This document shows positions 1 to 64,000 of a stretch of 64,000 bases of DNA, one piece after another. The notes below the pieces were generated by a model. The model did no database searches and was not told where the DNA came from. It was given only the letters and a program-made list of their open reading frames with translations. How positions within the stretch are numbered: position 1 is the first letter of the stretch; each line of letters begins with the position of its first letter. The translations under genes and the position numbers were made by a program. This DNA is from Iphione sp. A-MEVVRFRX5 (lineage: Eukaryota). The stretch lies in the NCBI GenBank assembly GCA_976226885.1, contig OZ320315.1, positions 36,766,001-36,830,000 of the forward strand. Reading direction: 5' to 3'.

Positions 1-118
1 GTTAACAAATTCCACTGGCCTAATGTAAAACTACCATTTTTTTCTGTTCATCAAGTTTGTGTGTATGCATTGAAGGAGTGTTCTATGAAGAAGCTGATAA
101 ATTTATTTTGATCTGCAG

Positions 119-3100
119 CTTGTTGGCAGCCCAGCTGATGGAACATGGAACAGTGAAGACAGACCAAACAAATGAACGACCTCTGCCATCAGTGCTGGGT
201 AAGAACCTTTATACCATAAATTCAAACTGGAGACTCGGCAGAACTTTCCCTCAGTTTGAATGCCAGCTCTGAAGCTTTTGTAGAAGTAACCTTACATTCT
301 CGTCCATGAACAAATGAAGCCAATATTTGGGATACTTTAGGCAGAGGTTCTTGAGATTGGTTACGTGTGGCAAACATGAAAAGATTTTGCAGCATATTGC
401 AAAACGACAAAATGTGGTTGAACGTCGCCAAGTGTGGTAAGATCTGGTTAAACAAAAGAGAATGACAATTTTTTTTTATTTGGATATAGTAAGGATCTTT
501 CCGTTGGTGCCATCTGTGCCAGTTTACGGTTGACATACAGCAGTTTTTTCCCTAAAGTATTGAAGTATGTACTTGTATATTGCAATGTATGTTAGAGCAT
601 GGCTTGTAATCGTGATGCAAAAGCCCGGTAGTACGCATCCAAATATACATATGCAACATTATTGTAGAGAGTAGGATTCACCTGAGATATTGTTCTCTCC
701 TTTACAGATACATGTATGTTCTGACAACTGCCTATACTAGCTTATTGCCCCCTGATTCATGGGGGGGGGGGGCTAGGAATACTGCTGTCCATCATGATCT
801 TGTAGGGCTATCTACTTCTAAACCATTGTATGAAATGCTCTGATTGTTGAGAATGTTGTTCGACTATTTGGAAGTTTGTTACTGGGATAGGTTTGTCATT
901 TGAGGTGATCTATATATCCCAAATGAGATCCTGTTAGTCTTCTGTGTAGCAAAGGTGCAGTCAAGTATAAAATGTCCACTCACAGATATGACTAGGTACT
1001 TCACATCTTAGGTGGCCGGCAGATATCAAAGTTTCTGTTTCTTGTTTGATAAATAGTTATTCAGTACATAAATGAATATGACACTGGCCGTATCATCTAT
1101 AGTCGCTTTACAGTATGATAGATTTAAATTGTTTTACATATACAGCAGGAATAGAAGCAAATTCAAGTCAGTTTATTGTCTAAAAATTTCTTTTATATTC
1201 CTTTTCCAGACACCATCCCCCCGAATATCCTAGAAGATATCAAAGGTGAGTAGTTAAAATTGATATCGATATTTCCTCCATACCCTCCTGTTCTCATGAA
1301 AATATTTGTAATGATTTTGGAAAGTAGTGTAATATTTAATGTCGGGGTACGTGGTTGTTTGGTGTAATGCAGATTTTTTTTTCCAAAAGAAAGCTGGAAA
1401 AATTGGTGAAAGTCATCGGCTCGGTCGCTTTACATCCTACCGTGTTCTTAATGTCACCTCAGAGAGAAAGATATCACTTACATTGTTTAACTTTTATGAA
1501 CTCTCGATGGACATAAGTAAATAGATATATATATTTCCAAAATAAATGGGATCTATATAAAGTTCCTGTTTTTTGTTTCTCTTCCTAGTTCGAACTTGCT
1601 TTGTAACAACACTGGAACGTGCAAAAGATATTGCAGCCGCTCGGAATGAAGAGGATGAAAGCAAGGTAGATTTCAGAAGTTTCTTTATAATATGCTCATA
1701 CCGCCATCTATGTAATGAATGCTGTCTGATATTAACAGTGCATGTACCTACATTCCTGTCAAGTGTTAGAATTGTGAATATTCTCAGTAACGAAAGCTGT
1801 ACCTTTTATTCCAGTACCCTACGCCACCCCCAGACGTGGATTATCCGTTAGATGGCGGTAACATCTTGCACATCAAAGGCAAAATTAGGTGGGTCAGGAT
1901 TTGCAGCACATTCATCTCAGATTTATGTAAGCATCGGGGGAAAAACGAGGAAAATTTTACAGCGGTGTTTCTGAGCTTACCTGATAGTCCTGACCCTTGT
2001 GCGTGAAACTGTAGGAAAGATTTGTCCGGGAACCTCATTTGTACGGTTCTTAAATTTGAACACATTTTGGCTAGAAGGATTCCTTGGTGACGGTGTGAAA
2101 AAAGTCTCCAATTTGAACTAGAGGTTTCTTTATCGCATTTAGTTTAACCGTATAGATATATCTAATGATTTAACAGGGTGCATACTTACCTACTTGGTCT
2201 CCACTCAGTTTTCTAGAGCCCTGGAGCAGTGTACATGCGACGATGTTTGTGGATTGGTGAAGTAAAAAATACCTTTAAGATTATGCGCTGTGACCAGTCC
2301 GTTTTATTACTACATGTACTAAACGCTGCAAAATTGGGAATACATAAAAAATAACAGGGTGCTTATTCTTCAGGGAACACACGTGTGAGGTACTTTTTGA
2401 GCAAGACAACGAAGAACAATCCATTGCCACCTTGATCCTTGAAGCCATTTTAAAGGTAATGATAAATTGTTCCAATAGTGTTATAACCGACAGAAAGAAT
2501 CTGATCATATTTCATGCCATAAACTTTTTGGGTGTCTTCTTCGATAGTTGTTTTACCATAACTAAAGAATGTACATCTGAGTTAATTTACTTTCGCAATG
2601 TGTTGTATAGTAGATCAAGCCAATCAGGTGAAGGAAAAACATAGATCTGACTTTAAGATTTAGTTGGCAACATACGTTTCACCATTACACCTAATGAAGA
2701 CCCATAAAGAAGTCGAAAGCTTGTCTGTACCAACTGTGACACACCCAATAAATTTCCAACTTCTGTCCTGCATCTGGGTGTCAGTCTGACCATCCTACAT
2801 AACCTACGTTTATGTATTTTTCTTGTCAAAAATCTTACGCTCACACTTACACACACACATCTTCAGGCCTCCACATGTTAATCTGTATTGATCGATCACA
2901 ATCTCCACCAGTGTCCAGTCGACATGCGCCGCACGCTGTCTGAGAACATCCTGCTGCTCGGAGGTACGACCATGCTGCCTGGTTTCTGCCACCGCATGCA
3001 GGTGGAGCTGCGTGAGCTGCTCGCCCGACATCGGTATCGCGAGTCCCTCTGTATCAAAGAGCTCAAGTTCCAAGTGCCACCGGCAAGGGCCAACTATGCT

Positions 3101-3587
3101 TCCTGGCTTGGCGGTAAGCCCCGAGTTCCCCCGCCCCCCCCCCTTTCCTTCTTCATGCCGTGTTAATCTCTCGTGATGTTTTTCTATTGGTTAAGCGGTT
3201 AGTTATTTCTATACCAATGCCAAACTGTTTTACTTTATTATGAGGTGATATCAAGAGCTTCATGACTACTGTCACAGTAGAATCTTATTCGGGAGTAAAA
3301 GTGAAGATGCCAAAAAATCCTACTTGGCATTAGACAAAATCAACGGTAGAAGTTGCTGTCCTGTTGGTGTAATTTCAGTCTCCTGTTACCTATGTGCTAC
3401 GGTAATTTAAGAGGATACAAAGATTTTTGCTGTTGTACTCGTTTTAGGTGCCATTTTCGGAGCCCTGGAGATTCTTGGTAGCCGGTCAATCGCCCGGGAG
3501 ACGTTCAGCCAGACAGGCGTGGTGCCAGACTGGTCCTCACTAACGGATACGGACGAATCTGAGGAGAAGGCGGCCGCCAAGCGATAA
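119..3587 (+). CDS. ACTR10: Actin-related protein 10 (Arp11, dynactin subunit), 3' part; 5' exons lie outside the window
   Basis: Phase-consistent GT-AG exons 119-198, 1210-1245, 1589-1665, 1815-1888, 2374-2455, 2912-3113, 3448-3587. They translate to ...[25 protein letters not shown]...[15 protein letters not shown]...[51 protein letters not shown]...[26 protein letters not shown]...PDWSSL...stop, which closely matches the recalled ACTR10 C-terminal half. Confidence 0.93.
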
Positions 3588-4107
3588 TATGATAGCCACT
3601 GTATAAAGACTATTACCTTATAATAACCAGCCCCTCCTAATAGCAGATGAACAAAGCTCGCAAAACAGACTGTAACAAATGTGTTATTCTGCTAAATTGG
3701 TCATTGTTTAAACAATATTATCATGGTTCAGGGGCGAAGGTGACGGATATTGCTGTCAAATTGAATTCCTCAAACTCTCATTTTCAATATGCATTTATAT
3801 CAGTAAAGAGAATAGTTCATCACATACACGCATTTCTCCCTTATCTAATTACATGTATACGGCAATTTAGTAACAAATCATCTTTGAATGGTGAAATAGA
3901 AGTTCATGAATGTGGAGTATCGAAATTCCAATAAGAAATTAATAGCACAATATAAAACATGTTGACAACACCGCTACATTGGTGCACTGTTGGAAGCTAA
4001 AACATTGAATCATCGGCTTAATTCTCGGCTTATTTTATATATGAATCTTTGGTGCAATAACGTTGTGTTGTACCCCTGACAAGGGGCAGTTGCTTTTACA
4101 TATGGGA

Positions 4108-4148
4108 CGGAAGTAGAACAAGTCTGTGCGCCGCTTTAGTGACGTCAC
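4108..4148. promoter_or_regulatory. ETS-like site (CGGAAGT, 4108-4114) plus palindromic CRE (GTGACGTCAC, 4139-4148)
   Basis: Motifs read directly from the sequence; function is inferred only. Confidence 0.3.
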
Positions 4149-4411
4149 TTGCGAGGAACCTTTAGGGTTGTTGGTATTATCTGTGGGAATTTGTTACAAA
4201 ATGTCTTTACTTGCAAATGCGCTATTTATTTACATGTACATCAATAAAATATTACTCTTACAAAGTCTTTCCTTTGTTCAACATTCAAACTACAATATAT
4301 TAAGAGTTATTTTTAATTATTCAGTTTACGGGAGTAAATGGAAATGGCAAACATCTCAACACTCTATTAACAAACGAAGATTTTAGCGCAGATCACAATA
4401 CAGCCAGTCTC

Positions 4412-6004
4412 TTATTTGTAAAATTTACTTGGACGAAGGGCATATTTCTTGATCAGACTTCCTTCTTGTTCAGCTTCTCTGGAACTCTTGTCAGTTCTAA
4501 TCGGGTTCAGGCGGGAGGGGCGGCGGCCACCGCCGGCCGGCATGCGGGCAGGACTTAAAGAAGAAGTATCACTGGTCGCTTTGAGTACACCTAGATGCTC
4601 GAGCTCAGCCATGTGCTTATTGCGTGCCTGAGTTCTAGCGTGGCCCACGTCTAGTACGTGAGGTATGAGTCCTTCCTGCCTCATCTCTGTAACCAGTGTG
4701 TCTCCACTCTTGATCATCGGTGTCCTGAATTCACTGTCCCCTAACGGCTGCAGAGCGGGCTTGATCGGCGCACCCTTAGACTTTTTTGATCCGCGCTTCT
4801 TCTGTTTTCTCTTGCCACTTCCTTCGGAATCGCTCTGTCCTGAGTCGCTGGTGTCGTTGCTACCGTCATACATGGACGATGGACCACTATCCGTCGTCGG
4901 TTTGGTGGTAGTTTCCTCTCTACTTCCCGACTTCCCTCGTCGGATGGGCGACGGTGCTTGTGGTGCCTTCTTTCCTCTCCAGCTAATAAAACTGGGTGTT
5001 CTTGAACTTGTGTCAACGTTGGCGAGCGTCATGGGCCCGGCAACATCAGGTCCCAGACCAGTAACCACTTGCATTCTCTCTGTTTTTGTTTCGTTGAGCC
5101 GTTTGAGTTCTTCTCGGATGCGTGTAACTGCTGGCTGAGTAGGAGGGGAAGATGCCCTATCACCGTTTGATGTGGTTACAAGAGCCGCGTCAGTTTCTGG
5201 CTCAATGTTATCGACATTAGTTACTTTATTCACGTCACTGTCAGGTTTTATCGCTCCACCAGATGAGATATCTTTAGAATCTTCACCCGAACTACTCACA
5301 ACCTTTGCTTCCTGCTTCTTCGAATCAGTGGCCAGATCAATGTCCTCAATATCATCATCCACATCAGAAGTCAGGAATACATTTCCCAAGCCATGTTTCA
5401 TCACCAAGGCTGGGCTGTTTGCCCTAACTAATGATTTTCGGATTTTACTGAACTTTTTAGAACCAGTCCAATTTCCAAGGATGGCACTGGGTGGTTTATG
5501 ACTTCCACAATCATCACCAGAAGTATCCGGTGTTGGAATATCAATTAAAGATCCAGCAAAGGCGACTTTGGACTCAGATGTACTTGGATGTTCATGATGA
5601 TCATCGCCTTGTCTTCTAGCGAATATTGAACTCGAGGGACTGCCATCAGATACAGGTACTGAGTCTTTGTAGACAACAGTATCGCACGAGTCCAACGACT
5701 TATTTGAAAACGAAGAAACCACTTTAGAACCCACCTGTTCGGAAGGTGCAGGTGACACAGTTGTCGACGTTATTTCACTTGTCACTTTGTACTTTTCGCT
5801 AGTTTTTCTGCTTCGTCTGTCACGACTTCTACCGAAGGTAACGGTATTTCCTTTCCTGGGCGGAGATTCGTTCTCGAGAAGTATATCAGAAAAGATGTCA
5901 CGACTAAAATCTTTTACACTGGCCTTCCGCCTGCTCTTTCCATCTTTAGAGACACCATATCCCTTTTCGAATAATGTGTCTTTCTTTGAACCAGACGCAC
6001 CCAT
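4412..6004 (-). CDS. Intronless 530-aa low-complexity, probably disordered protein with an N-myristoylation motif
   Basis: Uninterrupted 1.6-kb ORF in AT-rich DNA. Starts MGASGS (MGxxxS). S/D/K/T/P-rich with basic clusters (KRKQKKRGSKKSK). Confidence 0.75.
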   Translation of the reverse strand: MGASGSKKDTLFEKGYGVSKDGKSRRKASVKDFSRDIFSDILLENESPPRKGNTVTFGRSRDRRSRKTSEKYKVTSEITSTTVSPAPSEQVGSKVVSSFSNKSLDSCDTVVYKDSVPVSDGSPSSSIFARRQGDDHHEHPSTSESKVAFAGSLIDIPTPDTSGDDCGSHKPPSAILGNWTGSKKFSKIRKSLVRANSPALVMKHGLGNVFLTSDVDDDIEDIDLATDSKKQEAKVVSSSGEDSKDISSGGAIKPDSDVNKVTNVDNIEPETDAALVTTSNGDRASSPPTQPAVTRIREELKRLNETKTERMQVVTGLGPDVAGPMTLANVDTSSRTPSFISWRGKKAPQAPSPIRRGKSGSREETTTKPTTDSGPSSMYDGSNDTSDSGQSDSEGSGKRKQKKRGSKKSKGAPIKPALQPLGDSEFRTPMIKSGDTLVTEMRQEGLIPHVLDVGHARTQARNKHMAELEHLGVLKATSDTSSLSPARMPAGGGRRPSRLNPIRTDKSSREAEQEGSLIKKYALRPSKFYK

Positions 6005-6051
6005 GTTTCTTGTGTAACTTTACGCTCTTTGGTCTTACCATGACATAAGTC

Positions 6052-6068
6052 GTGACGTCAGTACGTCA
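6052..6068. promoter_or_regulatory. CRE palindrome (TGACGTCA, 6053-6060) with an adjacent CRE-like half site, ~50 bp upstream of the 530-aa ORF start
   Basis: Sequence gtgacgtcagtacgtca; its position fits a proximal promoter of the minus-strand ORF. Confidence 0.35.
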
Positions 6069-6242
6069 TCATCTGAACAAATTGAGGGAAAGTAGTATTT
6101 AAATTCTGAATTCGAGACGCTAATAAATTGTGTAAATAATTTGTGTTCATTGAATGAGTTTTTTTCTATTTTCTATGGAGTACTTAAGTCTGGTATAAAT
6201 ATTCATCTACAAATTTGACAAAATACGCAACTAAATATATGT

Positions 6243-6618
6243 TTGATATGTCCTGAGATGTTGGTGTCTGGTTTCCCTCGTGTATTCACAAAACGCCTCA
6301 CATTAGGAAAACGACCAACTGATATGAGGAGCAGGAAGCATGGTTTGGTATCAACTCTGATGGTGAAAGATTTTGATGCTCTGCAAGCTTTTGATTTTGG
6401 CACCACCATTGAGGAAATGAATCTTAAGAATTCTCATAGCACTGATGCTACCCAAAGAAAAGCAAGAATCTGTTGATTATAATGCAATCACAGAGATTAT
6501 TCCTCATTTCTGCCTAATCTATGGATGTGCCATGCAAGCAAGAAATCCAGAAATGAGCCGGATGCTGAGCCGGAGAGTTGTTGTTTCCTGCCTTGCAGAC
6601 AACATCTGTGACCAAAAA
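6243..6618 (+). pseudogene. Frameshifted fragment resembling the N-terminal region of DUF6589-type (Academ-like) transposase proteins
   Basis: Two overlapping ORFs give LMVKDFDALQAFDFGTTIEEM... and ...HFCLIYGCAMQARNPEMSRMLSRRVVVSCLADNICDQK, ending at a GTAAG donor at 6619. The family call is recalled similarity only. Confidence 0.4.
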
Positions 6619-7744
6619 GTAAGTTTTGAAAATTAAAAACTCTGTATTATTTTCAAGTCAGTATACATTACCCTACTAAATCACCTCGAATACTGTAACA
6701 CAACACAATTCAAGACAACCCAGGGTCCAGTTCGGTTGGTATTTACTGCTAATTAAACATACAAAGTGAAGCTGGCAGAGCAATTGACCCTTCACTTTCT
6801 TATTCTATCCACAAATCTACGATATCATACTAACACAAAAATTACTATTGACACTTAAGAAATAAGCTACTCAGCTGGTTTTTTTCCTGCTTTCTATGAT
6901 TGAATGAACACAACTGAATTCTCCGATCACCCGGTCCACGTGACCTTTCGCTGGTTACCGGTTGCGTCATTTTTCACCAGCGTATACGCTGTCCGACAAG
7001 TTATCGTTGGGCGTGGCGTAACTCATGTTGAAAACCGTAGATGGGCATTATTAAACTGTAATATGTGAGACCTTCCTGCATGATCTATCATGAATATATG
7101 TTTTTTGAAAAAAAAAAATCATGTACACCATTTTTAGGCAGCATTTGAAATTTAACGATGAATATGAAGCACATCACTCGTTGTTTATCCGCCGTTATGA
7201 CCGTTATTTAGTTAAAATGCACATTTTTCCATTAAATTGATGCCTTTCTTTTTTTTTATACATGATTTAGATAAATATCATGTACAACAATTTTTATTAG
7301 AATATTTCCGATCATCATGATAACTTTGAACATAACGGCCTATGTCATGACGATCCCATCCTCTTTTTGCTTTCCCGCCCCATATCTAGCGATGTTATCC
7401 AGCTCAATGTTTTATGTGATTTATTATTTTTTTTTATAGGCAAATGTGATATGTTAACTGTCATGAAAAATAAATAAAGCTTTTAGAACACCTTTTTGCA
7501 TTTTTTGGTGTTAACATGTAGAAATACCAATCTATAAATTTTTTTTTAAAAAGTCATATATCCAAGGAATCATATATATTCTACATACCCCTTTTTAAAG
7601 GTATACAAGATAAATTCTTGTTTTCATTGTTAATAATTATGTGTGTTTTGATGCCATTTCTTATCTTTTTTTTACTAATAAAACCTTCAAACCCTACTGC
7701 TGGCTCTGTGCTTTGTTTTTGAAAAAAAACTCAAACTGACAAGC

Positions 7745-10700
7745 ATGGATTCAAACTCTTCTGCAAGTTCCTCAATGTTCCAGAGGGCTCTGTTGTCTGA
7801 GCTTCCCAGTGACTTTGGGGAAACGTACTTGGCCAACCAGGGAACCCTCTTGCATAGGATGAATGCAAAGAAGTTTCAGAGAGGTGGGTATGTGGACAAT
7901 GTTGTCCTTGAGAAGATGGGTGCAGACTTCCAGGTGTCTGCCATATGCTACAGGAGCATGAAGAAGAAAGAGCCTCCCCAACGCATTAACTTTGACATCA
8001 TTGTTAAGGCTGCAGAAATTCAGGGAGCATTGTGCTCTTGTGTAGCAGGGTAAGTAGAAACCCTATCATGTAGATTTCATTGTCTTCCACAGTCATTTTA
8101 ATCCTAATTTGTTGAATGTTAATTCAAAATTAAGTCATGTAGCTTTTGTTATCGTGTCGACTTCTTAGGCTAATAGCCAATAAGTTTATTTTCTTAAATT
8201 TAGATATGTCATTTTGACTGTTTTCACTGAGCCTGTATTATTTCCTCACCTTGTATTTAAAGAAGTTAAATTGAAACTTGTCATCAGAGTAATATGATTC
8301 TTGCACATCAATAGATCAGGTAGACGTCTTCCTTGTTAACATTAGCATTATTCTGTTTAAAGACCTACTGTAATTTTCAAATCGTGTCACATTGTTAGTG
8401 TTATCAAGTAGAATTTCTGTGCTGTTGTTAAAACTGATTCATATCATGTAGATTTTTGTCACGACCACTCAGGATAACCCCCACTCGCATTTGAACAGAT
8501 TTTGTTGTCACGTAGGCTATCTACGCTCATTTGTAAACTGAAGTATGTCACGTAGACTTTTCTCACGGTAGTTAATGATTTCCCACACTCGTTTTTGAAC
8601 AGAGTTGATTTAAACTCGTACACACAGTGTAATGTTTCTCGTATATCATTAAGACTATCATGTAGACGCCTTGCCTCTTAACATTATCATTATTATTAAT
8701 GACAAAGTAATTTAATTTCCAAATCGTGTCACCTAGAATTTGTTGTCACGTAGACTATCTGCGCTCATTTTTAAACTGAAGTATGTCACGTAGACTTTTC
8801 TCACGGTAGTTAATGATATCCCGCACTAGTTTTTGAACAGAGTTGATTTAAACTCGTACACACAGTGTTATGTTTCTCGTATATCATTAAGACTATCATG
8901 TAGACGCCTTGCCTCTTAACATTATCATTAGTGAATGCATTGAGCTTATGAAACAAAATGAGAAACAGGCTTTCCAATATAACAATTCTTTAATTTCAAT
9001 CAGTGAAAGATTTCAAATGTCCATGGAAGGCGATGTACAACTGCAGAACTTGTGGATCTCTCTGAAGTATTTGGCAATATGTTGAACATAATGTGATGAT
9101 TTAGGCAACTATCAACAAACTGATAGCAGTTCACATTCTAAGTATTAAATTGATTTGATGATTTCAAAAAAGTAATATACAAAATCACAGACGGTCCTGG
9201 TATTAAATCATTTGTATGCATCACAGTGTTTTACAGCAATTTTAAATATATTGGACATACATATACTTGCTTATATAGCCATGTTGCTTCACAAATAATA
9301 ATTGAACATGCATTGTTCTTTAGACGTGCTGGGAACTGTTCCCACCTGCAAGCCGTAGTGTACACCTTGAGGGATTGGATGTTGAATGGCCTGAAAGAAG
9401 TCCCTGAAGCAGCAGCATGCACTTCTAGGCCCCAGCAATGGGGTAAGCCTTGGCGTAAGTCGGTTGGTCCTGCAGCCGCAGCCTCGTTGGTTTTCGCCAA
9501 CCCAACCAAGGAGAACCGAAAGAGGAAACCTCCAAAGGCAGAATTTCGTGACAACAGGTAATTTTTACACTTTCCTTACAGTGTCACTGTCTTAGTAATC
9601 TGTTAGACACATTTACCTTTCATGTTTATACCAAAATGGCAATATTTGTATTCGAATAATGTAATTTACATCAGATCTTGGAACCATATGCAGAGAATCT
9701 GTTTATAACATTACAAAAGTACTGTTTACTTGACTTGTAAAAATTTTGCATTTATCATGTTGAAACCAGTAAGCTACATTAGCAAAATAATACAATATGC
9801 TCAAAATTACATCAATTTTTTTTCCAGGTGTGTGGAACTCAAACAAGAACCCTTCGAGGTGCTACCAAACTCCATATTGCCGGTGTCTTACTTGACCAGA
9901 GGTCCTCATCACCTTATGCAGTCTGATTTTTTTGGCATGATTCCTCAGAACTGTGCCTTGTCCTGCTTTGTAAGTATAATATATACAGGATTCATAATTG
10001 GTACTCACTGAAATGACTCTGGACATCCAATGTTTCTTACATTTAATTTGATACACTTTTTGAATTTTGAATCTAATTTGTAACATCAAAGTTCCACTAT
10101 TCAGGTTATGAAACATTTCTTACAAATTTTGTCATTTTAGTCTACCTTTAAACCACAATGAAAGTATCTAATCTAGTAGTGGATATTTTGGGGTGCATGC
10201 TCCCACATTTGGCTGTGAATGTGACTACACTGGCATGGTCATTTATTGGCAATTTGCATTACCTGCGTGTTGTAAGGCACATACTGTGGTATTCTCCTAT
10301 AGATGCTATGGACTTAGCGATAATATTTGCTTCAAGGATAATCTGCAGGTGGCTAAAGGATACATGGTGACTAAACATGTCAACATGATTTTTATAACAG
10401 TGTGTCATTTTGCGTCACTGTCTTTAATGGCTGCCTAACACGTCATTAACTGTGACTCATCGCTGCGCACTGCACGTTCTAACTGTAGTCGTTTTGCATT
10501 TTCCATTTTACCTTGTAATCCATCAAGTGGACACCCACCGATCATGGTGAAAAGGTGCAAATGGGGTACGTGCCTAAGGAATAACCTGCACGTTCTAACT
10601 GTAGTCGTCTTGCATTTTCCCTTTTACCTCGTAAAAGGCACCCACCGATCATGGTGAAAAGGTGCAAATGGGGTACGTGCCTAAGGAATAACCTGCAGGT

Positions 10701-13700
10701 TCTAACTGTAGTCATCTTGCATTTTCCCTTTTACCTCGTAATCCATCAAGTGGACACCCAGCGATCATGGTGAAAAGGTGCAAATGGGGTACGTGCCCAC
10801 AGGATAACCGTTAGCCACATCGCATGAAAGGCGGGATAAAATTTATTCCGTTCCCAAAACCCGAGACTCCGCTATGAAATTTTAATTTAAAATTGTATTT
10901 CAGACATATAGCCTTACCTAAGTCCATTATGCTCTGTAGGCGACCTCACAGCACGAATGTCAGAAATGCCAGTTTACATAATGTCATATACATTTGCCCT
11001 ACCTAAGTCCCTTATGCTCTGTAGGCGACCTCACAGCACAAATGTTAGAAATGCCAGTTTACATAATGTCATATACATTCGCCCTACCTAAGTCCATTAT
11101 GCTCTGTAGGCGACCTCACCACACAAATGTTACAAATGCCATTTTACATGATGTCATGTACATTCGCCCTACCTAAGTCCATTATGCTCTGTAGGCGACC
11201 TCACAGCACAAATGTTAGAAATGCCTGTTTACATGATGTCATGTACATTCGCCCTACCTAAGTCCATTATGCTCTGTAGGCGACCTCACAGCACAAATGT
11301 TAGAAATGCCAGTTTACATGATGTCATGTACATTCGCCCTACCTAAGTCCATTATGCTCTGTAGGCGACCTCACAGCACAAATGTTACAAATGCCAGTTT
11401 ACATGATGTCATCTACATTCGCCCTACCTAAGTCCCTTATGCTCTGTAGGCGACCTCACAGCACAAATGTTAGAAATGCCAGTTTACATAATGTCATATA
11501 CATTCGCCCTACCTAAGTCCATTATGCTCTGTAGGCGACCTCACCGCACAAATGTTACAAATGCCATTTTACATGATGTCATGTACATTCGCCCTACCTA
11601 AGTCCATTATGCTCTGTAGGCGACCTCACAGCACAAATGTTAGAAATGCCAGTTTACATGATGTCATGTACATTCGCCCTACCTAAGTCCATTATGCTCT
11701 GTAGGCGACCTCACCGCACAAATGTTAGAAATGCCAGTTTACATGATGTCATGTACATTCGCCCTACCTAAGTCCATTATGCTCTGTAGGCGACCTCACA
11801 GCACAAATGTTACAAATGCCAGTTTACATGATGTCATGTACATATACCGTATGCCCATATATATTTGTCATTTTTGAAATGGGTCTTGGCTATTTAAGGA
11901 ATTGACTGTTTGAGGCAGAAGGAACAAAATTTATGATAATGTAAATATAAGAAATGAAATGAATGCATTTGCCCACATGACACAAACATATCAATTTAAA
12001 TGAAATATACCAACACCACACCGGAATACACACTCAAATTATATTGTGATTAAATCAAGCAGTACTTGTGATAACAAAGGAAGAAATAGTGCAATTTATT
12101 ATTTATCCTTTGAACGCAAAGTATAATCTTGAAAATTAACTAGTGTGCAGCAAACAATCCAAATTTGGTCTAAAATTGTAACCAAGGAGTTGTCTAAACC
12201 ACGGGACAAAATTTTGAAATTTTTGATACGCGCTATTGCTCGCTCAACATGGATCGGGGGCGTGCAATGCGCTGCATTAACAGAACATCGCACTCCGCCA
12301 TCTGTCCATGGGAAGGAGCAAATGGCGGTAGGTTTAGTTTCAAACCAAGACTCTCAATTTCCGGTGAAATTGTGAACCCCTTATCTGCCATCAAACCGTC
12401 GCCAGGAAGAATATACTTCAAATTTAGGAGTCTTTGGATCAAATCATAAAACTTACATTCTTTTGTAAGCTTTTTGTCCGAAATAGAACCTGAATATAAA
12501 GCGGAAGCAAAAATAATGCATCCTCTGGGGTCACATGCAACAAGTGCTTTCAGAGTATTTGCTGATTTATAATCCCAATAACACTGGCTCTGTACCAACA
12601 ATGAACTGGGCTTTTGAATTTTCATTTCCGTGCCATCTAAAATTGCCAGTGTATTCGGGAATTCTTTCCTATATTCTGCAGGCATTTGCTTGATAATTTG
12701 TTCACGGTGTGGCCATTGAATTGTGCATCCTAACCTTATAAACATATAATGAATCATGTCCCAGAATAATTCACCTGCATCTTGTGGAGAAAGTCCAAAA
12801 CGAAAGGCCAAATCTTTGAAATGTAAACCTTTTCTGAGTCTTGATAAGACTAAAAATAATTTATCTTTGGCTGCCATTGCTTGCACAGCAGTTAATCTCC
12901 TGGTGGCATTATACACATGTTCAGTGGTGTTGGTTGGAAATAAATAATTAAAAAGGAACATAAATTGGTAATAACTGAACCCAGTGTAATATTTAAGTAA
13001 ATCAGGAATTTTACTATTAAGAACAGAATCAAAAGAATGAACCACAGTTTTCTGCCTCAACAGTTTTACCTCCGCAGTTAACTTCTTATTCTCATCTTGA
13101 GAGTCTAAAAGATCTCTCACTAGCTCCTCCTTAACTGTTGTAGTCTTGATGAGCTCTCGCTGCATTTTGTTCTTCACTGCCTTAAGCATTTCGTATTCCC
13201 CTGGGTTTATCCCTGTAAAATGAAATGAAGCATCCATTTTTTTTAATTTCTAAATTTAGTTTAGTTGATGAGACAGTAGTAAGGCAGTTGGATGTGAAAT
13301 TCTGTGTATGGTTAATTGGGAGTGGATATTTTTGAATGGAACATATGGTAGAAGACCCTGGGTAGATTAAGTGGGTAACAGGGTAGATCTACATATGGAT
13401 GGTGGTAGATTCAGTGGGTATTAGGGTAGGTGTTCATACAGTGGATGGTAGGGTGGCTGTAGTGTAAAAAGAAATGTAGTGTGTCTTCCAAAGTAGGTGC
13501 ATGTTTCATGTTCGTATTGGGGATAGAACTTTTGAAAAGAAAATCATATTACATACAATTAGGCATATATATATATTTCTCTTTTAATAGGACCATATCA
13601 TCAAGGAGAGTCAACTCCCTATCGTACGTCACGCCACCTGTGAAGGCACCATCTTCCCTAAGGTCTCACCGGTGGCTTTGCCTGAGGTTGATGCTACAGT

Positions 13701-14358
13701 ATGGGAAGGGCTGGGTTTAACTCAGACCCAGGCCATACAAGTTGAGAAGGAGACCGTGCAGCAGACTGCATCTAAGAGGTGGTGGGAATTGAGAAAGAAT
13801 CGCATAACTGCATCGAAATTTGGGCTAATCATGCGGTGGAAGGCTAAGCCTACCGAAGCCTTCATCAAGTCGATAGTTCATGAGAGGCACTTCACCTCCG
13901 AGGCTACTACCTACGGTCGGCAAAATGAGGATAAGGCGAAATCTGCTTATCTGGAAAAGTTCCCTGGACACCATCTACATTCCATTGGCCTGGTAATCAA
14001 CCCGATGTGCCCTTTCCTTGCCGCGACACCTGATGCCAAGGTGTGTAGGGAGGATGGGTGCTCCATAATGGAGGTGAAGTGCCCCTTCTCTGCACGGGAT
14101 TGCACCATCAAAGAGGCCATGTCGTTAAAGGACTTCTGCTTAGAGTCTGTTGGAGGAGTGCCACACTTGAAAGAAAACCACCAATACTGGTTCCAGGTGC
14201 AAGGGCAGCTTATGGTGACTGGTGCCAGGCGCTGCATCTTTGTTGTGTATACTAAGAAGGACATACACGTGGAGGAGATTGAAGTTGACAGCGTAGCGTG
14301 CCAGGAGATGTTTGGAGTGCTATATAATTTCTATGTGAAGTACATGGCACAGGATTGA
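7745..14358 (+). CDS. SWIM zinc finger + YqaJ/lambda-exonuclease-like PD-(D/E)XK nuclease, 482 aa, apparently intact
   Basis: Exons 7745-8049, 9324-9557, 9828-9969, 13591-14358 have GT-AG ends, match in phase (2,2,0) and total 1449 nt. The SWIM motif CSCVAGRAGNCSH spans the first junction and is followed by CTSRPQQWGKP. Nuclease motifs RITASKFG, YGRQNE, FLAATPDA, MEVKCPF and YWFQVQGQL lie in exon 4. Confidence 0.88.
8501..8931. repeat. Tandem duplication, ~240-bp unit x2, in intron 1 of the SWIM-YqaJ gene
   Basis: The block tttgttgtcacgtag...ttaacattatcatta occurs at ~8501 and ~8738, nearly identical. Confidence 0.85.
10366..10875 (+). pseudogene. Truncated inverted copy of the THAP-transposase upstream region and first-exon start, internally triplicated (~110-bp unit x3)
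   Basis: Aligns by eye with the reverse complement of ~28250-28530. Each unit carries ATGGTGAAAAGGTGCAAATGGGGTACGTGCC (MVKRCKWGTC). The last unit continues into a HRMKGGIKFIPFPKP-like sequence and then breaks off. Confidence 0.8.
10911..11843. repeat. Minisatellite, 85-bp unit x ~11
   Basis: Unit gccctacctaagtccattatgctctgtaggcgacctcacagcacaaatgttagaaatgccagtttacatgatgtcatgtacattc recurs every 85 bp with few substitutions. Confidence 0.95.
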
Positions 14359-17300
14359 GATGGTAGCTGATGAGCAGGATTAAGAAAAAAAAAATAAAAC
14401 TTACATGTCTCAATTGTTGTGGATGCTTGATCCTTTGTTTCAACAGCAGGCTTAATGTTATGTAATCTGTGAAGTATAGAAGGAAGCATTTTGAGTACAT
14501 TTTTACATAAAGCATTTCTTTCAGTCACCACATGAAATCATTTAAGGAATCTAATTTTCAAATCATCAATTTAAATGTTAGTGTGTTAGATATATTAGTA
14601 AATTATTAATGCATACTACACCGGTAACAGGTTGAGATACAGAAAATTGAACTCAAAGTTCAACCAGGTGTTGATCCTCTGAAAACATGCAAAGCAAAAA
14701 TATGTACCTTCAAGTATTCACCATATGCTCATTTTAAGAACTTAAACATTATGTAAATCATATCCAGATGCATGATTAAAAAAAACAGCTGTAAACTTTC
14801 ATTATATGTGACCAAATTTAATAACTTAAGTGAATCTTGTCATTACTTCCTTTATATTGATGCAATGAAATCTATCCACCAGTCAGGTGTCTACATGAGT
14901 TACATTAATATCGCATGAATCAAGGAGAATGTAATTATACCTGTCAGTGAACAGACATTATGCTAAACCATGAGCATCTGACACAATATTTAATATTGCC
15001 TGACAACATGGATGTGCAATTTTTCATAACTGAACAGGGCAAGTGACTTATAACACAAAGATTATCCCACGACTTAGAAAACCCTGTCTACCGAGTCAGC
15101 GTTTGTAATTTTGTTTCATGTTGACATAAGTTTTTAATGGACGTAGACATCACATTTTTACCTCATTTTAAGAATGACATAAGTCATAAGATTTTAGGGC
15201 ATGTGAATTCCGACTCATTATACAACTGGTAATATNNNNNNNNNNNNNNNNNNNNNNNNNNNNNNNNNNNNNNNNNNNNNNNNNNNNNNNNNNNNNNNNN
15301 NNNNNNNNNNNNNNNNNNNNNNNNNNNNNNNNNNNNNNNNNNNNNNNNNNNNNNNNNNNNNNNNNNNNNNNNNNNNNNNNNNNNNNNNNNNNNNNNNNNN
15401 NNNNNNNNNNNNNNNNNNNNNNNNNNNNNNNNNNNNNNNNNNNNNNNNTCTGAAGTGTGTATAAAGAAGGACACAGTGAAGGAAGGAGGGAGGGCAGGAA
15501 GGAGGGAGGGAGGAGACAGAGACAGAAGGATAGACCATGAGAAATACCATGGATCACTTACCCCCCAGAGCTGAAGCCTGAATGTGCTGCCAAAAAGTAG
15601 CCCAACAGCTGACAACCCACAATCGCTGTCAGTGTCGATCGCATTTGTTTACAAAATGAACTATCACGTAAACGGGAATTTCGACTACAGTTACAAGTAG
15701 AAGTATACATGATCTACACAACAATGAATGCAAGAAATTATAATCATGATTGATATGAAGCATTTCCAGCATGATGTATACAAAAAAAGGCAAGACGACT
15801 CGAAGAAAATTCACCCGTGCGATCCATTTGTCAGACCCGCGTAGAAAGATTGTACGGTCAAGAAGTGAGTATATGCATTATACCAAATCATGAATTATTG
15901 TTCACATTTATCATGTTGAAAGGGTGTAATATTAGAATGCTATCACAATACATGCATCATGTCGAACTAAACTCATCTGAGTGACCCATAAGCTATGACA
16001 CAGAAGTGTTCCAGTTTCTATGTCAAAGGTCCCGCAGGGGGTCATAACAAGATGGCGGATAGCCTCTGCTTTTCGCGCTTCGAATTGTACTATCAATTTC
16101 ACTCAAATTTAACAGTTTACTTATCATTCGCACATACTTTCAACATGATAAATACACAATCCATATAAATCATGTATATGGTAGCAATCAAACATATTCT
16201 AATGTCCTTCTCGAAAATATTCGATTGTATGTAGTGGAACGGCCGAAATAATTTATTTAGGTCAAGCCATCGACTGGGCTACACCACTAACTTATTGTCA
16301 GAGAATGTTCATCATGTACAATAAAATAAATAGTTCTCCAAATTGTCAGTCTCCGCCAATTTTATACATGAGGAATACATATCGCTTTCTATCATGCTGA
16401 TTCAGTCCTCTAAAGTACGATTTTCAGTGCTATGTACATTCATACTTTGATGTCCGCTGGAACCGGTTAACTCAATAAATAGGTCGAATCACTGAATAGC
16501 TTGAGCCCGCGCTGCAGTACATAAACATACTGCATCCTCGTAGGTCATGTAGACACATAGAAACGTACAACGTAAAACTATCAAAGCTACACGAGTCAAG
16601 TAGATTAAAAAAATGTTTGATGAATTTTTAGTATACTCCTATGCCGGGATACTGTCAAAATAGTTGAGTTCAACAATTTCTGTATATAGGTGCAACTGTA
16701 GGTGCAAGTATGTGCAAAGGTTTATGAATCCACATGATTTTACATGTAAGTTTAGTTTTGTGTATGTGCTTACATTTATGCACATCTGTGTGCTCTCCCT
16801 TAATCCCTCTCTCTCTCTATCTTCTCCATTCAACAGAATTGTTTTTCTTCTTTTAGCCGCAACTGCCTATCATGCCCATATGTATCTATGTAACTCAACA
16901 TTCATATATTTTTACCATAGGTCAACATGCCTCCCAAAAAGTTTCTCAGCATTAGGGAAAAAAAAGCTGCACATAGTGCAGACCAGCAGCGGTATATAAA
17001 AAAAGTAATGGAGAGAGACCCGGGCTTCCGCGAAAAAGAACGCCAAAGAAGCAAGTTACACTATGAGAGAAACAGAGAAGCCATCTTAGCGAAAAGAAAA
17101 GAAAAACGGGACAGATTGGTACGAGAGGCACGTGCTGTGCCTATTGTAATTGAGGACAGTGGTAAGTATTAGAAAAGTAACTGTTTGTCAGTTCAATTAA
17201 GTGATATTACTAGATTCAAATGGTAATTTTCAGTAGTCCTACAAGCCTAAAATATATTTTATTGAATGCTGTTATGTCATTATTATGCTACAACTGTCTT

Positions 17301-20300
17301 CATTGGAAACCACAATATATAGGGCCTATTTTCCATGCCTTTTCTTCCTGATTAATGAGCCATAAATGTAATTCTAAAGATGATTTCAAATTGTCATATA
17401 TAGAAAGGTATTCATCTTTGGAACATGTATATGGAAAATATTGACTAATAACAGTAACTTTTTATCCCATCACTAGACTCAGACGAAGACCTAAGGCTGG
17501 CAGAGTTCATTGCCTTTGGGCAAGTACGCGCAGGTGAGTATCTTGGACATTGGGTTAAGTATCAGGATGATTAGGGTGCTCATTTAGCATTTGGTGACAC
17601 AAGCAAATTTCTATATTTTATTGTTCTACCGTACATGCAAGGCAGACTGGTAAGAAGATTGCTTTCATCAAGTATGAAGGGGCCACTAAGAGCAACAATA
17701 TCAATTTCATACAACTAGTTATATACACAGAAGTTAATGTGTATTTGAATAATCTGCTTGAAAAAAATAACTAATCCTAGCTAGAGAATGCAGGTTTTGC
17801 AAATAAAAATTAACCTGATCACAGCAGTTAAAAACAAAGAAAATGAAAACATGTAAGAGGCAAGGGCTAAGGTCAAGATTATGACAAGACTTGTATAATT
17901 TTCAAGCTATCACAGCCGGCAGACTGATTTGTCAAGTAAAACTATATTGAAAATTAAGTTACAGTCACTAAAATTTGACAATTGGATTACATGCTTGATA
18001 GTAAACTTGATGTTGTAAAGTTTACTGTGATATTGATTTTCATTGAAATATTCTATTTTCACAGAGCAACATCTACAACAAAATGACCTACCCAACATAG
18101 AGCCTCAAGAATTGCCTGCTTTACAAGATCACCAAAGACAGGACCGGCCAAATCCCCAAAAGAAGAAAGAAACAGCTCGGCTCAAAGACCTGTCTGCCAG
18201 AAGACCGGTGCAAGGCAGGACCGAGAATAGTGCCCAAGACAAACCAATCGATTTCACACAGGATGAAAGATTGTAAGTATATAAATTTAATACAGGTATA
18301 TAAAATGATAAGAGTGGGGAGATAGGTCAGTGTTAGTGCACTAGTCCACTGACTGATAGGTCACATTTTCATTGCCAGGCCTGGGACTCTTCATCAAGAT
18401 GAGAGAGATTTACCGTATTCCCAAACCATATTGGTCAATAAATCTTAGGAAGGCTGAGAGTGTCTAGGATTCTGTTAACTATGCACTAAAACATCTCAGA
18501 AGACTTATTCATAAAGAGTAGGAGGCAATCCTGTGTATTCTTGCCTCTCATTTCTCAACAGTACATTGGAAGTATGGTTTCATTCTGTCCAAAGGGCTTG
18601 ACATTGGGTTGGTGTCCCCAAACGTGCATAGACAATTTATAGTATCACTAAATTGTACAGTGAATGCACATTAATGTAAGGAAGTTAGAGTGTAAACCGA
18701 TGCAAAGGAGCAAAAGCCAGGTTAGCCCATTTCTATCAAGATGCATGAATATTTATCAAATGTAAAGGTAAATGTAGAACAAACAAAATATAAATATTGC
18801 AGTAGAATGTCAGCATATTTAATAGATTGTGTTCTTGTACTGAGAAGACGAATGAGTCTGCTACATTATAGTTTAGTGCAAATATGGTGAGAGGTAAATA
18901 ATTACATAATATTATTACTCATCTTGTTCTTTCTTTCAGGGTTGTCCAGGATGCAATATCACAGTTTTTCTGAAGGAGGGACAACGTAAAGAGCATGACA
19001 GAAGACATAATTTATTATAAAGTGTGTTTTATATTGTTAAAATGACTATTTATTCCAGTTGTACATATTTGTAATATAGACATAACATTTATTTAAATCA
19101 TGGGTAAGGATAGGGAATCAGCTTAAGTGGGGGGGGGGGAAATTGTACATTTTGTCATTTAGGGAATAGTAATTGACATATTCATTTACTCCAGTTGTAC
19201 ATATTTGTAATATAGACATAACATTTATTTAAATCATGGGTAAGGATAGAGAACCAGCTTAAGTGGGGGGGGGGAATTTGTACATTTTTGTCATTTAGGA
19301 AATAGTCATTGGCATATTCATTTACTCCAGTTGAAGATATTTTTATATACATTAAGTTTATGTCAATCAGGGTATGGATAGGAAACATGATTAACTAGGG
19401 AAGGGGAATAGGACTTTTATAGTAACTCTTGTATAACCAAGAAAAGGGAGATGCACCTTCGTGGATCATTTAACCTGTATGCAAGTAATTAAAGTTTGTT
19501 AAATGCAATGTATTGTTTGTTATTTTTCTGTAATACAGTATTAATTTACATGATAAAAGACATCAAGAAGTAAATGAAAGTAAAGTCTGGCTAGTTACTT
19601 TCTACTTCATTTCAATGTTAATAGGCAATAAATATGAACTCATAAGAAAAAGAAGGAAATACTTCCTAAGAATATATATAACACTTACCTTACATTTCTA
19701 TGTCTACTTGTTACTTTTCCATCCGATACATGGTAATCCATAATATATCTCAGGTCTATATGTATCCAACTGGAAATGAATATAAAAGGAAATATCAGAA
19801 AATTGCACAACTGTTGAGCAAAGAAGATATTCATATCTAATAAGAGAGAAAAATAGGCAACAGTGGGGAGAAGAGGACACCATAAGAAGATAGGAACTCT
19901 TGTCGATTTTAGCTTTTTTTATTGACTATGCAGGAAAAGGAGTCAGGGATAGAGGGAGGGACCGAGAAAGATAAAGAGAGAAGGAGGGAGACAGAGGAAT
20001 AGGGAGAGAAAGGCAGAGACAGGCAGCAAGAGATAGTGGGAGAGACAGAAGAGAAAGAGTGATGGAGAGAGAGGGAGAGGATGGGAGAGGGTGAGAGAGA
20101 GGGAAAGAGGGTGAGAGGGAGNNNNNNNNNNNNNNNNNNNNNNNNNNNNNNNNNNNNNNNNNNNNNNNNNNNNNNNNNNNNNNNNNNNNNNNNNNNNNNN
20201 NNNNNNNNNNNNNNNNNNNNNNNNNNNNNNNNNNNNNNNNNNNNNNNNNNNNNNNNNNNNNNNNNNNNNNNNNNNNNNNNNNNNNNNNNNNNNNNNNNNN

Positions 20301-23300
20301 NNNNNNNNNNNNNNNNNNNNNNNNNNNNNNNNNNNNNNNNNNNNNNNNNNNNNNNNNNNNNNNNNNNNNNNNNNNNNNNNNNNNNNNNNNNNNNNNNNNN
20401 NNNNNNNNNNNNNNNNNNNNNNNNNNNNNNNNNNNNNNNNNNNNNNNNNNNNNNNNNNNNNNNNNNNNNNNNNNNNNNNNNNNNNNNNNNNNNNNNNNNN
20501 NGAGGAAGGGAGGAAGAGAGGGTGAGAGGGAGGGAGGTAGAGAGGTGAGAGGGAGGGAGGGAGGGAGAGAGAAATGGAGAGACAGAGGGAGAGCGAGGGA
20601 GTGAGAGAGGGAGGGAGAGAGAGGGAGTGAGAGGAAGGGAGGGAGAGAGAAAGGGAGAGAGGGAATGAAAGAGGGAGAGAGAGAGGGAGTGAGAGGAAGG
20701 GAGGAAGAGAGGGTGAGAGGGAGNNNNNNNNNNNNNNNNNNNNNNNNNNNNNNNNNNNNNNNNNNNNNNNNNNNNNNNNNNNNNNNNNNNNNNNNNNNNN
20801 NNNNNNNNNNNNNNNNNNNNNNNNNNNNNNNNNNNNNNNNNNNNNNNNNNNNNNNNNNNNNNNNNNNNNNNNNNNNNNAAAGAGAGAGGGAGTGAAAGAG
20901 GGTGAGAGTGAGAGAGGGTGAGAGGGAGGGATGGATACCAGTCTAGCTGTCGACATCAAGTACCTACTGTTAAATCATACCCTTTTTTAAATAAAAAAAA
21001 AACATACTCATGGCTGACGATCTATCGGCATTCGTTGTCATACACCACATTCAAAATAGGTACATGTTGCTGCACTGCTTTTTTTTGCTGCAGAACTACT
21101 TCCTGTTCCTCCTTCCCTCCAAACTGACAAGTAAGTGCTTCACAGTGTCTGCATAAAGATATGAAATCTGTGCATATGATCTCACTATGGCAAGTACAGG
21201 CAAGGTATATGATGAAGACACATTTAATCTACCACTTGTCATGTTGATCCGCAATATGCGCTACTACATGCTTCAGTAGTAGAGTTCGAAGTCTACCACT
21301 TGTCATGTTGATCCGCAATATGCGCTACTACATGCTTCAGTAGTAGAGTTTGAAGTCTACCACTTGTCATGTTGATCCGCAATATGCGCTACTACATGCT
21401 TCAGTAGACGTACGTTTAACCTTTCTGCACAAAGTCGAATATGTCATATTCACAACAATGATTCGCATCTTTTCAACATTAAACATGAGGTACATTTAAC
21501 CTTTCTGCGCAAAGTCGAATATGTCATATTCACAACAATGATTCGCATCTTTTCAACATTAAACATGACGTACGTTTAACCTTTCTGCGCAAAGTCGAAT
21601 ATGTCATATTCTCAACAATGACTCGCATCTTTTCAACATTAAACATGACATACGTTTAACCTTTCTGCACAAAGTCGAACATGACATATCCAAAACAATG
21701 ATTCGCATCTTTTCAACATTAAACATGACGTACGTTTAACCTTTCTGCACAAAGTCGAACATGACATATCCAAAACAATGATTCGCATCTTTTCAACATT
21801 AAACATGACGTACATTTAACCTTTCTGCACAAAGTCGAACATGACATATCCAAAACAATGATTCGCATCTTTTCAACATAGAACATGACGTACGTTTAAC
21901 CTTTCTGCACAAAGTCGAACATGACATATCCAAAACAATGATTCGCATCTTTTCAACATAGAACATGACGTACGTTTAACCTTTCTGCACAAAGTCGAAC
22001 ATGACATATCCAAAACAATGATTCGCATCTTTTCAACATTAAACATGACGTATGTTTAACCTTTCTGCACAAAGTCGAATAAGTCATATTCTCAACAATG
22101 ATTTGCATCTTTTCAACATAGAACATGACGTACGTTTAATCTTTCTGCGCAAAGTCAAACATGACATATCATAAACAATGATTTGCATCTTTTCAACAAA
22201 GAATGTAATGTACAATTAACCTTTTCAGCTGGTAAACCGCAGTCATAATAGATTCGAAAATAATAATCAAAATATATAGCCTGGAATACTGTTCACATGT
22301 ATTGCAAAAAGGTGTGCTAAATGTTTGAACATTTAATTCACAGATATTGCACGAGGTCATCACACAAAGAAAAAAAAAATCCAGCATGGACAGACCAGTA
22401 AGTGGGTTGGATGTATAGAGCATGTAACAACTGTTTCAAATTATTATGCTATGATGCAATTCATACTAGTATACATTAATGAAATATTCACCAATTTTTA
22501 TCACAAATGCAGGGAGAATGAAAGGTAAAAAAAAAAGGCTATGCAATGCTGTGGTAGGCGTACTGACCTGAAGTTTTATTCATTTCTTTTTCAGCTGATG
22601 GCACTGCACCTGGGAGTAATGACAAGTGAGTAATCATTAAAATTGCCTGCTTACCATTTATCACATTTAGGCAACATCTGTAATATACGAAACGAATGTT
22701 CAGACCGAATGCAAGAAGATGTAAAATCAGCCAGGGATAATTGACTACAATCACTACTTCTTTCTTTTTGAAGCATTTATCTACAGGTGTAGGGCCTGTT
22801 CCTGGGTTCATCCCTTGTCCCAGTTCTATATGGGTGGGATCCTTCTGTTGGCACGCCACACCTACAGGACATATGTGGTAAGGCTCTCAAATGTAAGCTA
22901 CCTAAAAAAACTACACTGCTTACGTTACCATGGAACAGTATTACAGTGGGAACTTCCATTGCACTTAGGATATGTGCAGATACAAAAACATGCATTCTTC
23001 AGAAAAACCGAATGAGTTGTATAAAAAAAAAGAAAAGCTAACATATAATAACAATAACCTATGCTTTCTTTTTGCAGGGTCCCGTGTATCCAAGATGCCT
23101 TCACGTAAGTTAGCTATTAAACAACTAAAATGTAACATCTTATGGAAAGAGCTATTTATATCACTCAAGAAAAAAAATTTACTCAATGTAAGACTTATAA
23201 TCGTGACATCTATTCTTCCGCAGTGCCAGATGGAATGGGCAATAATACTGTCCGGTGGTCAGTAACATAGAAAGCATAACATGTTTAAAGATCATGTTCA

Positions 23301-26300
23301 CTGGTTATTTTTTTACAATTTGCAAATGGTGCAAGTTTTTGTTTTCCTGTTTCTTTTGCAAGTATTGTACAACACACACTTGATAAGTCCATATTCAAGT
23401 TATTATTATTATGGAAATCAGACATTCAAGGAGTTCAAAAGCTGCAGGATCATGATCTAAAACGTAAGCCTGTTATTGGGTCCTGTATATTTAAAGGCTT
23501 TGTTAATAAGGTTATGTTTTTTGAAAGTTTGTTGAGTTCTTGTTGGTTTTCAACCCCAAATAATGTAGAGCAGAAGACTATGTGGAAGGAAGACCGACAC
23601 CATAATTCCAACATCCAATGGCTTTAATCAGTATAGAACCGTTGCAGCTTCTACAAGCTTGCAAGCTTTCAAACCTCTCAAGGGTCTTCCTCAAGCTCGT
23701 GGGCAAAGTAGAACAAAGTAAAATAATGTCTCATTATCGCAATCCGGACCAATAATGACAGATATTTAATTGCTAAATTCTCTGTCATGTCCTATTACTA
23801 TTCGTTGCAGAACTTCTTCAATATACATGTAGGGACGCAACTATATCGCATTAACAATTGTCAAACCTTCGAAAAATAGAACTTATATGCTTCATTCACT
23901 TTCTGTTTCAGTTGAAATCCTTGTCTGAGAAGACGGTCCTCCTGCCGCACCACGTCTTTTATAACTTTACGTAACAAAGTATTTAGAAAGGAAACACATT
24001 TATAGCCTCTTTATTTCATTTTATTTTTAGCGGCCGTCAATAAAGTGTAGAGGACAAAAATTGCGTTATTGTTTATGTCTGCTGTAGAGGGTTATATGAT
24101 ATTATGGCGACTACAGGCCTTAGCATGAGTTTTGCTGTATTGCACTAAACCATCATGCAATACACTTCCATGGGAAAAAAAGGCAAGGAAGGGTTGGGGG
24201 GGGGCAAGTAGCAGGGTACCACACGGGCATAAAACAAGTAATATTTCCATGACTACCCCAAATGAACGGCTTTTGGAAAGGCCGTGCAACAATAACTCCT
24301 CAGGCTAGCCTGTGGCCGCCACCACCGACCCTACCAAAAAGAAGTATCCAGGCTCCAATCATTGACACCCATCTTGCAATGCTATACTCTAAGATGGAGC
24401 GACAGAGTACATGAAGAAATGAAGGTACGGATGAGCAATAGGGTATCATTTATGTGTGCAAACCATCAGGCCCAGACTATCTATTAAACACATACATGGT
24501 AGCAACCAAGAACAAAAGCTTGAGACTGGTAGAAAAGATAAAAAATGCACAACAGGAAATAACCGTAATAAGAGAAATATATTTACTTACCACAGAATGT
24601 ATGGCAAAATGTACATGTCAAGCATAGAGGGAATAATACTTTCCTAAAAAGTAAACTAGTCTTTAATTCATTTCAATACAAAAGCTGCAGAAATAACAGT
24701 GCATTTGACCCACAAAAATCACATCAAACTTAGTACATGAGATTAGTGATGTTAAGTAAATAAAACGGGAAAAAAAGACAAATGGAATTGGCAAGAACTT
24801 CAACAAATATCATACCCCAAAAAAACTTAATACTAAGCAAAACCAAAAATATACTTACATACTCAAATCTGTTCCATCCATTCCATGAGGCTCATTTAAT
24901 GGTCTACAAATGAAACAATATTGTGAAGGATCAACAATCATTAATAGATATACATTCAAGACACCTACAAATAAAAACAGCTTCCATTTTAAAAAAAGTG
25001 ACAACAAATACACACACAAAAAAAAGAATAGCCAGTAACATTAACAGATACATTCAATGATATAAACTACTTCTATTTCTGCACTTACATTTCAAAGTCT
25101 GAGCCATCAACTATAATTTCCTCTGGATCTGTATGGATGTGGTCATCAACAGGACTGCAATCACAGAACATATCTCACTATGAAAATATGGCAGTTGATT
25201 ATGTTAAGACAACCAGTATAACATTCTGAGCGGACTTCAAGTTTAATACATACATAGGTAGTTGACATGGTAACAGGCAGTAAAAGATACCTGTGTAAAG
25301 CATTGATAGGAATAAAAAGAATATTAACAAGAGTGTGGACCTATGAGGTCTATTGTCCCCCNNNNNNNNNNNNNNNNNNNNNNNNNNNNNNNNNNNNNNN
25401 NNNNNNNNNNNNNNNNNNNNNNNNNNNNNNNNNNNNNNNNNNNNNNNNNNNNNNNNNNNNNNNNNNNNNNNNNNNNNNNNNNNNNNNNNNNNNNNNNNNT
25501 TTACAAACACCTTGATTGGCACCTTGTTTTGGGGTTGGTTGGCTAGACTTGTTGAAGTCCTTCAGGTTTACAACTCTTGGTTCTGCATGACTGAGCAAAG
25601 CACCCTCAGTTCTACCTCACTGAGCACCAGACCTTTACAAACCCTCTGTTCTGCATGAGTGAGCACAGCTCCCATGGTTCTGCCTCACTAAGCACCAGAC
25701 TGTTACAAGCTGAAAGTGGTAGAGGGGAGATATTGGTGAGTGTGTATGTGCATGGTCAGACCTAGGAACCCCTGAACCAGGTATGTATGTTTGTAGGTGT
25801 GTTAGCAAAAGAATAAGATTAGTACAAATTTCACCTTCAAAAAACTTGGATTACTACCAGAATTACCCAGTGCCATGGGGCCATATATACCAATATCATA
25901 TATTAAAATCAGTTCTTTTCAGTGAAGGGTTTGAGACTTATAAGACCCACAAGAGTGTGACGGATGGTCGGGACACCAGCCTGTAGCATTCCTAATGTCC
26001 CCCCTTCTATGAGGCAGGGGACAATAAAATGTTTCAACACAACCACATCACATCGCATCTCTATACTCACATTTCTAAATGCATCTCTTCCTCGTCAAGT
26101 TCATCACTTGCAGACGGATCGGGGGGGACTGCAAATGAAACATATAGAGAAAAACTTACATACAAGCCAAGAATGAATCCTGATGTACAATTGACACCAA
26201 CACCCAATGACATAGCACATTGAAATGGCTAACCATTAACACACCAACATAAACCTCTGGCAGAAATATTAAGGTAAAAATATTTGGCTGTAAACAAATT

Positions 26301-28342
26301 AACACATGTAGCATTGGAGAATCTTCGGCTCAAAAAAAAACAAATACATACTCTTAATTCATAACCAACCCATTCATGGGAATATGTCCTACATTGACCA
26401 AATAGCAGCAACAACATGAGGTGACAAAAAATATTTGACCAAAATTACATCAAAAGATTGATGGGAATGAAGAGAATTAATCGAAAATGTCAACGCAACT
26501 ACCACACATCACTATACTCACATTTCAAAATTCATGCCATCAATTATGACATCCTCATCAAGTTCCTCATCAAGTTCCTCATCAAGTTCAGCACTTGCCA
26601 ACGGATCAGGGGGTCTGTAAATGAAAAATATATTGAAATGTTCAAATACAAACAAAGAATAAGTATTCATGAACCATTAGCACATAAAACCCAAAAAGAT
26701 ATGTCAATAAAATGAAAGACCACTTAGAGACAAACATACATTTCTGGCAGAAATAATGAAGTACATATATTGTTGCTAAAAACTATCAGCATGACCAACT
26801 ATATACAGTTCTCTTTCACATCCAAAATTATATATTATTTAATAAAATTTTGAAAATGAACAAAACAATAAACAGCTTTTCCATATGTAGAAAGTAGCAT
26901 GTCTAAATAACAATCAGAAGTAATTTAAAATGTATGTTATGCAAAAAACAACAGAAAAGTACATACACTTCAGCAGAAGCATCTTCAGAAACTAGTTCAG
27001 TTTCCGGTCGCCATCCTCTACAGAATAAAAGGAAAATTACATGAATGATTGTATTATATTAACAAAAAAAAACACTTGCTTTAAGCAAATGAATCAGGCA
27101 GTAAAAAAAGAACTAAAGAAATACAGTACATCTACAAAAAAAAAAATAAATAGTCTGTGAACCAATTTCAATGTGCAATAAAACATGATGACTGATATAT
27201 TCATGAAATCCCACGATAGATATAATACATTTGCATGGAGTACAGCCGGGATTACACATATCACACAAAATAACTACTTAAACTACACTAACCGGGCTTC
27301 ACACTCAGCTACGGCCTTTGCCGTCGCGGGGATTGGGTCTGGGTGGTCATCGGTCGGGCCGTGCCCACCAACAAAATGCTGTTAAAGAAAAAAGGTGAAA
27401 TTGTAAAGCTTATCTAACCATAATATTATTGCACACAAAAATTTTCTGACCCTTAGCATCATGTAGATTAGGTAAAATGACCTACACTAATCAATTAAAA
27501 ATTTCTGCTTGATAAACCTTCGAAAATACTTATGGAATTGAGTACAATATAAACATTTCCATGTTAAGACCACGACGAATAAATATGGAATTGATAAATG
27601 AATAGCAAGTACTTAAGCAGACTGGACCACTTGACAACATGATAAACACCTACAGTATTTGGCCCTTCATTACTTCATCAGGCAGACAAAACGTACAAAA
27701 AATGATTATAGAGTCACATTGCTTTGTTAAATAACTAGAATCTTACAGTAAGGGGGCATCAGTAAGACATTTTCACCATGACGTATTAAAGTTAAACAGA
27801 CACATGCAGAGAACATAGCCGACTTCACCGCTTGACAACATGATAAACGCCTACAGTATTTGGCCCTTCATTAGTTCATCAGGCAGAAAAAAACGTAAAA
27901 AAAAAATAAATGTGCCTTACTGACATCAGTACACATAAACATAATAATTGAGTTGACATACATTCAAATAAATTTGACCATCAGATGCAATCGACTCATT
28001 ATCCCCCCCCCTTCCAAAAAAATGGCGCCTACGTTCCACCGTGACATTTAGGAAATTAATCCACATGATATACAGACATCAAAAATAGGAAAAACATACA
28101 TTATGCATATCTATGTCATGTATAAAATCATGTACACTTACCACGGAACAAACAAAACGATGACGATCAATATCATCAACAACAAGATTATCCCGCCAAC
28201 GACCACACAGACGAATCCACCAGCGACATTTCCGTAGCTGAGTCTTCGGTTTGGGGAACGGAATAAATTCTATCCCGCCTTTCATGCGATCCGGATAACG
28301 GTTATCCCGTGGGCACGTACCCCATTCGCATAATTTCACCAT
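12099..28342 (-). CDS. THAP-HTH-DDE transposase (PIF/Harbinger/ISL2EU type), ~569 aa, with one 1-nt frameshift near the C-terminus
   Basis: Phase-consistent minus-strand exons: 28342-28142 (THAP start, MVKLCEWGTC...FIPFPKP...W...CGR...VCSV), 27378-27293 (HFVGGHGPTDDHPDPIPAT), 27017-26967, 26614-26522, 25154-25089, 24903-24859, 24643-24591 (ends phase 1) and 13212-12099 (phase-1 acceptor). The last exon holds the HTH (LSRLRKGLHFKDLAFRFGLS) and the catalytic ILDGTE / MADKGF / HVERAI motifs. The join across the 11.4-kb intron is inferred from phase and domain logic. Confidence 0.75.
16927..18973 (+). CDS. Orphan 177-aa protein with a basic, helical N-terminus
   Basis: Exons 16927-17161, 17477-17533, 18065-18272, 18940-18973 have canonical GT-AG ends and phases 1,1,2; total 534 nt ending in TGA. 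N-terminus MPPKKFLSIREKKAAH...EKERQRSKLHYERNREAILAKRKEKR. Confidence 0.7.
19048..19335. repeat. Tandem duplication, ~136-bp unit x2 plus a partial third copy
   Basis: attta(t/c)tccagttgtacatatttgtaatatagacataac... at ~19048 and ~19184, each copy containing a G-run. Confidence 0.8.
19940..20930. repeat. GA-rich purine simple-repeat tract interrupted by two assembly gaps
   Basis: Degenerate (GA/GGA/GAGG)n sequence flanking N runs at ~20122-20501 and ~20724-20878. Confidence 0.9.
21228..21407. repeat. Tandem repeat, ~64-bp unit x3
   Basis: tctaccacttgtcatgttgatccgcaatatgcgctactacatgcttcagtag occurs three times. Confidence 0.9.
21407..22197. repeat. Minisatellite, 80-bp unit x10
   Basis: ctttctgc(a/g)caaagtc recurs at exactly 80-bp spacing from 21421 to 22141. 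Confidence 0.95.
22595..23265 (+). CDS. 3' micro-exons of an orphan C4 zinc-finger-like protein; 5' end unresolved
   Basis: Exons 22595-22625, 22787-22877, 23078-23104, 23224-23265 splice in phase to ...DGTAPGSNDKCRACSWVHPLSQFYMGGILLLARHTYRTYVGPVYPRCLHCQMEWAIILSGGQ*, with two CxxC pairs, the second built across a junction. Another plus-strand micro-exon lies at 21094-21130. Confidence 0.55.
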
Positions 28343-28692
28343 GACTGATGGTTGTCAACTTGATAGATTACGGGGTAACAGACAAAATGCAAGGCGCCTA
28401 CAGACCGAACGTGCAGTGCGCGGCTATGAGTCACGGAGACAGAGTCAAGGACGTGTCGGACAGCCGTTAAGGACGGTGACGTAAAATGACCCGCTGTTAT
28501 AAAAATCATGTTGCCGCGGGTAGTCACGACGTAAAAGTTGCGCGGAGCTACAAAACTACCGCGTCGTATCTGGTGGTAGCGATCGGTGAGCGCCTTGGTA
28601 ATTCTTTTAATAAATTCAGAAGAAATGTAGTTTTTGCATTCCCTACAAAATAACACCAAAACCAATGATACTCGATGAGTCAACCCCCTTAA

Positions 28693-28814
28693 AGATGGTT
28701 TATGGTGTTTGATTTGAAAACCCGAGAATTTTGGCCAGAATCGCGAAGCGATATGGGCCAAAATTCGAGGGTTTGAGTGCTATGATTTTTCAGATCAAAC
28801 ACTAGCAACCATCT
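28693..28814. mobile_element. 122-bp TTAA-flanked mini-element with 8-bp TIRs (AGATGGTT), Kolobok-like MITE candidate
   Basis: TTAA at 28689-28692 and 28815-28818; ends AG...CT; terminal AGATGGTT/AACCATCT are reverse complements. Confidence 0.45.
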
Positions 28815-29146
28815 TTAAGGGATGTTCTTACAACAAATAACAAATAAACCTAGATTATCTTTGCCTTTTTCGGTGTTCCTCTACCTGTTGCGTCCTATGG
28901 CCGCCATTTTAGAAACTGTGCCGTACTGCTTTTGTAAGCTGTCTTTTCATTGGTTTTCGGTGTTACTTGTTATTTTTTCAATTAATTTTGTAGAAATTTA
29001 TAAAAACATAGGAATTTCAACTTTTCTAGACCTTTATTAAATACGTTTCATTTTAAAACATCAATATGATTTTTAATTGCAAATTCTCAACATAGCGTCC
29101 ATCTCTTCATCAAATGTACGGGACAACAGAGCGTATTTTTTTTTTT

Positions 29147-30781
29147 TTACTTATTCATGAACTGGATATTAAAAGTACAATTGTGGAGATTAGCTCCAGC
29201 CAAAATTCCCTTTACTGCTGATTCCGCCATTTGGACGAAATTTACATGCGTTTGACTTCCTGTCACGACATTCTCCTTTTGGCTTTGGACGATATCAGAA
29301 TCATCGGAATACGGCAAAGTGGCTGGCAAGAGACTAACATCATCCTCATCTTTTATGAGGTTAGAACCATAATTTGACAGAATATTAGACATTTCCATGC
29401 GTACCTTTTTAGTGGCATGTGACAAATATGGTTTCAGAGCAGATACATTTCGGTGCCCTGTTACTTTTTGTATGTTATGGACCGGAATACCCGCTTGATC
29501 TAAAGTGCTAACAGCGGTATGGCGGAGACAATGATTCGTGTAAACTCTTGAAAGTCCCGCCTCTTTTGAAATTTCCGACATCATACCGTATAATTTATTA
29601 GCCTCCATGCACATATTATCGTACCAACAATCAGAACTGTAAATATAGTTCCTGCGAGGGCGCTGAAAAAAAGCATCGCAATACGGATTTATATTTGCGA
29701 GATATTTGGATAACAAAAGAATCGCGCTTCAGTTCTCTTAATCCCTCTCTACCCGGCGCCCGAAATGCAACATAATGTTGAAGAAATTTTGTCGCATCAA
29801 CCCCAACGGACTGTCTGTGAATACCTTCCTATACAACTGATTTACATCTTCTGGCTCTATTTGCGCTTTATGGCTTGTTTTGTCAGCTCCTTCTCGTTTT
29901 ATCTTACTGACGTACCCCTGGTAAGCGAGGTTGGCCTGTCTGAACTTGCTATCGGTCATGATGTTAAAAGTTGCATTTACGGGGGGGGGAAGCCAGGTAA
30001 CATTGCAAGCCGCAACACAAATTCTTAATCGCTGATTTCAAATATAATTCATTGTTTGTTGTGCGTATCACAGTATAGAACTTTTCTAAGCTAGACGTTA
30101 GGGCTTCCTCACTGTAGTTTTCAAAGTCCGGCTGCTCTTTGACCTTGATTAGCCAGTCTGCAAGGAACGAATGAATTTTTTGAATATTTTCTCCCGGTTT
30201 TGGAGTCTGTATGTGATACCTGTAGCTTATGAAGACATCGGTATTTGTCTGAAAAAATGTCGATTTTACTTACCATGGAAGAGTTTAGTTGCCCATTTTG
30301 TTTGGAATTTGGTCGACTTAGACAGTCTGTTGTTCTTCATTGCATCGATCTCGCTTTGGGCTGGCATGTAGAAGCGCTTCTGGTTCTCGCTGTCATCTGT
30401 ACAAATGAAAATATGTGTAGATTTTAGTGTAATGTCCTTCGCATTTACTTTTTCCTATACAGTACAATTTGCACAAATTCGTCTCTTTTTTGTATCGGAA
30501 ATTGAATTATTTCTGTCAACCTTACCATTCTTGGGTGCATCCTCGGTGGAATCGTCTTCTTGCTCTTCCTCGTCAAAGTCCAAATTTATGTCGAAACTAG
30601 CAATGTCTGATGCTTCTATTTTCTTCATCTGGTAAGGTGCAGTCGTTGTTTTTTCTGACGTCGCAATAACCCTGATGTCGTATAAGTGGATGTTGCTTCC
30701 TGCTATGAAATATATCTTTTCAATCTGCGAAACTTTGTCATTGTATAGCATGTAATCGCCCACCTCGTAGGCCTCTGCCAT
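29147..30781 (-). pseudogene. Crypton-type tyrosine recombinase (DUF3504-like), 3 exons, disrupted
   Basis: Exons 30781-30526, 30396-30274 and 30157-29147 splice in phase 1. Motifs: KFQTKWATKLF, LEKFYTVIR...YLKSAIKNL, HFGRRGREGLREL (after a frameshift), AFFQRP, YTNHCLRHTAVSTL, VTGHRNVSALKPY. There is a +1 shift in a C-run (~29985), a shift at ~29750 and an apparent internal deletion at ~29715. Confidence 0.88.
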
Positions 30782-31548
30782 CTTGCACGTGTGGCAAATG
30801 CGATAAACATTCTTCTTCATCATTCTTTGTTTACACATGTGATACAGATTAACCAATAATTTCAACGCATTTCATCTCATATAATTATAAAACATATTAT
30901 GGCGTCACTTCCTTGGTTACGAATGTCATTTCCGCTGTATTTATCGATTTGTTTACGCCCTATGCGATTTCTTGCTCTAAAGATTGTATTGTACTTACTA
31001 TTATTCATTTATCTTATTTTCCGCATGAAAAATAATTAAGTGTGCAGGTTTAGACAATTTACATCTTTCGTAAGTCATCTCTTATTCATAAAAATGGTCT
31101 ATTATTTTCTTATCGAGTAGTTATAAAGTCAGCCATTTTGGATTTTAACTAACCAATAATATTACGTTTTACAAAAATCGAAGGTGTGTTTGTGTCCCCG
31201 GGACAATAACATCGCTTTGATCTAGTTTCTCTTATAAAGAGAATCACTGCATGAGTGTTAGAACAATTTGAAAAGCATGAACAACCACAGTCATTTTATA
31301 AGAAGCGTGCATGACACTTTGTTGTACCTTAAATTTTCGACTCTGACCTGGGTATCATAAAGTCTTTTTTTCAATGAACCTTTATACCTGGGTGGTAACC
31401 CTACAATTAATGACTTCTCCAGGTGTCTTCACACAAATAACACCCATCAACTTCCTATCCACAGCTCATACTGGGACCATCATGTTTATGAAGATTCCGA
31501 ATAAAGAAATTTGAATTTAAAAAAAAAGAAGATTCTGAATGAAGAAAT

Positions 31549-33560
31549 TTGAATTTGAATGAGGTGATTCATATCAGAGGGGACCAACTGACAAGAGACC
31601 ATCTTGAGTCAGCTATGCATTTGCGCAGCAGTAACAAGGATCCACAAGACAGGCTTGCCCACCTTGGACCAATCACCTGTGAATTTGTCCAGCTCATAAT
31701 GAACTTCATAGAAAAAGTGTTTTTGAGTCTGTCTGGAACAAGGAAGGTCCCATTGAAATTGGCACTCTGAGAGGTGAAAAAGAACAAATCATCAGAGATA
31801 CAGTTGACCCTGTGGTTGCAAAGGCGTCTGATGCTGACAATGACTTTATCCAGTCATTTGTTACAGCACACTATATGAAGGCAGTCCAAGATATCTTCAG
31901 GATGAAAAACCGTCATGATGCCCCATTGCATAATGTCCCTCCAAAATTTGAGAATCCAGAGGAGAAGTCAGTTTGGGTGCATGCAAAACTAGACTACATC
32001 ATCAATAAATATTTCTTCTCCTGTTGGAGTGCATATGACTGTAAAGAATCAAAATGTACAGGTGAGTGCTGTAGACAAACAAAGGGCACCCTCTACTGAG
32101 GACACAGGTAGGACTTTGATGAATGACTACAGTTAGCCAATCACCAAAGTGACAGCCACACCATTACTACATATTTGTTTATAATTTTTTTGGAAAATGT
32201 CACAATATACCACAATTAAACTGGACCACATTTTATCATGAAATCTCAATTAGAAAAAAATAAATCTGCAGAACCTGTTTTTTTAACGTTCATTGATCAG
32301 TTCATAGGGGAGATATCCACATTGGACAATAAAAAGTACACAAGTCTTCCATATTGTTTTAGGGTGTGTTTGCAGTGAAGCTTCTATGCTATATTCATTT
32401 GTCCATTAACAGAGTTTACACTGTATATCATATACTGCATAATACATGACTATGGGTGGCCAAATTCATAGGATTGTCTGTTATGGCATTATCAAATGTA
32501 AGACTAGTAAATAATTAACATCCACAAGACTAAACAAATAGTGTTAATTTAAAAAGTTCTTAAGTTTTTCTATGCATAGTGCAAACAAACTCACCAGGCA
32601 TTAAGTATTGATAAATTCAATGTGATCTATTTTGTATATTCAGGTGTGCAGTTATCAAAACAAGTTGTGGTTACTGCAGTGGCCGATGGTAAAAAGTCAA
32701 ACATTTTGATCCAAAAAGGGTAAGATTTCATATACATGATTTGATTTCTATTGTATGACAAAAAGTAATGTTTCAAAAGCTCAAATAATCATCCTTCAGA
32801 GATTTGCATCATGAACATCAGTAATTAACCTTACAATATACAAGGCACTAGTAAATACTGGATCATGTTGACAACATAGGTTTAAGTAGCATATGTAGTT
32901 TGCCTTTGTCACTCCCTCCTTTATTGTAAAATGGATGTCATTGTATCTTTTACCAGGAATATATTCACCTATCATCATGATAGCGTTCTTCCATATGCTC
33001 CTAGGGTAGCATACTACCATTTATTGAGAAAAGAGAGACCAGAATATCCTGGATTGCCCCTTCCTCTTATTTCAAATAGGTTTCTGGGGTCTTTTTGTGC
33101 ATAGAGGACAGGATTCTATACACCCATGGCCTTTTTATGAGTTGTGGATCACTCTGGGTTGGGGCTACAGCAAATCTGTCTGGTCATGATCAAGAGTCCC
33201 AGGCCTGGGATTAAACCTGTGACCTCTCAATCATCGGACCAGTGCTCTACCACTGAGCTAAATCCCCTCCCCATAGCTAATTGCCCTCCCCCATTCTCTG
33301 ATATTAATCTTAAAGAATTAACATATGTTAAAGTGTGCATATGTACATTTTATGAGAGAAAACAGTTCATATAATCAATGTACATTCAGATAAGATCTGC
33401 ACTTTGGTGCATATTGGTGCATGTTTATGCATCATGCCCGCTGAGGCGGATTCTCAATCTGCGTGCATGGGGTTAGGAACTATAGGCCAGCTTTCTATGT
33501 GTCTGGAGGTGTGCATGATGGTCCTGAGAATAAGCAAATTTTCTCGGTGACCACAGATGA
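31549..33560 (+). pseudogene. Decayed DUF6589-type (Academ/AcademH-like) transposase, central region
   Basis: IRGDQLTRDHLESAMHLRSSNKDPQDRLAHLGPITCEF followed by NDFIQSFVTAHYMKAV. Donor at ~32062, a phase-compatible exon at ~32644-32719, and degenerate VRNY...HDGP sequence at ~33470. The Academ assignment is recalled, not verified. Confidence 0.6.
33198..33260 (-). mobile_element. tRNA-derived SINE head remnant
   Basis: The reverse complement reads tagctcagtggtagagcactgg...ggtttaatcccaggcc, with an A box and a degenerate B box but no intact cloverleaf. Confidence 0.6.
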
Positions 33561-34615
33561 CCACGGACAGGGGCTTTTAATTTCTATGTGGCCGGAGAGA
33601 GGCCAGGGAGAGGAAGGGAACATCTGTGTGTATGTGTGTATGTATGTGTGTGTGTGTAGAGATTGAAGATTATCAGTGGAAATGGTCTGTTGAAGCAAAT
33701 AATCGATGATATTCTCCATTTGTCTGTATGGAGATTGCCATTTCCTTTCTAATGGAGTTAGAGATCCAATAACGTTGTAAAAATATTTTAAGTGATTTAC
33801 ATATTGCAACTCAGGCATTGTCACTGAAATTGAATATTTTCGATTATTCAACATTAATAGGGAAAGTAACTTATCTCATGAGTTTAAGTACCAACATTGC
33901 CCGCAAGCGAGAGTATGAAGCTTGGCAGCCCTGTCTATATCTGTAGATGGTTACCATCTCATGCTTCAGTACAGGACCACCACAGATGCTATGGCCACAC
34001 TGAAAGCAACCGTTCGCAATGCCACCACAACTGTGCCTCCCTCAAGCTCCATTTCTGTAAGAATCACCTTATAGTACCAGATTTGAGAGTACTTTGGCTC
34101 AGACTCTTTGTTTAGCCATCATTAGCTCACTTGGCAGGCTGAGCTTGTGTACCTCTCAGAATAACTCGATCCTGTAGCTTAAAAAGTCCGGGTGATTCAT
34201 GATGGATATACCACTTGGCGCAATTTCTCCCCCGTTCTCTCAGTCACTTTGTACAACACCTCCGTTTCTGCGTAAGGGTCACAGATCTCCTTCAAAACAA
34301 TTGATAAATTCCATATCACGTTTATCCTATGTCCTGTGCTAACTTTGAAGCGATACTTCTCATCCAACAAAACGCTGTATACATGTATATTGTCAAGGAA
34401 ACTCACTGCCCATATGTAACTCCAGACAGGTGTGATCTGTCCAGACACACCGTCTCATCTCCCAGTGTGTGGTCATCCATTGCATTATCTACCATGGCTT
34501 GCCGTACCATGTGCTGTATCATAGACCAGGTAACGTCTTCATGTTTCTACCTCTGACTTCGTCCATTTACAGAGTCATTTTATCGTCTGTTGAAAATGAT
34601 ATAATCACTCCTCTG

Positions 34616-34697
34616 TATATTTTACTGAAAAGACGGGGACGTTCGAATTAAAGTATAGACTTTACTTCGAACGTCCCCGTCTTTTCAGTAAAATATA
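34616..34697. other. 82-nt near-perfect hairpin (39-bp stem, one mismatch, 4-nt loop ATAG)
   Basis: tatattttactgaaaagacggggacgttcgaa-t-taaagt[atag]acttta-c-ttcgaacgtccccgtcttttcagtaaaatata. Confidence 0.9.
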
Positions 34698-35353
34698 TAT
34701 ACACATGTAACTAGTTTTTGATTTGCCGTCCCACACCTCAACCCAGTCAAATAGGGCCAATCGGCACCTGTTACTTAAACTAACAACTCTGTCTGTAGAT
34801 ATTTGCAACAATGTAATCTTGTGATTTACAAATATGTGTACATCTCTTGTTGAAAGTCCACCATTCCCCTTTCTGCAATGATGGTATTTAATACAGGAAT
34901 TGAACTCTTTTGATGTTCGCCATCCGTGTAAACTACATCAGAATTATCCTGACCCATATGATTTTGTGTTTCCAGTTGCCTTATCTTCAATTGAAGCATA
35001 AACAATAAATGGAATTAGAAATTAAAGCCAAAGTTCTTGACATCGCTATAGAGTGGACATTTCTTTCCTCATGTAGACAGAAATAAGCATTAAATAGTTA
35101 CACAATTAAGAGTGCTGGGCAACTGTCGCATTGTCGCCATAAACTTACACGTACATTAAAAGATGCAACAACTTTCTTTTGGCTGCCCAGCCCTGATTAA
35201 ACACTTTTGAAAAACCACTTTGGTCAAATCATTCTGATTTGGACAAAAAGTATACCCACACTGAAACAAATTACTAGTGGGTGTGTGTGATGTTCAAGCC
35301 CTGTTTATATATTGCAGCATTCTTCTCTAATGAAATATGTTGCTGTGACATAT

Positions 35354-35640
35354 TGTAACACATCTCTTGTCTTCGGAACAGATGACTTTGCAAAATAAAG
35401 AATGTCCACACAGTAAAGTGATTTTGGTGTGCTCTCTTCCAATGCAAAAGAGAACTGCCTTTATTCAGGAAAATCTGACCCTTATATACAGAGACTGGCT
35501 CTAAAATTAGCCACAATGAATAACAGTTCTTCCAAAAATAGCAACAATTAACACTTTTTCCACCAACTTCTATTTGGAGGAACTTCTAAAAACTTACATT
35601 TACACAATACCCAACCTTTTCCTTTGAGTCTGAGGATTAT
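35354..35640 (-). repeat. 3' LTR (shared portion)
   Basis: Homologous to 48695-48983; no PBS follows it. Confidence 0.7.
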
Positions 35641-36475
35641 CGGGAAATGGGGGAAAGAGGAAACAGTTTGACCTCTACCACCTGACACTTTGTTCTGGCA
35701 CCCCTTCACCAGCCAGTTCACCCTCCTCCAGTTCATCTCCCCATACGTCATCCAGGTGGAGAAGGTATTGTGAAGGGGCTGCATGGTTACAGATGTCTGC
35801 CACCATGGGATGAAGGGCCTAGTGCTGGTCGCAGGTAGCTTGAGCCATCGCTGGTTGTGTGGGGTCAGACACTCCCTCGGCTCCTTTAGGAACTGCTCTG
35901 CCACCTCCAGGGCCTTGTTGTTAGGGCAGGGTAGATTGTCAAGGTTCTCCCAGTCTTTTTCACTTGGGGTTTCCAATCCTGGAAGCAGGGCTGGTGCTGC
36001 AGGGGTATGAGCAGAGGACCCAGAAGCCCTTAGTGGTTCTCATCCTCCTCAGCCATCTGCACCACCCAGGCCAGGGCTGTGCTAGCCATGAGGCGTTGAG
36101 AAGGGGACATTATTCTCCAGGTTTGCGGTAGCCACGTAAGACAGGGGGGTAGTCTTACCCTGACTGGCTGGAAGACATCTCTCATTACTGCCATGTGCGG
36201 GTGGACGGTCCCATCCAAGATGTTACGCACATGGCCCATGCTGGGTGCAACCTGGGCGGTGGGCAGGAGGTGGTAGGCCAGGTGGGCTAAATGTCCCTCC
36301 AGCAGTCCCTTAAGTGGTAAATGTCCCTCCTGGGGCCTCCTCGAACAGCATCATCCCCATTGCCCCCCCAGTCAGGTCGTCTTCCGAGGCCCAAGGGGAC
36401 AAGAGGTCCTGAGCGGGCACCAGGGCCCCAGTAGCTAACGTTAATGACCCCCGGGGACTGGCTACGCATCTGCAT
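35548..36475 (-). pseudogene. Broken accessory ORF upstream of the 3' LTR; product unknown
   Basis: Consecutive GC-richer ORF pieces (MGHVRNILDGTVHPHMAV..., METPSEKDWENLDNLPCP...) with no recognisable gag/pol motif. Confidence 0.35.
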
Positions 36476-36960
36476 CGCAGCTGTCTGGCTGAGAAGGGGG
36501 TTTCCTTCTACTCCTGATGGGCTGGGTTGAGGGTCAACATGATACCGTTGGTCATGCCGGACTGCTGGGTCTGGGCGGGTGAAGGTCCTCTGGCTGACCC
36601 ATGAGAGGGTGTAAGGTGGGTGCGGTGGCTGGCACCAGCAGACAGTGCCACATCAGCACAGGTGGGGGTGCGCAATGAGTGCTACTGGAGAGCATTTGCT
36701 CCGCCTCCTACCTGCTCATTGCCCAACCAGCTGGGTGCATCCTTCAGGCCTGCTTCACAATTTCTGTCAGTTCATCATCAGGGGGCCATCATCTCCCCAG
36801 TTTGAGTGGTGTTGAAAAGTCACTGATAAGGCATGTCAGTTAATCCTATCTCAACCACCCACACATGGTATTTCCTCAAGTGTACTATCCAGGTCTGTTC
36901 ATGAGATAAAAAACTAGAGACGTGGCTAGATCTGTCGGTGTCCAAGGTCGGAATTGCACT

Positions 36961-37480
36961 CTAATAGTTGGTGGCATCCATGACATTGAGGCCAGTCTGA
37001 GCCACCGTGTGTGAGCGGTGGATCCATTTGTGCTCAGTCAGATCCCTCAGCTGCTTTGCATGCACACTTTCTGGTAGGGTGTGTATAAAATTCACAATGT
37101 GTATTTCAATATCAGAGATGCCATGGTGGTCTCTTCCATTTAAGTGTTCGCTAATGATTGAGTTCAAGACATTGCACTTAATGTTCCCGAAATGGCCTTG
37201 GAATTGGTCCATGAGACGATTCTTCATTTGGCCTAGGTACTGTAATTTGCACCTAGTGCACATACAGTAGATGAGGTTAGAGCTTTTGCAGCTCACATTG
37301 GTTTAAATATGGCACATGGCAAAGAAGGACATTTCTCCCGTTTCTTTGTCATGGCAGGGTTGCCAACCTCGGTTATTACGTTGCATAAAATGCATCGGGG
37401 TGTTCGACTCCTGTCCTGGTGGTAGGGTTTTGTGCCATACAATTCTTTCGTTGGCGGGGTCACCAACTGTTTCCTCACCC
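36961..37480 (-). mobile_element. Penelope-like retroelement 3' fragment (GIY-YIG endonuclease)
   Basis: CKSSNLIYCMCTRCKLQYLGQMKNRL...H...EHKWIHRSHTVAQTGLN, preceded by a CILC motif: the usual C-terminus of a Penelope ORF. Confidence 0.85.
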
Positions 37481-37545
37481 ACTTTGATGCTATATAAATG
37501 GGTGCTCGCTGCCTGTTGCTGACTCGCCACCCTCGGAAGCAGGTT

Positions 37546-38608
37546 AACCCCTACTGGCCTGTCCATAGGCTTATAGATCATATAGGCTCAATAAGCTTTG
37601 AGCCAGCAGTGATGAGTGATATTTGATGGATTTCTTTGATTTTTTGCATTACATAAGATCATATTGTAAGGTATTCATTATCACTTGAAGTTTTGTTCAA
37701 ATATACTGGGTTACCATGGAAAGTGGTCATATGACCAGTAAGAACCCCTAAATTCAGCATATTTCCATATTTTTATAAAATATTAAAACAATTATGTCTT
37801 AAACTTTAAAAAACGCAGATAAATTTTCATTATATTAGCAAAATATTCCTGTGAAATACTAGAGGGGTTATCCCTATAGCTTATCAAAAATTTTTAATGA
37901 ATCATTAGTGGTAATAATACTAAAAGTATAATTTATGATGTCCTATAACCATTTTCTTTAAGACATAGAACTACATGTAACTATTGCATAATATTTCTGA
38001 TTATTATATACAGCTCTTATTGTAAAAAAGATTCTTTTGTTAAGTTCTGTCATGAAAATGATAAGAAAATTCATAGTTTGTTTTGTTTGGACACATATTT
38101 GACTAATAATCTTAAATCAATTGTGATTATATCCATTTTTGGTATATCCCATGATGCATCAGTGATACTGATGCATTTGGTGACTATTTGGTGCACTATT
38201 TTTGTATGAAACATGTATTCTTACATGTAATGACAAAATGCGTTCCAGATCACATACAGAGACAAATTAGGTATCAGAATACTGGAAATCACTTGCTGAA
38301 CACTTTCTTAATTGAACATTTTCTTCTATGAGCAATGTTTTTCAATGCTTATTATCAAGTTAGATAAATTAGGGTAAATTAGATGTAAATTTTTGAAACT
38401 GTATCTCATTTTCAATTGAGTCTTGTTGCCATGGCAACCAAATATGTGACATGATACAGTTTTAAAAATAACGTAATCCAAGAGCTTTCTGTTGGTATGC
38501 AACATTACAAGGTTATCTCCTGTATTAAAGCCTGTAGCTAAACATGATATATGTTCAGCAGTTACCAATTCAAAAACCATCATTTTTGCCAGTCAGGAAG
38601 GAGTTAAG
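37546..38608. mobile_element. AT-rich non-autonomous DNA element, possibly TTAA-flanked; contains the palindrome GTTGCCATGGCAAC at 38425-38438
   Basis: TTAACCCCT at the left and AGGAGTTAA at the right, with only weak terminal complementarity and a non-coding interior. Confidence 0.3.
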
Positions 38609-41600
38609 CCAAGATGAATCTCCCCTCATACCTCACTCAGTTGTCACACCATGGACTCTTCGTCCCTGAGGATTGGACTGGGTACCCACCCATGGATGAC
38701 AGGTAGGATCACTCCAGGCTTGGCTGTTTCAGTTGACAGTTCTCCCTTTGGCTCACCTGGTGCCCTGGTCCTGACCAGCTGCAGTATTGCCACAATGTAC
38801 TATTTTGAAAGTACAGTACTTTTTTTCACAATTTGAGGATTTTGTACTTTTTTGTACTTTTTTCAAGTTTTGTACTGTTTTTGTACTTTTTTTTCATCAT
38901 TTCACAAACTGTTATCAAGGAATCTACTGTTTTGGTCCATTTTTGCTGTAGTTTCACAAAAACTTGGTGTGCTAATATGTGATTTAAAGGAATTCTATCA
39001 GAATGACATTCTGGTCTCTCTCCATACTGAGTGTTGACAACTGTTTGCCATGACAACTATATTTCCAATGCCTTCTGAGGAGGACACCTAGCCCCAAGGA
39101 TATTTTGGTAAGTAAAAGAATCAGTTTGCAATCAATGTTTGAAATTAAATTTTCAAAAAATGCATCCACTTGGCTCTAAGCTTTGATATATACATATACA
39201 TGAAAGCATTGCTATGCAATTCCAAAAGCAAAAAGCTGTTTATTCTTTTAAAATTATTTACACTGCCCAGGAGTATGCTTCTTCAAAATGTACATCTGAT
39301 GTCAATATGGGGAGAGTTGTTTGTAGTTGGATTGGAACAACATCCAAAATGTATCAGACAATGAAGATTTGACTAGAGAAAAGCAACCTTATGTCTTAAA
39401 TGTCATGACATCACATGTGCTAGCATCCAAGGTCTCGTAAAGGCTCACTGATAACAGTTACATTGTTCACCACTAAACTGGACAAAAAATATAATGGCTT
39501 TACACTGTTTTATAGGAACGATTTTCGGCACATGCTGATTCTACAAACACGAGTACTTGAACAAAAAATTTGTTTGCACACTTGGTAGTACTTTGTATAA
39601 GGCTTTGCTTTACGTATTTCTATCTATACACTATACAAAAACCAAATGCAACTCATAACATAATGTTATCCTTATACATTCCGCTTTCTACTGCATTATC
39701 TTAATAGTACAACATACATTATCTCAATATGGCATAATGGCACACGGTAGCAGTAACCGTTTGCATCGCAGTTTAAAACGGTTCAAATACTAGTGTGCTG
39801 TAAAGTGGTTAGGGGTTGCCCCAGGTAACCACAAATTTTCATTTTGTACTGAAAATAGTGGTCTAAGTGGCCAAGTGGTCATCCTGGGCGACTGGCCGCA
39901 ATGGGCAGAAGCTATCATATAGAGAATGTACTGAAATTTGATTCATTCTGGGAAAAAGCAGTCATTCTGGGTGAGTGGTCACCCAACGCAATTAGTCACA
40001 GGGCGAGAGTATACTGTATTAATGAAACTTTTTGTTTTTTTAGCCATCTTGTAACCAAGAGAACTTTACAAGGTAACATCATGGCAAGACTGGACTGAAA
40101 CACTCAGTATTTTTTCTGGCAACGGGTCTGTGGGAACACTGCAGCTGGCTTGGGTAGAGGGGCTAGGGGAAGCCCACATCCTTCCTACTTGGCCTCTTTG
40201 GTCCAGTTCCTCTGTGTTCCAGTTGCCGGTTTACTGTTGGGTGCTCTCCATCTCTGAAGAGGGGGTAAGTAGTGTTTTTTAGTCTTTTTTTTCAAGTGTA
40301 GCTTCCCTCTTCTGGTTTGTCCTTTCAGAAGCCAGCCACCCAATGCATACTACAGGGCCCTCAACATCTAGACACGTGGTCCAACCATCCCGATATTTGG
40401 GCTGTATCCTGTACTGGATGATCCACCGTATGTGTCTTCCCCTGGCTACATCTGCCTCAAGAGTGGGTCCTCAGTGTGCATGCAGGAGATCTTTCCTGGT
40501 ATCCCATCATGGTTGATGATAGTGATTTATTGTCTATCCAGTGTTATAGCAATAAAATGCCAATCTCCTCTTCACGATTGTCGTCTTTCACCTTGGGAGT
40601 TTCCTTCATTTCAGGGAGGGTAATGTGTTCATGCTAGGCGGGGTCCTTCTCTTCTACTGATAGTTAACTTCTTCCACCCTCAGAATTTTTCTCGTTTCAG
40701 TGAGGGTAATGTTCTTATGCTAAGGGGGTACTTCTCTTCTGTCGATACCTAGTAACCTTTCCCCCCTGAGATAATTTCAACAAGTGGAATAATTTTTCAT
40801 TATCTCACCAGACAAGCAGACGACACCTTCCAGAGGACATGGACGGCAACTTGGTCAGCAGTTTCCCCTAGAGGAAATGGACAGCAGCTTGGCTGGGGGT
40901 CTGGGGCAGTCAGCTTGTATAACAAGCAGACGGCGCCTTCCAGAGGACATGGACGGCAAATGGTTACCACATTCCCCTAGAGAAAATGGACAGCAACTTG
41001 GCTGGTGGTCTGCATCAGCCAGCTTGTTTAACAATGGTGGCAGAAGGCCTTGATTTCACCACTCAGTTAGCACCTGTCTCCAAGAGGAAGTGGGCTACAG
41101 CTAGGCTGTCTTTTCTGCCTTCATCAACTTCTTGAGTGTTCTTGGGGGGGGGGGGGGGTCTGTCCGCTTACCCAACTGGAGATTCTGTGAGCCTCCCATA
41201 CCTCTGGGCCCTCTTCACCAGCCCCATGAGTTCCATAAGCTTTTTTATGCACTCTGGGATGTTCCCACTCCAGACCGTTCTAAGTGTCCCGGGATATCCA
41301 TCCTCCCTCTAGACGTTTTGGAGCCTTTGTGGCCCCTAGGATGTCTACACTCCTTCCGGGAATCTTTCAAGCCTCTTACAACTCTGGGCTCTCCCTGCTT
41401 GCCCCACGGAGCTTCTTGGATGATTACAGGAAGTCTATTCTCCCACAGACTTGTTGTGGATGCATATCATTTCTAGTATGTCCGTCGTGTCCAACTGGAA
41501 CTTTTGAGCCCTGCAGGTTCCAGGTGTTCCACCACCTTTCATGAGCCTTTTGAGCCTCCCCAATTCGAAGCTTTCAGTTGCTTCTGAGTCATGCTGACTC

Positions 41601-42056
41601 TGAGGGACTTGTCTCCTCATCTGGAGACTTCCCTTTTTCTTGGTCTTCTCCATGTGATGCAGCGAACTTCTTCCTCTGTGTGATAATCCACTAGGGAACA
41701 TCACCTCCCTGATAGGGTCTCAATTGGTTCCGATGAACTACCTTTGTCCTTGCCTTCCGCGATCATTGTATGGCTAGCCATTCATCATGTAGCCACTTGA
41801 TTATTAACCAGGGCCCTGTCCAGGGGAAAAAGGTCTTCAGGCTCTTCCCCCTTGGGGGTTGGGCCTGCTGCAAGTGGTGTCACACCACCCTGTAGGCGGC
41901 CTGCATCGGATGGCCTATCTCACCCACCTTGTCTGGGAGAGGTGGCTCTTCCATGATGCATTGCGGGAGCCCGTCCCATGCATGCACCGGGAGGATGAAT
42001 ACCTGACTGAACATCAGGAAGTTGGCAGTATACCCAGTGCTGGCCTGACGCGAGGC

Positions 42057-43930
42057 TCAATAGGCCATCATCAGGTATGGTAGAGCCTCATCCCAGTCGT
42101 CTTGCACCTCATGGCAGTGGGCCTTCATCATCTGACCCATGGTGTGGAAACTCCTTTCAATAAACTGATCGCTTTGTGGGTGGTGTGGTGTAGTCTGGAT
42201 CTTCTTGATGTCTAAGAACTGACAGAGTGCCACTAGGTCTTCGCTACAGAAGTTTGTGTCCTGATCGCTATGGATTTCTAGGAAGCAGCCATACTGTGCG
42301 ATGACTTCCTCTGCCAGTAAGGTGGCTACCCAGCTGGCCCTATGGTCGGGCATGGCAAAGACTTCTAGCCACATGGTAAAGTGATCACTCACCATAAAGA
42401 CGTATTGGTTCCCCCTCTTTGTCTCTGGTAAGGGGCCAGCCACATCTATGGACCACCACTCCATTGCTTCACAAGGCAGGTAAATTTTTAGCACTATTTG
42501 GGCTTTTCGAGGGCTAACGTTTAGGAGTACGCAGTGACAACGGTGGCAGAAGGCTTCAACTTCCCGCTGCATGCCCAGCCAGTAGTAAGCAAGCGTAATC
42601 AGGTAAATGGTGTGGTCAGCGGCTAGATGGCCTCCAGTTCTACCAGCGTACACCTCCCTGATGGCTGCTTCATGTCATCCAGTGGGGAGCACTGCCTGCA
42701 ACCAGGACGGGTCGCTCCCAAGTCCATACCATCGTTGATTGAAGGAGTCCCTCGTTAACCGTCAGCTGGTCCCATTGTTGCCACAAGGCCTTTGCCATGG
42801 CTGGCAGTGCAGACACATAATCCCAAAGGGGCTGGTCCGTACTCCTCTCTCTTAGGCGTAGGATCAGGCCGACTGCCTCATCTTGGAGTTGTTCCCAGTG
42901 CTCATAGTTCCGGCAATTGTGCAGGGGTGGTCTGACTTCAGGTTATCACCCGTATCGGGGCCGAGTTCTGGTGTTTGGGCTCTAGGTGGGGCTGTTTGCA
43001 CTCACCTGTACAACGCATCGGCGATGGAGTTCAGACGTCCAGCCCAATGGACAAGTTGTAACCGATACTGCCCAATCCTCTCCAACCATCGGACTAGTTG
43101 CCCTTCTGGGTCTTTAATTTTGCTGAGCTTACTTATGGCCCCATTGTCGGTATGCACCATCATGTCTTGTCCATAAAGGTAGAAGTGAAAGTGTTTGAGG
43201 GCAGCCATAACTGCTAGGAGCTCCCGTTGCATGACACAGTAGTGCTGGTCAGCTTCACTGAGGCTTCTACTGTAGTGTCAAGATAGTAGTGCCCAGTGGG
43301 ACAGGGGTAACTGAAGATGGGGCTGGTACTCAATGCCCGTTTCAGCTCCTGGAATGTGGCTTCCTCTTCAGGACCCCATACAAACTTCCCCCTCAGACTG
43401 GTGAGGCATTTCAGGGGCACTGCCACATTAGCGAACTGGGGTACGTGGCATTGGTAATAGGAGCAGATTCCTAGGAAGGCCTGAACGTTGGTGGTGCATT
43501 TTGGGGTCAGCCACTCAACGATGGACTTAGTCTTGGCAGGGTCAGTGGCCACCCCCTTCTGGGAAACAAGGTGCCCAAGGAAACTGACCTCCTCCAAAAA
43601 CAGCTGACACTTGGTCAGCCTGAGCTTCAACCCAGCTTGAGCAATCCAGCCCAACACATGGTCCAGTCACTCCAGTGTCTCTGGAAAGTCCCACCCGAAG
43701 ACCAGGATATCATCCAGGTATACTAGGCACTGTTCTCAGGCGAGGCCTCGCAGCACTGTCTCCATCAGTCGTTCAAACATAGCCAGGGCGTTCACCAGCC
43801 CAAAGAGCATCACCATGAACTCATATAACCCCACCAACGTGGAAAAAGCTTCTCTCATTCTTTGGGGTGCATCCGGACCTGTCAATAGCCCAATGCCAGA
43901 TCTAGGGGGCTCAGGGAGTCGTCTATCCAT
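42057..43930 (-). pseudogene. Gypsy pol remnant 1 (RT, RNase H, integrase)
   Basis: GLYEFMVMLFGLVNALAMFERLMETVLRGL, YLDDILV (frameshifted), KCQLFLEEVSFLGH, QRELLAV...HTDNGA, SIDVAGPLPETKRGNQYVFMV, IHSDQDTNF. Confidence 0.92.
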
Positions 43931-44329
43931 GGCAGGGGGTAGGCATCAACCTTGGTCTGTTGCTTTAGCTTCCGGTAGTCGACACAGAAGCTTCACCACC
44001 GACATCCCCCACAGATGCAGCTTGCCCAGCACGCTTTCTGATCTGGGCAACATACTCACCTATGGGCATGTTTACTTCAACTTCCGGAGGATCTTTTTAT
44101 AACAACTTCATCGGCAAAACTGCATAATGCCTGAATACTAGCTTGTAAGGAGAAACTTATGTTGTAGATTGGGGGGGTTAGCCGATAAGCATGCATAATA
44201 AATGGTATTATTTGATCCCATTCGTTGTGTTTTTCTTCTGCTGGGGCTTTCAATAACCGGTTAACTGTTCAAAAACTTCTCTCAATGAAGTTGTCACTTT
44301 GTGGATGTAACAGTGTAGTTAATTTGGTC

Positions 44330-47300
44330 TTCAAAATTTCAAATGAGTTCTTGTAATAATTGGCTTTCAAAATTCCTCCCCTGATTGGAGTGTAGCTTTC
44401 AGAAAGCCCCATAGCGGCAGATTACTTCCTCAAGCAAAATATCCACTACTGTCACAGCTCACTGATTAGGTAAGCAGAACGCTTCAAGCCATTTAGTGAG
44501 GTAATCACCCACCATCAGGATATATCAATTCCCATTGGATGTTTCGGGGAACAGTCCAGCTATATACATTGCCCAGGTTCCCTTACCAGGTATTGGTGCA
44601 GGGTTTGGCAGGGGCTGCTGTATTTAGTAATTGGGTACATAGGCACTTGGATATGTAGTGTCACACATCCTCCGACATTCTGGGGCAATAATAGAGTAAA
44701 TCTATATGTGCAATGGTACGATCTATTCTGAAATGTGCTGCCACAGGGCCAGAATGCACTTCATATAAGATAGTCTTCTGTTGGGAGAATTTCCTGTAAA
44801 CGGGTGCTTTCATCCTCAAACTCATACCAAACCAGATACAAAACACCATTCTTCACTTGCAACTGGTTCCACTCCTTACATAGCATTTTAGAGTCTTCTG
44901 GAAGATGACTAACCTGTGACCAAGCTGGCCATTCTTCTTGCTGTTCACACAGTCGGAGGATTGCACCAATAGCTTAGTACTGAAATTGTTTTCGGCGTTT
45001 TTCTTTGAGATGCATCAGAAGATCTTTAGCTGTATTTACCTGTAACACTTGTTACTACTCGTACAGTCATCCTTTCTTCATGTTCACCTCCACACTGCTT
45101 ACATGGTAGCATCCTAGAAAGCGCATCAGCATTTCCATGCTCCTTCAAAAAATGAAACCAACTCATAGTGCTATTATCCATTCTCACAATAACCTACTGC
45201 CCATACAAGTAATAATGCATCTTCTTGACTGGCAAAACCACAGCTAGGAGTTCCTTTCCGGTTATACAATACTTCATTTCGGCGTCTGATAGTGTTCTAC
45301 TGTAATACTGTATTACCCATTCTTTCCCATCTTGTTCTTGAGACAGCACCGCTCCAATTCCAGTGTTGCTGGCATCTGTATCCAGGTAGTACTGCCCTTC
45401 TGTTTGAGGATACCCAAAGATAGGACTACTCACCAGAGCCTTCTTCAGGTCTTCAAGCCCCTTCTGTTGTTCTTCTTTCCATCCAAAGGCTTGTCCTTTC
45501 TAGGTCAACTTCCGAAGTGGAGCAAAGCGAGTATCAAATTCAGGAACATACGTCCTATAGTAGGAGCACATCCCCAAAAATGTTCTCACTCCTGTCAAAT
45601 CAGTCAAAGGTACCCAATCTTTGATGGCCTGGATCTTCTGAGGCTCGGTGGAAATTCCTGCTTCAGTCAATATATGACGAAGGAAATTGATGTGCTTTAG
45701 GAATAAATTACATTTCTTTGGCTTGAGCTTCTGTCTAGCATCTTGTAGGTGTTGAATCACCCTCCGAAGTCTCTCAATAGTTTCTTCAAATGTTTTTCCA
45801 AACAGCAAGATATCATCCAGATATACCAGACATTCTTCCCAGGTCAGAACTTGCAATACGGCATCCATCAATCTTTCAAAGGTAGCTGGAACGTTTATTA
45901 GACCAAAGGCATCACCATAAACTCAAATAGCCCTAACAAGGTGACGAAAGCTGTTTTTGGAATATCCCCCTTCTCTATCTCAACTTACCAATATCCGCTA
46001 GCCAGATCCAACAAACAGAAATATTTGGCTCCTAATTCTGTGTTAAGTAAGTCATCTATCCAAGGTAATAGATCAGCATCTTTTCTGGTGATCTCATTCA
46101 GCTTCCGATAATCTAGACAAAATCTAGCAGTACCATCCTTCTTACTCACCATTACCACAAGACTGGCCCAAGGACTAACACTCTCTCGGATGACTCCAGC
46201 TTTCAGCATTTTGTGTACCAACTTCTGCTCTTCCTGTCATTTTCCCAGAGGGAGTTGCCACACCCATTGCTTAATAGGCAGATGTCCTTCCACATCTATC
46301 CAATGCTTGATTATCCCAGTTTTTCCAATATCTGTTCCTCCAGTGGAAAAGGTATCATTAAATTCTAATAGAACTTGCTTAACTACAGGCTACCGTTCCT
46401 CTGATAAGTCCTTTTGGGAGTGCTGCTACTGATCTTCCAAGTGTGCAGGCAATTCCAGCTCCTTACCTATTCTTATTTCTCCTACTCTATTATCTAACTT
46501 AACTTTATGGACATTTTCGCCCAACGCCATCTCCTTCTGAGGGTAAGTGATGATCACTCCCCTATCTAGGAGAAAATCATTCCTGAGGATCACTTCCTGT
46601 TCCACATCAGTGAACACCACCAGCACCTCATATGTTTGTCCATTTGCCTTAAACTTAACTGTTCCTTGTCCTAGAGTCAAAGTCGCCTGCCCTGTAATGC
46701 TGGTTAGTGGAACTTGCAGTCTTATGGTGTCTCTGGGTGCAAACTCTTCTTTTGCAATGGAGACCTCAGCCCCCATGTCTATGAGGCAGTCAATGTTCTG
46801 ATTATTGATTCTGACCAGCAAATATATCCCTGAACCTGTCACCATCCCTACACAATGGTCAGAGCCGGTGGCACCTTGTTGTTTCTCAACATAGGTGCAG
46901 GTACCGTTGCAGGTTCTGCTTCCTATTTGAGCTTTGGACAATCCCTCTTAAAGTGAACCTCTGAATCACAGTTCCAGCAGACAAACTTGCCTCTGCATTT
47001 CTTCCTTTGTCTACCTTCTTCTCTGTTTTAACTGGTCTCTTTGTCATTGGCCTCTTTCTTCATTTCTGGGTCTTCTGAGCCAATTTTTCCTCAGACTCTT
47101 TCTCTATCACCATGATTTGATCGGTGATGGCCTCCTCAGTTTGAGGTGCCCCAATTTTCTTCTGGCTGGCATAACATTCCTCCATTTCCACCACTCGGAT
47201 AGCTTCCTCCAAAGTCTTCACATCTGCTCTCATACATTTTAGTTCCAGCTTGTCTCCAAGAGCTCTTTGGAAGAAGGCCACTGAGAAGGAGTCCTTGGTT

Positions 47301-47922
47301 TCCCGATCCACATCTGGGTAAGCCCGATGTATCAGCCAGCGCACCTCATCTGCCAGTTCCTTGGGGCTCTGTTTCTTTGTTCTCTCCAGGGTGGTCAGTT
47401 TCTGTACTGCTGTCACCTTCTCTCAACCTCTTCCAAACCTGTCCAGAAGGGCCAGCACACGTCACTGGTTATGCACAGGTCTCCACAGTGGTTAAGTCAT
47501 TGTAGAATGCTCATGCTGCCTCTGTCAAAGACAATAACAATATGCTCCTCTTCATTTCTTCATCCCACTCGCTCACCCAAGCCCATTCCTTAAACTGAGA
47601 ATGCCAGCCTCCCCAGTGCCTTTCCATTATACAGTTCAGGCTTGATTAGCCCAAAGCAAGACGATGGTTTGGAATGCCTCAGCTGCGGTTGGGGTGGTAT
47701 TTGACTCAGTTTGGGCACCCATTTCCCCTGTTCCTCTCGGTGGCAGAGAAATACACCAAATTCCTTCAGCATCTTGTCCCAGTCTGAGGTTCGTTCCTGC
47801 TTCTCCTTGCATTCTGGACGATGCCACCAAGGCTGCTTGACTTCCACATTGTAGGTTAATGGAAGACGGGGGTCTATCGGAGGAGTGTGGCCACTGGTTC
47901 CTAGAGGAGTATGGTCGCCCAT
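44330..47922 (-). pseudogene. Gypsy gag-pol remnant 2 (gag, protease, RT, RNase H, integrase zinc finger), probably nested in the first element
   Basis: Gag-like FFQRAL; protease-like [79 protein letters not shown]. Many stops and frameshifts. Confidence 0.92.
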
Positions 47923-48673
47923 CCTATGATGACCTGGTCATTTTGTAACACAGTGTGTAATTGATGATTATGTGTTGTTACGCTCAACATTCTTTGAACA
48001 GGGTAATTTGGGATGCAAACGTTGCATGTTGACCACATAGTGAAATAACGTAGTGTTACGAGATCACGCTTAACAAGTAGCGGTAATAATATAACGTTAT
48101 GTAGAGTGTATAGGTAGAAGCACCATAAGAGAAGCCTACTGCAGAATAACATGTACCAAGTGAAAAATTTGTTTGTCTCGCACAGTTCTTCGTATCAAGG
48201 CTGATAATTGAACCTGACTTGCGGTGTTGGCTTTTGTGCTACAATTCCCCAATTCCTCTGAGAGCACCATTTGCACATTGGGATGTCAGAGTGGAAGTCG
48301 GTGTTGCCAACAAGAGAAAACTAACAGGTCCCTCCTTCAGCTGATTCTTCTTCTGTTCCTCATCCTCAGACAGTGAGGTCCTCCTCCCCAGGGTCTTCCT
48401 CAGATGGATCACCCCCAACTGGTTCGATCACCACAAAGTCCTCCCTGTTTTCCTTGTCCTCAAATTTGGAAGCCTTGTGTTCTGAACCCATGTCGCTCTG
48501 TAACAAGTAGGTGATCCCCGATGAGGCTACATTGCTGGCATTCAAAACCACCTTGTTCTGATTGTCGCATCTGTGAATCTCCTCTATCAGATCCAGATGT
48601 ATCGCTGCCATCCCTTCCTGGAGACACTGAGTTTGAGTTCATATGGATCCTCTCCATCCAAGCTGATTAGAAA

Positions 48674-48691
48674 ATCCCACCACTGCCACCA
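48674..48691 (-). promoter_or_regulatory. Primer-binding site complementary to the tRNA-Leu 3' end
   Basis: Minus strand TGGTGGCAGTGGTGGGAT, 3 nt after the LTR end; 17/18 match to the recalled tRNA-Leu(AAG/TAG) 3' terminus ATCCCACCGCTGCCACCA. Confidence 0.8.
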
Positions 48692-48694
48692 AAA

Positions 48695-48983
48695 TGTAAC
48701 GTGTCTCTTGTCTTTGGAATGGATGACTTCATGAAATAAAGAATGTCCATACAGTAAAATGATTTTGGTGTGCTCTCTTCCAGTGTAAATGAGAACTGCC
48801 TTTATTCAGGAAAATCTGGCCCTTATATACAGAGACTGGCTCTAAAATTAACCACAATTATGTAACAGTTCTTCCAAAAATAGCAACAATTGAAACCTTT
48901 TCCACCAACTTCTACTTGGAAGAACTTCTAGAAACTTCCAATTACACAATACCCAACCTTTTCCTTTGAGTCAGAGGATTATC
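48695..48983 (-). repeat. 5' LTR (shared portion)
   Basis: Homologous to 35354-35640 and adjacent to the PBS. Confidence 0.72.
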
Positions 48984-49360
48984 CTACAAAACTTATCTTG
49001 GAGGAACTTCAAGGAATTATGTGGTTTATTCCAACATATCCTATGTGCTACATTATTTCTTATGAAAGACAAAGGTCAGCTCACAGACAAGGCTCAAACA
49101 GAATGAGACATATCATTTCCTCTTCTTTTATATAGAATTACGTAACTGCCACATTGCATAGTGGACCAATGAAATAGAGATAATATCTCTATTTCTAGTA
49201 ATACCCAAGTACTTATTACACAGAAGACAATATTTTTCTGTCTCACCTAAGACAGAAAACAATACAATCGTCGTCAGAAACAGAACAATTGTCCGTCTTA
49301 AAATTGCTGGAATAGTTCCCTGATTTTTCAATAATCACATTGTGATTGAATATACAGTTA

Positions 49361-49547
49361 CAGTTGTCCCTCCATAACCGACACTTCCCGTTCCAGTCAA
49401 TTTCATCGGTTTTATGGGAATTTTCTGTTGAGGAAATTAGTAGAAGCTCCAAAAAAGTGTTACTTAAAAGGCACAACGTAATTAGTTAAGCAGTATTGTC
49501 AGTTTGTGGTCGTTAGTTAACTTTAGTTACAGAGGGACCACTAGCTG
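49361..49547. mobile_element. TA-flanked Tc1/mariner (Tigger-like) MITE
   Basis: TA|CAGTTGTCCCTCC...GAGGGACCACTAGCTG|TA. A related right end (gttaagcagtattgtcag...gagggatcgctgta) lies at ~60045-60097. Confidence 0.55.
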
Positions 49548-52500
49548 TACTCAGATGTGTGTGTAGAGGTGAACCATCACTACTTAGATGGAGATCGCGT
49601 CAGTGTTGGTGGACTAATTCTCGAATGATGCCTCCCTTCCACCATCAAAAAGAACATAATCTAAACAAAGGCCCCCTTTTCCCCTGAACATAAATAAAAG
49701 AATATGTATTAAGGTCACCTTGAGTGGCTTGGCATCTTCCAATGTTAGAGTTGTTAGCATGGCCTGGAGGACTTGGTTATATCGGGGACAGACCCTTCCG
49801 TGGGTGGCCCCGAAGTAGTGCAAGGCAGTCGTGGAACTTCTACTCGGTTAACGATGGCATCTGTTGGATGCTAGAACATATCATAGTCGTTCCCTTTCAG
49901 AAGACAAATATGCATTATTTTCTCTGCTGCCACGTACCACAACTGCTGGACTAGAGCTAAATGGCATCTTATGCGGGGCTTCAGCCCTGCTCAACTGCTG
50001 AGGACTAACCTGTTGTGCTGCCACCTGCAGGATTCTGGTGCGCATATACATGTACAATGCCATCTCAGCAGTATACATGCTGTCAGTATATTTACATACT
50101 ATGTAATGCATGCGTACAGTTGTATGTTGTATTAGATTGGCTTTTCAGCCCTAAAGGTTTAAGTTGTCCCTGTTAGTTTTGTCTGACTGGAACTTTCTTG
50201 TCTTGATAGAGATCGGTAGGCTTGAAGTGTGAAATGTAGAAGCTTGCAATTCATCTTTTGTAACAGAATAGCTCATAAGTGTGGCCTTCTGTAGGCAATG
50301 GCAATACCCTTTCCTATATTAGAGCTGCACTTACAGTTAACCTACTAACAACAGTACACACAATCAGACAATATTCTATGATAATTGTACCGGAAAGAAA
50401 AAGCACATCTGAAAACATTATTCTGTTGGGGGTGGCAATGCCAATGAATCTTTCCCGATACATCGAGGTAAGCATTCCTGTCACATCTAGGTAGTAACTG
50501 CCAGGGTTACTTGGTTGCTACTATATGGAAACATGGTAAAACCTTCTTACCAGGGTGTGCCTCAGGCCTCATCTTACTGCATCTCCGAGACTAGACTATT
50601 GTATATGATTTTGTACTGAGGATAACGCAGGCTGGGACTGTGTATTTTCCCGTAAAACCTAATGCGAGACCTCCATTTTTCCTTAATAGGACAATTGTCC
50701 TATGGAGGTGAATTTGGGTGGCTCGGGATGCATAGAAAACATAACATATTATTCCTATCATGTATCATCAGGGTGAATATTCTAATGGATAAAGTTAAGG
50801 GACAACTGGCGTGGTCAGCTGAGTCACCCGCTCTCTCAGCACTGAGATTTGAACCCTATAGCTGCTTGTTTCACCCAGTCTTATTACAGCCTATTATTGT
50901 GCCTATCTTCTGTCTCCTGGGCCAGGAAGTCTCTCACTGTGGTGAAATGATACAGATATACTTTTATTATTGAAGTCGATGTTGCTCCATAGTATCACTT
51001 AGTCATTTGTGCTCATAAATGTATGTGCTTGAGTTGTTCCCTTTCATTTTTCAATCGATTCCCTAGGAAACTGTCCGGTAAAACTGCCTCCTGTAACCTT
51101 CGGCATAGAAGACGGTCATCTGGCCAAGTTCGATGACCTGAAACACAGCTTTGGATTGCCTTGACCGTGTCTCAATAAACCGGGTTAAAAATAGTCCATC
51201 ATACTAAGAATCCATCACACCGTGGGGGGTCGGATGTGCGTCAACTTCTCATAGGTCAGCCTTGTTACTACATGTCATGTTTGTTGGGCATGTAAGTAAT
51301 GTCGAAGATCAGATTCTGTCCTTGGCTTAGGTACATCTATATACTCAGTGCGGCAATTCTTGCATTCCAAACTGAAGATGACAATGGAGCTGACGTATGC
51401 AGCATCATTATTATGTGCGCTCTTCTCTGGTTTCCCATTTCGTTTCCATACCGCGTTCGTCGGTGCGCATTCTGGAGAGTTTTTCTTTATCGTTGTCTTA
51501 ATTATGTCATTTTTTGTACCTATATCATTTTTTCTCTTGCCTTCGGTTGATAATCTTGGTAAATTTAACTAAATTTTCCTTTTAGTTTTGCTTTTTGATT
51601 TGAAAAAGGGTGATGGATATTGATGGATGTTATCCTTTTTGTTACTTAGTTCTTATAAGAGTGCGCCTTTTTATGTCTTGTTTTCTTTTTGTTCTCGTTA
51701 ATTAGCTTCAAGGCGTATACTGCATAATGTTTTCATAGTGCAGTTGTAACGTTAGTAAATATTGGATTCAGTGTTTAATAGCTTTCTCTTTTAGATCCGT
51801 ATTGTTGCACGTTGAAAAATACTAATACATACACTTGTTTATTTCTGGCTTTCTCATACATTTTCTGCGTGTGTCCACTTTGTGCCTGTATAATATGGCT
51901 AGTCACCTGCATCTAGCAACAAATTCAAGTTTGTGTTAAGTAATACTAAGTCAGCCGGCAAGGTTGTTTGAAAGGAAGAGATGAACATGTAGCCTCGAGT
52001 AGAACGTGACTCTTCCTAAGCAAGGATTTCCTCGGCTATCAAGTCAAGCTGCCGTTTTTTTTTCTTAAATCAAACTCCGTTCCATTTGTTAAGATCTCCT
52101 CATCTTACATCCAGCCCTTGGGTTTCAGCAATGAAGCATTCGTTCTTCGTCGCCTTATACCAAGACTTCAGAGTTAATGTGCCGTTTTGAGTCCAACATC
52201 AACTCCTCAACCAACTCGCCCTACCTCGATCTGCCCCTATATCCCCTACCTGACCAGCTCTTTCTCTCTCCTTCTCCATATCTCTTAAGGGTCATATTCA
52301 CACGAATCCAATGCCAAGCTCAAATCGCTGAAGGGATATTCATTGTCCAACATTCATGGTCTAAGGTGCAACAAGAGGTTCCCTTACACATCTGAGCATA
52401 TATGAACAGATGAAACGAGACCTCAGGTCAACTCTTAGACATCTCAAAGAACATTTGAAGGGATATTCATTGTCGAACGTGCCTTTCATTTGCTCACAAG

Positions 52501-52599
52501 TGCTCAGAGGCAATGTTCATTTCCCACCAGTTCTGGTAGCTAATGTCTATATAAGCTCGTACCATCTAAGACGATAGCATTCAGCACTCACCTGCAATA

Positions 52600-53650
52600 A
52601 TGCCATGACACAAGCAGAACATATCAGAAAAGGTCCAACTGATCCAGACCTCTGTTGGCCACAGGCAACAAAGCCTTGCTGATAAATTCAACATCGAGAA
52701 AACATACATAAGATTAATACTAAAGAGAAACGGTGAAATTCTCTCTGAGTCTGAGACATGCACAAACCCTGCAGCCAAGCGATGATGCATATCTACTGAT
52801 TTGTTGACCCTTGATGATTCTATATTTAGGTGGTTTAGCCGTATGTGGTCATTAAACCTTCCCGCGTCCGGTCCAGGACAACAGGAGAAACCAGTGTCAT
52901 TGTCTAAGCAGTTAGACCGCCCTGATTTCAAAGCCACTATTGGATGGGAGAACAGATTCAAACACCATTCAATTAGGGGCATCGAAAGTGTATACATGGG
53001 GAGAAAGCTGGTGTATCTAGATCTAAGTTGGTTGAGGACTGGCTTGAACACCTACCTGACATTCTTAGTGGATATGCTCATGCAGACAGGCCCGTTTCAT
53101 AGGATAATGCCAGACCATAGACTGGCTATGAAAGGAGCACAAGCGGCTGGTGCAACACAATCAAAGCAGAGAATAATGGTCACTGCTGCAATCTGGAAGG
53201 GGCCTTTGAAAAGATACTGGTTATTGGAAAAGCCAAGAGACTCAGATGCCTCAGAATGTTGACATGACAAGCTTCCAGAGCCTGGATGACTGATGCACGG
53301 ATTCAACGGGAGGATGAACCAAGGAAGACATGTAGCTTTATTGTAGGATATTGTCCCCTCTCATCCACATAACATCAATTTGAGTAAAGTCAAACTCATA
53401 TTCCTGCCACTGCATGCCACATTTGTACTGCAGCCCCTGGATCAGGGGATAATCCAGGCAGTGATGCTGCAGTGCTTGTAAGAAGAAATTGCTCAGCTTC
53501 TTTGTGCAGAAGGCTGACAGTGACATCTAGGAGCTTATGAAATCAGTGGACATGCATAGGGTAGTCTGTTGGTTGAGAGATACCATTCAACTGGTGAAAC
53601 AATCCACAGTGCTCAAATGTTTTCAGAAAGCTGGAGTTATATTCCACTTT
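52600..53650 (+). pseudogene. Tigger/pogo (CENP-B-like) transposase relic
   Basis: NISEKVQLIQ...LADKFNI (first HTH); FKATIGWENRFKHH (second HTH); TGPFHRIMPD...SKQRIMV; LIFLPLHATFVLQPLDQGII. All are fragmented by frameshifts. Confidence 0.85.
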
Positions 53651-54231
53651 GTTAGCCTACCCCATTCATGTCCCTTGCTTAACCTACCCTATCATTCATG
53701 CAACAGTTTCCCATAATATACACCACTTAATTTGGAGAGATATCAATTAAGAGATCTATCAGGAAACAAAGTTAAATATACAGTTTAATATAATATCGAT
53801 AGGCGATGTTCGATACTGGGGATATTATGAGTATAGTAAACAGGAAAAAGATACACCTAAATCAGGTCCACAGTCACATTTATTTCTTTGCAAACTATGG
53901 TTGTTATCTATTCATGAAAACATCTTTGTTTTAAAAAACATTTTCCATGAGATGTCCCAGGATGACAAGGCTTTCCTTTCCTCCTTAGAGTCTTATCACA
54001 CTTCTTCATGTAGTACTCTGAAATGATTTCTCGGAGTATTGTCTTACAACGTGAGTGAATATGTACATGTTCATATATATAACAATAGACTTCAAGTATC
54101 TAAAAATACAAAATAGCTCTATTTTTTTAGTCTGGATTACGCATATGCTACTTTGATTTCAATGTTTGCACCACATTTTTAATGTACCTGTCCACACAAT
54201 GGCACGCCTTTCAAATGTATATGTGTAGATG

Positions 54232-54388
54232 CATGCCCGTAGCCAAGGGGGTATCGGGGGTATCATCTGATACCCCCAGAGCAATAATATCTATTGGGTT
54301 TTATAGGGATAGAAAAAAATAGTTCCACCCCTGTGGTATCAGGGGTATCGTCTGATACCCCCCAGAAAACTTCCTGGCTACGGGCCTG
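54232..54388. mobile_element. Short MITE with hAT-like TIRs
   Basis: CATGCCCGTAGCCA...TGGCTACGGGCCTG, with an internal repeated ggggtatc...gatacccc palindrome; no clear TSD. Confidence 0.55.
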
Positions 54389-55614
54389 ACATGTATACAT
54401 GTGCACACATTTTTATAGGCATGTCTGATATTGAAATGCGTTGATAGCAGTATATCTGGCTCACATATTATCTCCTCCTGTTTTTTTCTCTTTATTTAAC
54501 AGTTTTACTAAGTGACCAATCAATGCAGACCTACCTGGGTGTATATGTCCATGTTCTTCTTGAATAAATATCGGTTTGATTCCCACCAGTCAACACGAAA
54601 AAAAAAACATGTTGACTTAACATTCCATTATATCAATAATGCCCTCTACACTTCCCGTATACAATGACCAGTAAAACATTTGTTCCTGCGCACCACAGAA
54701 CATGACTCCAAAAACAGTACATGCCAATGTGTACGAAGTTCGCAAATCAGAAGACATCCAAAGTGTGAACATTTCCCTTGGCATTGTTATGTATAGCTTG
54801 GTGGGCATGTACAGGTAGGCTATCTGCCATGTGCCATGGTCATGTGACCAATACTCGCATCCATGTCCGAAGACGTTCGCCCTCCGCATACGTCATGCAC
54901 TACCTGGTTCATTCAAATAATGTCCAGTGAACTGATCCGCAAACAACTCAATTGCCCGCCGAACCTTACTCATTTTGATATGACAACATTTTATACTACA
55001 TGTATTTCATTTTTTTTTAGGTCTACTGAATTCATGCTCAAGTGAAAGGTTTTGTTTGTAGTAGGCCGTCTTCAGATAAGCGGAGTGGACTGTATATACA
55101 TGTACATGTATTTACAATGTACATGTAGATGCGTGTGTTGAGTACCATGGCTATAGCGAACCGCACACACTTGAACATGTAATAACTAGGTCCAAAAGGC
55201 AATGCTAATTCAGCACGCAATGCTGTGTCTGTTGGATAGCTGACTAACTTCAAGGGAAGCTTTATCACTTTACCGTCACACAATACAGATCAAAAGCATA
55301 ATAGCTCTTTGACAGTACATGTAGAGTATATGGAAACTCTTATATCAGGCCCAAACTCGCCGATCAGCTATTGTGGCCAAACTCAATCCACCTCGCTTCC
55401 ACCTCAGCCACCTGAATTGCAGTGGAAGACAAAAGTAGGACCTGACTTGTCTAGGCTGACAGTGGCATCTTTGAAGCCTCATAACTTGCAAATTATTGTG
55501 TAGAAATCAATGCAGAAAACCGGTATGCCCCTTTGTGTGCTGAAATGTATTTAGTCTATGTCTTCAAAGTTAAATAGTTACATCTTCCAAACATTGAATC
55601 ATTCGTCTCTCCGA

Positions 55615-56788
55615 TCAGACTTTCCACTTTCCCGTAATTGCTGCCTCCAAAATGTATACAACTAATCCTAGTACTATCATCGCACCTCCAACTATGAGTC
55701 CCCAGGTCAAAAACTTCTTTCTTCTCTTTGCCTTCAATTTTGCCTTTGCGTCAGAGAAGGTGGTCACATGCCCGTCTGCCCTCTCGTTCGCGCTGTCGTC
55801 ACAGAGCGGCGAACTGTCCAAAGTACCTGAAAAAAGTGCATTTTAATGAGGCATTTTGTACGAAACGATTATTCACATGCATCAATGTTACTTCCTTGTT
55901 AATCCTCCATATATGGTGCATCACTACCGAGAGATACAATTCACCGTATGAATACTTACACATCTGGATGCATGCCGTGATGTAACACTGCTACATATTA
56001 TTCCACCTTCATTCTTCAAAAATCAATGCATATAGTCTACATGTCCTCCCTTATCACATGTGTGCATATGCATATGGACGAAAATTATGCCTATGGATCT
56101 GGAGACATAGAATGTGTTCTGCTGAGTGTATTTAAATTACGAACATATGTCAAGCAGATGTCTTGTCACCAATTGCTTTCTATGGTCTATGCATCAGTAT
56201 GCATAGAAAACCCTCCCTGTCCGATTCATCATCTACGCATACGCATCTGTATCCATAGAGAAATGCAAATATGTGTATATGTGAATGCTTGAGGGGCTAA
56301 GTATAGGATCGACAAAATATATATGCATCCATATGTGTATATGTAGAAAAATGCATACATGTGACAAGGGCCTTATCTAGTGTAATATGCACAGACATGG
56401 GGTAAATTCAGTCGCGGGGGGGGGGGTCACCTTGGCCATAACTTTTGAATACATGTCAATAAAAGCGAAGCCGGGACCTACTTTCAACTGTATCTCCAGC
56501 AGACTGGGCATGCATGCTGGGTGATATTATGGATAATTCTGTCTCTGCAGGTGTTCCCTCGGCACATGTTTCTTCGCCTGGGATATGAGTGTTACGATCT
56601 AGGTCCTGTACATCTAGCACAAGCTGAAGCGATGCTAGATTCGCTAGTTTAACTTCCTCGTCGTCCTCCCACACGAAGCGGTAATAGTCTCCCGTGTCGA
56701 CATTGCGGTTATTCACTGAATACTCCTCAGGTCCCCTTTCGGAATACGTAGGCAATTCGATGCCTTGATCAGGAAGAGCTCCTGCCAT
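55615..56788 (-). CDS. Two-exon 172-aa predicted tail-anchored membrane protein
   Basis: Exon 56788-56482 (donor GTAGGT, phase 1) joins exon 55826-55615 (acceptor ttttttcag) in frame, total 519 nt. Acidic N-terminus, then the basic stretch KAKLKAKRRKK, a single TM helix FLTWGLIVGGAMIVLGLVVYILEAAIT and a short GKWKV tail. Confidence 0.7.
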
Positions 56789-58223
56789 TTTAGTCCATTC
56801 ACAAGCACACCTATTCCAGTTGTTACATATCTATGCGTACTCCTCTCGGCTCATCGCCGATTTGGGCTTGTAGCCTTGTTGGTGGTATATGAAGTCCATG
56901 TGTATACATACATGTAGTAGGCCTACATGCAGTATAGCTAATCCCAGACTCGTGATGAAGTGTTCATCGTGTTAAGTTTAAACGTGGGGCCGATCGAGTA
57001 ATGGTGACAAGTTGAGAGGAAACATAGATTCTGATCGCAAAATCTTTTAGGACCAAGGTTTTGTCAACCATCCACAACGACGACAGACAGGAAAATAATC
57101 GAACTCTACTTGTTCGGTTTTAAAGCACCTTCTAGGTTGTTCGTCACGGTAGCTAACTAACGAGGTCTGCTGGCTCTCGATTTTTTTTATTGCAATAGAA
57201 TTTTATTTAGCGACTTTGCAAAAAGGTCCCACTAGCGTGTGTTTTTTTACTGGCAAGCGGTGTGTGTGAACCCTGTATTTATACGACGGACATAATATGT
57301 TGGTTGTATGGAGGCCTGTATGTATGCTAAGGGGGACCATTAAAATCCTCCCTTTTCCTATTTCCCTGTCGTCCTAGAAAACGAAATATTCCTACATAAC
57401 TGTGTACTGTGCGTAATTGTATACGCTCCCTTAAACCACCTTGTAGAAGAGTTAAGATGTAACTAACAAGCATACATGTACTTATAACATGCTTTGCATG
57501 ATACACATAGCTTATTATCTCTAATGCTTATATAGCTTTTCTGTAGGCACCACAGGGTTGATGTTGGGGGTGTTTCGTGTAGGTTATGAATTTGAGTAGT
57601 GTACAATTTGGTTGAGTTATATCATCTTGTCGTGCCTCCCCCCTCCCCCCGCTTTAATACGCATTTATTGGCATCTGGTATGGAAATTCGGAGGAATATA
57701 CGCCAATCACAGTACCCTACAAAAAGCAAAAAGCCGGGTTAGCCAAACTCTTCCTATCGCTGTATGACCCCTCTCCGTCTGGATTGAATACATGTACGTA
57801 CATTCGAAAAATGCCTAGGCAATACTGAACAATCTATATGTCGATCCAGTTACGTTCATTTTTTTTTACATCTGACCCGTTGGGTTTCCAGTGTGAATGT
57901 GATTTGGCGATAAGACAACCCCAGTCATCTGATTTGAAGTAAAAGAACAAGACCAAATTTACAGCTACACTTGTTGGCATCTCCAACAATCTACAGATGT
58001 CAATGTATCCCGCAAGACTCGCCATAGAGCACACAAGAAGAGCTACATGTGAAAGTCCCTCGTTCAATATCCAACGGAGAAGTAGACCCAGTGTAGAGAA
58101 TACAGGGAAAAGGCAGATACATGTACACACGCAATTAGTTTGCCTGTACTGTACAGATCAATTTCAGGGTAAATATAGGCCTACATGTAATTCTCAAGAG
58201 AAGGGCTTTGTCAGACTTTTTTA

Positions 58224-58430
58224 GGGCCGGGTTCCATACCTGCGTTGGTATCCGTTGGTGTCCGTGTGCGTTAACATGCGTTTTACATGCGTTTTTCTCT
58301 TCGCGCAACCTCACGCACAGGGGTATTCCATATGTGCGTTGTATGCTGGTGAGCACTCTTACGAACTGAGCTAACTCCCCACCCAAAAGGAAAAACAAAC
58401 ACGCATACACAGACGCAGAGTAGAGCCTTT
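58224..58430. mobile_element. Partial copy of a PIF/Harbinger-type MITE
   Basis: TTA|GGGCCGGGTTCCATACCTGCGTTGG resembles the left TIR of 59323-59965. Confidence 0.55.
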
Positions 58431-59322
58431 CCAACTGATTATTGATCTTTTCAATATACGAACATGTATATCCTCGAACCTTGTTCTTGCTTTACGGTCT
58501 TCGGCACTGTCTAACCCTTCACTTGTCTATGATTGCAGACTACCACTAAAATCATCAACGTTATCAGCCATGAATGAAAATGAACATGTAGGCAATTCCT
58601 CCCCTGAAATAAAATGTGTAAATAAAACAATAACCTTATACATTTTTTAACAGCTTGAGATGGACTGTTTTTGTTGGCGATGTCTTTTACTTTGCGCCAT
58701 GAAGACATTAATGTGGGGAGAGAAACACCCGTGGACAGCCCCAGAAGAAGATACAAGTTGGTAACTTCCTTGTGTTTCGTTTAGATAGATGTAATGTTAT
58801 GTGCCCTGCTGTTTATGTAAGTCAACTGACTCATCGATTAGTTCAACCTTCAGAGGAACGCATATCAGAAATGCTCTCTGGTCAACGTAATTGTGGCATG
58901 ACTGGCTGGTTGGACGGGGGCCGATAGATTAATTAAACCTGCAGACCGAAATAAGGCAATGCATGACGTCCAGGCTAAAAAGAGACAGACGCACGTCATA
59001 CATGCATATGACGGAAATTAATAATGCATCTACGTAGAGCTGTACATCGCATGACTTGAATCTGTTTTACAACCTCAATTTATCTCCCTTGGTTCGAAGG
59101 ACTTGCACGAATACCGGAAAAAATAGCATATCCATGAGTTTGACTTTTAAAGCACAGCCTTTTGATTCCTATATTAGTAACACAGATTTTTAATGTTGCT
59201 ACTTCTTATGGTCAAACAGAATACTCAGTGGATATCAGTGTACATGACCGTGTGTCATTTAAGGACAACCCTCGTAATTATATTGAGAACCAATACTCAA
59301 CTGATATCCAGCGGTCCCCTAA

Positions 59323-59965
59323 GGGCCAGTTTCCTTATCTGCGTTGGTGTCCGTCAGGCTGCGTTATGCCTCCGTGTGCGTTTTACATGCGTTTTCTCTT
59401 AATGCAGCACAACGCACAGGGCTGTCTATTGAGTTGCGTTGTGACCTGTGCGTTTATGTCTGTGAATAACGGCAAATTTCAGGGAGAAAGTACTGAAAAC
59501 GGCAATTTCATGGAGATTTTAGCAAATTCCATGGAGAAAGTACAGAAAAATGGCGAATTTTATAAAGAAAGTACCGAAGAATAGTGAATTTCATGAAGAA
59601 AGTACTGAAAAACGGCGAATTTCATGAAGAAAGTACCGTAGAACAGTGAATTTCATGAAGAAAGTATTAAAAACGGTGAATTTGTGTGGAAATGTGCGGA
59701 TATGTGCGGAAATTTGCGGTTATGAAGTTAATCATTGCCTCCTACAAAGGCTATCTGCTGTATACTACTGTCCGTTTGCTGTCCGTGTCCATTAAATTAT
59801 CGGTCAGGGACCGTTAACTGTCCACGGATACCAAACGGATACCAACAGACCCCAACGCACACAGACACATTTGGCACCCTTCAATAGATATCACTGGTTC
59901 AATAAAAACGGACCGAAAACGGACTGAAAACGCACAGACACCAACGCATATAAGGAAACCGGCCT
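59323..59965. mobile_element. PIF/Harbinger-type MITE with an internal ~31-bp tandem repeat
   Basis: TIRs GGGCCAGTTTCCTTATCTGCGTTGGTGTC / GACACCAACGCATATAAGGAAACCGGCCT; flanks TAA/TGA; gaatttcatg(a/g)agaaagtac units at ~59470-59680. Confidence 0.75.
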
Positions 59966-60900
59966 TGATCGTCTGCTACTCCAGGTGAGTTTGTCAGCTA
60001 TATGAAAATTTTTCGTCGTGGAAATAGATTTTGGAAGTCAGCCGGTTAAGCAGTATTGTCAGATATGAAGTTGTCGGTTATAGAGGGATCGCTGTACGTG
60101 GTAGATTAATGGGACACTAGTGATACGCGTACTTCAAATTATTGCACCAAAAGAAAAGAAGGGTATTACACTCGTACTATTATTTTTACAATAAAATATA
60201 TTTGTACAGGTAAACCTCTCTAGATGGAATACATGTTGACCCATCCAAGGAGATAAATTTTTAAACATAGTTAAAATAGGTCATTCATTCTAGCCATAAT
60301 TTTAGTTTTTTCCTTAATGTTTCTTAATAAATTACTTGACCTTTTCAAAGTATGTGTGTCTATTTGTCTTCCTTTCCTGTTAGCTCTTGCTAAAATGGGT
60401 CGGTATAAAGTGGCCACAGGCTGCCCTGTCTGCACAGAATATTTTGTCATAAAGGAGCTTCATATGGACTGCACTCTTCGACACTGACTAAAAAGTATGG
60501 TACATTACTGTCAGCATAAATCACACATGATAGTACTGTAATTTGCGTATTTATATCTCCTTTGAGTTACTCCTTGGAATAAAATTATATTCCCAAGTGT
60601 CGAATGTGTGTTGTTATTCCCACTTGGTAAATCCTCCCATAGTGCTTAATTCCCTGGCTTAGTAATCCTCATTTGATAATCCAATACGCTACTCCAGTGG
60701 GCTAACCCTAAGGTAAATCCAAGTGGGTATGTATTCCTAGCAATCCCTGAAGAGACAACAGCCACAACATAATCCATGTGCAGACTAGTTTATTGGCCAC
60801 ACAGGGTTCCTTATATATAGGCAGCAGTCAGTCACATGATCATCTCCAATATCTAACACAGTAATTATTTTAGAACGCTTTTGCTACATGTGACCTACAT

Positions 60901-61195
60901 ACAGGCTATAAATAGCACATCCAGAGTTCATCAAGTACAGCACAGTGCATAAACCTTGGCGGCACCACTAATCCTGTGGCCCCAGAGGCACACTCCTATA
61001 CTAAACGGTTGGTGGTACCACCAATGATCCTTACCTACCAGCTATAAATAGCATGCATGTCCTACTAACAGGCTATAAATAGCACACTCAAGGTTCATCA
61101 AGTGCACTACAGCACATTATCCTTGGCGGCACCGCCAATCCTGTGGCCCAAGAGGCACACTCCTATATTAAAAGGTTGGCGGCACCGGCGATGAT
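60901..61195. repeat. Direct repeat, ~165-bp unit x2, each copy starting with GCTATAAATAGC
   Basis: acaggctataaatagcac...catcaagt...ccttggcggcacc...aatcctgtggccc...agaggcacactcctata at ~60901 and ~61069; a third TATA copy at ~61042. Confidence 0.8.
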
Positions 61196-61688
61196 CGCAA
61201 CACTGGGGGAAGACTCAGCAGTGCTACCCCTCCCTACCCTACAGTACTGTTAGTTTTTTTAGCATTGCAAACATATTGTTGCGGGGTTGGTTGTTTCAGC
61301 GGACTTACTGTTGTCGTTGTGTGATTTCGGCGGAGGTGCGGAGGCATGGAGGACCGCGGAGGGGCGGAGGGATTGTCTATTGTCTATATAAGAGGGGGTT
61401 TCGCGGAGGGAAGTTTAGTTGTTGCCTGTACGTTGTTTGCTCATGTTACTCCTCAGCGATAAAAACACAAGTTAAATTTGGATTTCGTCTGGACCTTTAT
61501 TATTCCGCTATGGCCGAAGCTAACAATATATATAATATAGTATACTGTAGAATAATGGCATTGTCCTGGCAATGCTTGCAGCCAGCACTATATTGTTTTT
61601 TCTATAGCAGACTAACATAAAGATAATAAAATACATCATTCATATTGGAATAAATTAGAGCTTCCTACTGTCTCAGTATGACTACAGT

Positions 61689-62440
61689 TTGCCCTTCCTG
61701 GTAAATCACAATAAACGTACCTTAGATGACCTCCAAATCTGCTGTAACAGGGTAATGAGGATAATGACAATCAGTAGGAAATTCTCTTATACATCAAATG
61801 CATCACTTAGAAGGAGAATGAATGTGCAGTCACTAGAAGTCAGAGGCAATAGACACTTGCTTTGCCTAATACATCGTCTCTATATTCTAGGCATTTTGAA
61901 AGAGAAGCAGAGAACGCATGGAATCGACACTGGCTCAAGCCTAGGTGTAACACTCTCAAGTCTACGACCTAGAACTACCACGTATAAGACATCGTTTATC
62001 TACACTGGTATAAAGCTGTGGAATCAGCAACCAATGTCATTGAAAATGTGCGATGACATGAAGGTGTTTCGACGACGACTGATGCAACATGAGAAGACCC
62101 AAATTCAAACCCATCCCTAATCATTTTAGACAGTTGTAACAGTCACTAGCAATATCAAACATGACCCCGTTAGTGCATGAACAGTCATACTATAACTTCC
62201 ATTATTAAGAACATTGCGTCTAATGAACAGAATAGACAACTTGTACATACCATACAAAATAAAACAAAGAGAGCTAGTACCAAGTGATGGAATCCAGATT
62301 GTAACATAGTCAACATGTGCGTAGTGAATTGAATCCAGCAGATTGTATATGAGTTGCCAAGGTTCGCTGGAAGACCTTCTTGAACTTGTTCATTCCAAGA
62401 AGTGAATAAAGTGGTTTTGAATTTGAATTTGAATTTGAAT
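61689..62440 (+). mobile_element. 5'-truncated non-LTR retrotransposon (CR1/L2-group) 3' end
   Basis: ORF2 C-terminus LQICCNRVMRIM...SLEVRGNRHLLCLIHR...SFIYTGIKLWN...FRRRL, followed by AATAAA and a (TTTGAA)n tail at ~62405-62440. Confidence 0.82.
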
Positions 62441-62670
62441 TAATACTGATATATTTTGCCAGTTATTTTCATATTAACTGCTTACTGGAGAATGCATGTT
62501 TCAAACGGTTCACCCGCTATTCTTGTCTATATAATCATATAATTATCTATATGTATATTAGATTTGGAATATAAAACATGCCATTTACTAAACAGTGGCA
62601 TACTGTAATTACACATTGCAGCATAAGTTCACAGTAATACAATAAAATCACATTAAAGCTGTAAAAAATG

Positions 62671-63462
62671 TGCATTGCAGTAGGCCTACTATTTTTGCCA
62701 GATGTCTTAGAGTATGGATTCATGATAGACATTTGAAGTTTCGTAACAAAGCAAAGAGTAGTGCTAGTTTCATTATGATAGCAAAGCAAATACGAATCAA
62801 AATAGATGAAAACCAATATACATGTACATGTCTTTAAAAATGAAAGAGGAATATAGAGATCATAGCCAGAGATTGAGAAAAAAACTTTTTTGGTAGATTT
62901 ATATTTATACTGGATGGTTTTATACATACCTATAATTTTGTCCATTTTGAAGTGAGTAGCAATATTTTATCGGTGATATATACAGTGAAAATAGGGTGGG
63001 AGAGGATGTTGTGTGAGTAATCAGTGAAGAATTAAAATTAGCGTCAGCACCTTTGAATGTCGATATCAATGGAGTGTTAGTTGCAATGATAGCCATGGTT
63101 ATGAACATAGTTGCACAGTATATCCTAAGATCACACACTTTGAAGAAAAAATTAGGTGATTTGCGAGGTCCATAACGTGCATACATATGCTATGCTGTGG
63201 CTATCACAGTAATATCATAAAATCTCATTTTAAAAAGTTCAAAATGCGCATTGCAGTATTGTTTTTGTACATGTCAAGTGTCTTAGAGTTGGATTCATGA
63301 CAGACGTTCGAAGTTTCATAACAAAGCAAAGCAGAGTGCTAGTTTTCATTACGATAGTAAGGCAAATGAGAATCAAAATGAGATGAAAAGCAAAAGACTT
63401 GCCTTTAAAGACAAGAGAGGAATATAGAGATCATAGGCGAAGGTTGAAAAGAAGCCTTTTTT
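62671..63462. repeat. Two diverged ~215-bp direct repeats (62671-62890 and 63248-63462)
   Basis: Shared gcattgcagta...gtcttagagt...ggattcatga...aagtttc...aacaaagcaaag...gaggaatatagagatcata. Confidence 0.75.
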
Positions 63463-63639
63463 AACAGAAATGGACGGGGAGGGCCTCAGGGACGAACCAT
63501 GCATGCATCCACATAAACACATGCACAAGAAGGCGAAGAGACAGAGACAAAGGGAGCTCGAGAGACGCTCATGTTGATATATAGTTATAGGTCGACACAC
63601 CTGCAAACCTATAAAACCTACAATATAAGACTGTGCGGG

Positions 63640-64000
63640 CTCTGAAGAAGCATGATCGGCTCTCCTCCTCCTCCAGGGTCGTCGTCGTCGTCGTCGGAGC
63701 GCCTCGTCCTGAGAAGCGCACCGACGCTGAGCAAACAAGCGGTCGCCTTCCGGTAGGACCGACACCCAGCCGACCCATGTAAACAGGATGTGACTTAATG
63801 TAGGGCCGCCTTTTGTACACGAATGTTGACTCAGGAACAGGTAGAGGCAAACATTATCGACGGGCAAGCGGGGGCGCGCAATCGCCCGTTAGACAGGGCA
63901 TGCAGCAGCCCGAAAACGTTCCCCTCCCCCCCCCCCCCCACCTCCGGTTTGGTTTTTCCATTAGCGGCTATTTTTTCGGGAGTGCGACTGACGGTGTTTT
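63640..64000. promoter_or_regulatory. CpG/GC-rich, promoter- or first-exon-like segment at the window edge
   Basis: Local CpG enrichment, an ETS-like ttccgg, GC-box-like runs, and (GTC)n and (CTC)n microsatellites; no gene model could be built. Confidence 0.35.

Follow-up and report, generated by a model that had tools for sequence, protein, structure and literature searches.

Analysis of the window, a 64,000-nucleotide stretch of contig OZ320315.1 from Iphione sp., revealed a locus that in all likelihood represents a single copy of a DNA transposon of the ISL2EU type (Harbinger-like, PHIS) and belongs to a clade whose elements carry two genes nested in each other. The locus spans more than 20.6 kb as written. 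It carries a transposase with DDE_Tnp_4 and HTH_Tnp_4 domains and a second gene with a YqaJ exonuclease domain. The assignment to ISL2EU had been made in the original prediction from the pairing of a THAP-HTH-DDE transposase with a YqaJ protein, and it agrees with the Pfam matches and with published descriptions of these elements (PMC4482050, PMC9179366). The copy is nearly intact but swollen and probably disabled. Its nuclease ORF is complete, and its transposase contains a single frameshift. Satellites, gap-bearing microsatellites and a decayed, inverted piece of the element's 5' end have enlarged the introns.

The plus-strand gene, designated SWIM-like/YqaJ, was resolved into predicted exons at 7745-8049, 9324-9557, 9828-9969 and 13591-14358, which would splice to 1449 nt (482 codons). 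The spliced ORF is intact, with a single stop at its end. All three introns are canonical, with donors GTAAGT at 8050, GTAATT at 9558 and GTAAGT at 9970 and an AG ahead of 9324, 9828 and 13591. In-phase splicing of this gene over a 3,621-nt intron had been predicted, and the canonical sites and the uninterrupted reading frame bear this out. The motif CSCVAGRAGNCSH, which is of the CxCxnCxH type, forms across the junction of exons 1 and 2. The homologue P0155 aligned to 7790-8050 in exon 1, and 17 homologues aligned to 9313-9558 over exon 2. A CxCx5-12CxH motif occurs in 21 of 44 long homologues, and the pattern C.C.AG...C.H in 9 of the 12 displayed. The Pfam SWIM family (PF04434) had no match in the gene product or in the full-length homologues. 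YqaJ homologues numbered 8,289, with 80 at E<=1e-30, and full-length homologues align to the SWIM-region exons and the YqaJ exon in the same order. Upstream, the frame of the YqaJ exon ends at a TAG whose AG is the acceptor, and no ATG precedes the domain in this exon; the YqaJ exon therefore requires upstream exons. The first AATAAA 3' of the YqaJ stop is at 14393-14398.

The terminal transposase exon lies on the opposite strand within the last intron of this gene. DDE_Tnp_4 was matched in two pieces (4.2e-25 and 7.8e-11) and HTH_Tnp_4 at 1.8e-08. The catalytic D, D and E are present and align with homologues. Homologue alignments follow one frame down to 12254 and another from 12254 on, revealing a frameshift of 1 nt around 12254-12256, within a C5 run or next to it, which could be a homopolymer assembly error. 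The prediction of an HTH-DDE exon inside the SWIM-YqaJ intron held, the 3,621-nt intron being gap-free, but the single ORF proposed for 13212-12099 did not, owing to this frameshift. The acceptor at 13213/13212 was confirmed as phase 1.

Comparison of 28342-28145, in THAP exon 1, with the THAP N-termini of P0035, P0042 and P0053 revealed 50 to 53% identity. At E=0.028, the Pfam THAP match fell short of the cut-off; the C..C...C..H and FP.P residues are readable in the THAP exons. By homology, the transposase would bear an N-terminal THAP zinc finger, which predicted splicing links to the DDE exon. The exon chain runs through 28342-28142, 27378-27293 and the acidic cassettes, of which one (26128-26071, 58 nt, with a C7 run) must be skipped because it is out of frame and the chain is otherwise closed. 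Another candidate exon, 27017-26969/26963, fits in no open chain. As predicted originally, the chain can end in phase 1 at 24591, but 24591 is probably the wrong partner for 13212. The 62-nt exon 14405-14466, which is mutually exclusive with the 53-nt exon 24591-24643, offers a junction (14405/13212) that is the more likely candidate. It sits 47 nt past the YqaJ stop, and exon 3 of the Saccostrea element sits 27 nt past the stop with the same phases. Position and phase constitute the whole of its support. No homology of the penultimate exon with other loci was found, because such exons are short and their sequence is not conserved. The last transposase intron is thus more likely 13213-14404 than the predicted 24590-13213, and the ~10.4-kb intron is the preceding one. 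The YqaJ exon (13591-14358) still falls inside a transposase intron, as had been claimed.

Table 1. Features of the locus, with positions in the window
Feature	Position	Strand	Remarks
Exon 1, SWIM-like/YqaJ gene	7745..8049	+	ATG at 7745; ends ...CSCVAG, phase 2; donor GTAAGT at 8050
Exon 2, SWIM-like/YqaJ gene	9324..9557	+	Completes CxCx7CxH motif CSCVAGRAGNCSH; phase 2 at both ends
Exon 3, SWIM-like/YqaJ gene	9828..9969	+	142 nt; phase 2->0; donor GTAAGT at 9970
Last intron, SWIM-like/YqaJ gene	9970..13590	+	3,621 nt, no N; antisense DDE exon inside
Decayed inverted partial copy of the element's 5' region and first 36 THAP codons	10361..10879	+	In last intron of the plus-strand gene
85-bp satellite	10911..11843	.	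11 copies; between inverted fragment and DDE stop
Terminal transposase exon	12099..13212	-	Coiled-coil region, HTH_Tnp_4, DDE_Tnp_4; AATAAA overlaps stop
Proposed last transposase intron	13213..14404	-	1,192 nt, no N; antisense YqaJ exon inside
Terminal exon, SWIM-like/YqaJ gene	13591..14358	+	YqaJ/lambda-exonuclease-like domain; phase-0 acceptor; Pfam YqaJ E=1.4e-14
Proposed penultimate transposase exon	14405..14466	-	62 nt; phase 2->1; LHNIKPAVETKDQASTTIET; strong polypyrimidine tract, CAG acceptor, GTAAGT donor
Giant intron	14467..24858	-	~10.4 kb as written; N gaps 15236-15448, 20122-20501, 20724-20878
Last upstream exon of the original prediction	24591..24643	-	53 nt; phase 2->1; KVLFPLCLTCTFCHTFC
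Four related acidic mini-exon cassettes	24859..26614	-	Three symmetric, phase 2-2: 26614-26522, 25154-25089, 24903-24859
Fourth N gap	25362..25499	.	In intron between cassettes, beside 68-bp minisatellite
THAP exon 2	27293..27378	-	HF...DPIP; intron splits CSV|HF, as in the oyster element
THAP exon 1	28142..28342	-	ATG at 28342; 67 codons; donor GTAAGT

In the proposed arrangement, each gene would begin close to a different end of the element, where small exons encode a zinc-finger module (THAP in the transposase, the SWIM-like CxCxnCxH in the YqaJ nuclease) and would then read inward to a large catalytic exon situated beyond the catalytic exon of the other gene. Because the catalytic exons lie past each other, the HTH-DDE exon falls in the last SWIM/YqaJ intron and the YqaJ exon in the last transposase intron. 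The 3' splice sites of the two catalytic exons point away from each other, with 378 nt between them here and ~44 nt in the oyster copy. Transcription of both genes would produce primary transcripts that cross in opposite directions over 12099-14358 and are complementary there. The spliced mRNAs would overlap by a few tens of bases at most, because the AATAAA of the plus-strand gene, at 14393, lies directly beside the 62-nt exon of the minus strand.

The order THAP, YqaJ (antisense), DDE, SWIM (antisense) was found in the window and at 11 other loci. It occurs in Saccostrea (L002), the pipefish Syngnathoides (L004), Mytilus (L006) and 8-11 metagenome contigs, among them L013, L015, L016, L017, L019, L020, L021 and L081. 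Common to the interleaved loci are a phase-1 DDE acceptor and a phase-0 YqaJ acceptor that follows a 142-148-nt exon of phase 2->0; this exon has 142 nt in the pipefish model and 148 nt in the mussel model, with the same phases as in the window. The recurrence of order and intron phases in independent loci argues that the interleaving is more than chance. A plain convergent layout was found at ~46 other ISL2EU loci, 36 of which were placed on a DDE tree after removal of duplicates. A branch with an SH-aLRT of 99 has the interleaved loci all to the same side, so that one state change is enough, and the rows nearest to the window are L016, L021, L017 and L013. The tree, from a quick search, is unrooted (midpoint only), and which layout is ancestral was therefore judged from the wide spread of the convergent layout. 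The interlock had been proposed as a feature of this locus. The same order and phases in oyster, mussel, pipefish and metagenome contigs, in a single DDE clade, point elsewhere: judged from the loci compared, it is the ancestral layout of one ISL2EU clade and not a peculiarity of this copy. A loach gene within the interleaved clade has kept the phase-1 intron and lost the YqaJ exon.

ISL2EU/IS4EU elements (PHIS or Harbinger-like) have been described as containing "two ORFs," with an average length of ~4.8 kb (Han et al. 2015, PMC4482050; Etchegaray et al. 2022, PMC9179366). Like the locus in the window, they are multicopy elements of animal hosts. These descriptions do not mention exons alternating on opposite strands, whereas the window contains such exons, and the copy studied here is far longer than the published average. 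Convergent ISL2EU elements (for example L010-L012 and the spider locus L009) contain the same four protein modules, with homologous DDE and YqaJ domains (30 to 39% identity). In L010-L012, an intronless 517-aa transposase and a 555-aa YqaJ protein are arranged tail to tail. Unlike in the window, the genes of convergent elements do not overlap, YqaJ and SWIM are both downstream of DDE, and the loci lie on the opposite side of the branch with an SH-aLRT of 99 in the DDE tree. Saccostrea cucullata LOC134255348 and its antisense YqaJ neighbour (L002) display an interleaved order identical to that of the window. They share with it the THAP intron CSx|HF, a phase 2->1 penultimate exon just past the YqaJ stop and the phase-1 DDE acceptor. 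The oyster element is compact (~4.3 kb), unlike the copy in the window, and its proteins are ~41 to 44% identical to those encoded here. Its intron matching 13213-14404 has 858 nt, 789 nt of which are occupied by the YqaJ ORF. Comparison of L002 with L003 could not mark the element ends, because the two are 99.2% identical over the whole 23 kb; they are probably two assemblies of one place.

Cellular genomes also contain nested or interleaved gene pairs, one gene having its exons within an intron of its opposite-strand partner. The window shares this feature with them and differs in that its nesting is reciprocal, involves both catalytic exons of one mobile element and is inherited across host phyla. 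Transcriptional interference is a known outcome of nested genes (PMC5174743, PMC3192792). No description of the interleaved ISL2EU layout was found in openly searchable papers, which agrees with the earlier view that the layout had not been described. The NCBI models for the Saccostrea locus already annotate two overlapping antisense genes.

For the interleaved layout, a single origin from the common convergent arrangement is most likely. The two terminal exons may have been tandemly duplicated, after which one copy of each would have been lost, a route with no intermediate or relic behind it; the window yielded no additional remnant of a DDE or YqaJ exon. The layout could have persisted because no simple mutation reverses it. 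It might instead be a selected device, in line with the co-inheritance and the transcriptional-collision or RNAi control put forward in the original prediction, in which convergent transcription of the catalytic exons gives double-stranded RNA or polymerase collisions that throttle the element, and which also binds the genes together such that internal deletions cannot yield a transposase-only or nuclease-only parasite. The layout has been kept in one clade spanning fish and bivalves with its intron phases preserved, the partner exon nearly fills the intron in compact copies (789 of 858 nt in the oyster), and the polyadenylation signal of the plus-strand gene abuts the 5' splice site of the minus-strand gene, all of which would suit such a device. 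However, most ISL2EU lineages manage without the interlock, the loach gene demonstrates that separation is possible, and retention is equally expected of a rearrangement without easy reversal. Selection for the interlock is therefore considered unlikely. That the reciprocal nesting acts as a built-in regulator, with nuclear double-stranded RNA or collisions setting the transposase:nuclease ratio or a ceiling while splicing leaves the mature mRNAs noncomplementary, is similarly doubtful.

The HTH-DDE exon could also be read as a stand-alone gene, THAP-less and unspliced across YqaJ, whose start would be the in-frame ATG at 13237, 8 codons ahead of the acceptor, and whose expression would be driven from the 378-bp spacer, divergently from that of the YqaJ exon. 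Database ORFs limited to HTH and DDE are numerous, but most of them were called on short contigs. The YqaJ exon lacks a start codon and its frame becomes open precisely at the acceptor, the annotated THAP-HTH-DDE proteins of oyster and loach splice at the same phase-1 position, and homologue alignments begin at the acceptor and not at the ATG. These observations make a separate DDE gene highly improbable and favor the spliced, reciprocally nested transposase.

All four N runs lie within introns of the minus-strand gene, bordering GA-rich microsatellites or a 68-bp minisatellite, and no reading frame crosses any of them. The segment 12099-15235, with the DDE exon, the YqaJ exon and the 62-nt exon, is gap-free, as is the entire SWIM-like/YqaJ gene; the link from the THAP exons to the remaining transposase gene spans three assembly gaps. 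Within the giant intron are GA-rich microsatellites and tandem arrays with units of 136, 64 and 80 bp; the 12 ORFs tested there gave no Pfam match that would indicate cargo genes. Rfam gave no match across 7000-29500. A scaffold misjoin at an N gap, or the nesting of two unrelated decayed copies, would be in keeping with the four gaps, with other copies in the genome and with the inverted THAP 5' fragment at 10361-10879 as evidence of past rearrangement or insertion, but is scarcely credible given that the plus-strand gene, the DDE exon and the 62-nt exon are all in gap-free sequence, that order and phases equal those of independent loci in other species and that the ORFs are almost intact, unlike old debris.

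The fragment 10361-10879 has ~80% identity to 28533-28230, includes a 107-117-bp unit present three times and contains stop codons; it is the sole inverted homology and is internal. The two segments were rejected as long terminal inverted repeats (TIRs) of an 18-kb element, since the SWIM exons would fall outside it; the stops, the triplicated unit and the SWIM exons of relatives, which adjoin the DDE 3' end, also contradict that reading. No inverted repeat was found between the sequence left of 7745 and that right of 28342, and short-word blastn and pattern scans did not locate GG-starting TIRs with a 2-bp AT target-site duplication. The single-element claim thus rests on gene content and layout.

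The window alone gives a modest result, because it holds one swollen, probably disabled copy. Published accounts describe ISL2EU elements only as two-ORF elements. In one of their clades, which occurs in both fish and bivalves, the two genes run through each other and the splice phases are conserved. Interleaved ISL2EU loci are split, merged or turned into chimeras by gene finders, and in the NCBI models of the pipefish, exons of syntaxin-binding protein 1b are joined to YqaJ exons. For the classification of transposable elements, the layout is usable as a clade marker. The occurrence of the same four modules in interleaved and in convergent form provides a natural comparison for transcriptional interference or antisense control. 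If the regulator reading were true, gene order in a mobile element would be a control circuit conserved across phyla.

The four exons of the plus-strand SWIM-like/YqaJ nuclease gene, joined by script, gave 1449 nt (482 codons) in which the terminal stop is the sole stop, and the gene is entirely free of N gaps. The YqaJ frame is shut by a TAG that takes in the acceptor AG, and no ATG lies ahead of the YqaJ domain; therefore, upstream exons are needed. A search of a representative set of 1.8 billion proteins revealed 8,289 proteins matching the YqaJ exon. For 17-18 of the longer YqaJ homologues, the alignment continues collinearly into 9313-9558, and P0155, also a longer homologue, matches 7790-8050 as well. 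This collinearity with the upstream exons supports the predicted plus-gene model by homology. Assembly across the exon 1/exon 2 junction yields CSCVAGRAGNCSH, a CxCxnCxH (SWIM-like) motif. The motif CxCx5-12CxH occurs in 21 of 44 long homologues and reads C.C.AG...C.H in 9 of the 12 printed ones. Pfam SWIM was not called for the product or for full-length relatives.

Features of the probable ISL2EU copy in the window and of the Saccostrea cucullata locus (L002)
Feature	Position	Strand	Basis or remark
Plus-gene exons	7745-8049, 9324-9557, 9828-9969, 13591-14358	+	junctions read directly; canonical GT/AG sites
YqaJ frame	13672-14358	+	ORF scan and Pfam
HTH_Tnp_4 and DDE_Tnp_4 reading frame	13237-12099	-	ORF scan and Pfam
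THAP exon 1	28342-28142	-	homology to N-termini of annotated THAP-HTH-DDE proteins
THAP exon 2	27378-27293	-	homology to N-termini of annotated THAP-HTH-DDE proteins
Four related, tandemly duplicated acidic mini-exon cassettes	24859-26614	-	transposase linker; PPDP..DELDEE..DG.DFE
Inverted, decayed partial copy: 5' region of the element plus first 36 THAP codons	10361-10879		within plus-gene last intron; ~80% identical to 28533-28230
N runs	15236-15448, 20122-20501, 20724-20878, 25362-25499		window
Saccostrea THAP-DDE gene, 505 aa	L002 10001-13020	+	NCBI annotation
Saccostrea YqaJ gene, 405 aa	L002 11125-14226	-	NCBI annotation; overlaps THAP-DDE gene

On the minus strand, annotated THAP-HTH-DDE proteins match the two THAP exons at their N-termini with 50-53% identity, and the THAP intron interrupts the sequence between CSV and HF. 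Three of the four acidic cassettes in the linker are symmetric (phase 2-2) and, judged by their phases, could be freely included or skipped. The fourth (26128-26071) measures 58 nt owing to a C7 run, which places it out of frame and requires skipping. The DDE exon has a phase-1 acceptor at 13212. The exon, 13212-12099, does not read through as a single ORF: homologues change frame at 12254, and the exon is split over two frames, with the D, D, and E residues all present. This single break in the transposase frame may stem from a misassembled homopolymer.

For a join to the DDE exon, a phase 2-to-1 exon is required. A strict scan of 14359-27292 (pyrimidine-rich acceptor, GT[AG]AGT donor, open frame, 40-150 nt) revealed exactly two such candidates, 24643-24591 and 14466-14405. 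The latter comprises 62 nt and lies 47 nt beyond the YqaJ stop. In the oyster (Saccostrea) gene, a penultimate exon of identical phases is located 27 nt beyond the YqaJ stop; because of this match in phases and place, the putative junction 14405/13212 is favoured over the 24591/13212 junction proposed at first. The YqaJ exon sits in an intron of the transposase gene whichever junction holds, and this part of the original proposal stands. With 14405/13212, the last intron would be the gap-free 13213-14404 (1,192 nt), with the YqaJ exon within it, and the giant intron would be 14467-24858, housing three N gaps. The first AATAAA past the stop is found at 14393 for the plus gene and at 12100 for the minus gene. 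The former adjoins, on the opposite strand, the GTAAGT donor (14404-14399) of the 62-nt exon; two RNA-processing signals are neighbours at 14393-14404, the nuclease polyA signal (+) and the proposed last-intron donor of the transposase (-).

All four N gaps of the window are intronic, with edges formed by GA-rich microsatellites or a 68-bp minisatellite. No reading frame spans a gap, and no gap falls within the local interlock formed by the DDE, YqaJ, and 62-nt exons. The window copy is swollen by an 85-bp satellite, 64-, 80-, and 136-bp arrays, microsatellites, and the decayed inverted 5' fragment. This fragment contains three repeats of a 107-117-bp unit and passes directly into the 11-copy 85-bp satellite, the whole block (10361-11975) lying in the last intron of the nuclease gene. 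The block could be a diverged family-member fragment, the product of an aborted repair, or a feature of the family. In the giant intron, 16927-17172 (+) encodes an 81-aa Lys/Arg/Glu-rich ORF (MPPKKFLSIREKK...) with no Pfam match, and Pfam analysis of 12 giant-intron ORFs revealed no recognisable domain. Just beyond the THAP 5' region, a 136-bp hairpin (28686-28821; 35-nt arms 89% complementary, 66-nt loop) looks like a small MITE.

Three annotated loci elsewhere share the interleaved layout. In Saccostrea cucullata, tblastn and exact exon mapping revealed the order THAP exons, YqaJ ORF 11913-11125 (-), DDE exon 11957-13020 (+), and SWIM exons (-); the YqaJ ORF occupies 789 of 858 intron bases. 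Syngnathoides biaculeatus has the interleaved order: a model fusing stxbp1b exons to SWIM/YqaJ exons has a 1,218-nt intron, within which the DDE exon sits. Mytilus galloprovincialis has the interleaved order in an expanded copy of ~16 kb. The phases are concordant throughout: the DDE acceptor is phase 1, and the YqaJ acceptor is phase 0, after a 142-148-nt phase 2-to-0 exon. The exon order predicted from the window thus recurs in three species, and the interlock is not peculiar to the window. At the Syngnathoides locus (CM034207.1, 8001-17020 of the extracted region L004), NCBI syntaxin-binding protein 1b isoforms of 571 and 755 aa terminate in the SWIM/YqaJ exons belonging to an ISL2EU copy within an intron, reflecting either transposon exonisation or chimeric prediction.

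A scan of metagenome contigs added 80 further loci, and all loci were classed by the place of the antisense YqaJ match relative to the DDE match. The layout is interleaved in 11 loci besides the window, with 3 truncated loci also compatible, and plain convergent in ~46, among them a spider locus and intronless elements. In an unrooted DDE tree (maximum likelihood, 76 rows), the interleaved loci all fall to the same side of one branch, whose SH-aLRT value is 99, and a single change of state is enough to account for how the layouts are distributed. A loach transposase gene in the interleaved clade has kept the phase-1 intron (113 nt) ahead of its DDE exon and lacks the YqaJ exon. This 525-aa THAP-HTH-DDE gene (Misgurnus anguillicaudatus CM050766.2; L001 10001-12281), whose surroundings lack YqaJ and SWIM sequence, possibly represents a transposase that became solo or domesticated secondarily. 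On one convergent-clade contig, L087, a YqaJ fragment (175-435, -) lies upstream of the THAP exon and matches neither layout; it may belong to a neighbouring copy.

In the open literature, ISL2EU is described as two ORFs, a THAP-HTH-DDE transposase and a YqaJ protein (PMC4482050, PMC9179366). Alternating exons of the two genes are not mentioned in the open papers and supplements searched. The simplest path from the convergent to the interleaved layout would begin with both terminal exons being duplicated in tandem, after which one copy of each would be lost, with both genes functional at every stage. We infer such an origin by duplication and loss; no relic of the duplication step was found in the window. 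The window very probably holds one ISL2EU copy from a clade defined by the reciprocal nesting of its two genes. Because of this layout, the two pre-mRNAs would be complementary over 12099-14358 if both genes are transcribed, and the mature mRNAs would barely overlap. The interleaved layout may be either selected or merely irreversible.

Follow-up and report, generated by a model that had tools for sequence, protein, structure and literature searches.

A 21.7-kb ISL2EU-type transposon with additional predicted spliced units in a putative transposase intron

Results

Core genes of a 21.7-kb repeat unit

The window analysed here is a 64,000-nucleotide stretch of the Iphione sp. A-MEVVRFRX5 genome (GenBank assembly GCA_976226885.1, contig OZ320315.1, positions 36,766,001 to 36,830,000 of the forward strand), and all coordinates refer to it. 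Genome comparison identified a repeat unit of 21,670 bp at positions 6920-28589, and its other copies match at 95-99% identity. The unit is present at no fewer than five, that is at least five, genomic sites (the window copy and copies A, B, C, and D), with a core identity of 98-99% among the five copies. Copy A was covered apart from its right end, and copy D up to 14497.

The plus strand of the unit carries a SWIM-YqaJ gene. Its first exon (7745..8049, ATG at 7745) ends in CSCVAG ahead of a GTAAGT donor and has an intact open reading frame in 5 copies; approximately 145 paralogous exons were found genome-wide, upstream of YqaJ matches and on the same strand. Exon 2 (9324..9557) completes a CxC...CxH SWIM signature with splice phases that fit exon 1, and is, at 98-100% between copies, one of the most conserved parts of the unit. 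The last exon (13591..14358) encodes a YqaJ/lambda-exonuclease-like domain (PF09588, Pfam E 1.4e-14 at 13672-14358, plus strand), is open in 5/5 copies, and has a pN/pS of 0.18 among them.

The minus strand carries the last exon of the transposase (12102..13249), with a coiled coil, HTH_Tnp_4 and DDE_Tnp_4. Pfam matches to PF13359 (E 4e-25) and PF13613 (E 2e-8) fall within 12236-13237, and the C-terminal DDE piece with the E motif lies at 12102-12353 (E 1.6e-10), all on this strand. The exon has its own ATG at 13237; its 379-aa open reading frame is intact in copies B, C, and D and interrupted by a stop in copy A. In the window copy a private 1-bp deletion near 12254 shifts the frame ahead of the catalytic E motif and, judging by this frameshift, the copy is dead. 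All core genes of an autonomous element are intact in copies B and C.

Two additional predicted spliced units follow the YqaJ exon

The first-pass annotation had proposed at least two co-oriented plus-strand spliced units between the YqaJ stop (14358) and ~24.6 kb, antisense to the DDE exon. Two were recovered with canonical splice sites. The first encodes a basic protein. Its exon 1 (16927..17161; MPPKK..., 78 codons plus 1 nt) has a G/GTAAGT donor and shares its start and open frame among 4 copies, and exon 2 (18065..18276; ending ...FTQDERL and a stop) has the acceptor ttttcacag, a fitting phase, and the same stop in 4 copies. The predicted product is 148 aa, not the 177 aa first proposed.

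A genome-wide search returned just 4 matches to the basic gene, all within the element and corresponding to 4/4 complete copies. Start, stop, and length are constant in all of them, and three independent comparisons revealed no stop codon or indel in the exons, as against ~7-9 indel-like events per kb in the inner region of the element. The suggested dN/dS check, run as pN/pS together with a residue-change test, separated the two exons. In exon 1 (pN/pS among copies 0.28), the 29 substitutions of copy C cause 12 residue changes where 20.6 are expected (P 1e-4), whereas exon 2 (0.45) stays open despite 17% divergence in copy B and displayed no significant constraint (P 0.21). Queried exon by exon, the gene matched no Pfam family; a word search with exon 1 returned nothing, and the Atlas yielded only small viral "hypothetical" look-alikes of this exon. 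From these patterns we infer that the basic gene is a real element-borne gene. An accessory role is plausible because the gene travels only with the element and its exon 1 is constrained, and composition alone makes a nuclear or DNA-binding helper our best guess. The Myb-like second protein of PIF/Harbinger elements, likewise a small element-encoded protein beside the transposase, offers a possible analogy as a DNA-binding or nuclear-import helper, although the basic protein lacks a Myb/SANT domain and does not resemble it in sequence.

The second unit, C4, has four plus-strand exons: Z (22595..22625), A (FIYRCRACSWVHPLS..., 22774..22877), B (GPVYPRCLH, 23078..23104), and C (CQMEWAIILSGGQ and a stop, 23224..23265). 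Read from the ATG at 22598 in exon Z, they predict a CxxC...CxxC peptide (CRAC...CLHC) of ~68 aa. A family of ~20 dispersed paralogues shares the spacing of the four exons. The 31-nt exon Z has AG/GT borders that are conserved in 7 paralogues, where it is internal; exon A has 15 invariant residues over 10 paralogues with unalignable introns; and exon C is 83-92% identical in paralogues. A conserved island with an AATAAA signal (23885..24048, plus strand), 71% identical to the paralogous locus at C10:78.40 Mb, probably represents the 3' UTR of the unit with its poly(A) site. At the DNA level the C4 segment has one other copy, locus E (83% identity), and the changes in exon A between the two are mostly synonymous. 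The family's exons further 5' could not be located. None of the exons, queried one by one, matched anything in Pfam or the Atlas, and a profile of exon A gave two weak repetitive matches among 1.84 billion proteins. A 140-aa open frame 5' of exon A in locus L031 was rejected as coding evidence, as it crosses an acceptor site.

Genome-wide, no C4 paralogue lies near a YqaJ, SWIM, or THAP match, which rules out C4 as a general ISL2EU gene. The idea that the nested genes always travel with the transposase and the YqaJ gene holds for the basic gene, found nowhere else, and fails for C4 with its unlinked paralogues. An independent, later-nested transposable element was rejected as well, since 20879-24700 contains no bounding inverted repeats. 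The unit does have the hallmarks of a transduplicated fragment (Pack-type capture): paralogues lie outside the element, and C4 is incomplete relative to them. Because the paralogues are far from YqaJ and exon Z is internal in them, we take C4 to be captured material rather than a dedicated accessory gene, probably the transduplicated 3' end of a dispersed host gene family or one belonging to another transposable element. It may or may not still make a peptide. The proposal that the extra genes are accessory factors, not captured debris, is accordingly plausible for the basic gene alone.

Repeats account for much of the remaining sequence. The THAP exon-1 region recurs at 10440..10880 (plus strand) as three inverted and decayed copies of a 107-bp unit, in which stop codons have arisen; these form an internal inverted repeat with 28230-28533 and are followed by 11 units of an 85-bp satellite (10911..11843). 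A high-copy SINE- or MITE-like interspersed repeat (18291..18624), for which a first look across the genome gave 3390 candidates at 76-79% identity, is an old nested insertion common to all copies. Further right lie a purine-rich low-complexity array with two assembly gaps (19934..20900) and tandem arrays of 64-bp and 80-bp units (21228..22198). The N gaps (15236-15448, 20122-20501, and 20724-20878) all interrupt tandem or low-complexity arrays and keep a distance of 1.4 kb or more from every proposed exon, and sequence order and orientation across them are identical in other copies. Their lengths are estimates only, because the flank-to-flank distance varies among copies: for the first gap it is 688-1235 bp in other copies, compared to 213 N in the window.

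Constraint and divergence of the nested exons

It is possible, if on balance doubtful, that the element is a bloated but ordinary two-gene ISL2EU transposon in which C4 is captured debris, the basic open reading frame is unconstrained or decaying, and the size stems from satellites and nested repeats only. Neither unit has homologues or domains that would speak for a function, residue changes in basic exon 2 are close to chance, and C4 exon A has lost invariant residues in copy C (G to W, V to E). Satellites and other tandem arrays, the SINE-like repeat, and gaps make up most of the extra 14 kb and take up much of 14359-28140. The nested exons are also the fastest-diverging parts of the element: the divergence of the basic and C4 exons between copies is 2-4 times that of the non-coding DNA around them, and the copies form mosaics of exon "alleles" that have diverged deeply yet stay open. 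RNA editing and CpG decay were ruled out as sources of this divergence, as all substitution types are present. Purifying selection in its simple form would not lead one to expect such an excess. However, residue changes in basic exon 1 are far below chance, the basic gene retains its start and stop and is free of stops and indels in every comparison, and exon A has changed mostly synonymously relative to locus E, all of which argue against mere passengers.

The opposite reading is a good deal less probable still. Here, the giant intron would be a cargo bay whose element-borne genes evolve fast under selection, and the divergence of the nested exons would fit an accessory factor engaged in an arms race with host silencing. 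That this factor has been kept diverse while the remainder of the element was homogenised is, to our minds, similarly a long shot. If the cargo-bay reading were true, the element would amount to a demonstration in nature that PHIS-type transposases can mobilise >20 kb.

The transposase gene probably spans the nested units

The putative N-terminal part of the transposase is encoded far from the DDE exon, on the same minus strand. Exon 1 (28142..28342, ATG at 28342) encodes the first part of a THAP domain, is assigned by homology, and is open in 4 copies. With THAP-DDE proteins of oyster, scallop, and loach it shares 50-54% identity over their residues 1-70 (E 5e-15 to 5e-19); alone, it matches Pfam THAP at E 0.032. 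Exon 2 (HFVGGHGPTDDHPDPIPA..., 27293..27378) completes the C2CH signature: the phase 0 junction gives C-S-V-H, and C-x4-C...C-x2-H overall. This exon is 58% identical to residues 68-86 of an oyster THAP-DDE protein, and in the comparison with locus H it has the fewest amino-acid changes. A search for the second THAP half with an AVPTIF-type motif was unsuccessful, and an HFFGRGG frame at ~28.0 kb was ruled out because its poly-G run differs between copies. Acidic modules follow at 26522..26614 (module a) and 25089..25154 (module c, ...IIVDGSDFE), both on the minus strand. Module c has AG/GT borders and a phase that fits THAP exon 2, making it a candidate linker exon; a third acidic copy, at 26071-26128, is out of phase.

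The annotated oyster, scallop, and loach THAP-DDE proteins are colinear with 28342-28145, 27381-27325, and 13132-12108. Because these proteins align colinearly to both the THAP and the DDE exons, the segments likely belong to a single transposase gene running from 28342 to 12102 with a last intron of ~12 kb. The YqaJ exon, the basic gene, and the C4 unit all lie inside this span. Alternatively, HTH-DDE and THAP (the latter together with the acidic exons) would be two distinct genes, and the basic and C4 units would be intergenic, flanked by the 3' end of YqaJ and a small THAP gene. We consider this unlikely. Such an arrangement would fit the private ATG and full 379-aa frame of the DDE exon in copies B, C, and D, and some published ISL2EU transposases consist of HTH and DDE alone (330-353 aa; PMC4482050). 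Moreover, neither the THAP nor the acidic exons could be joined in frame to the DDE exon, both candidate DDE acceptors being out of phase with the acidic exons, and unspliced reading of each module meets an immediate stop. By contrast, the mollusc and loach proteins hold THAP, linker, and DDE in one chain, THAP+HTH+DDE is the usual ISL2EU ORF1 (Han et al. 2015, PMC4482050), and every ISL2EU family of this genome has its THAP exon past the YqaJ exon, on the strand of the DDE exon. The first-pass placement of the extra units in the last intron of the transposase is therefore likely on the evidence of colinear homology.

The result is a crossed layout: the SWIM-YqaJ gene encloses the DDE exon, and its YqaJ exon is in turn flanked by the THAP and DDE exons. 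Every ISL2EU family of the genome is crossed in this fashion. The order of SWIM exon, antisense DDE, YqaJ, and antisense THAP is repeated across many ISL2EU families of the genome.

The whole unit is mobile

The element (6920..28589; defective in the window) is bounded by 11-bp terminal inverted repeats that begin with TC. The left repeat (6920..6930, plus strand) reads TCTCCGATC(G/A)C and is matched by the reverse complement of the right end, TCACCGATCGC (28579..28589, minus strand), at 10/11 positions in the family (one mismatch) and 9/11 in the window copy. The 4 other copies begin aligning exactly at 6917, and A-AT precedes TCTCCGATC in 5/5 copies; in the window this AT is at 6918..6919, within an A-AT-T target. 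On the right, 2 other copies end exactly at 28589, the end being covered in 3 copies including the window. In copies B and C, AT-T follows GGTGA, giving an AT duplication within A-AT-T, whereas the right flank of the window copy has GCGCC in place of a matching AT. The five sites have mutually unrelated flanks.

Common ends, unrelated flanks, and the AT duplications of two copies mark the 21.7-kb unit as one mobile element that has moved whole at least five times. The predicted size of ~22 kb was thus borne out. Segmental duplication of a complex locus, suggested by the near-identical interiors of copies C and D and by the missing right-hand AT of the window copy, is highly improbable and was set aside on the evidence of ends and flanks: all 5/5 left ends start at the same base and all 3/3 covered right ends stop at the same base, flanks differ even between C and D, two copies combine inverted-repeat ends with the AT signature, and the copies are spread over two chromosome-scale contigs with tens of Mb between them.

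The left flanks of copy B and the window copy were examined for an empty site, and none could be demonstrated; the last 100 bp of the copy B left flank are unique in the genome. The left flank of the window copy is a high-copy repeat running up to the insertion point.

Discussion

ISL2EU elements have been described as compact two-gene transposons. The element described here has the traits of this PHIS-superfamily group, namely DDE_Tnp_4 and HTH_Tnp_4, THAP, a YqaJ second gene, and an AT duplication, and it departs from the typical size and coding capacity (two ORFs, ~4.8 kb) with 21,670 bp and extra coding units, size being a descriptive trait that does not define the class. Han et al. 2015 (PMC4482050) surveyed 25 ISL2EU families of 746-7117 bp (maximum in their Table S2) with two ORFs, a mean of ~4.8 kb for autonomous elements, a 2-bp AT duplication within A-AT-T, and inverted repeats of 6-259 bp. 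The element is three times the length of the longest family in that survey (21.7 kb versus 0.7-7.1 kb), in line with the first-pass annotation, which had considered it far larger than known two-gene elements. Its repeats start with TC, whereas published ones usually start with GG, a soft criterion. Unlike published families, it holds two extra plus-strand spliced units, satellites, and a SINE-like repeat in a putative transposase intron. A 2019 review of giant eukaryotic transposons makes no mention of Harbinger or ISL2EU.

Taken together, we favour, with some reserve, the view that a recently active ISL2EU (PHIS) cut-and-paste family has grown to 21.7 kb with cargo in a transposase intron, the basic gene being real and C4 captured. 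To call it a four-gene element is generous: the basic gene is family-specific with a constrained exon 1, but C4 is the 3' end of a dispersed family. The ~12-kb last intron may have become a dumping ground. A cut-and-paste enzyme would need only two ends, and whatever lands between them would be carried along; the intron would in this way have acquired satellites, the SINE-like repeat, the 3' end of C4 (four exons and a poly(A) site), and the two-exon, 148-aa basic gene.

As in Pack-MULEs and other transduplicating DNA transposons (PMC6431247), C4 exons, introns, and a 3' end lie between inverted repeats while the family also exists outside. In contrast to Pack-MULEs, the carrier belongs to a different superfamily, has all autonomous core genes (intact in copies B and C), and one fragment was seen. 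Among giant elements, Teratorn of teleosts is a piggyBac-herpesvirus fusion of 41-182 kb with viral cargo of ~90 genes. It resembles the present element in that a DDE cut-and-paste transposase moves a very large unit, and differs in superfamily and in its viral cargo, the cargo here being small and mostly repeats.

The element does not stand alone. At least one other ISL2EU family in the genome spans 24.25 kb, without the basic gene and the C4 unit, and several recently mobile families measure 15-24 kb, indicating that the ISL2EU transposase system can move large units. This capacity is relevant to PHIS transposases (Spy), which are under development as gene-transfer tools limited by the size of their cargo (PMC11304231). 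In addition, the element provides a clean case of an animal DNA transposon gaining coding units, namely a gene specific to the family and a captured fragment, and its exon-restricted divergence offers a concrete pattern for testing selection on transposon-borne accessory proteins.

A 21,670-bp element transposed as a single unit

A DNA search of the 1.18-Gb genome with window 12233-14358 as query recovered four additional copies, here called copies A to D, which lie on two chromosome-scale contigs and are 98-99% identical to the query; 30 kb around each was aligned to the window. The left homology edge fell at window 6917 in all four, and the right edge at 28589 in both copies in which the right end was covered. 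Identity to the window element was 95-99% throughout, and the flanking DNA was unrelated between copies. In copies B and C the left end reads A-AT|TCTCCGATCGC... and the right end ...GCGATCGGTGA|AT-T, giving an 11-bp inverted repeat that pairs at all but one position and an AT duplication within an A|AT|T target. This duplication exactly matches the hallmark of ISL2EU elements described by Han et al. in 2015, an AT duplication in an A|AT|T target (PMC4482050). The common edges, unrelated flanks and AT duplications in copies B and C indicate that the 21,670-bp unit (6920-28589) has moved as one piece. The size of ~22 kb proposed in the first-pass annotation was therefore correct.

The window itself is eukaryotic, and transposable elements are abundant in it. 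No right-hand AT adjoins the window copy: its right flank (28590-28600) begins GCGCCTTGGTA, and ATT appears only after those 11 bases, which could be filler DNA or a later change. This copy sits in a high-copy repeat of ~135 bp (6782-6916; 270 first-look candidates) that reaches the insertion point and could serve as a paralogous empty-site control; one other copy of the repeat, at C10:44311006-44311139, is 90% identical. Just outside the right end, a minus-strand ORF (29147-29716) with Phage_integrase and DUF3504 matches is a fragment of a Crypton-like tyrosine recombinase, and an LTR retroelement is represented at 42057-46941 on the minus strand by segments of integrase, RNase H and aspartic protease.

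The three runs of N in the annotated interval (14359-24590) all fall within tandem or purine-rich low-complexity arrays. No proposed exon comes within 1.4 kb of them, and alignment coordinates show that order and orientation on either side of each gap are unchanged in the other copies. The span of the first gap is 688-1235 bp in those copies versus 213 N in the window, indicating that the written gap lengths are estimates only and that the gap arrays vary in length among copies. The element further contains an 85-bp satellite, 64-, 80- and 136-bp arrays, a purine-rich array and a 330-bp interspersed repeat that occurs thousands of times in the genome. On the plus strand, three tandem 107-bp units (10440-10880) are decayed inverted copies of the region of the first THAP exon; with 28230-28533, 17 kb away, they make up an internal inverted repeat.

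Core genes and a predicted ~12-kb last intron

Pfam matches place HTH_Tnp_4 and DDE_Tnp_4 in a minus-strand ORF (12233-13237), within the DDE exon of the transposase (13249-12102, minus), and a YqaJ exonuclease domain in a plus-strand ORF (13672-14358). The DDE exon of the window copy carries a private 1-bp deletion near 12254, causing a frameshift immediately ahead of the catalytic E motif; the base is present in all four other copies. The 379-aa DDE ORF is intact in copies B, C and D, and copy A carries a stop. An in-phase join of 7745-8049 and 9324-9557 on the plus strand forms a SWIM-type CxC...CxH signature, and a genome search identified ~145 paralogues of the first SWIM exon upstream of YqaJ matches on the same strand. 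These two segments are therefore 5′ exons belonging to the YqaJ gene, and the DDE exon lies antisense inside the SWIM-YqaJ gene. This crossed layout of ISL2EU elsewhere in the genome differs from that of another element (stretches L013-L015, C11:93522000-93551999), in which two SWIM-like matches and a DDE match follow one another on the same strand at positions 20343-21564.

At the far right, a phase-0 join of 28342-28142 and 27378-27293 on the minus strand completes a THAP C2CH signature. Annotated THAP-DDE proteins of oyster, scallop and loach align colinearly with both THAP exons and the DDE exon, and across all ISL2EU families of the genome a THAP exon is located past the YqaJ exon, on the DDE strand. 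On these grounds the favoured reading is a single putative transposase gene that would span 16 kb and whose last intron would be ~12 kb long. Two acidic exon modules (26614-26522 and 25154-25089) match the phase of the second THAP exon; neither of two candidate acceptors at the DDE exon provides an in-phase join for them.

The acidic module occurs three times on the minus strand with AG/GT borders (25089-25154, 26071-26128 and 26522-26614), each with an immediate stop if unspliced; the one at 26071-26128 loses phase at a C7 run. In the first THAP intron, the length of a poly-G run (27990-28010, minus) differs among copies, from 9 bases to 13 or more. Copy A has an ~11-kb insertion (L002:2111 to L003:3126) at window 14337-14341, within the final codons of the YqaJ exon; with TG...CA ends, a 4-5-bp duplication and three long minus-strand ORFs (719, 395 and 866 aa), it looks like an LTR retroelement.

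A putative family-specific gene and a candidate captured fragment

The first-pass annotation had proposed a spliced plus-strand gene for a 177-aa basic protein in the transposase's last intron. Two plus-strand exons (16927-17161 and 18065-18276) with canonical splice sites and compatible phase are indeed present, but the predicted product is 148 aa. This gene travels with the transposase and YqaJ genes: genome-wide, both exons were confined to the four complete copies of the element, with identical start, stop and length in each. The exons contained no indels, compared with ~7-9 indel-like events per kb in the inner region. Exon 1 of copy C carries 29 substitutions that alter 12 residues, compared with 20.6 ± 2.1 when the same changes were shuffled (P = 1e-4); the 44 changes in exon 2 of copy B were indistinguishable from chance (P = 0.21). 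Pfam, word searches and the Atlas yielded no family, no match and no informative neighbor, respectively, for these exons. We take the unit to be a genuine family-specific gene with a putative product.

The C4 unit comprises four plus-strand exons with AG and GT borders (22595-22625, 22774-22877, 23078-23104 and 23224-23265) that jointly encode CRAC...CLHC followed by a stop; a conserved island with AATAAA lies downstream (23885-24048). The second exon has about 20 paralogues at 46-67% identity, those at C11:31695233 and C26:7854438 among them. Their shared exon spacing, unalignable introns and 15 invariant residues in this exon clearly point to a coding exon family. No relatives emerged when 1.84 billion proteins were searched with a profile. 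In the genome search, the remaining family members were embedded in other repeats, well away from all YqaJ, SWIM and THAP matches, and there is no ISL2EU gene within 25 kb of the paralogue at 78.40 Mb of contig C10. An independent insertion with its own terminal inverted repeats, the outcome named as evidence against nested cargo, was not seen, as no inverted repeats bound the C4 segment. In the paralogues the first exon (22595-22625) is an internal exon without an ATG. We read the unit as a probable captured 3′ gene fragment that gained an in-frame ATG in the window element family. A single fragment on contig C11, 83% identical to the C4 segment, may represent an old relative of the element or, alternatively, the donor locus.

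Divergence confined to the nested exons

The nested exons differ from those of the window at 10.6% of sites in copy B and 7.7% in copy C, compared with 2.8% and 3.6%, respectively, for the non-repetitive non-coding background of the element (P = 1e-20 and 7e-7). Exons 16927-17161, 18065-18276 and 22774-22877 are thus 2-4 times more divergent than adjoining non-coding DNA; core exons are less divergent than background. The divergent patches end at exon borders and include every substitution type. With synonymous divergence of ~0.3, positive selection alone cannot account for them. In copy C, exon 1 of the basic gene is B-like and exon 2 window-like, so that the copies are mosaics and copy C combines two exon lineages. 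No donor paralogue for the divergent exons was found in the assembly.

Large size is shared and cargo is family-specific

A 2015 survey described 25 ISL2EU families of 746-7117 bp with at most two ORFs (PMC4482050), and neither Harbinger nor ISL2EU is mentioned in a 2019 review devoted to giant eukaryotic transposons. Match coordinates revealed a second giant ISL2EU family here, with four copies (C1:21280965-21305217, C19:52116784-52141035, C4:117875501-117899750 and C1:131691139-131715389) that share an identical 24.25-kb SWIM-to-THAP span and identically spaced SWIM, DDE, YqaJ and THAP matches. Several other families span 14-24 kb, and compact families span 9-11 kb; by the same coordinates, neither the basic gene nor a C4 exon occurs in any of these families. 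Of the first-pass annotation, the observation was confirmed in part and the interpretation supported in part: the ~22-kb mobile unit and its family-specific basic gene hold up, and the C4 unit reads as a probable captured fragment. This particular cargo is specific to the window element family. The existence of several 14-24.25-kb families lacking it indicates that gigantism, through growth of the THAP-to-DDE interval, is a trait of the ISL2EU elements of this genome.
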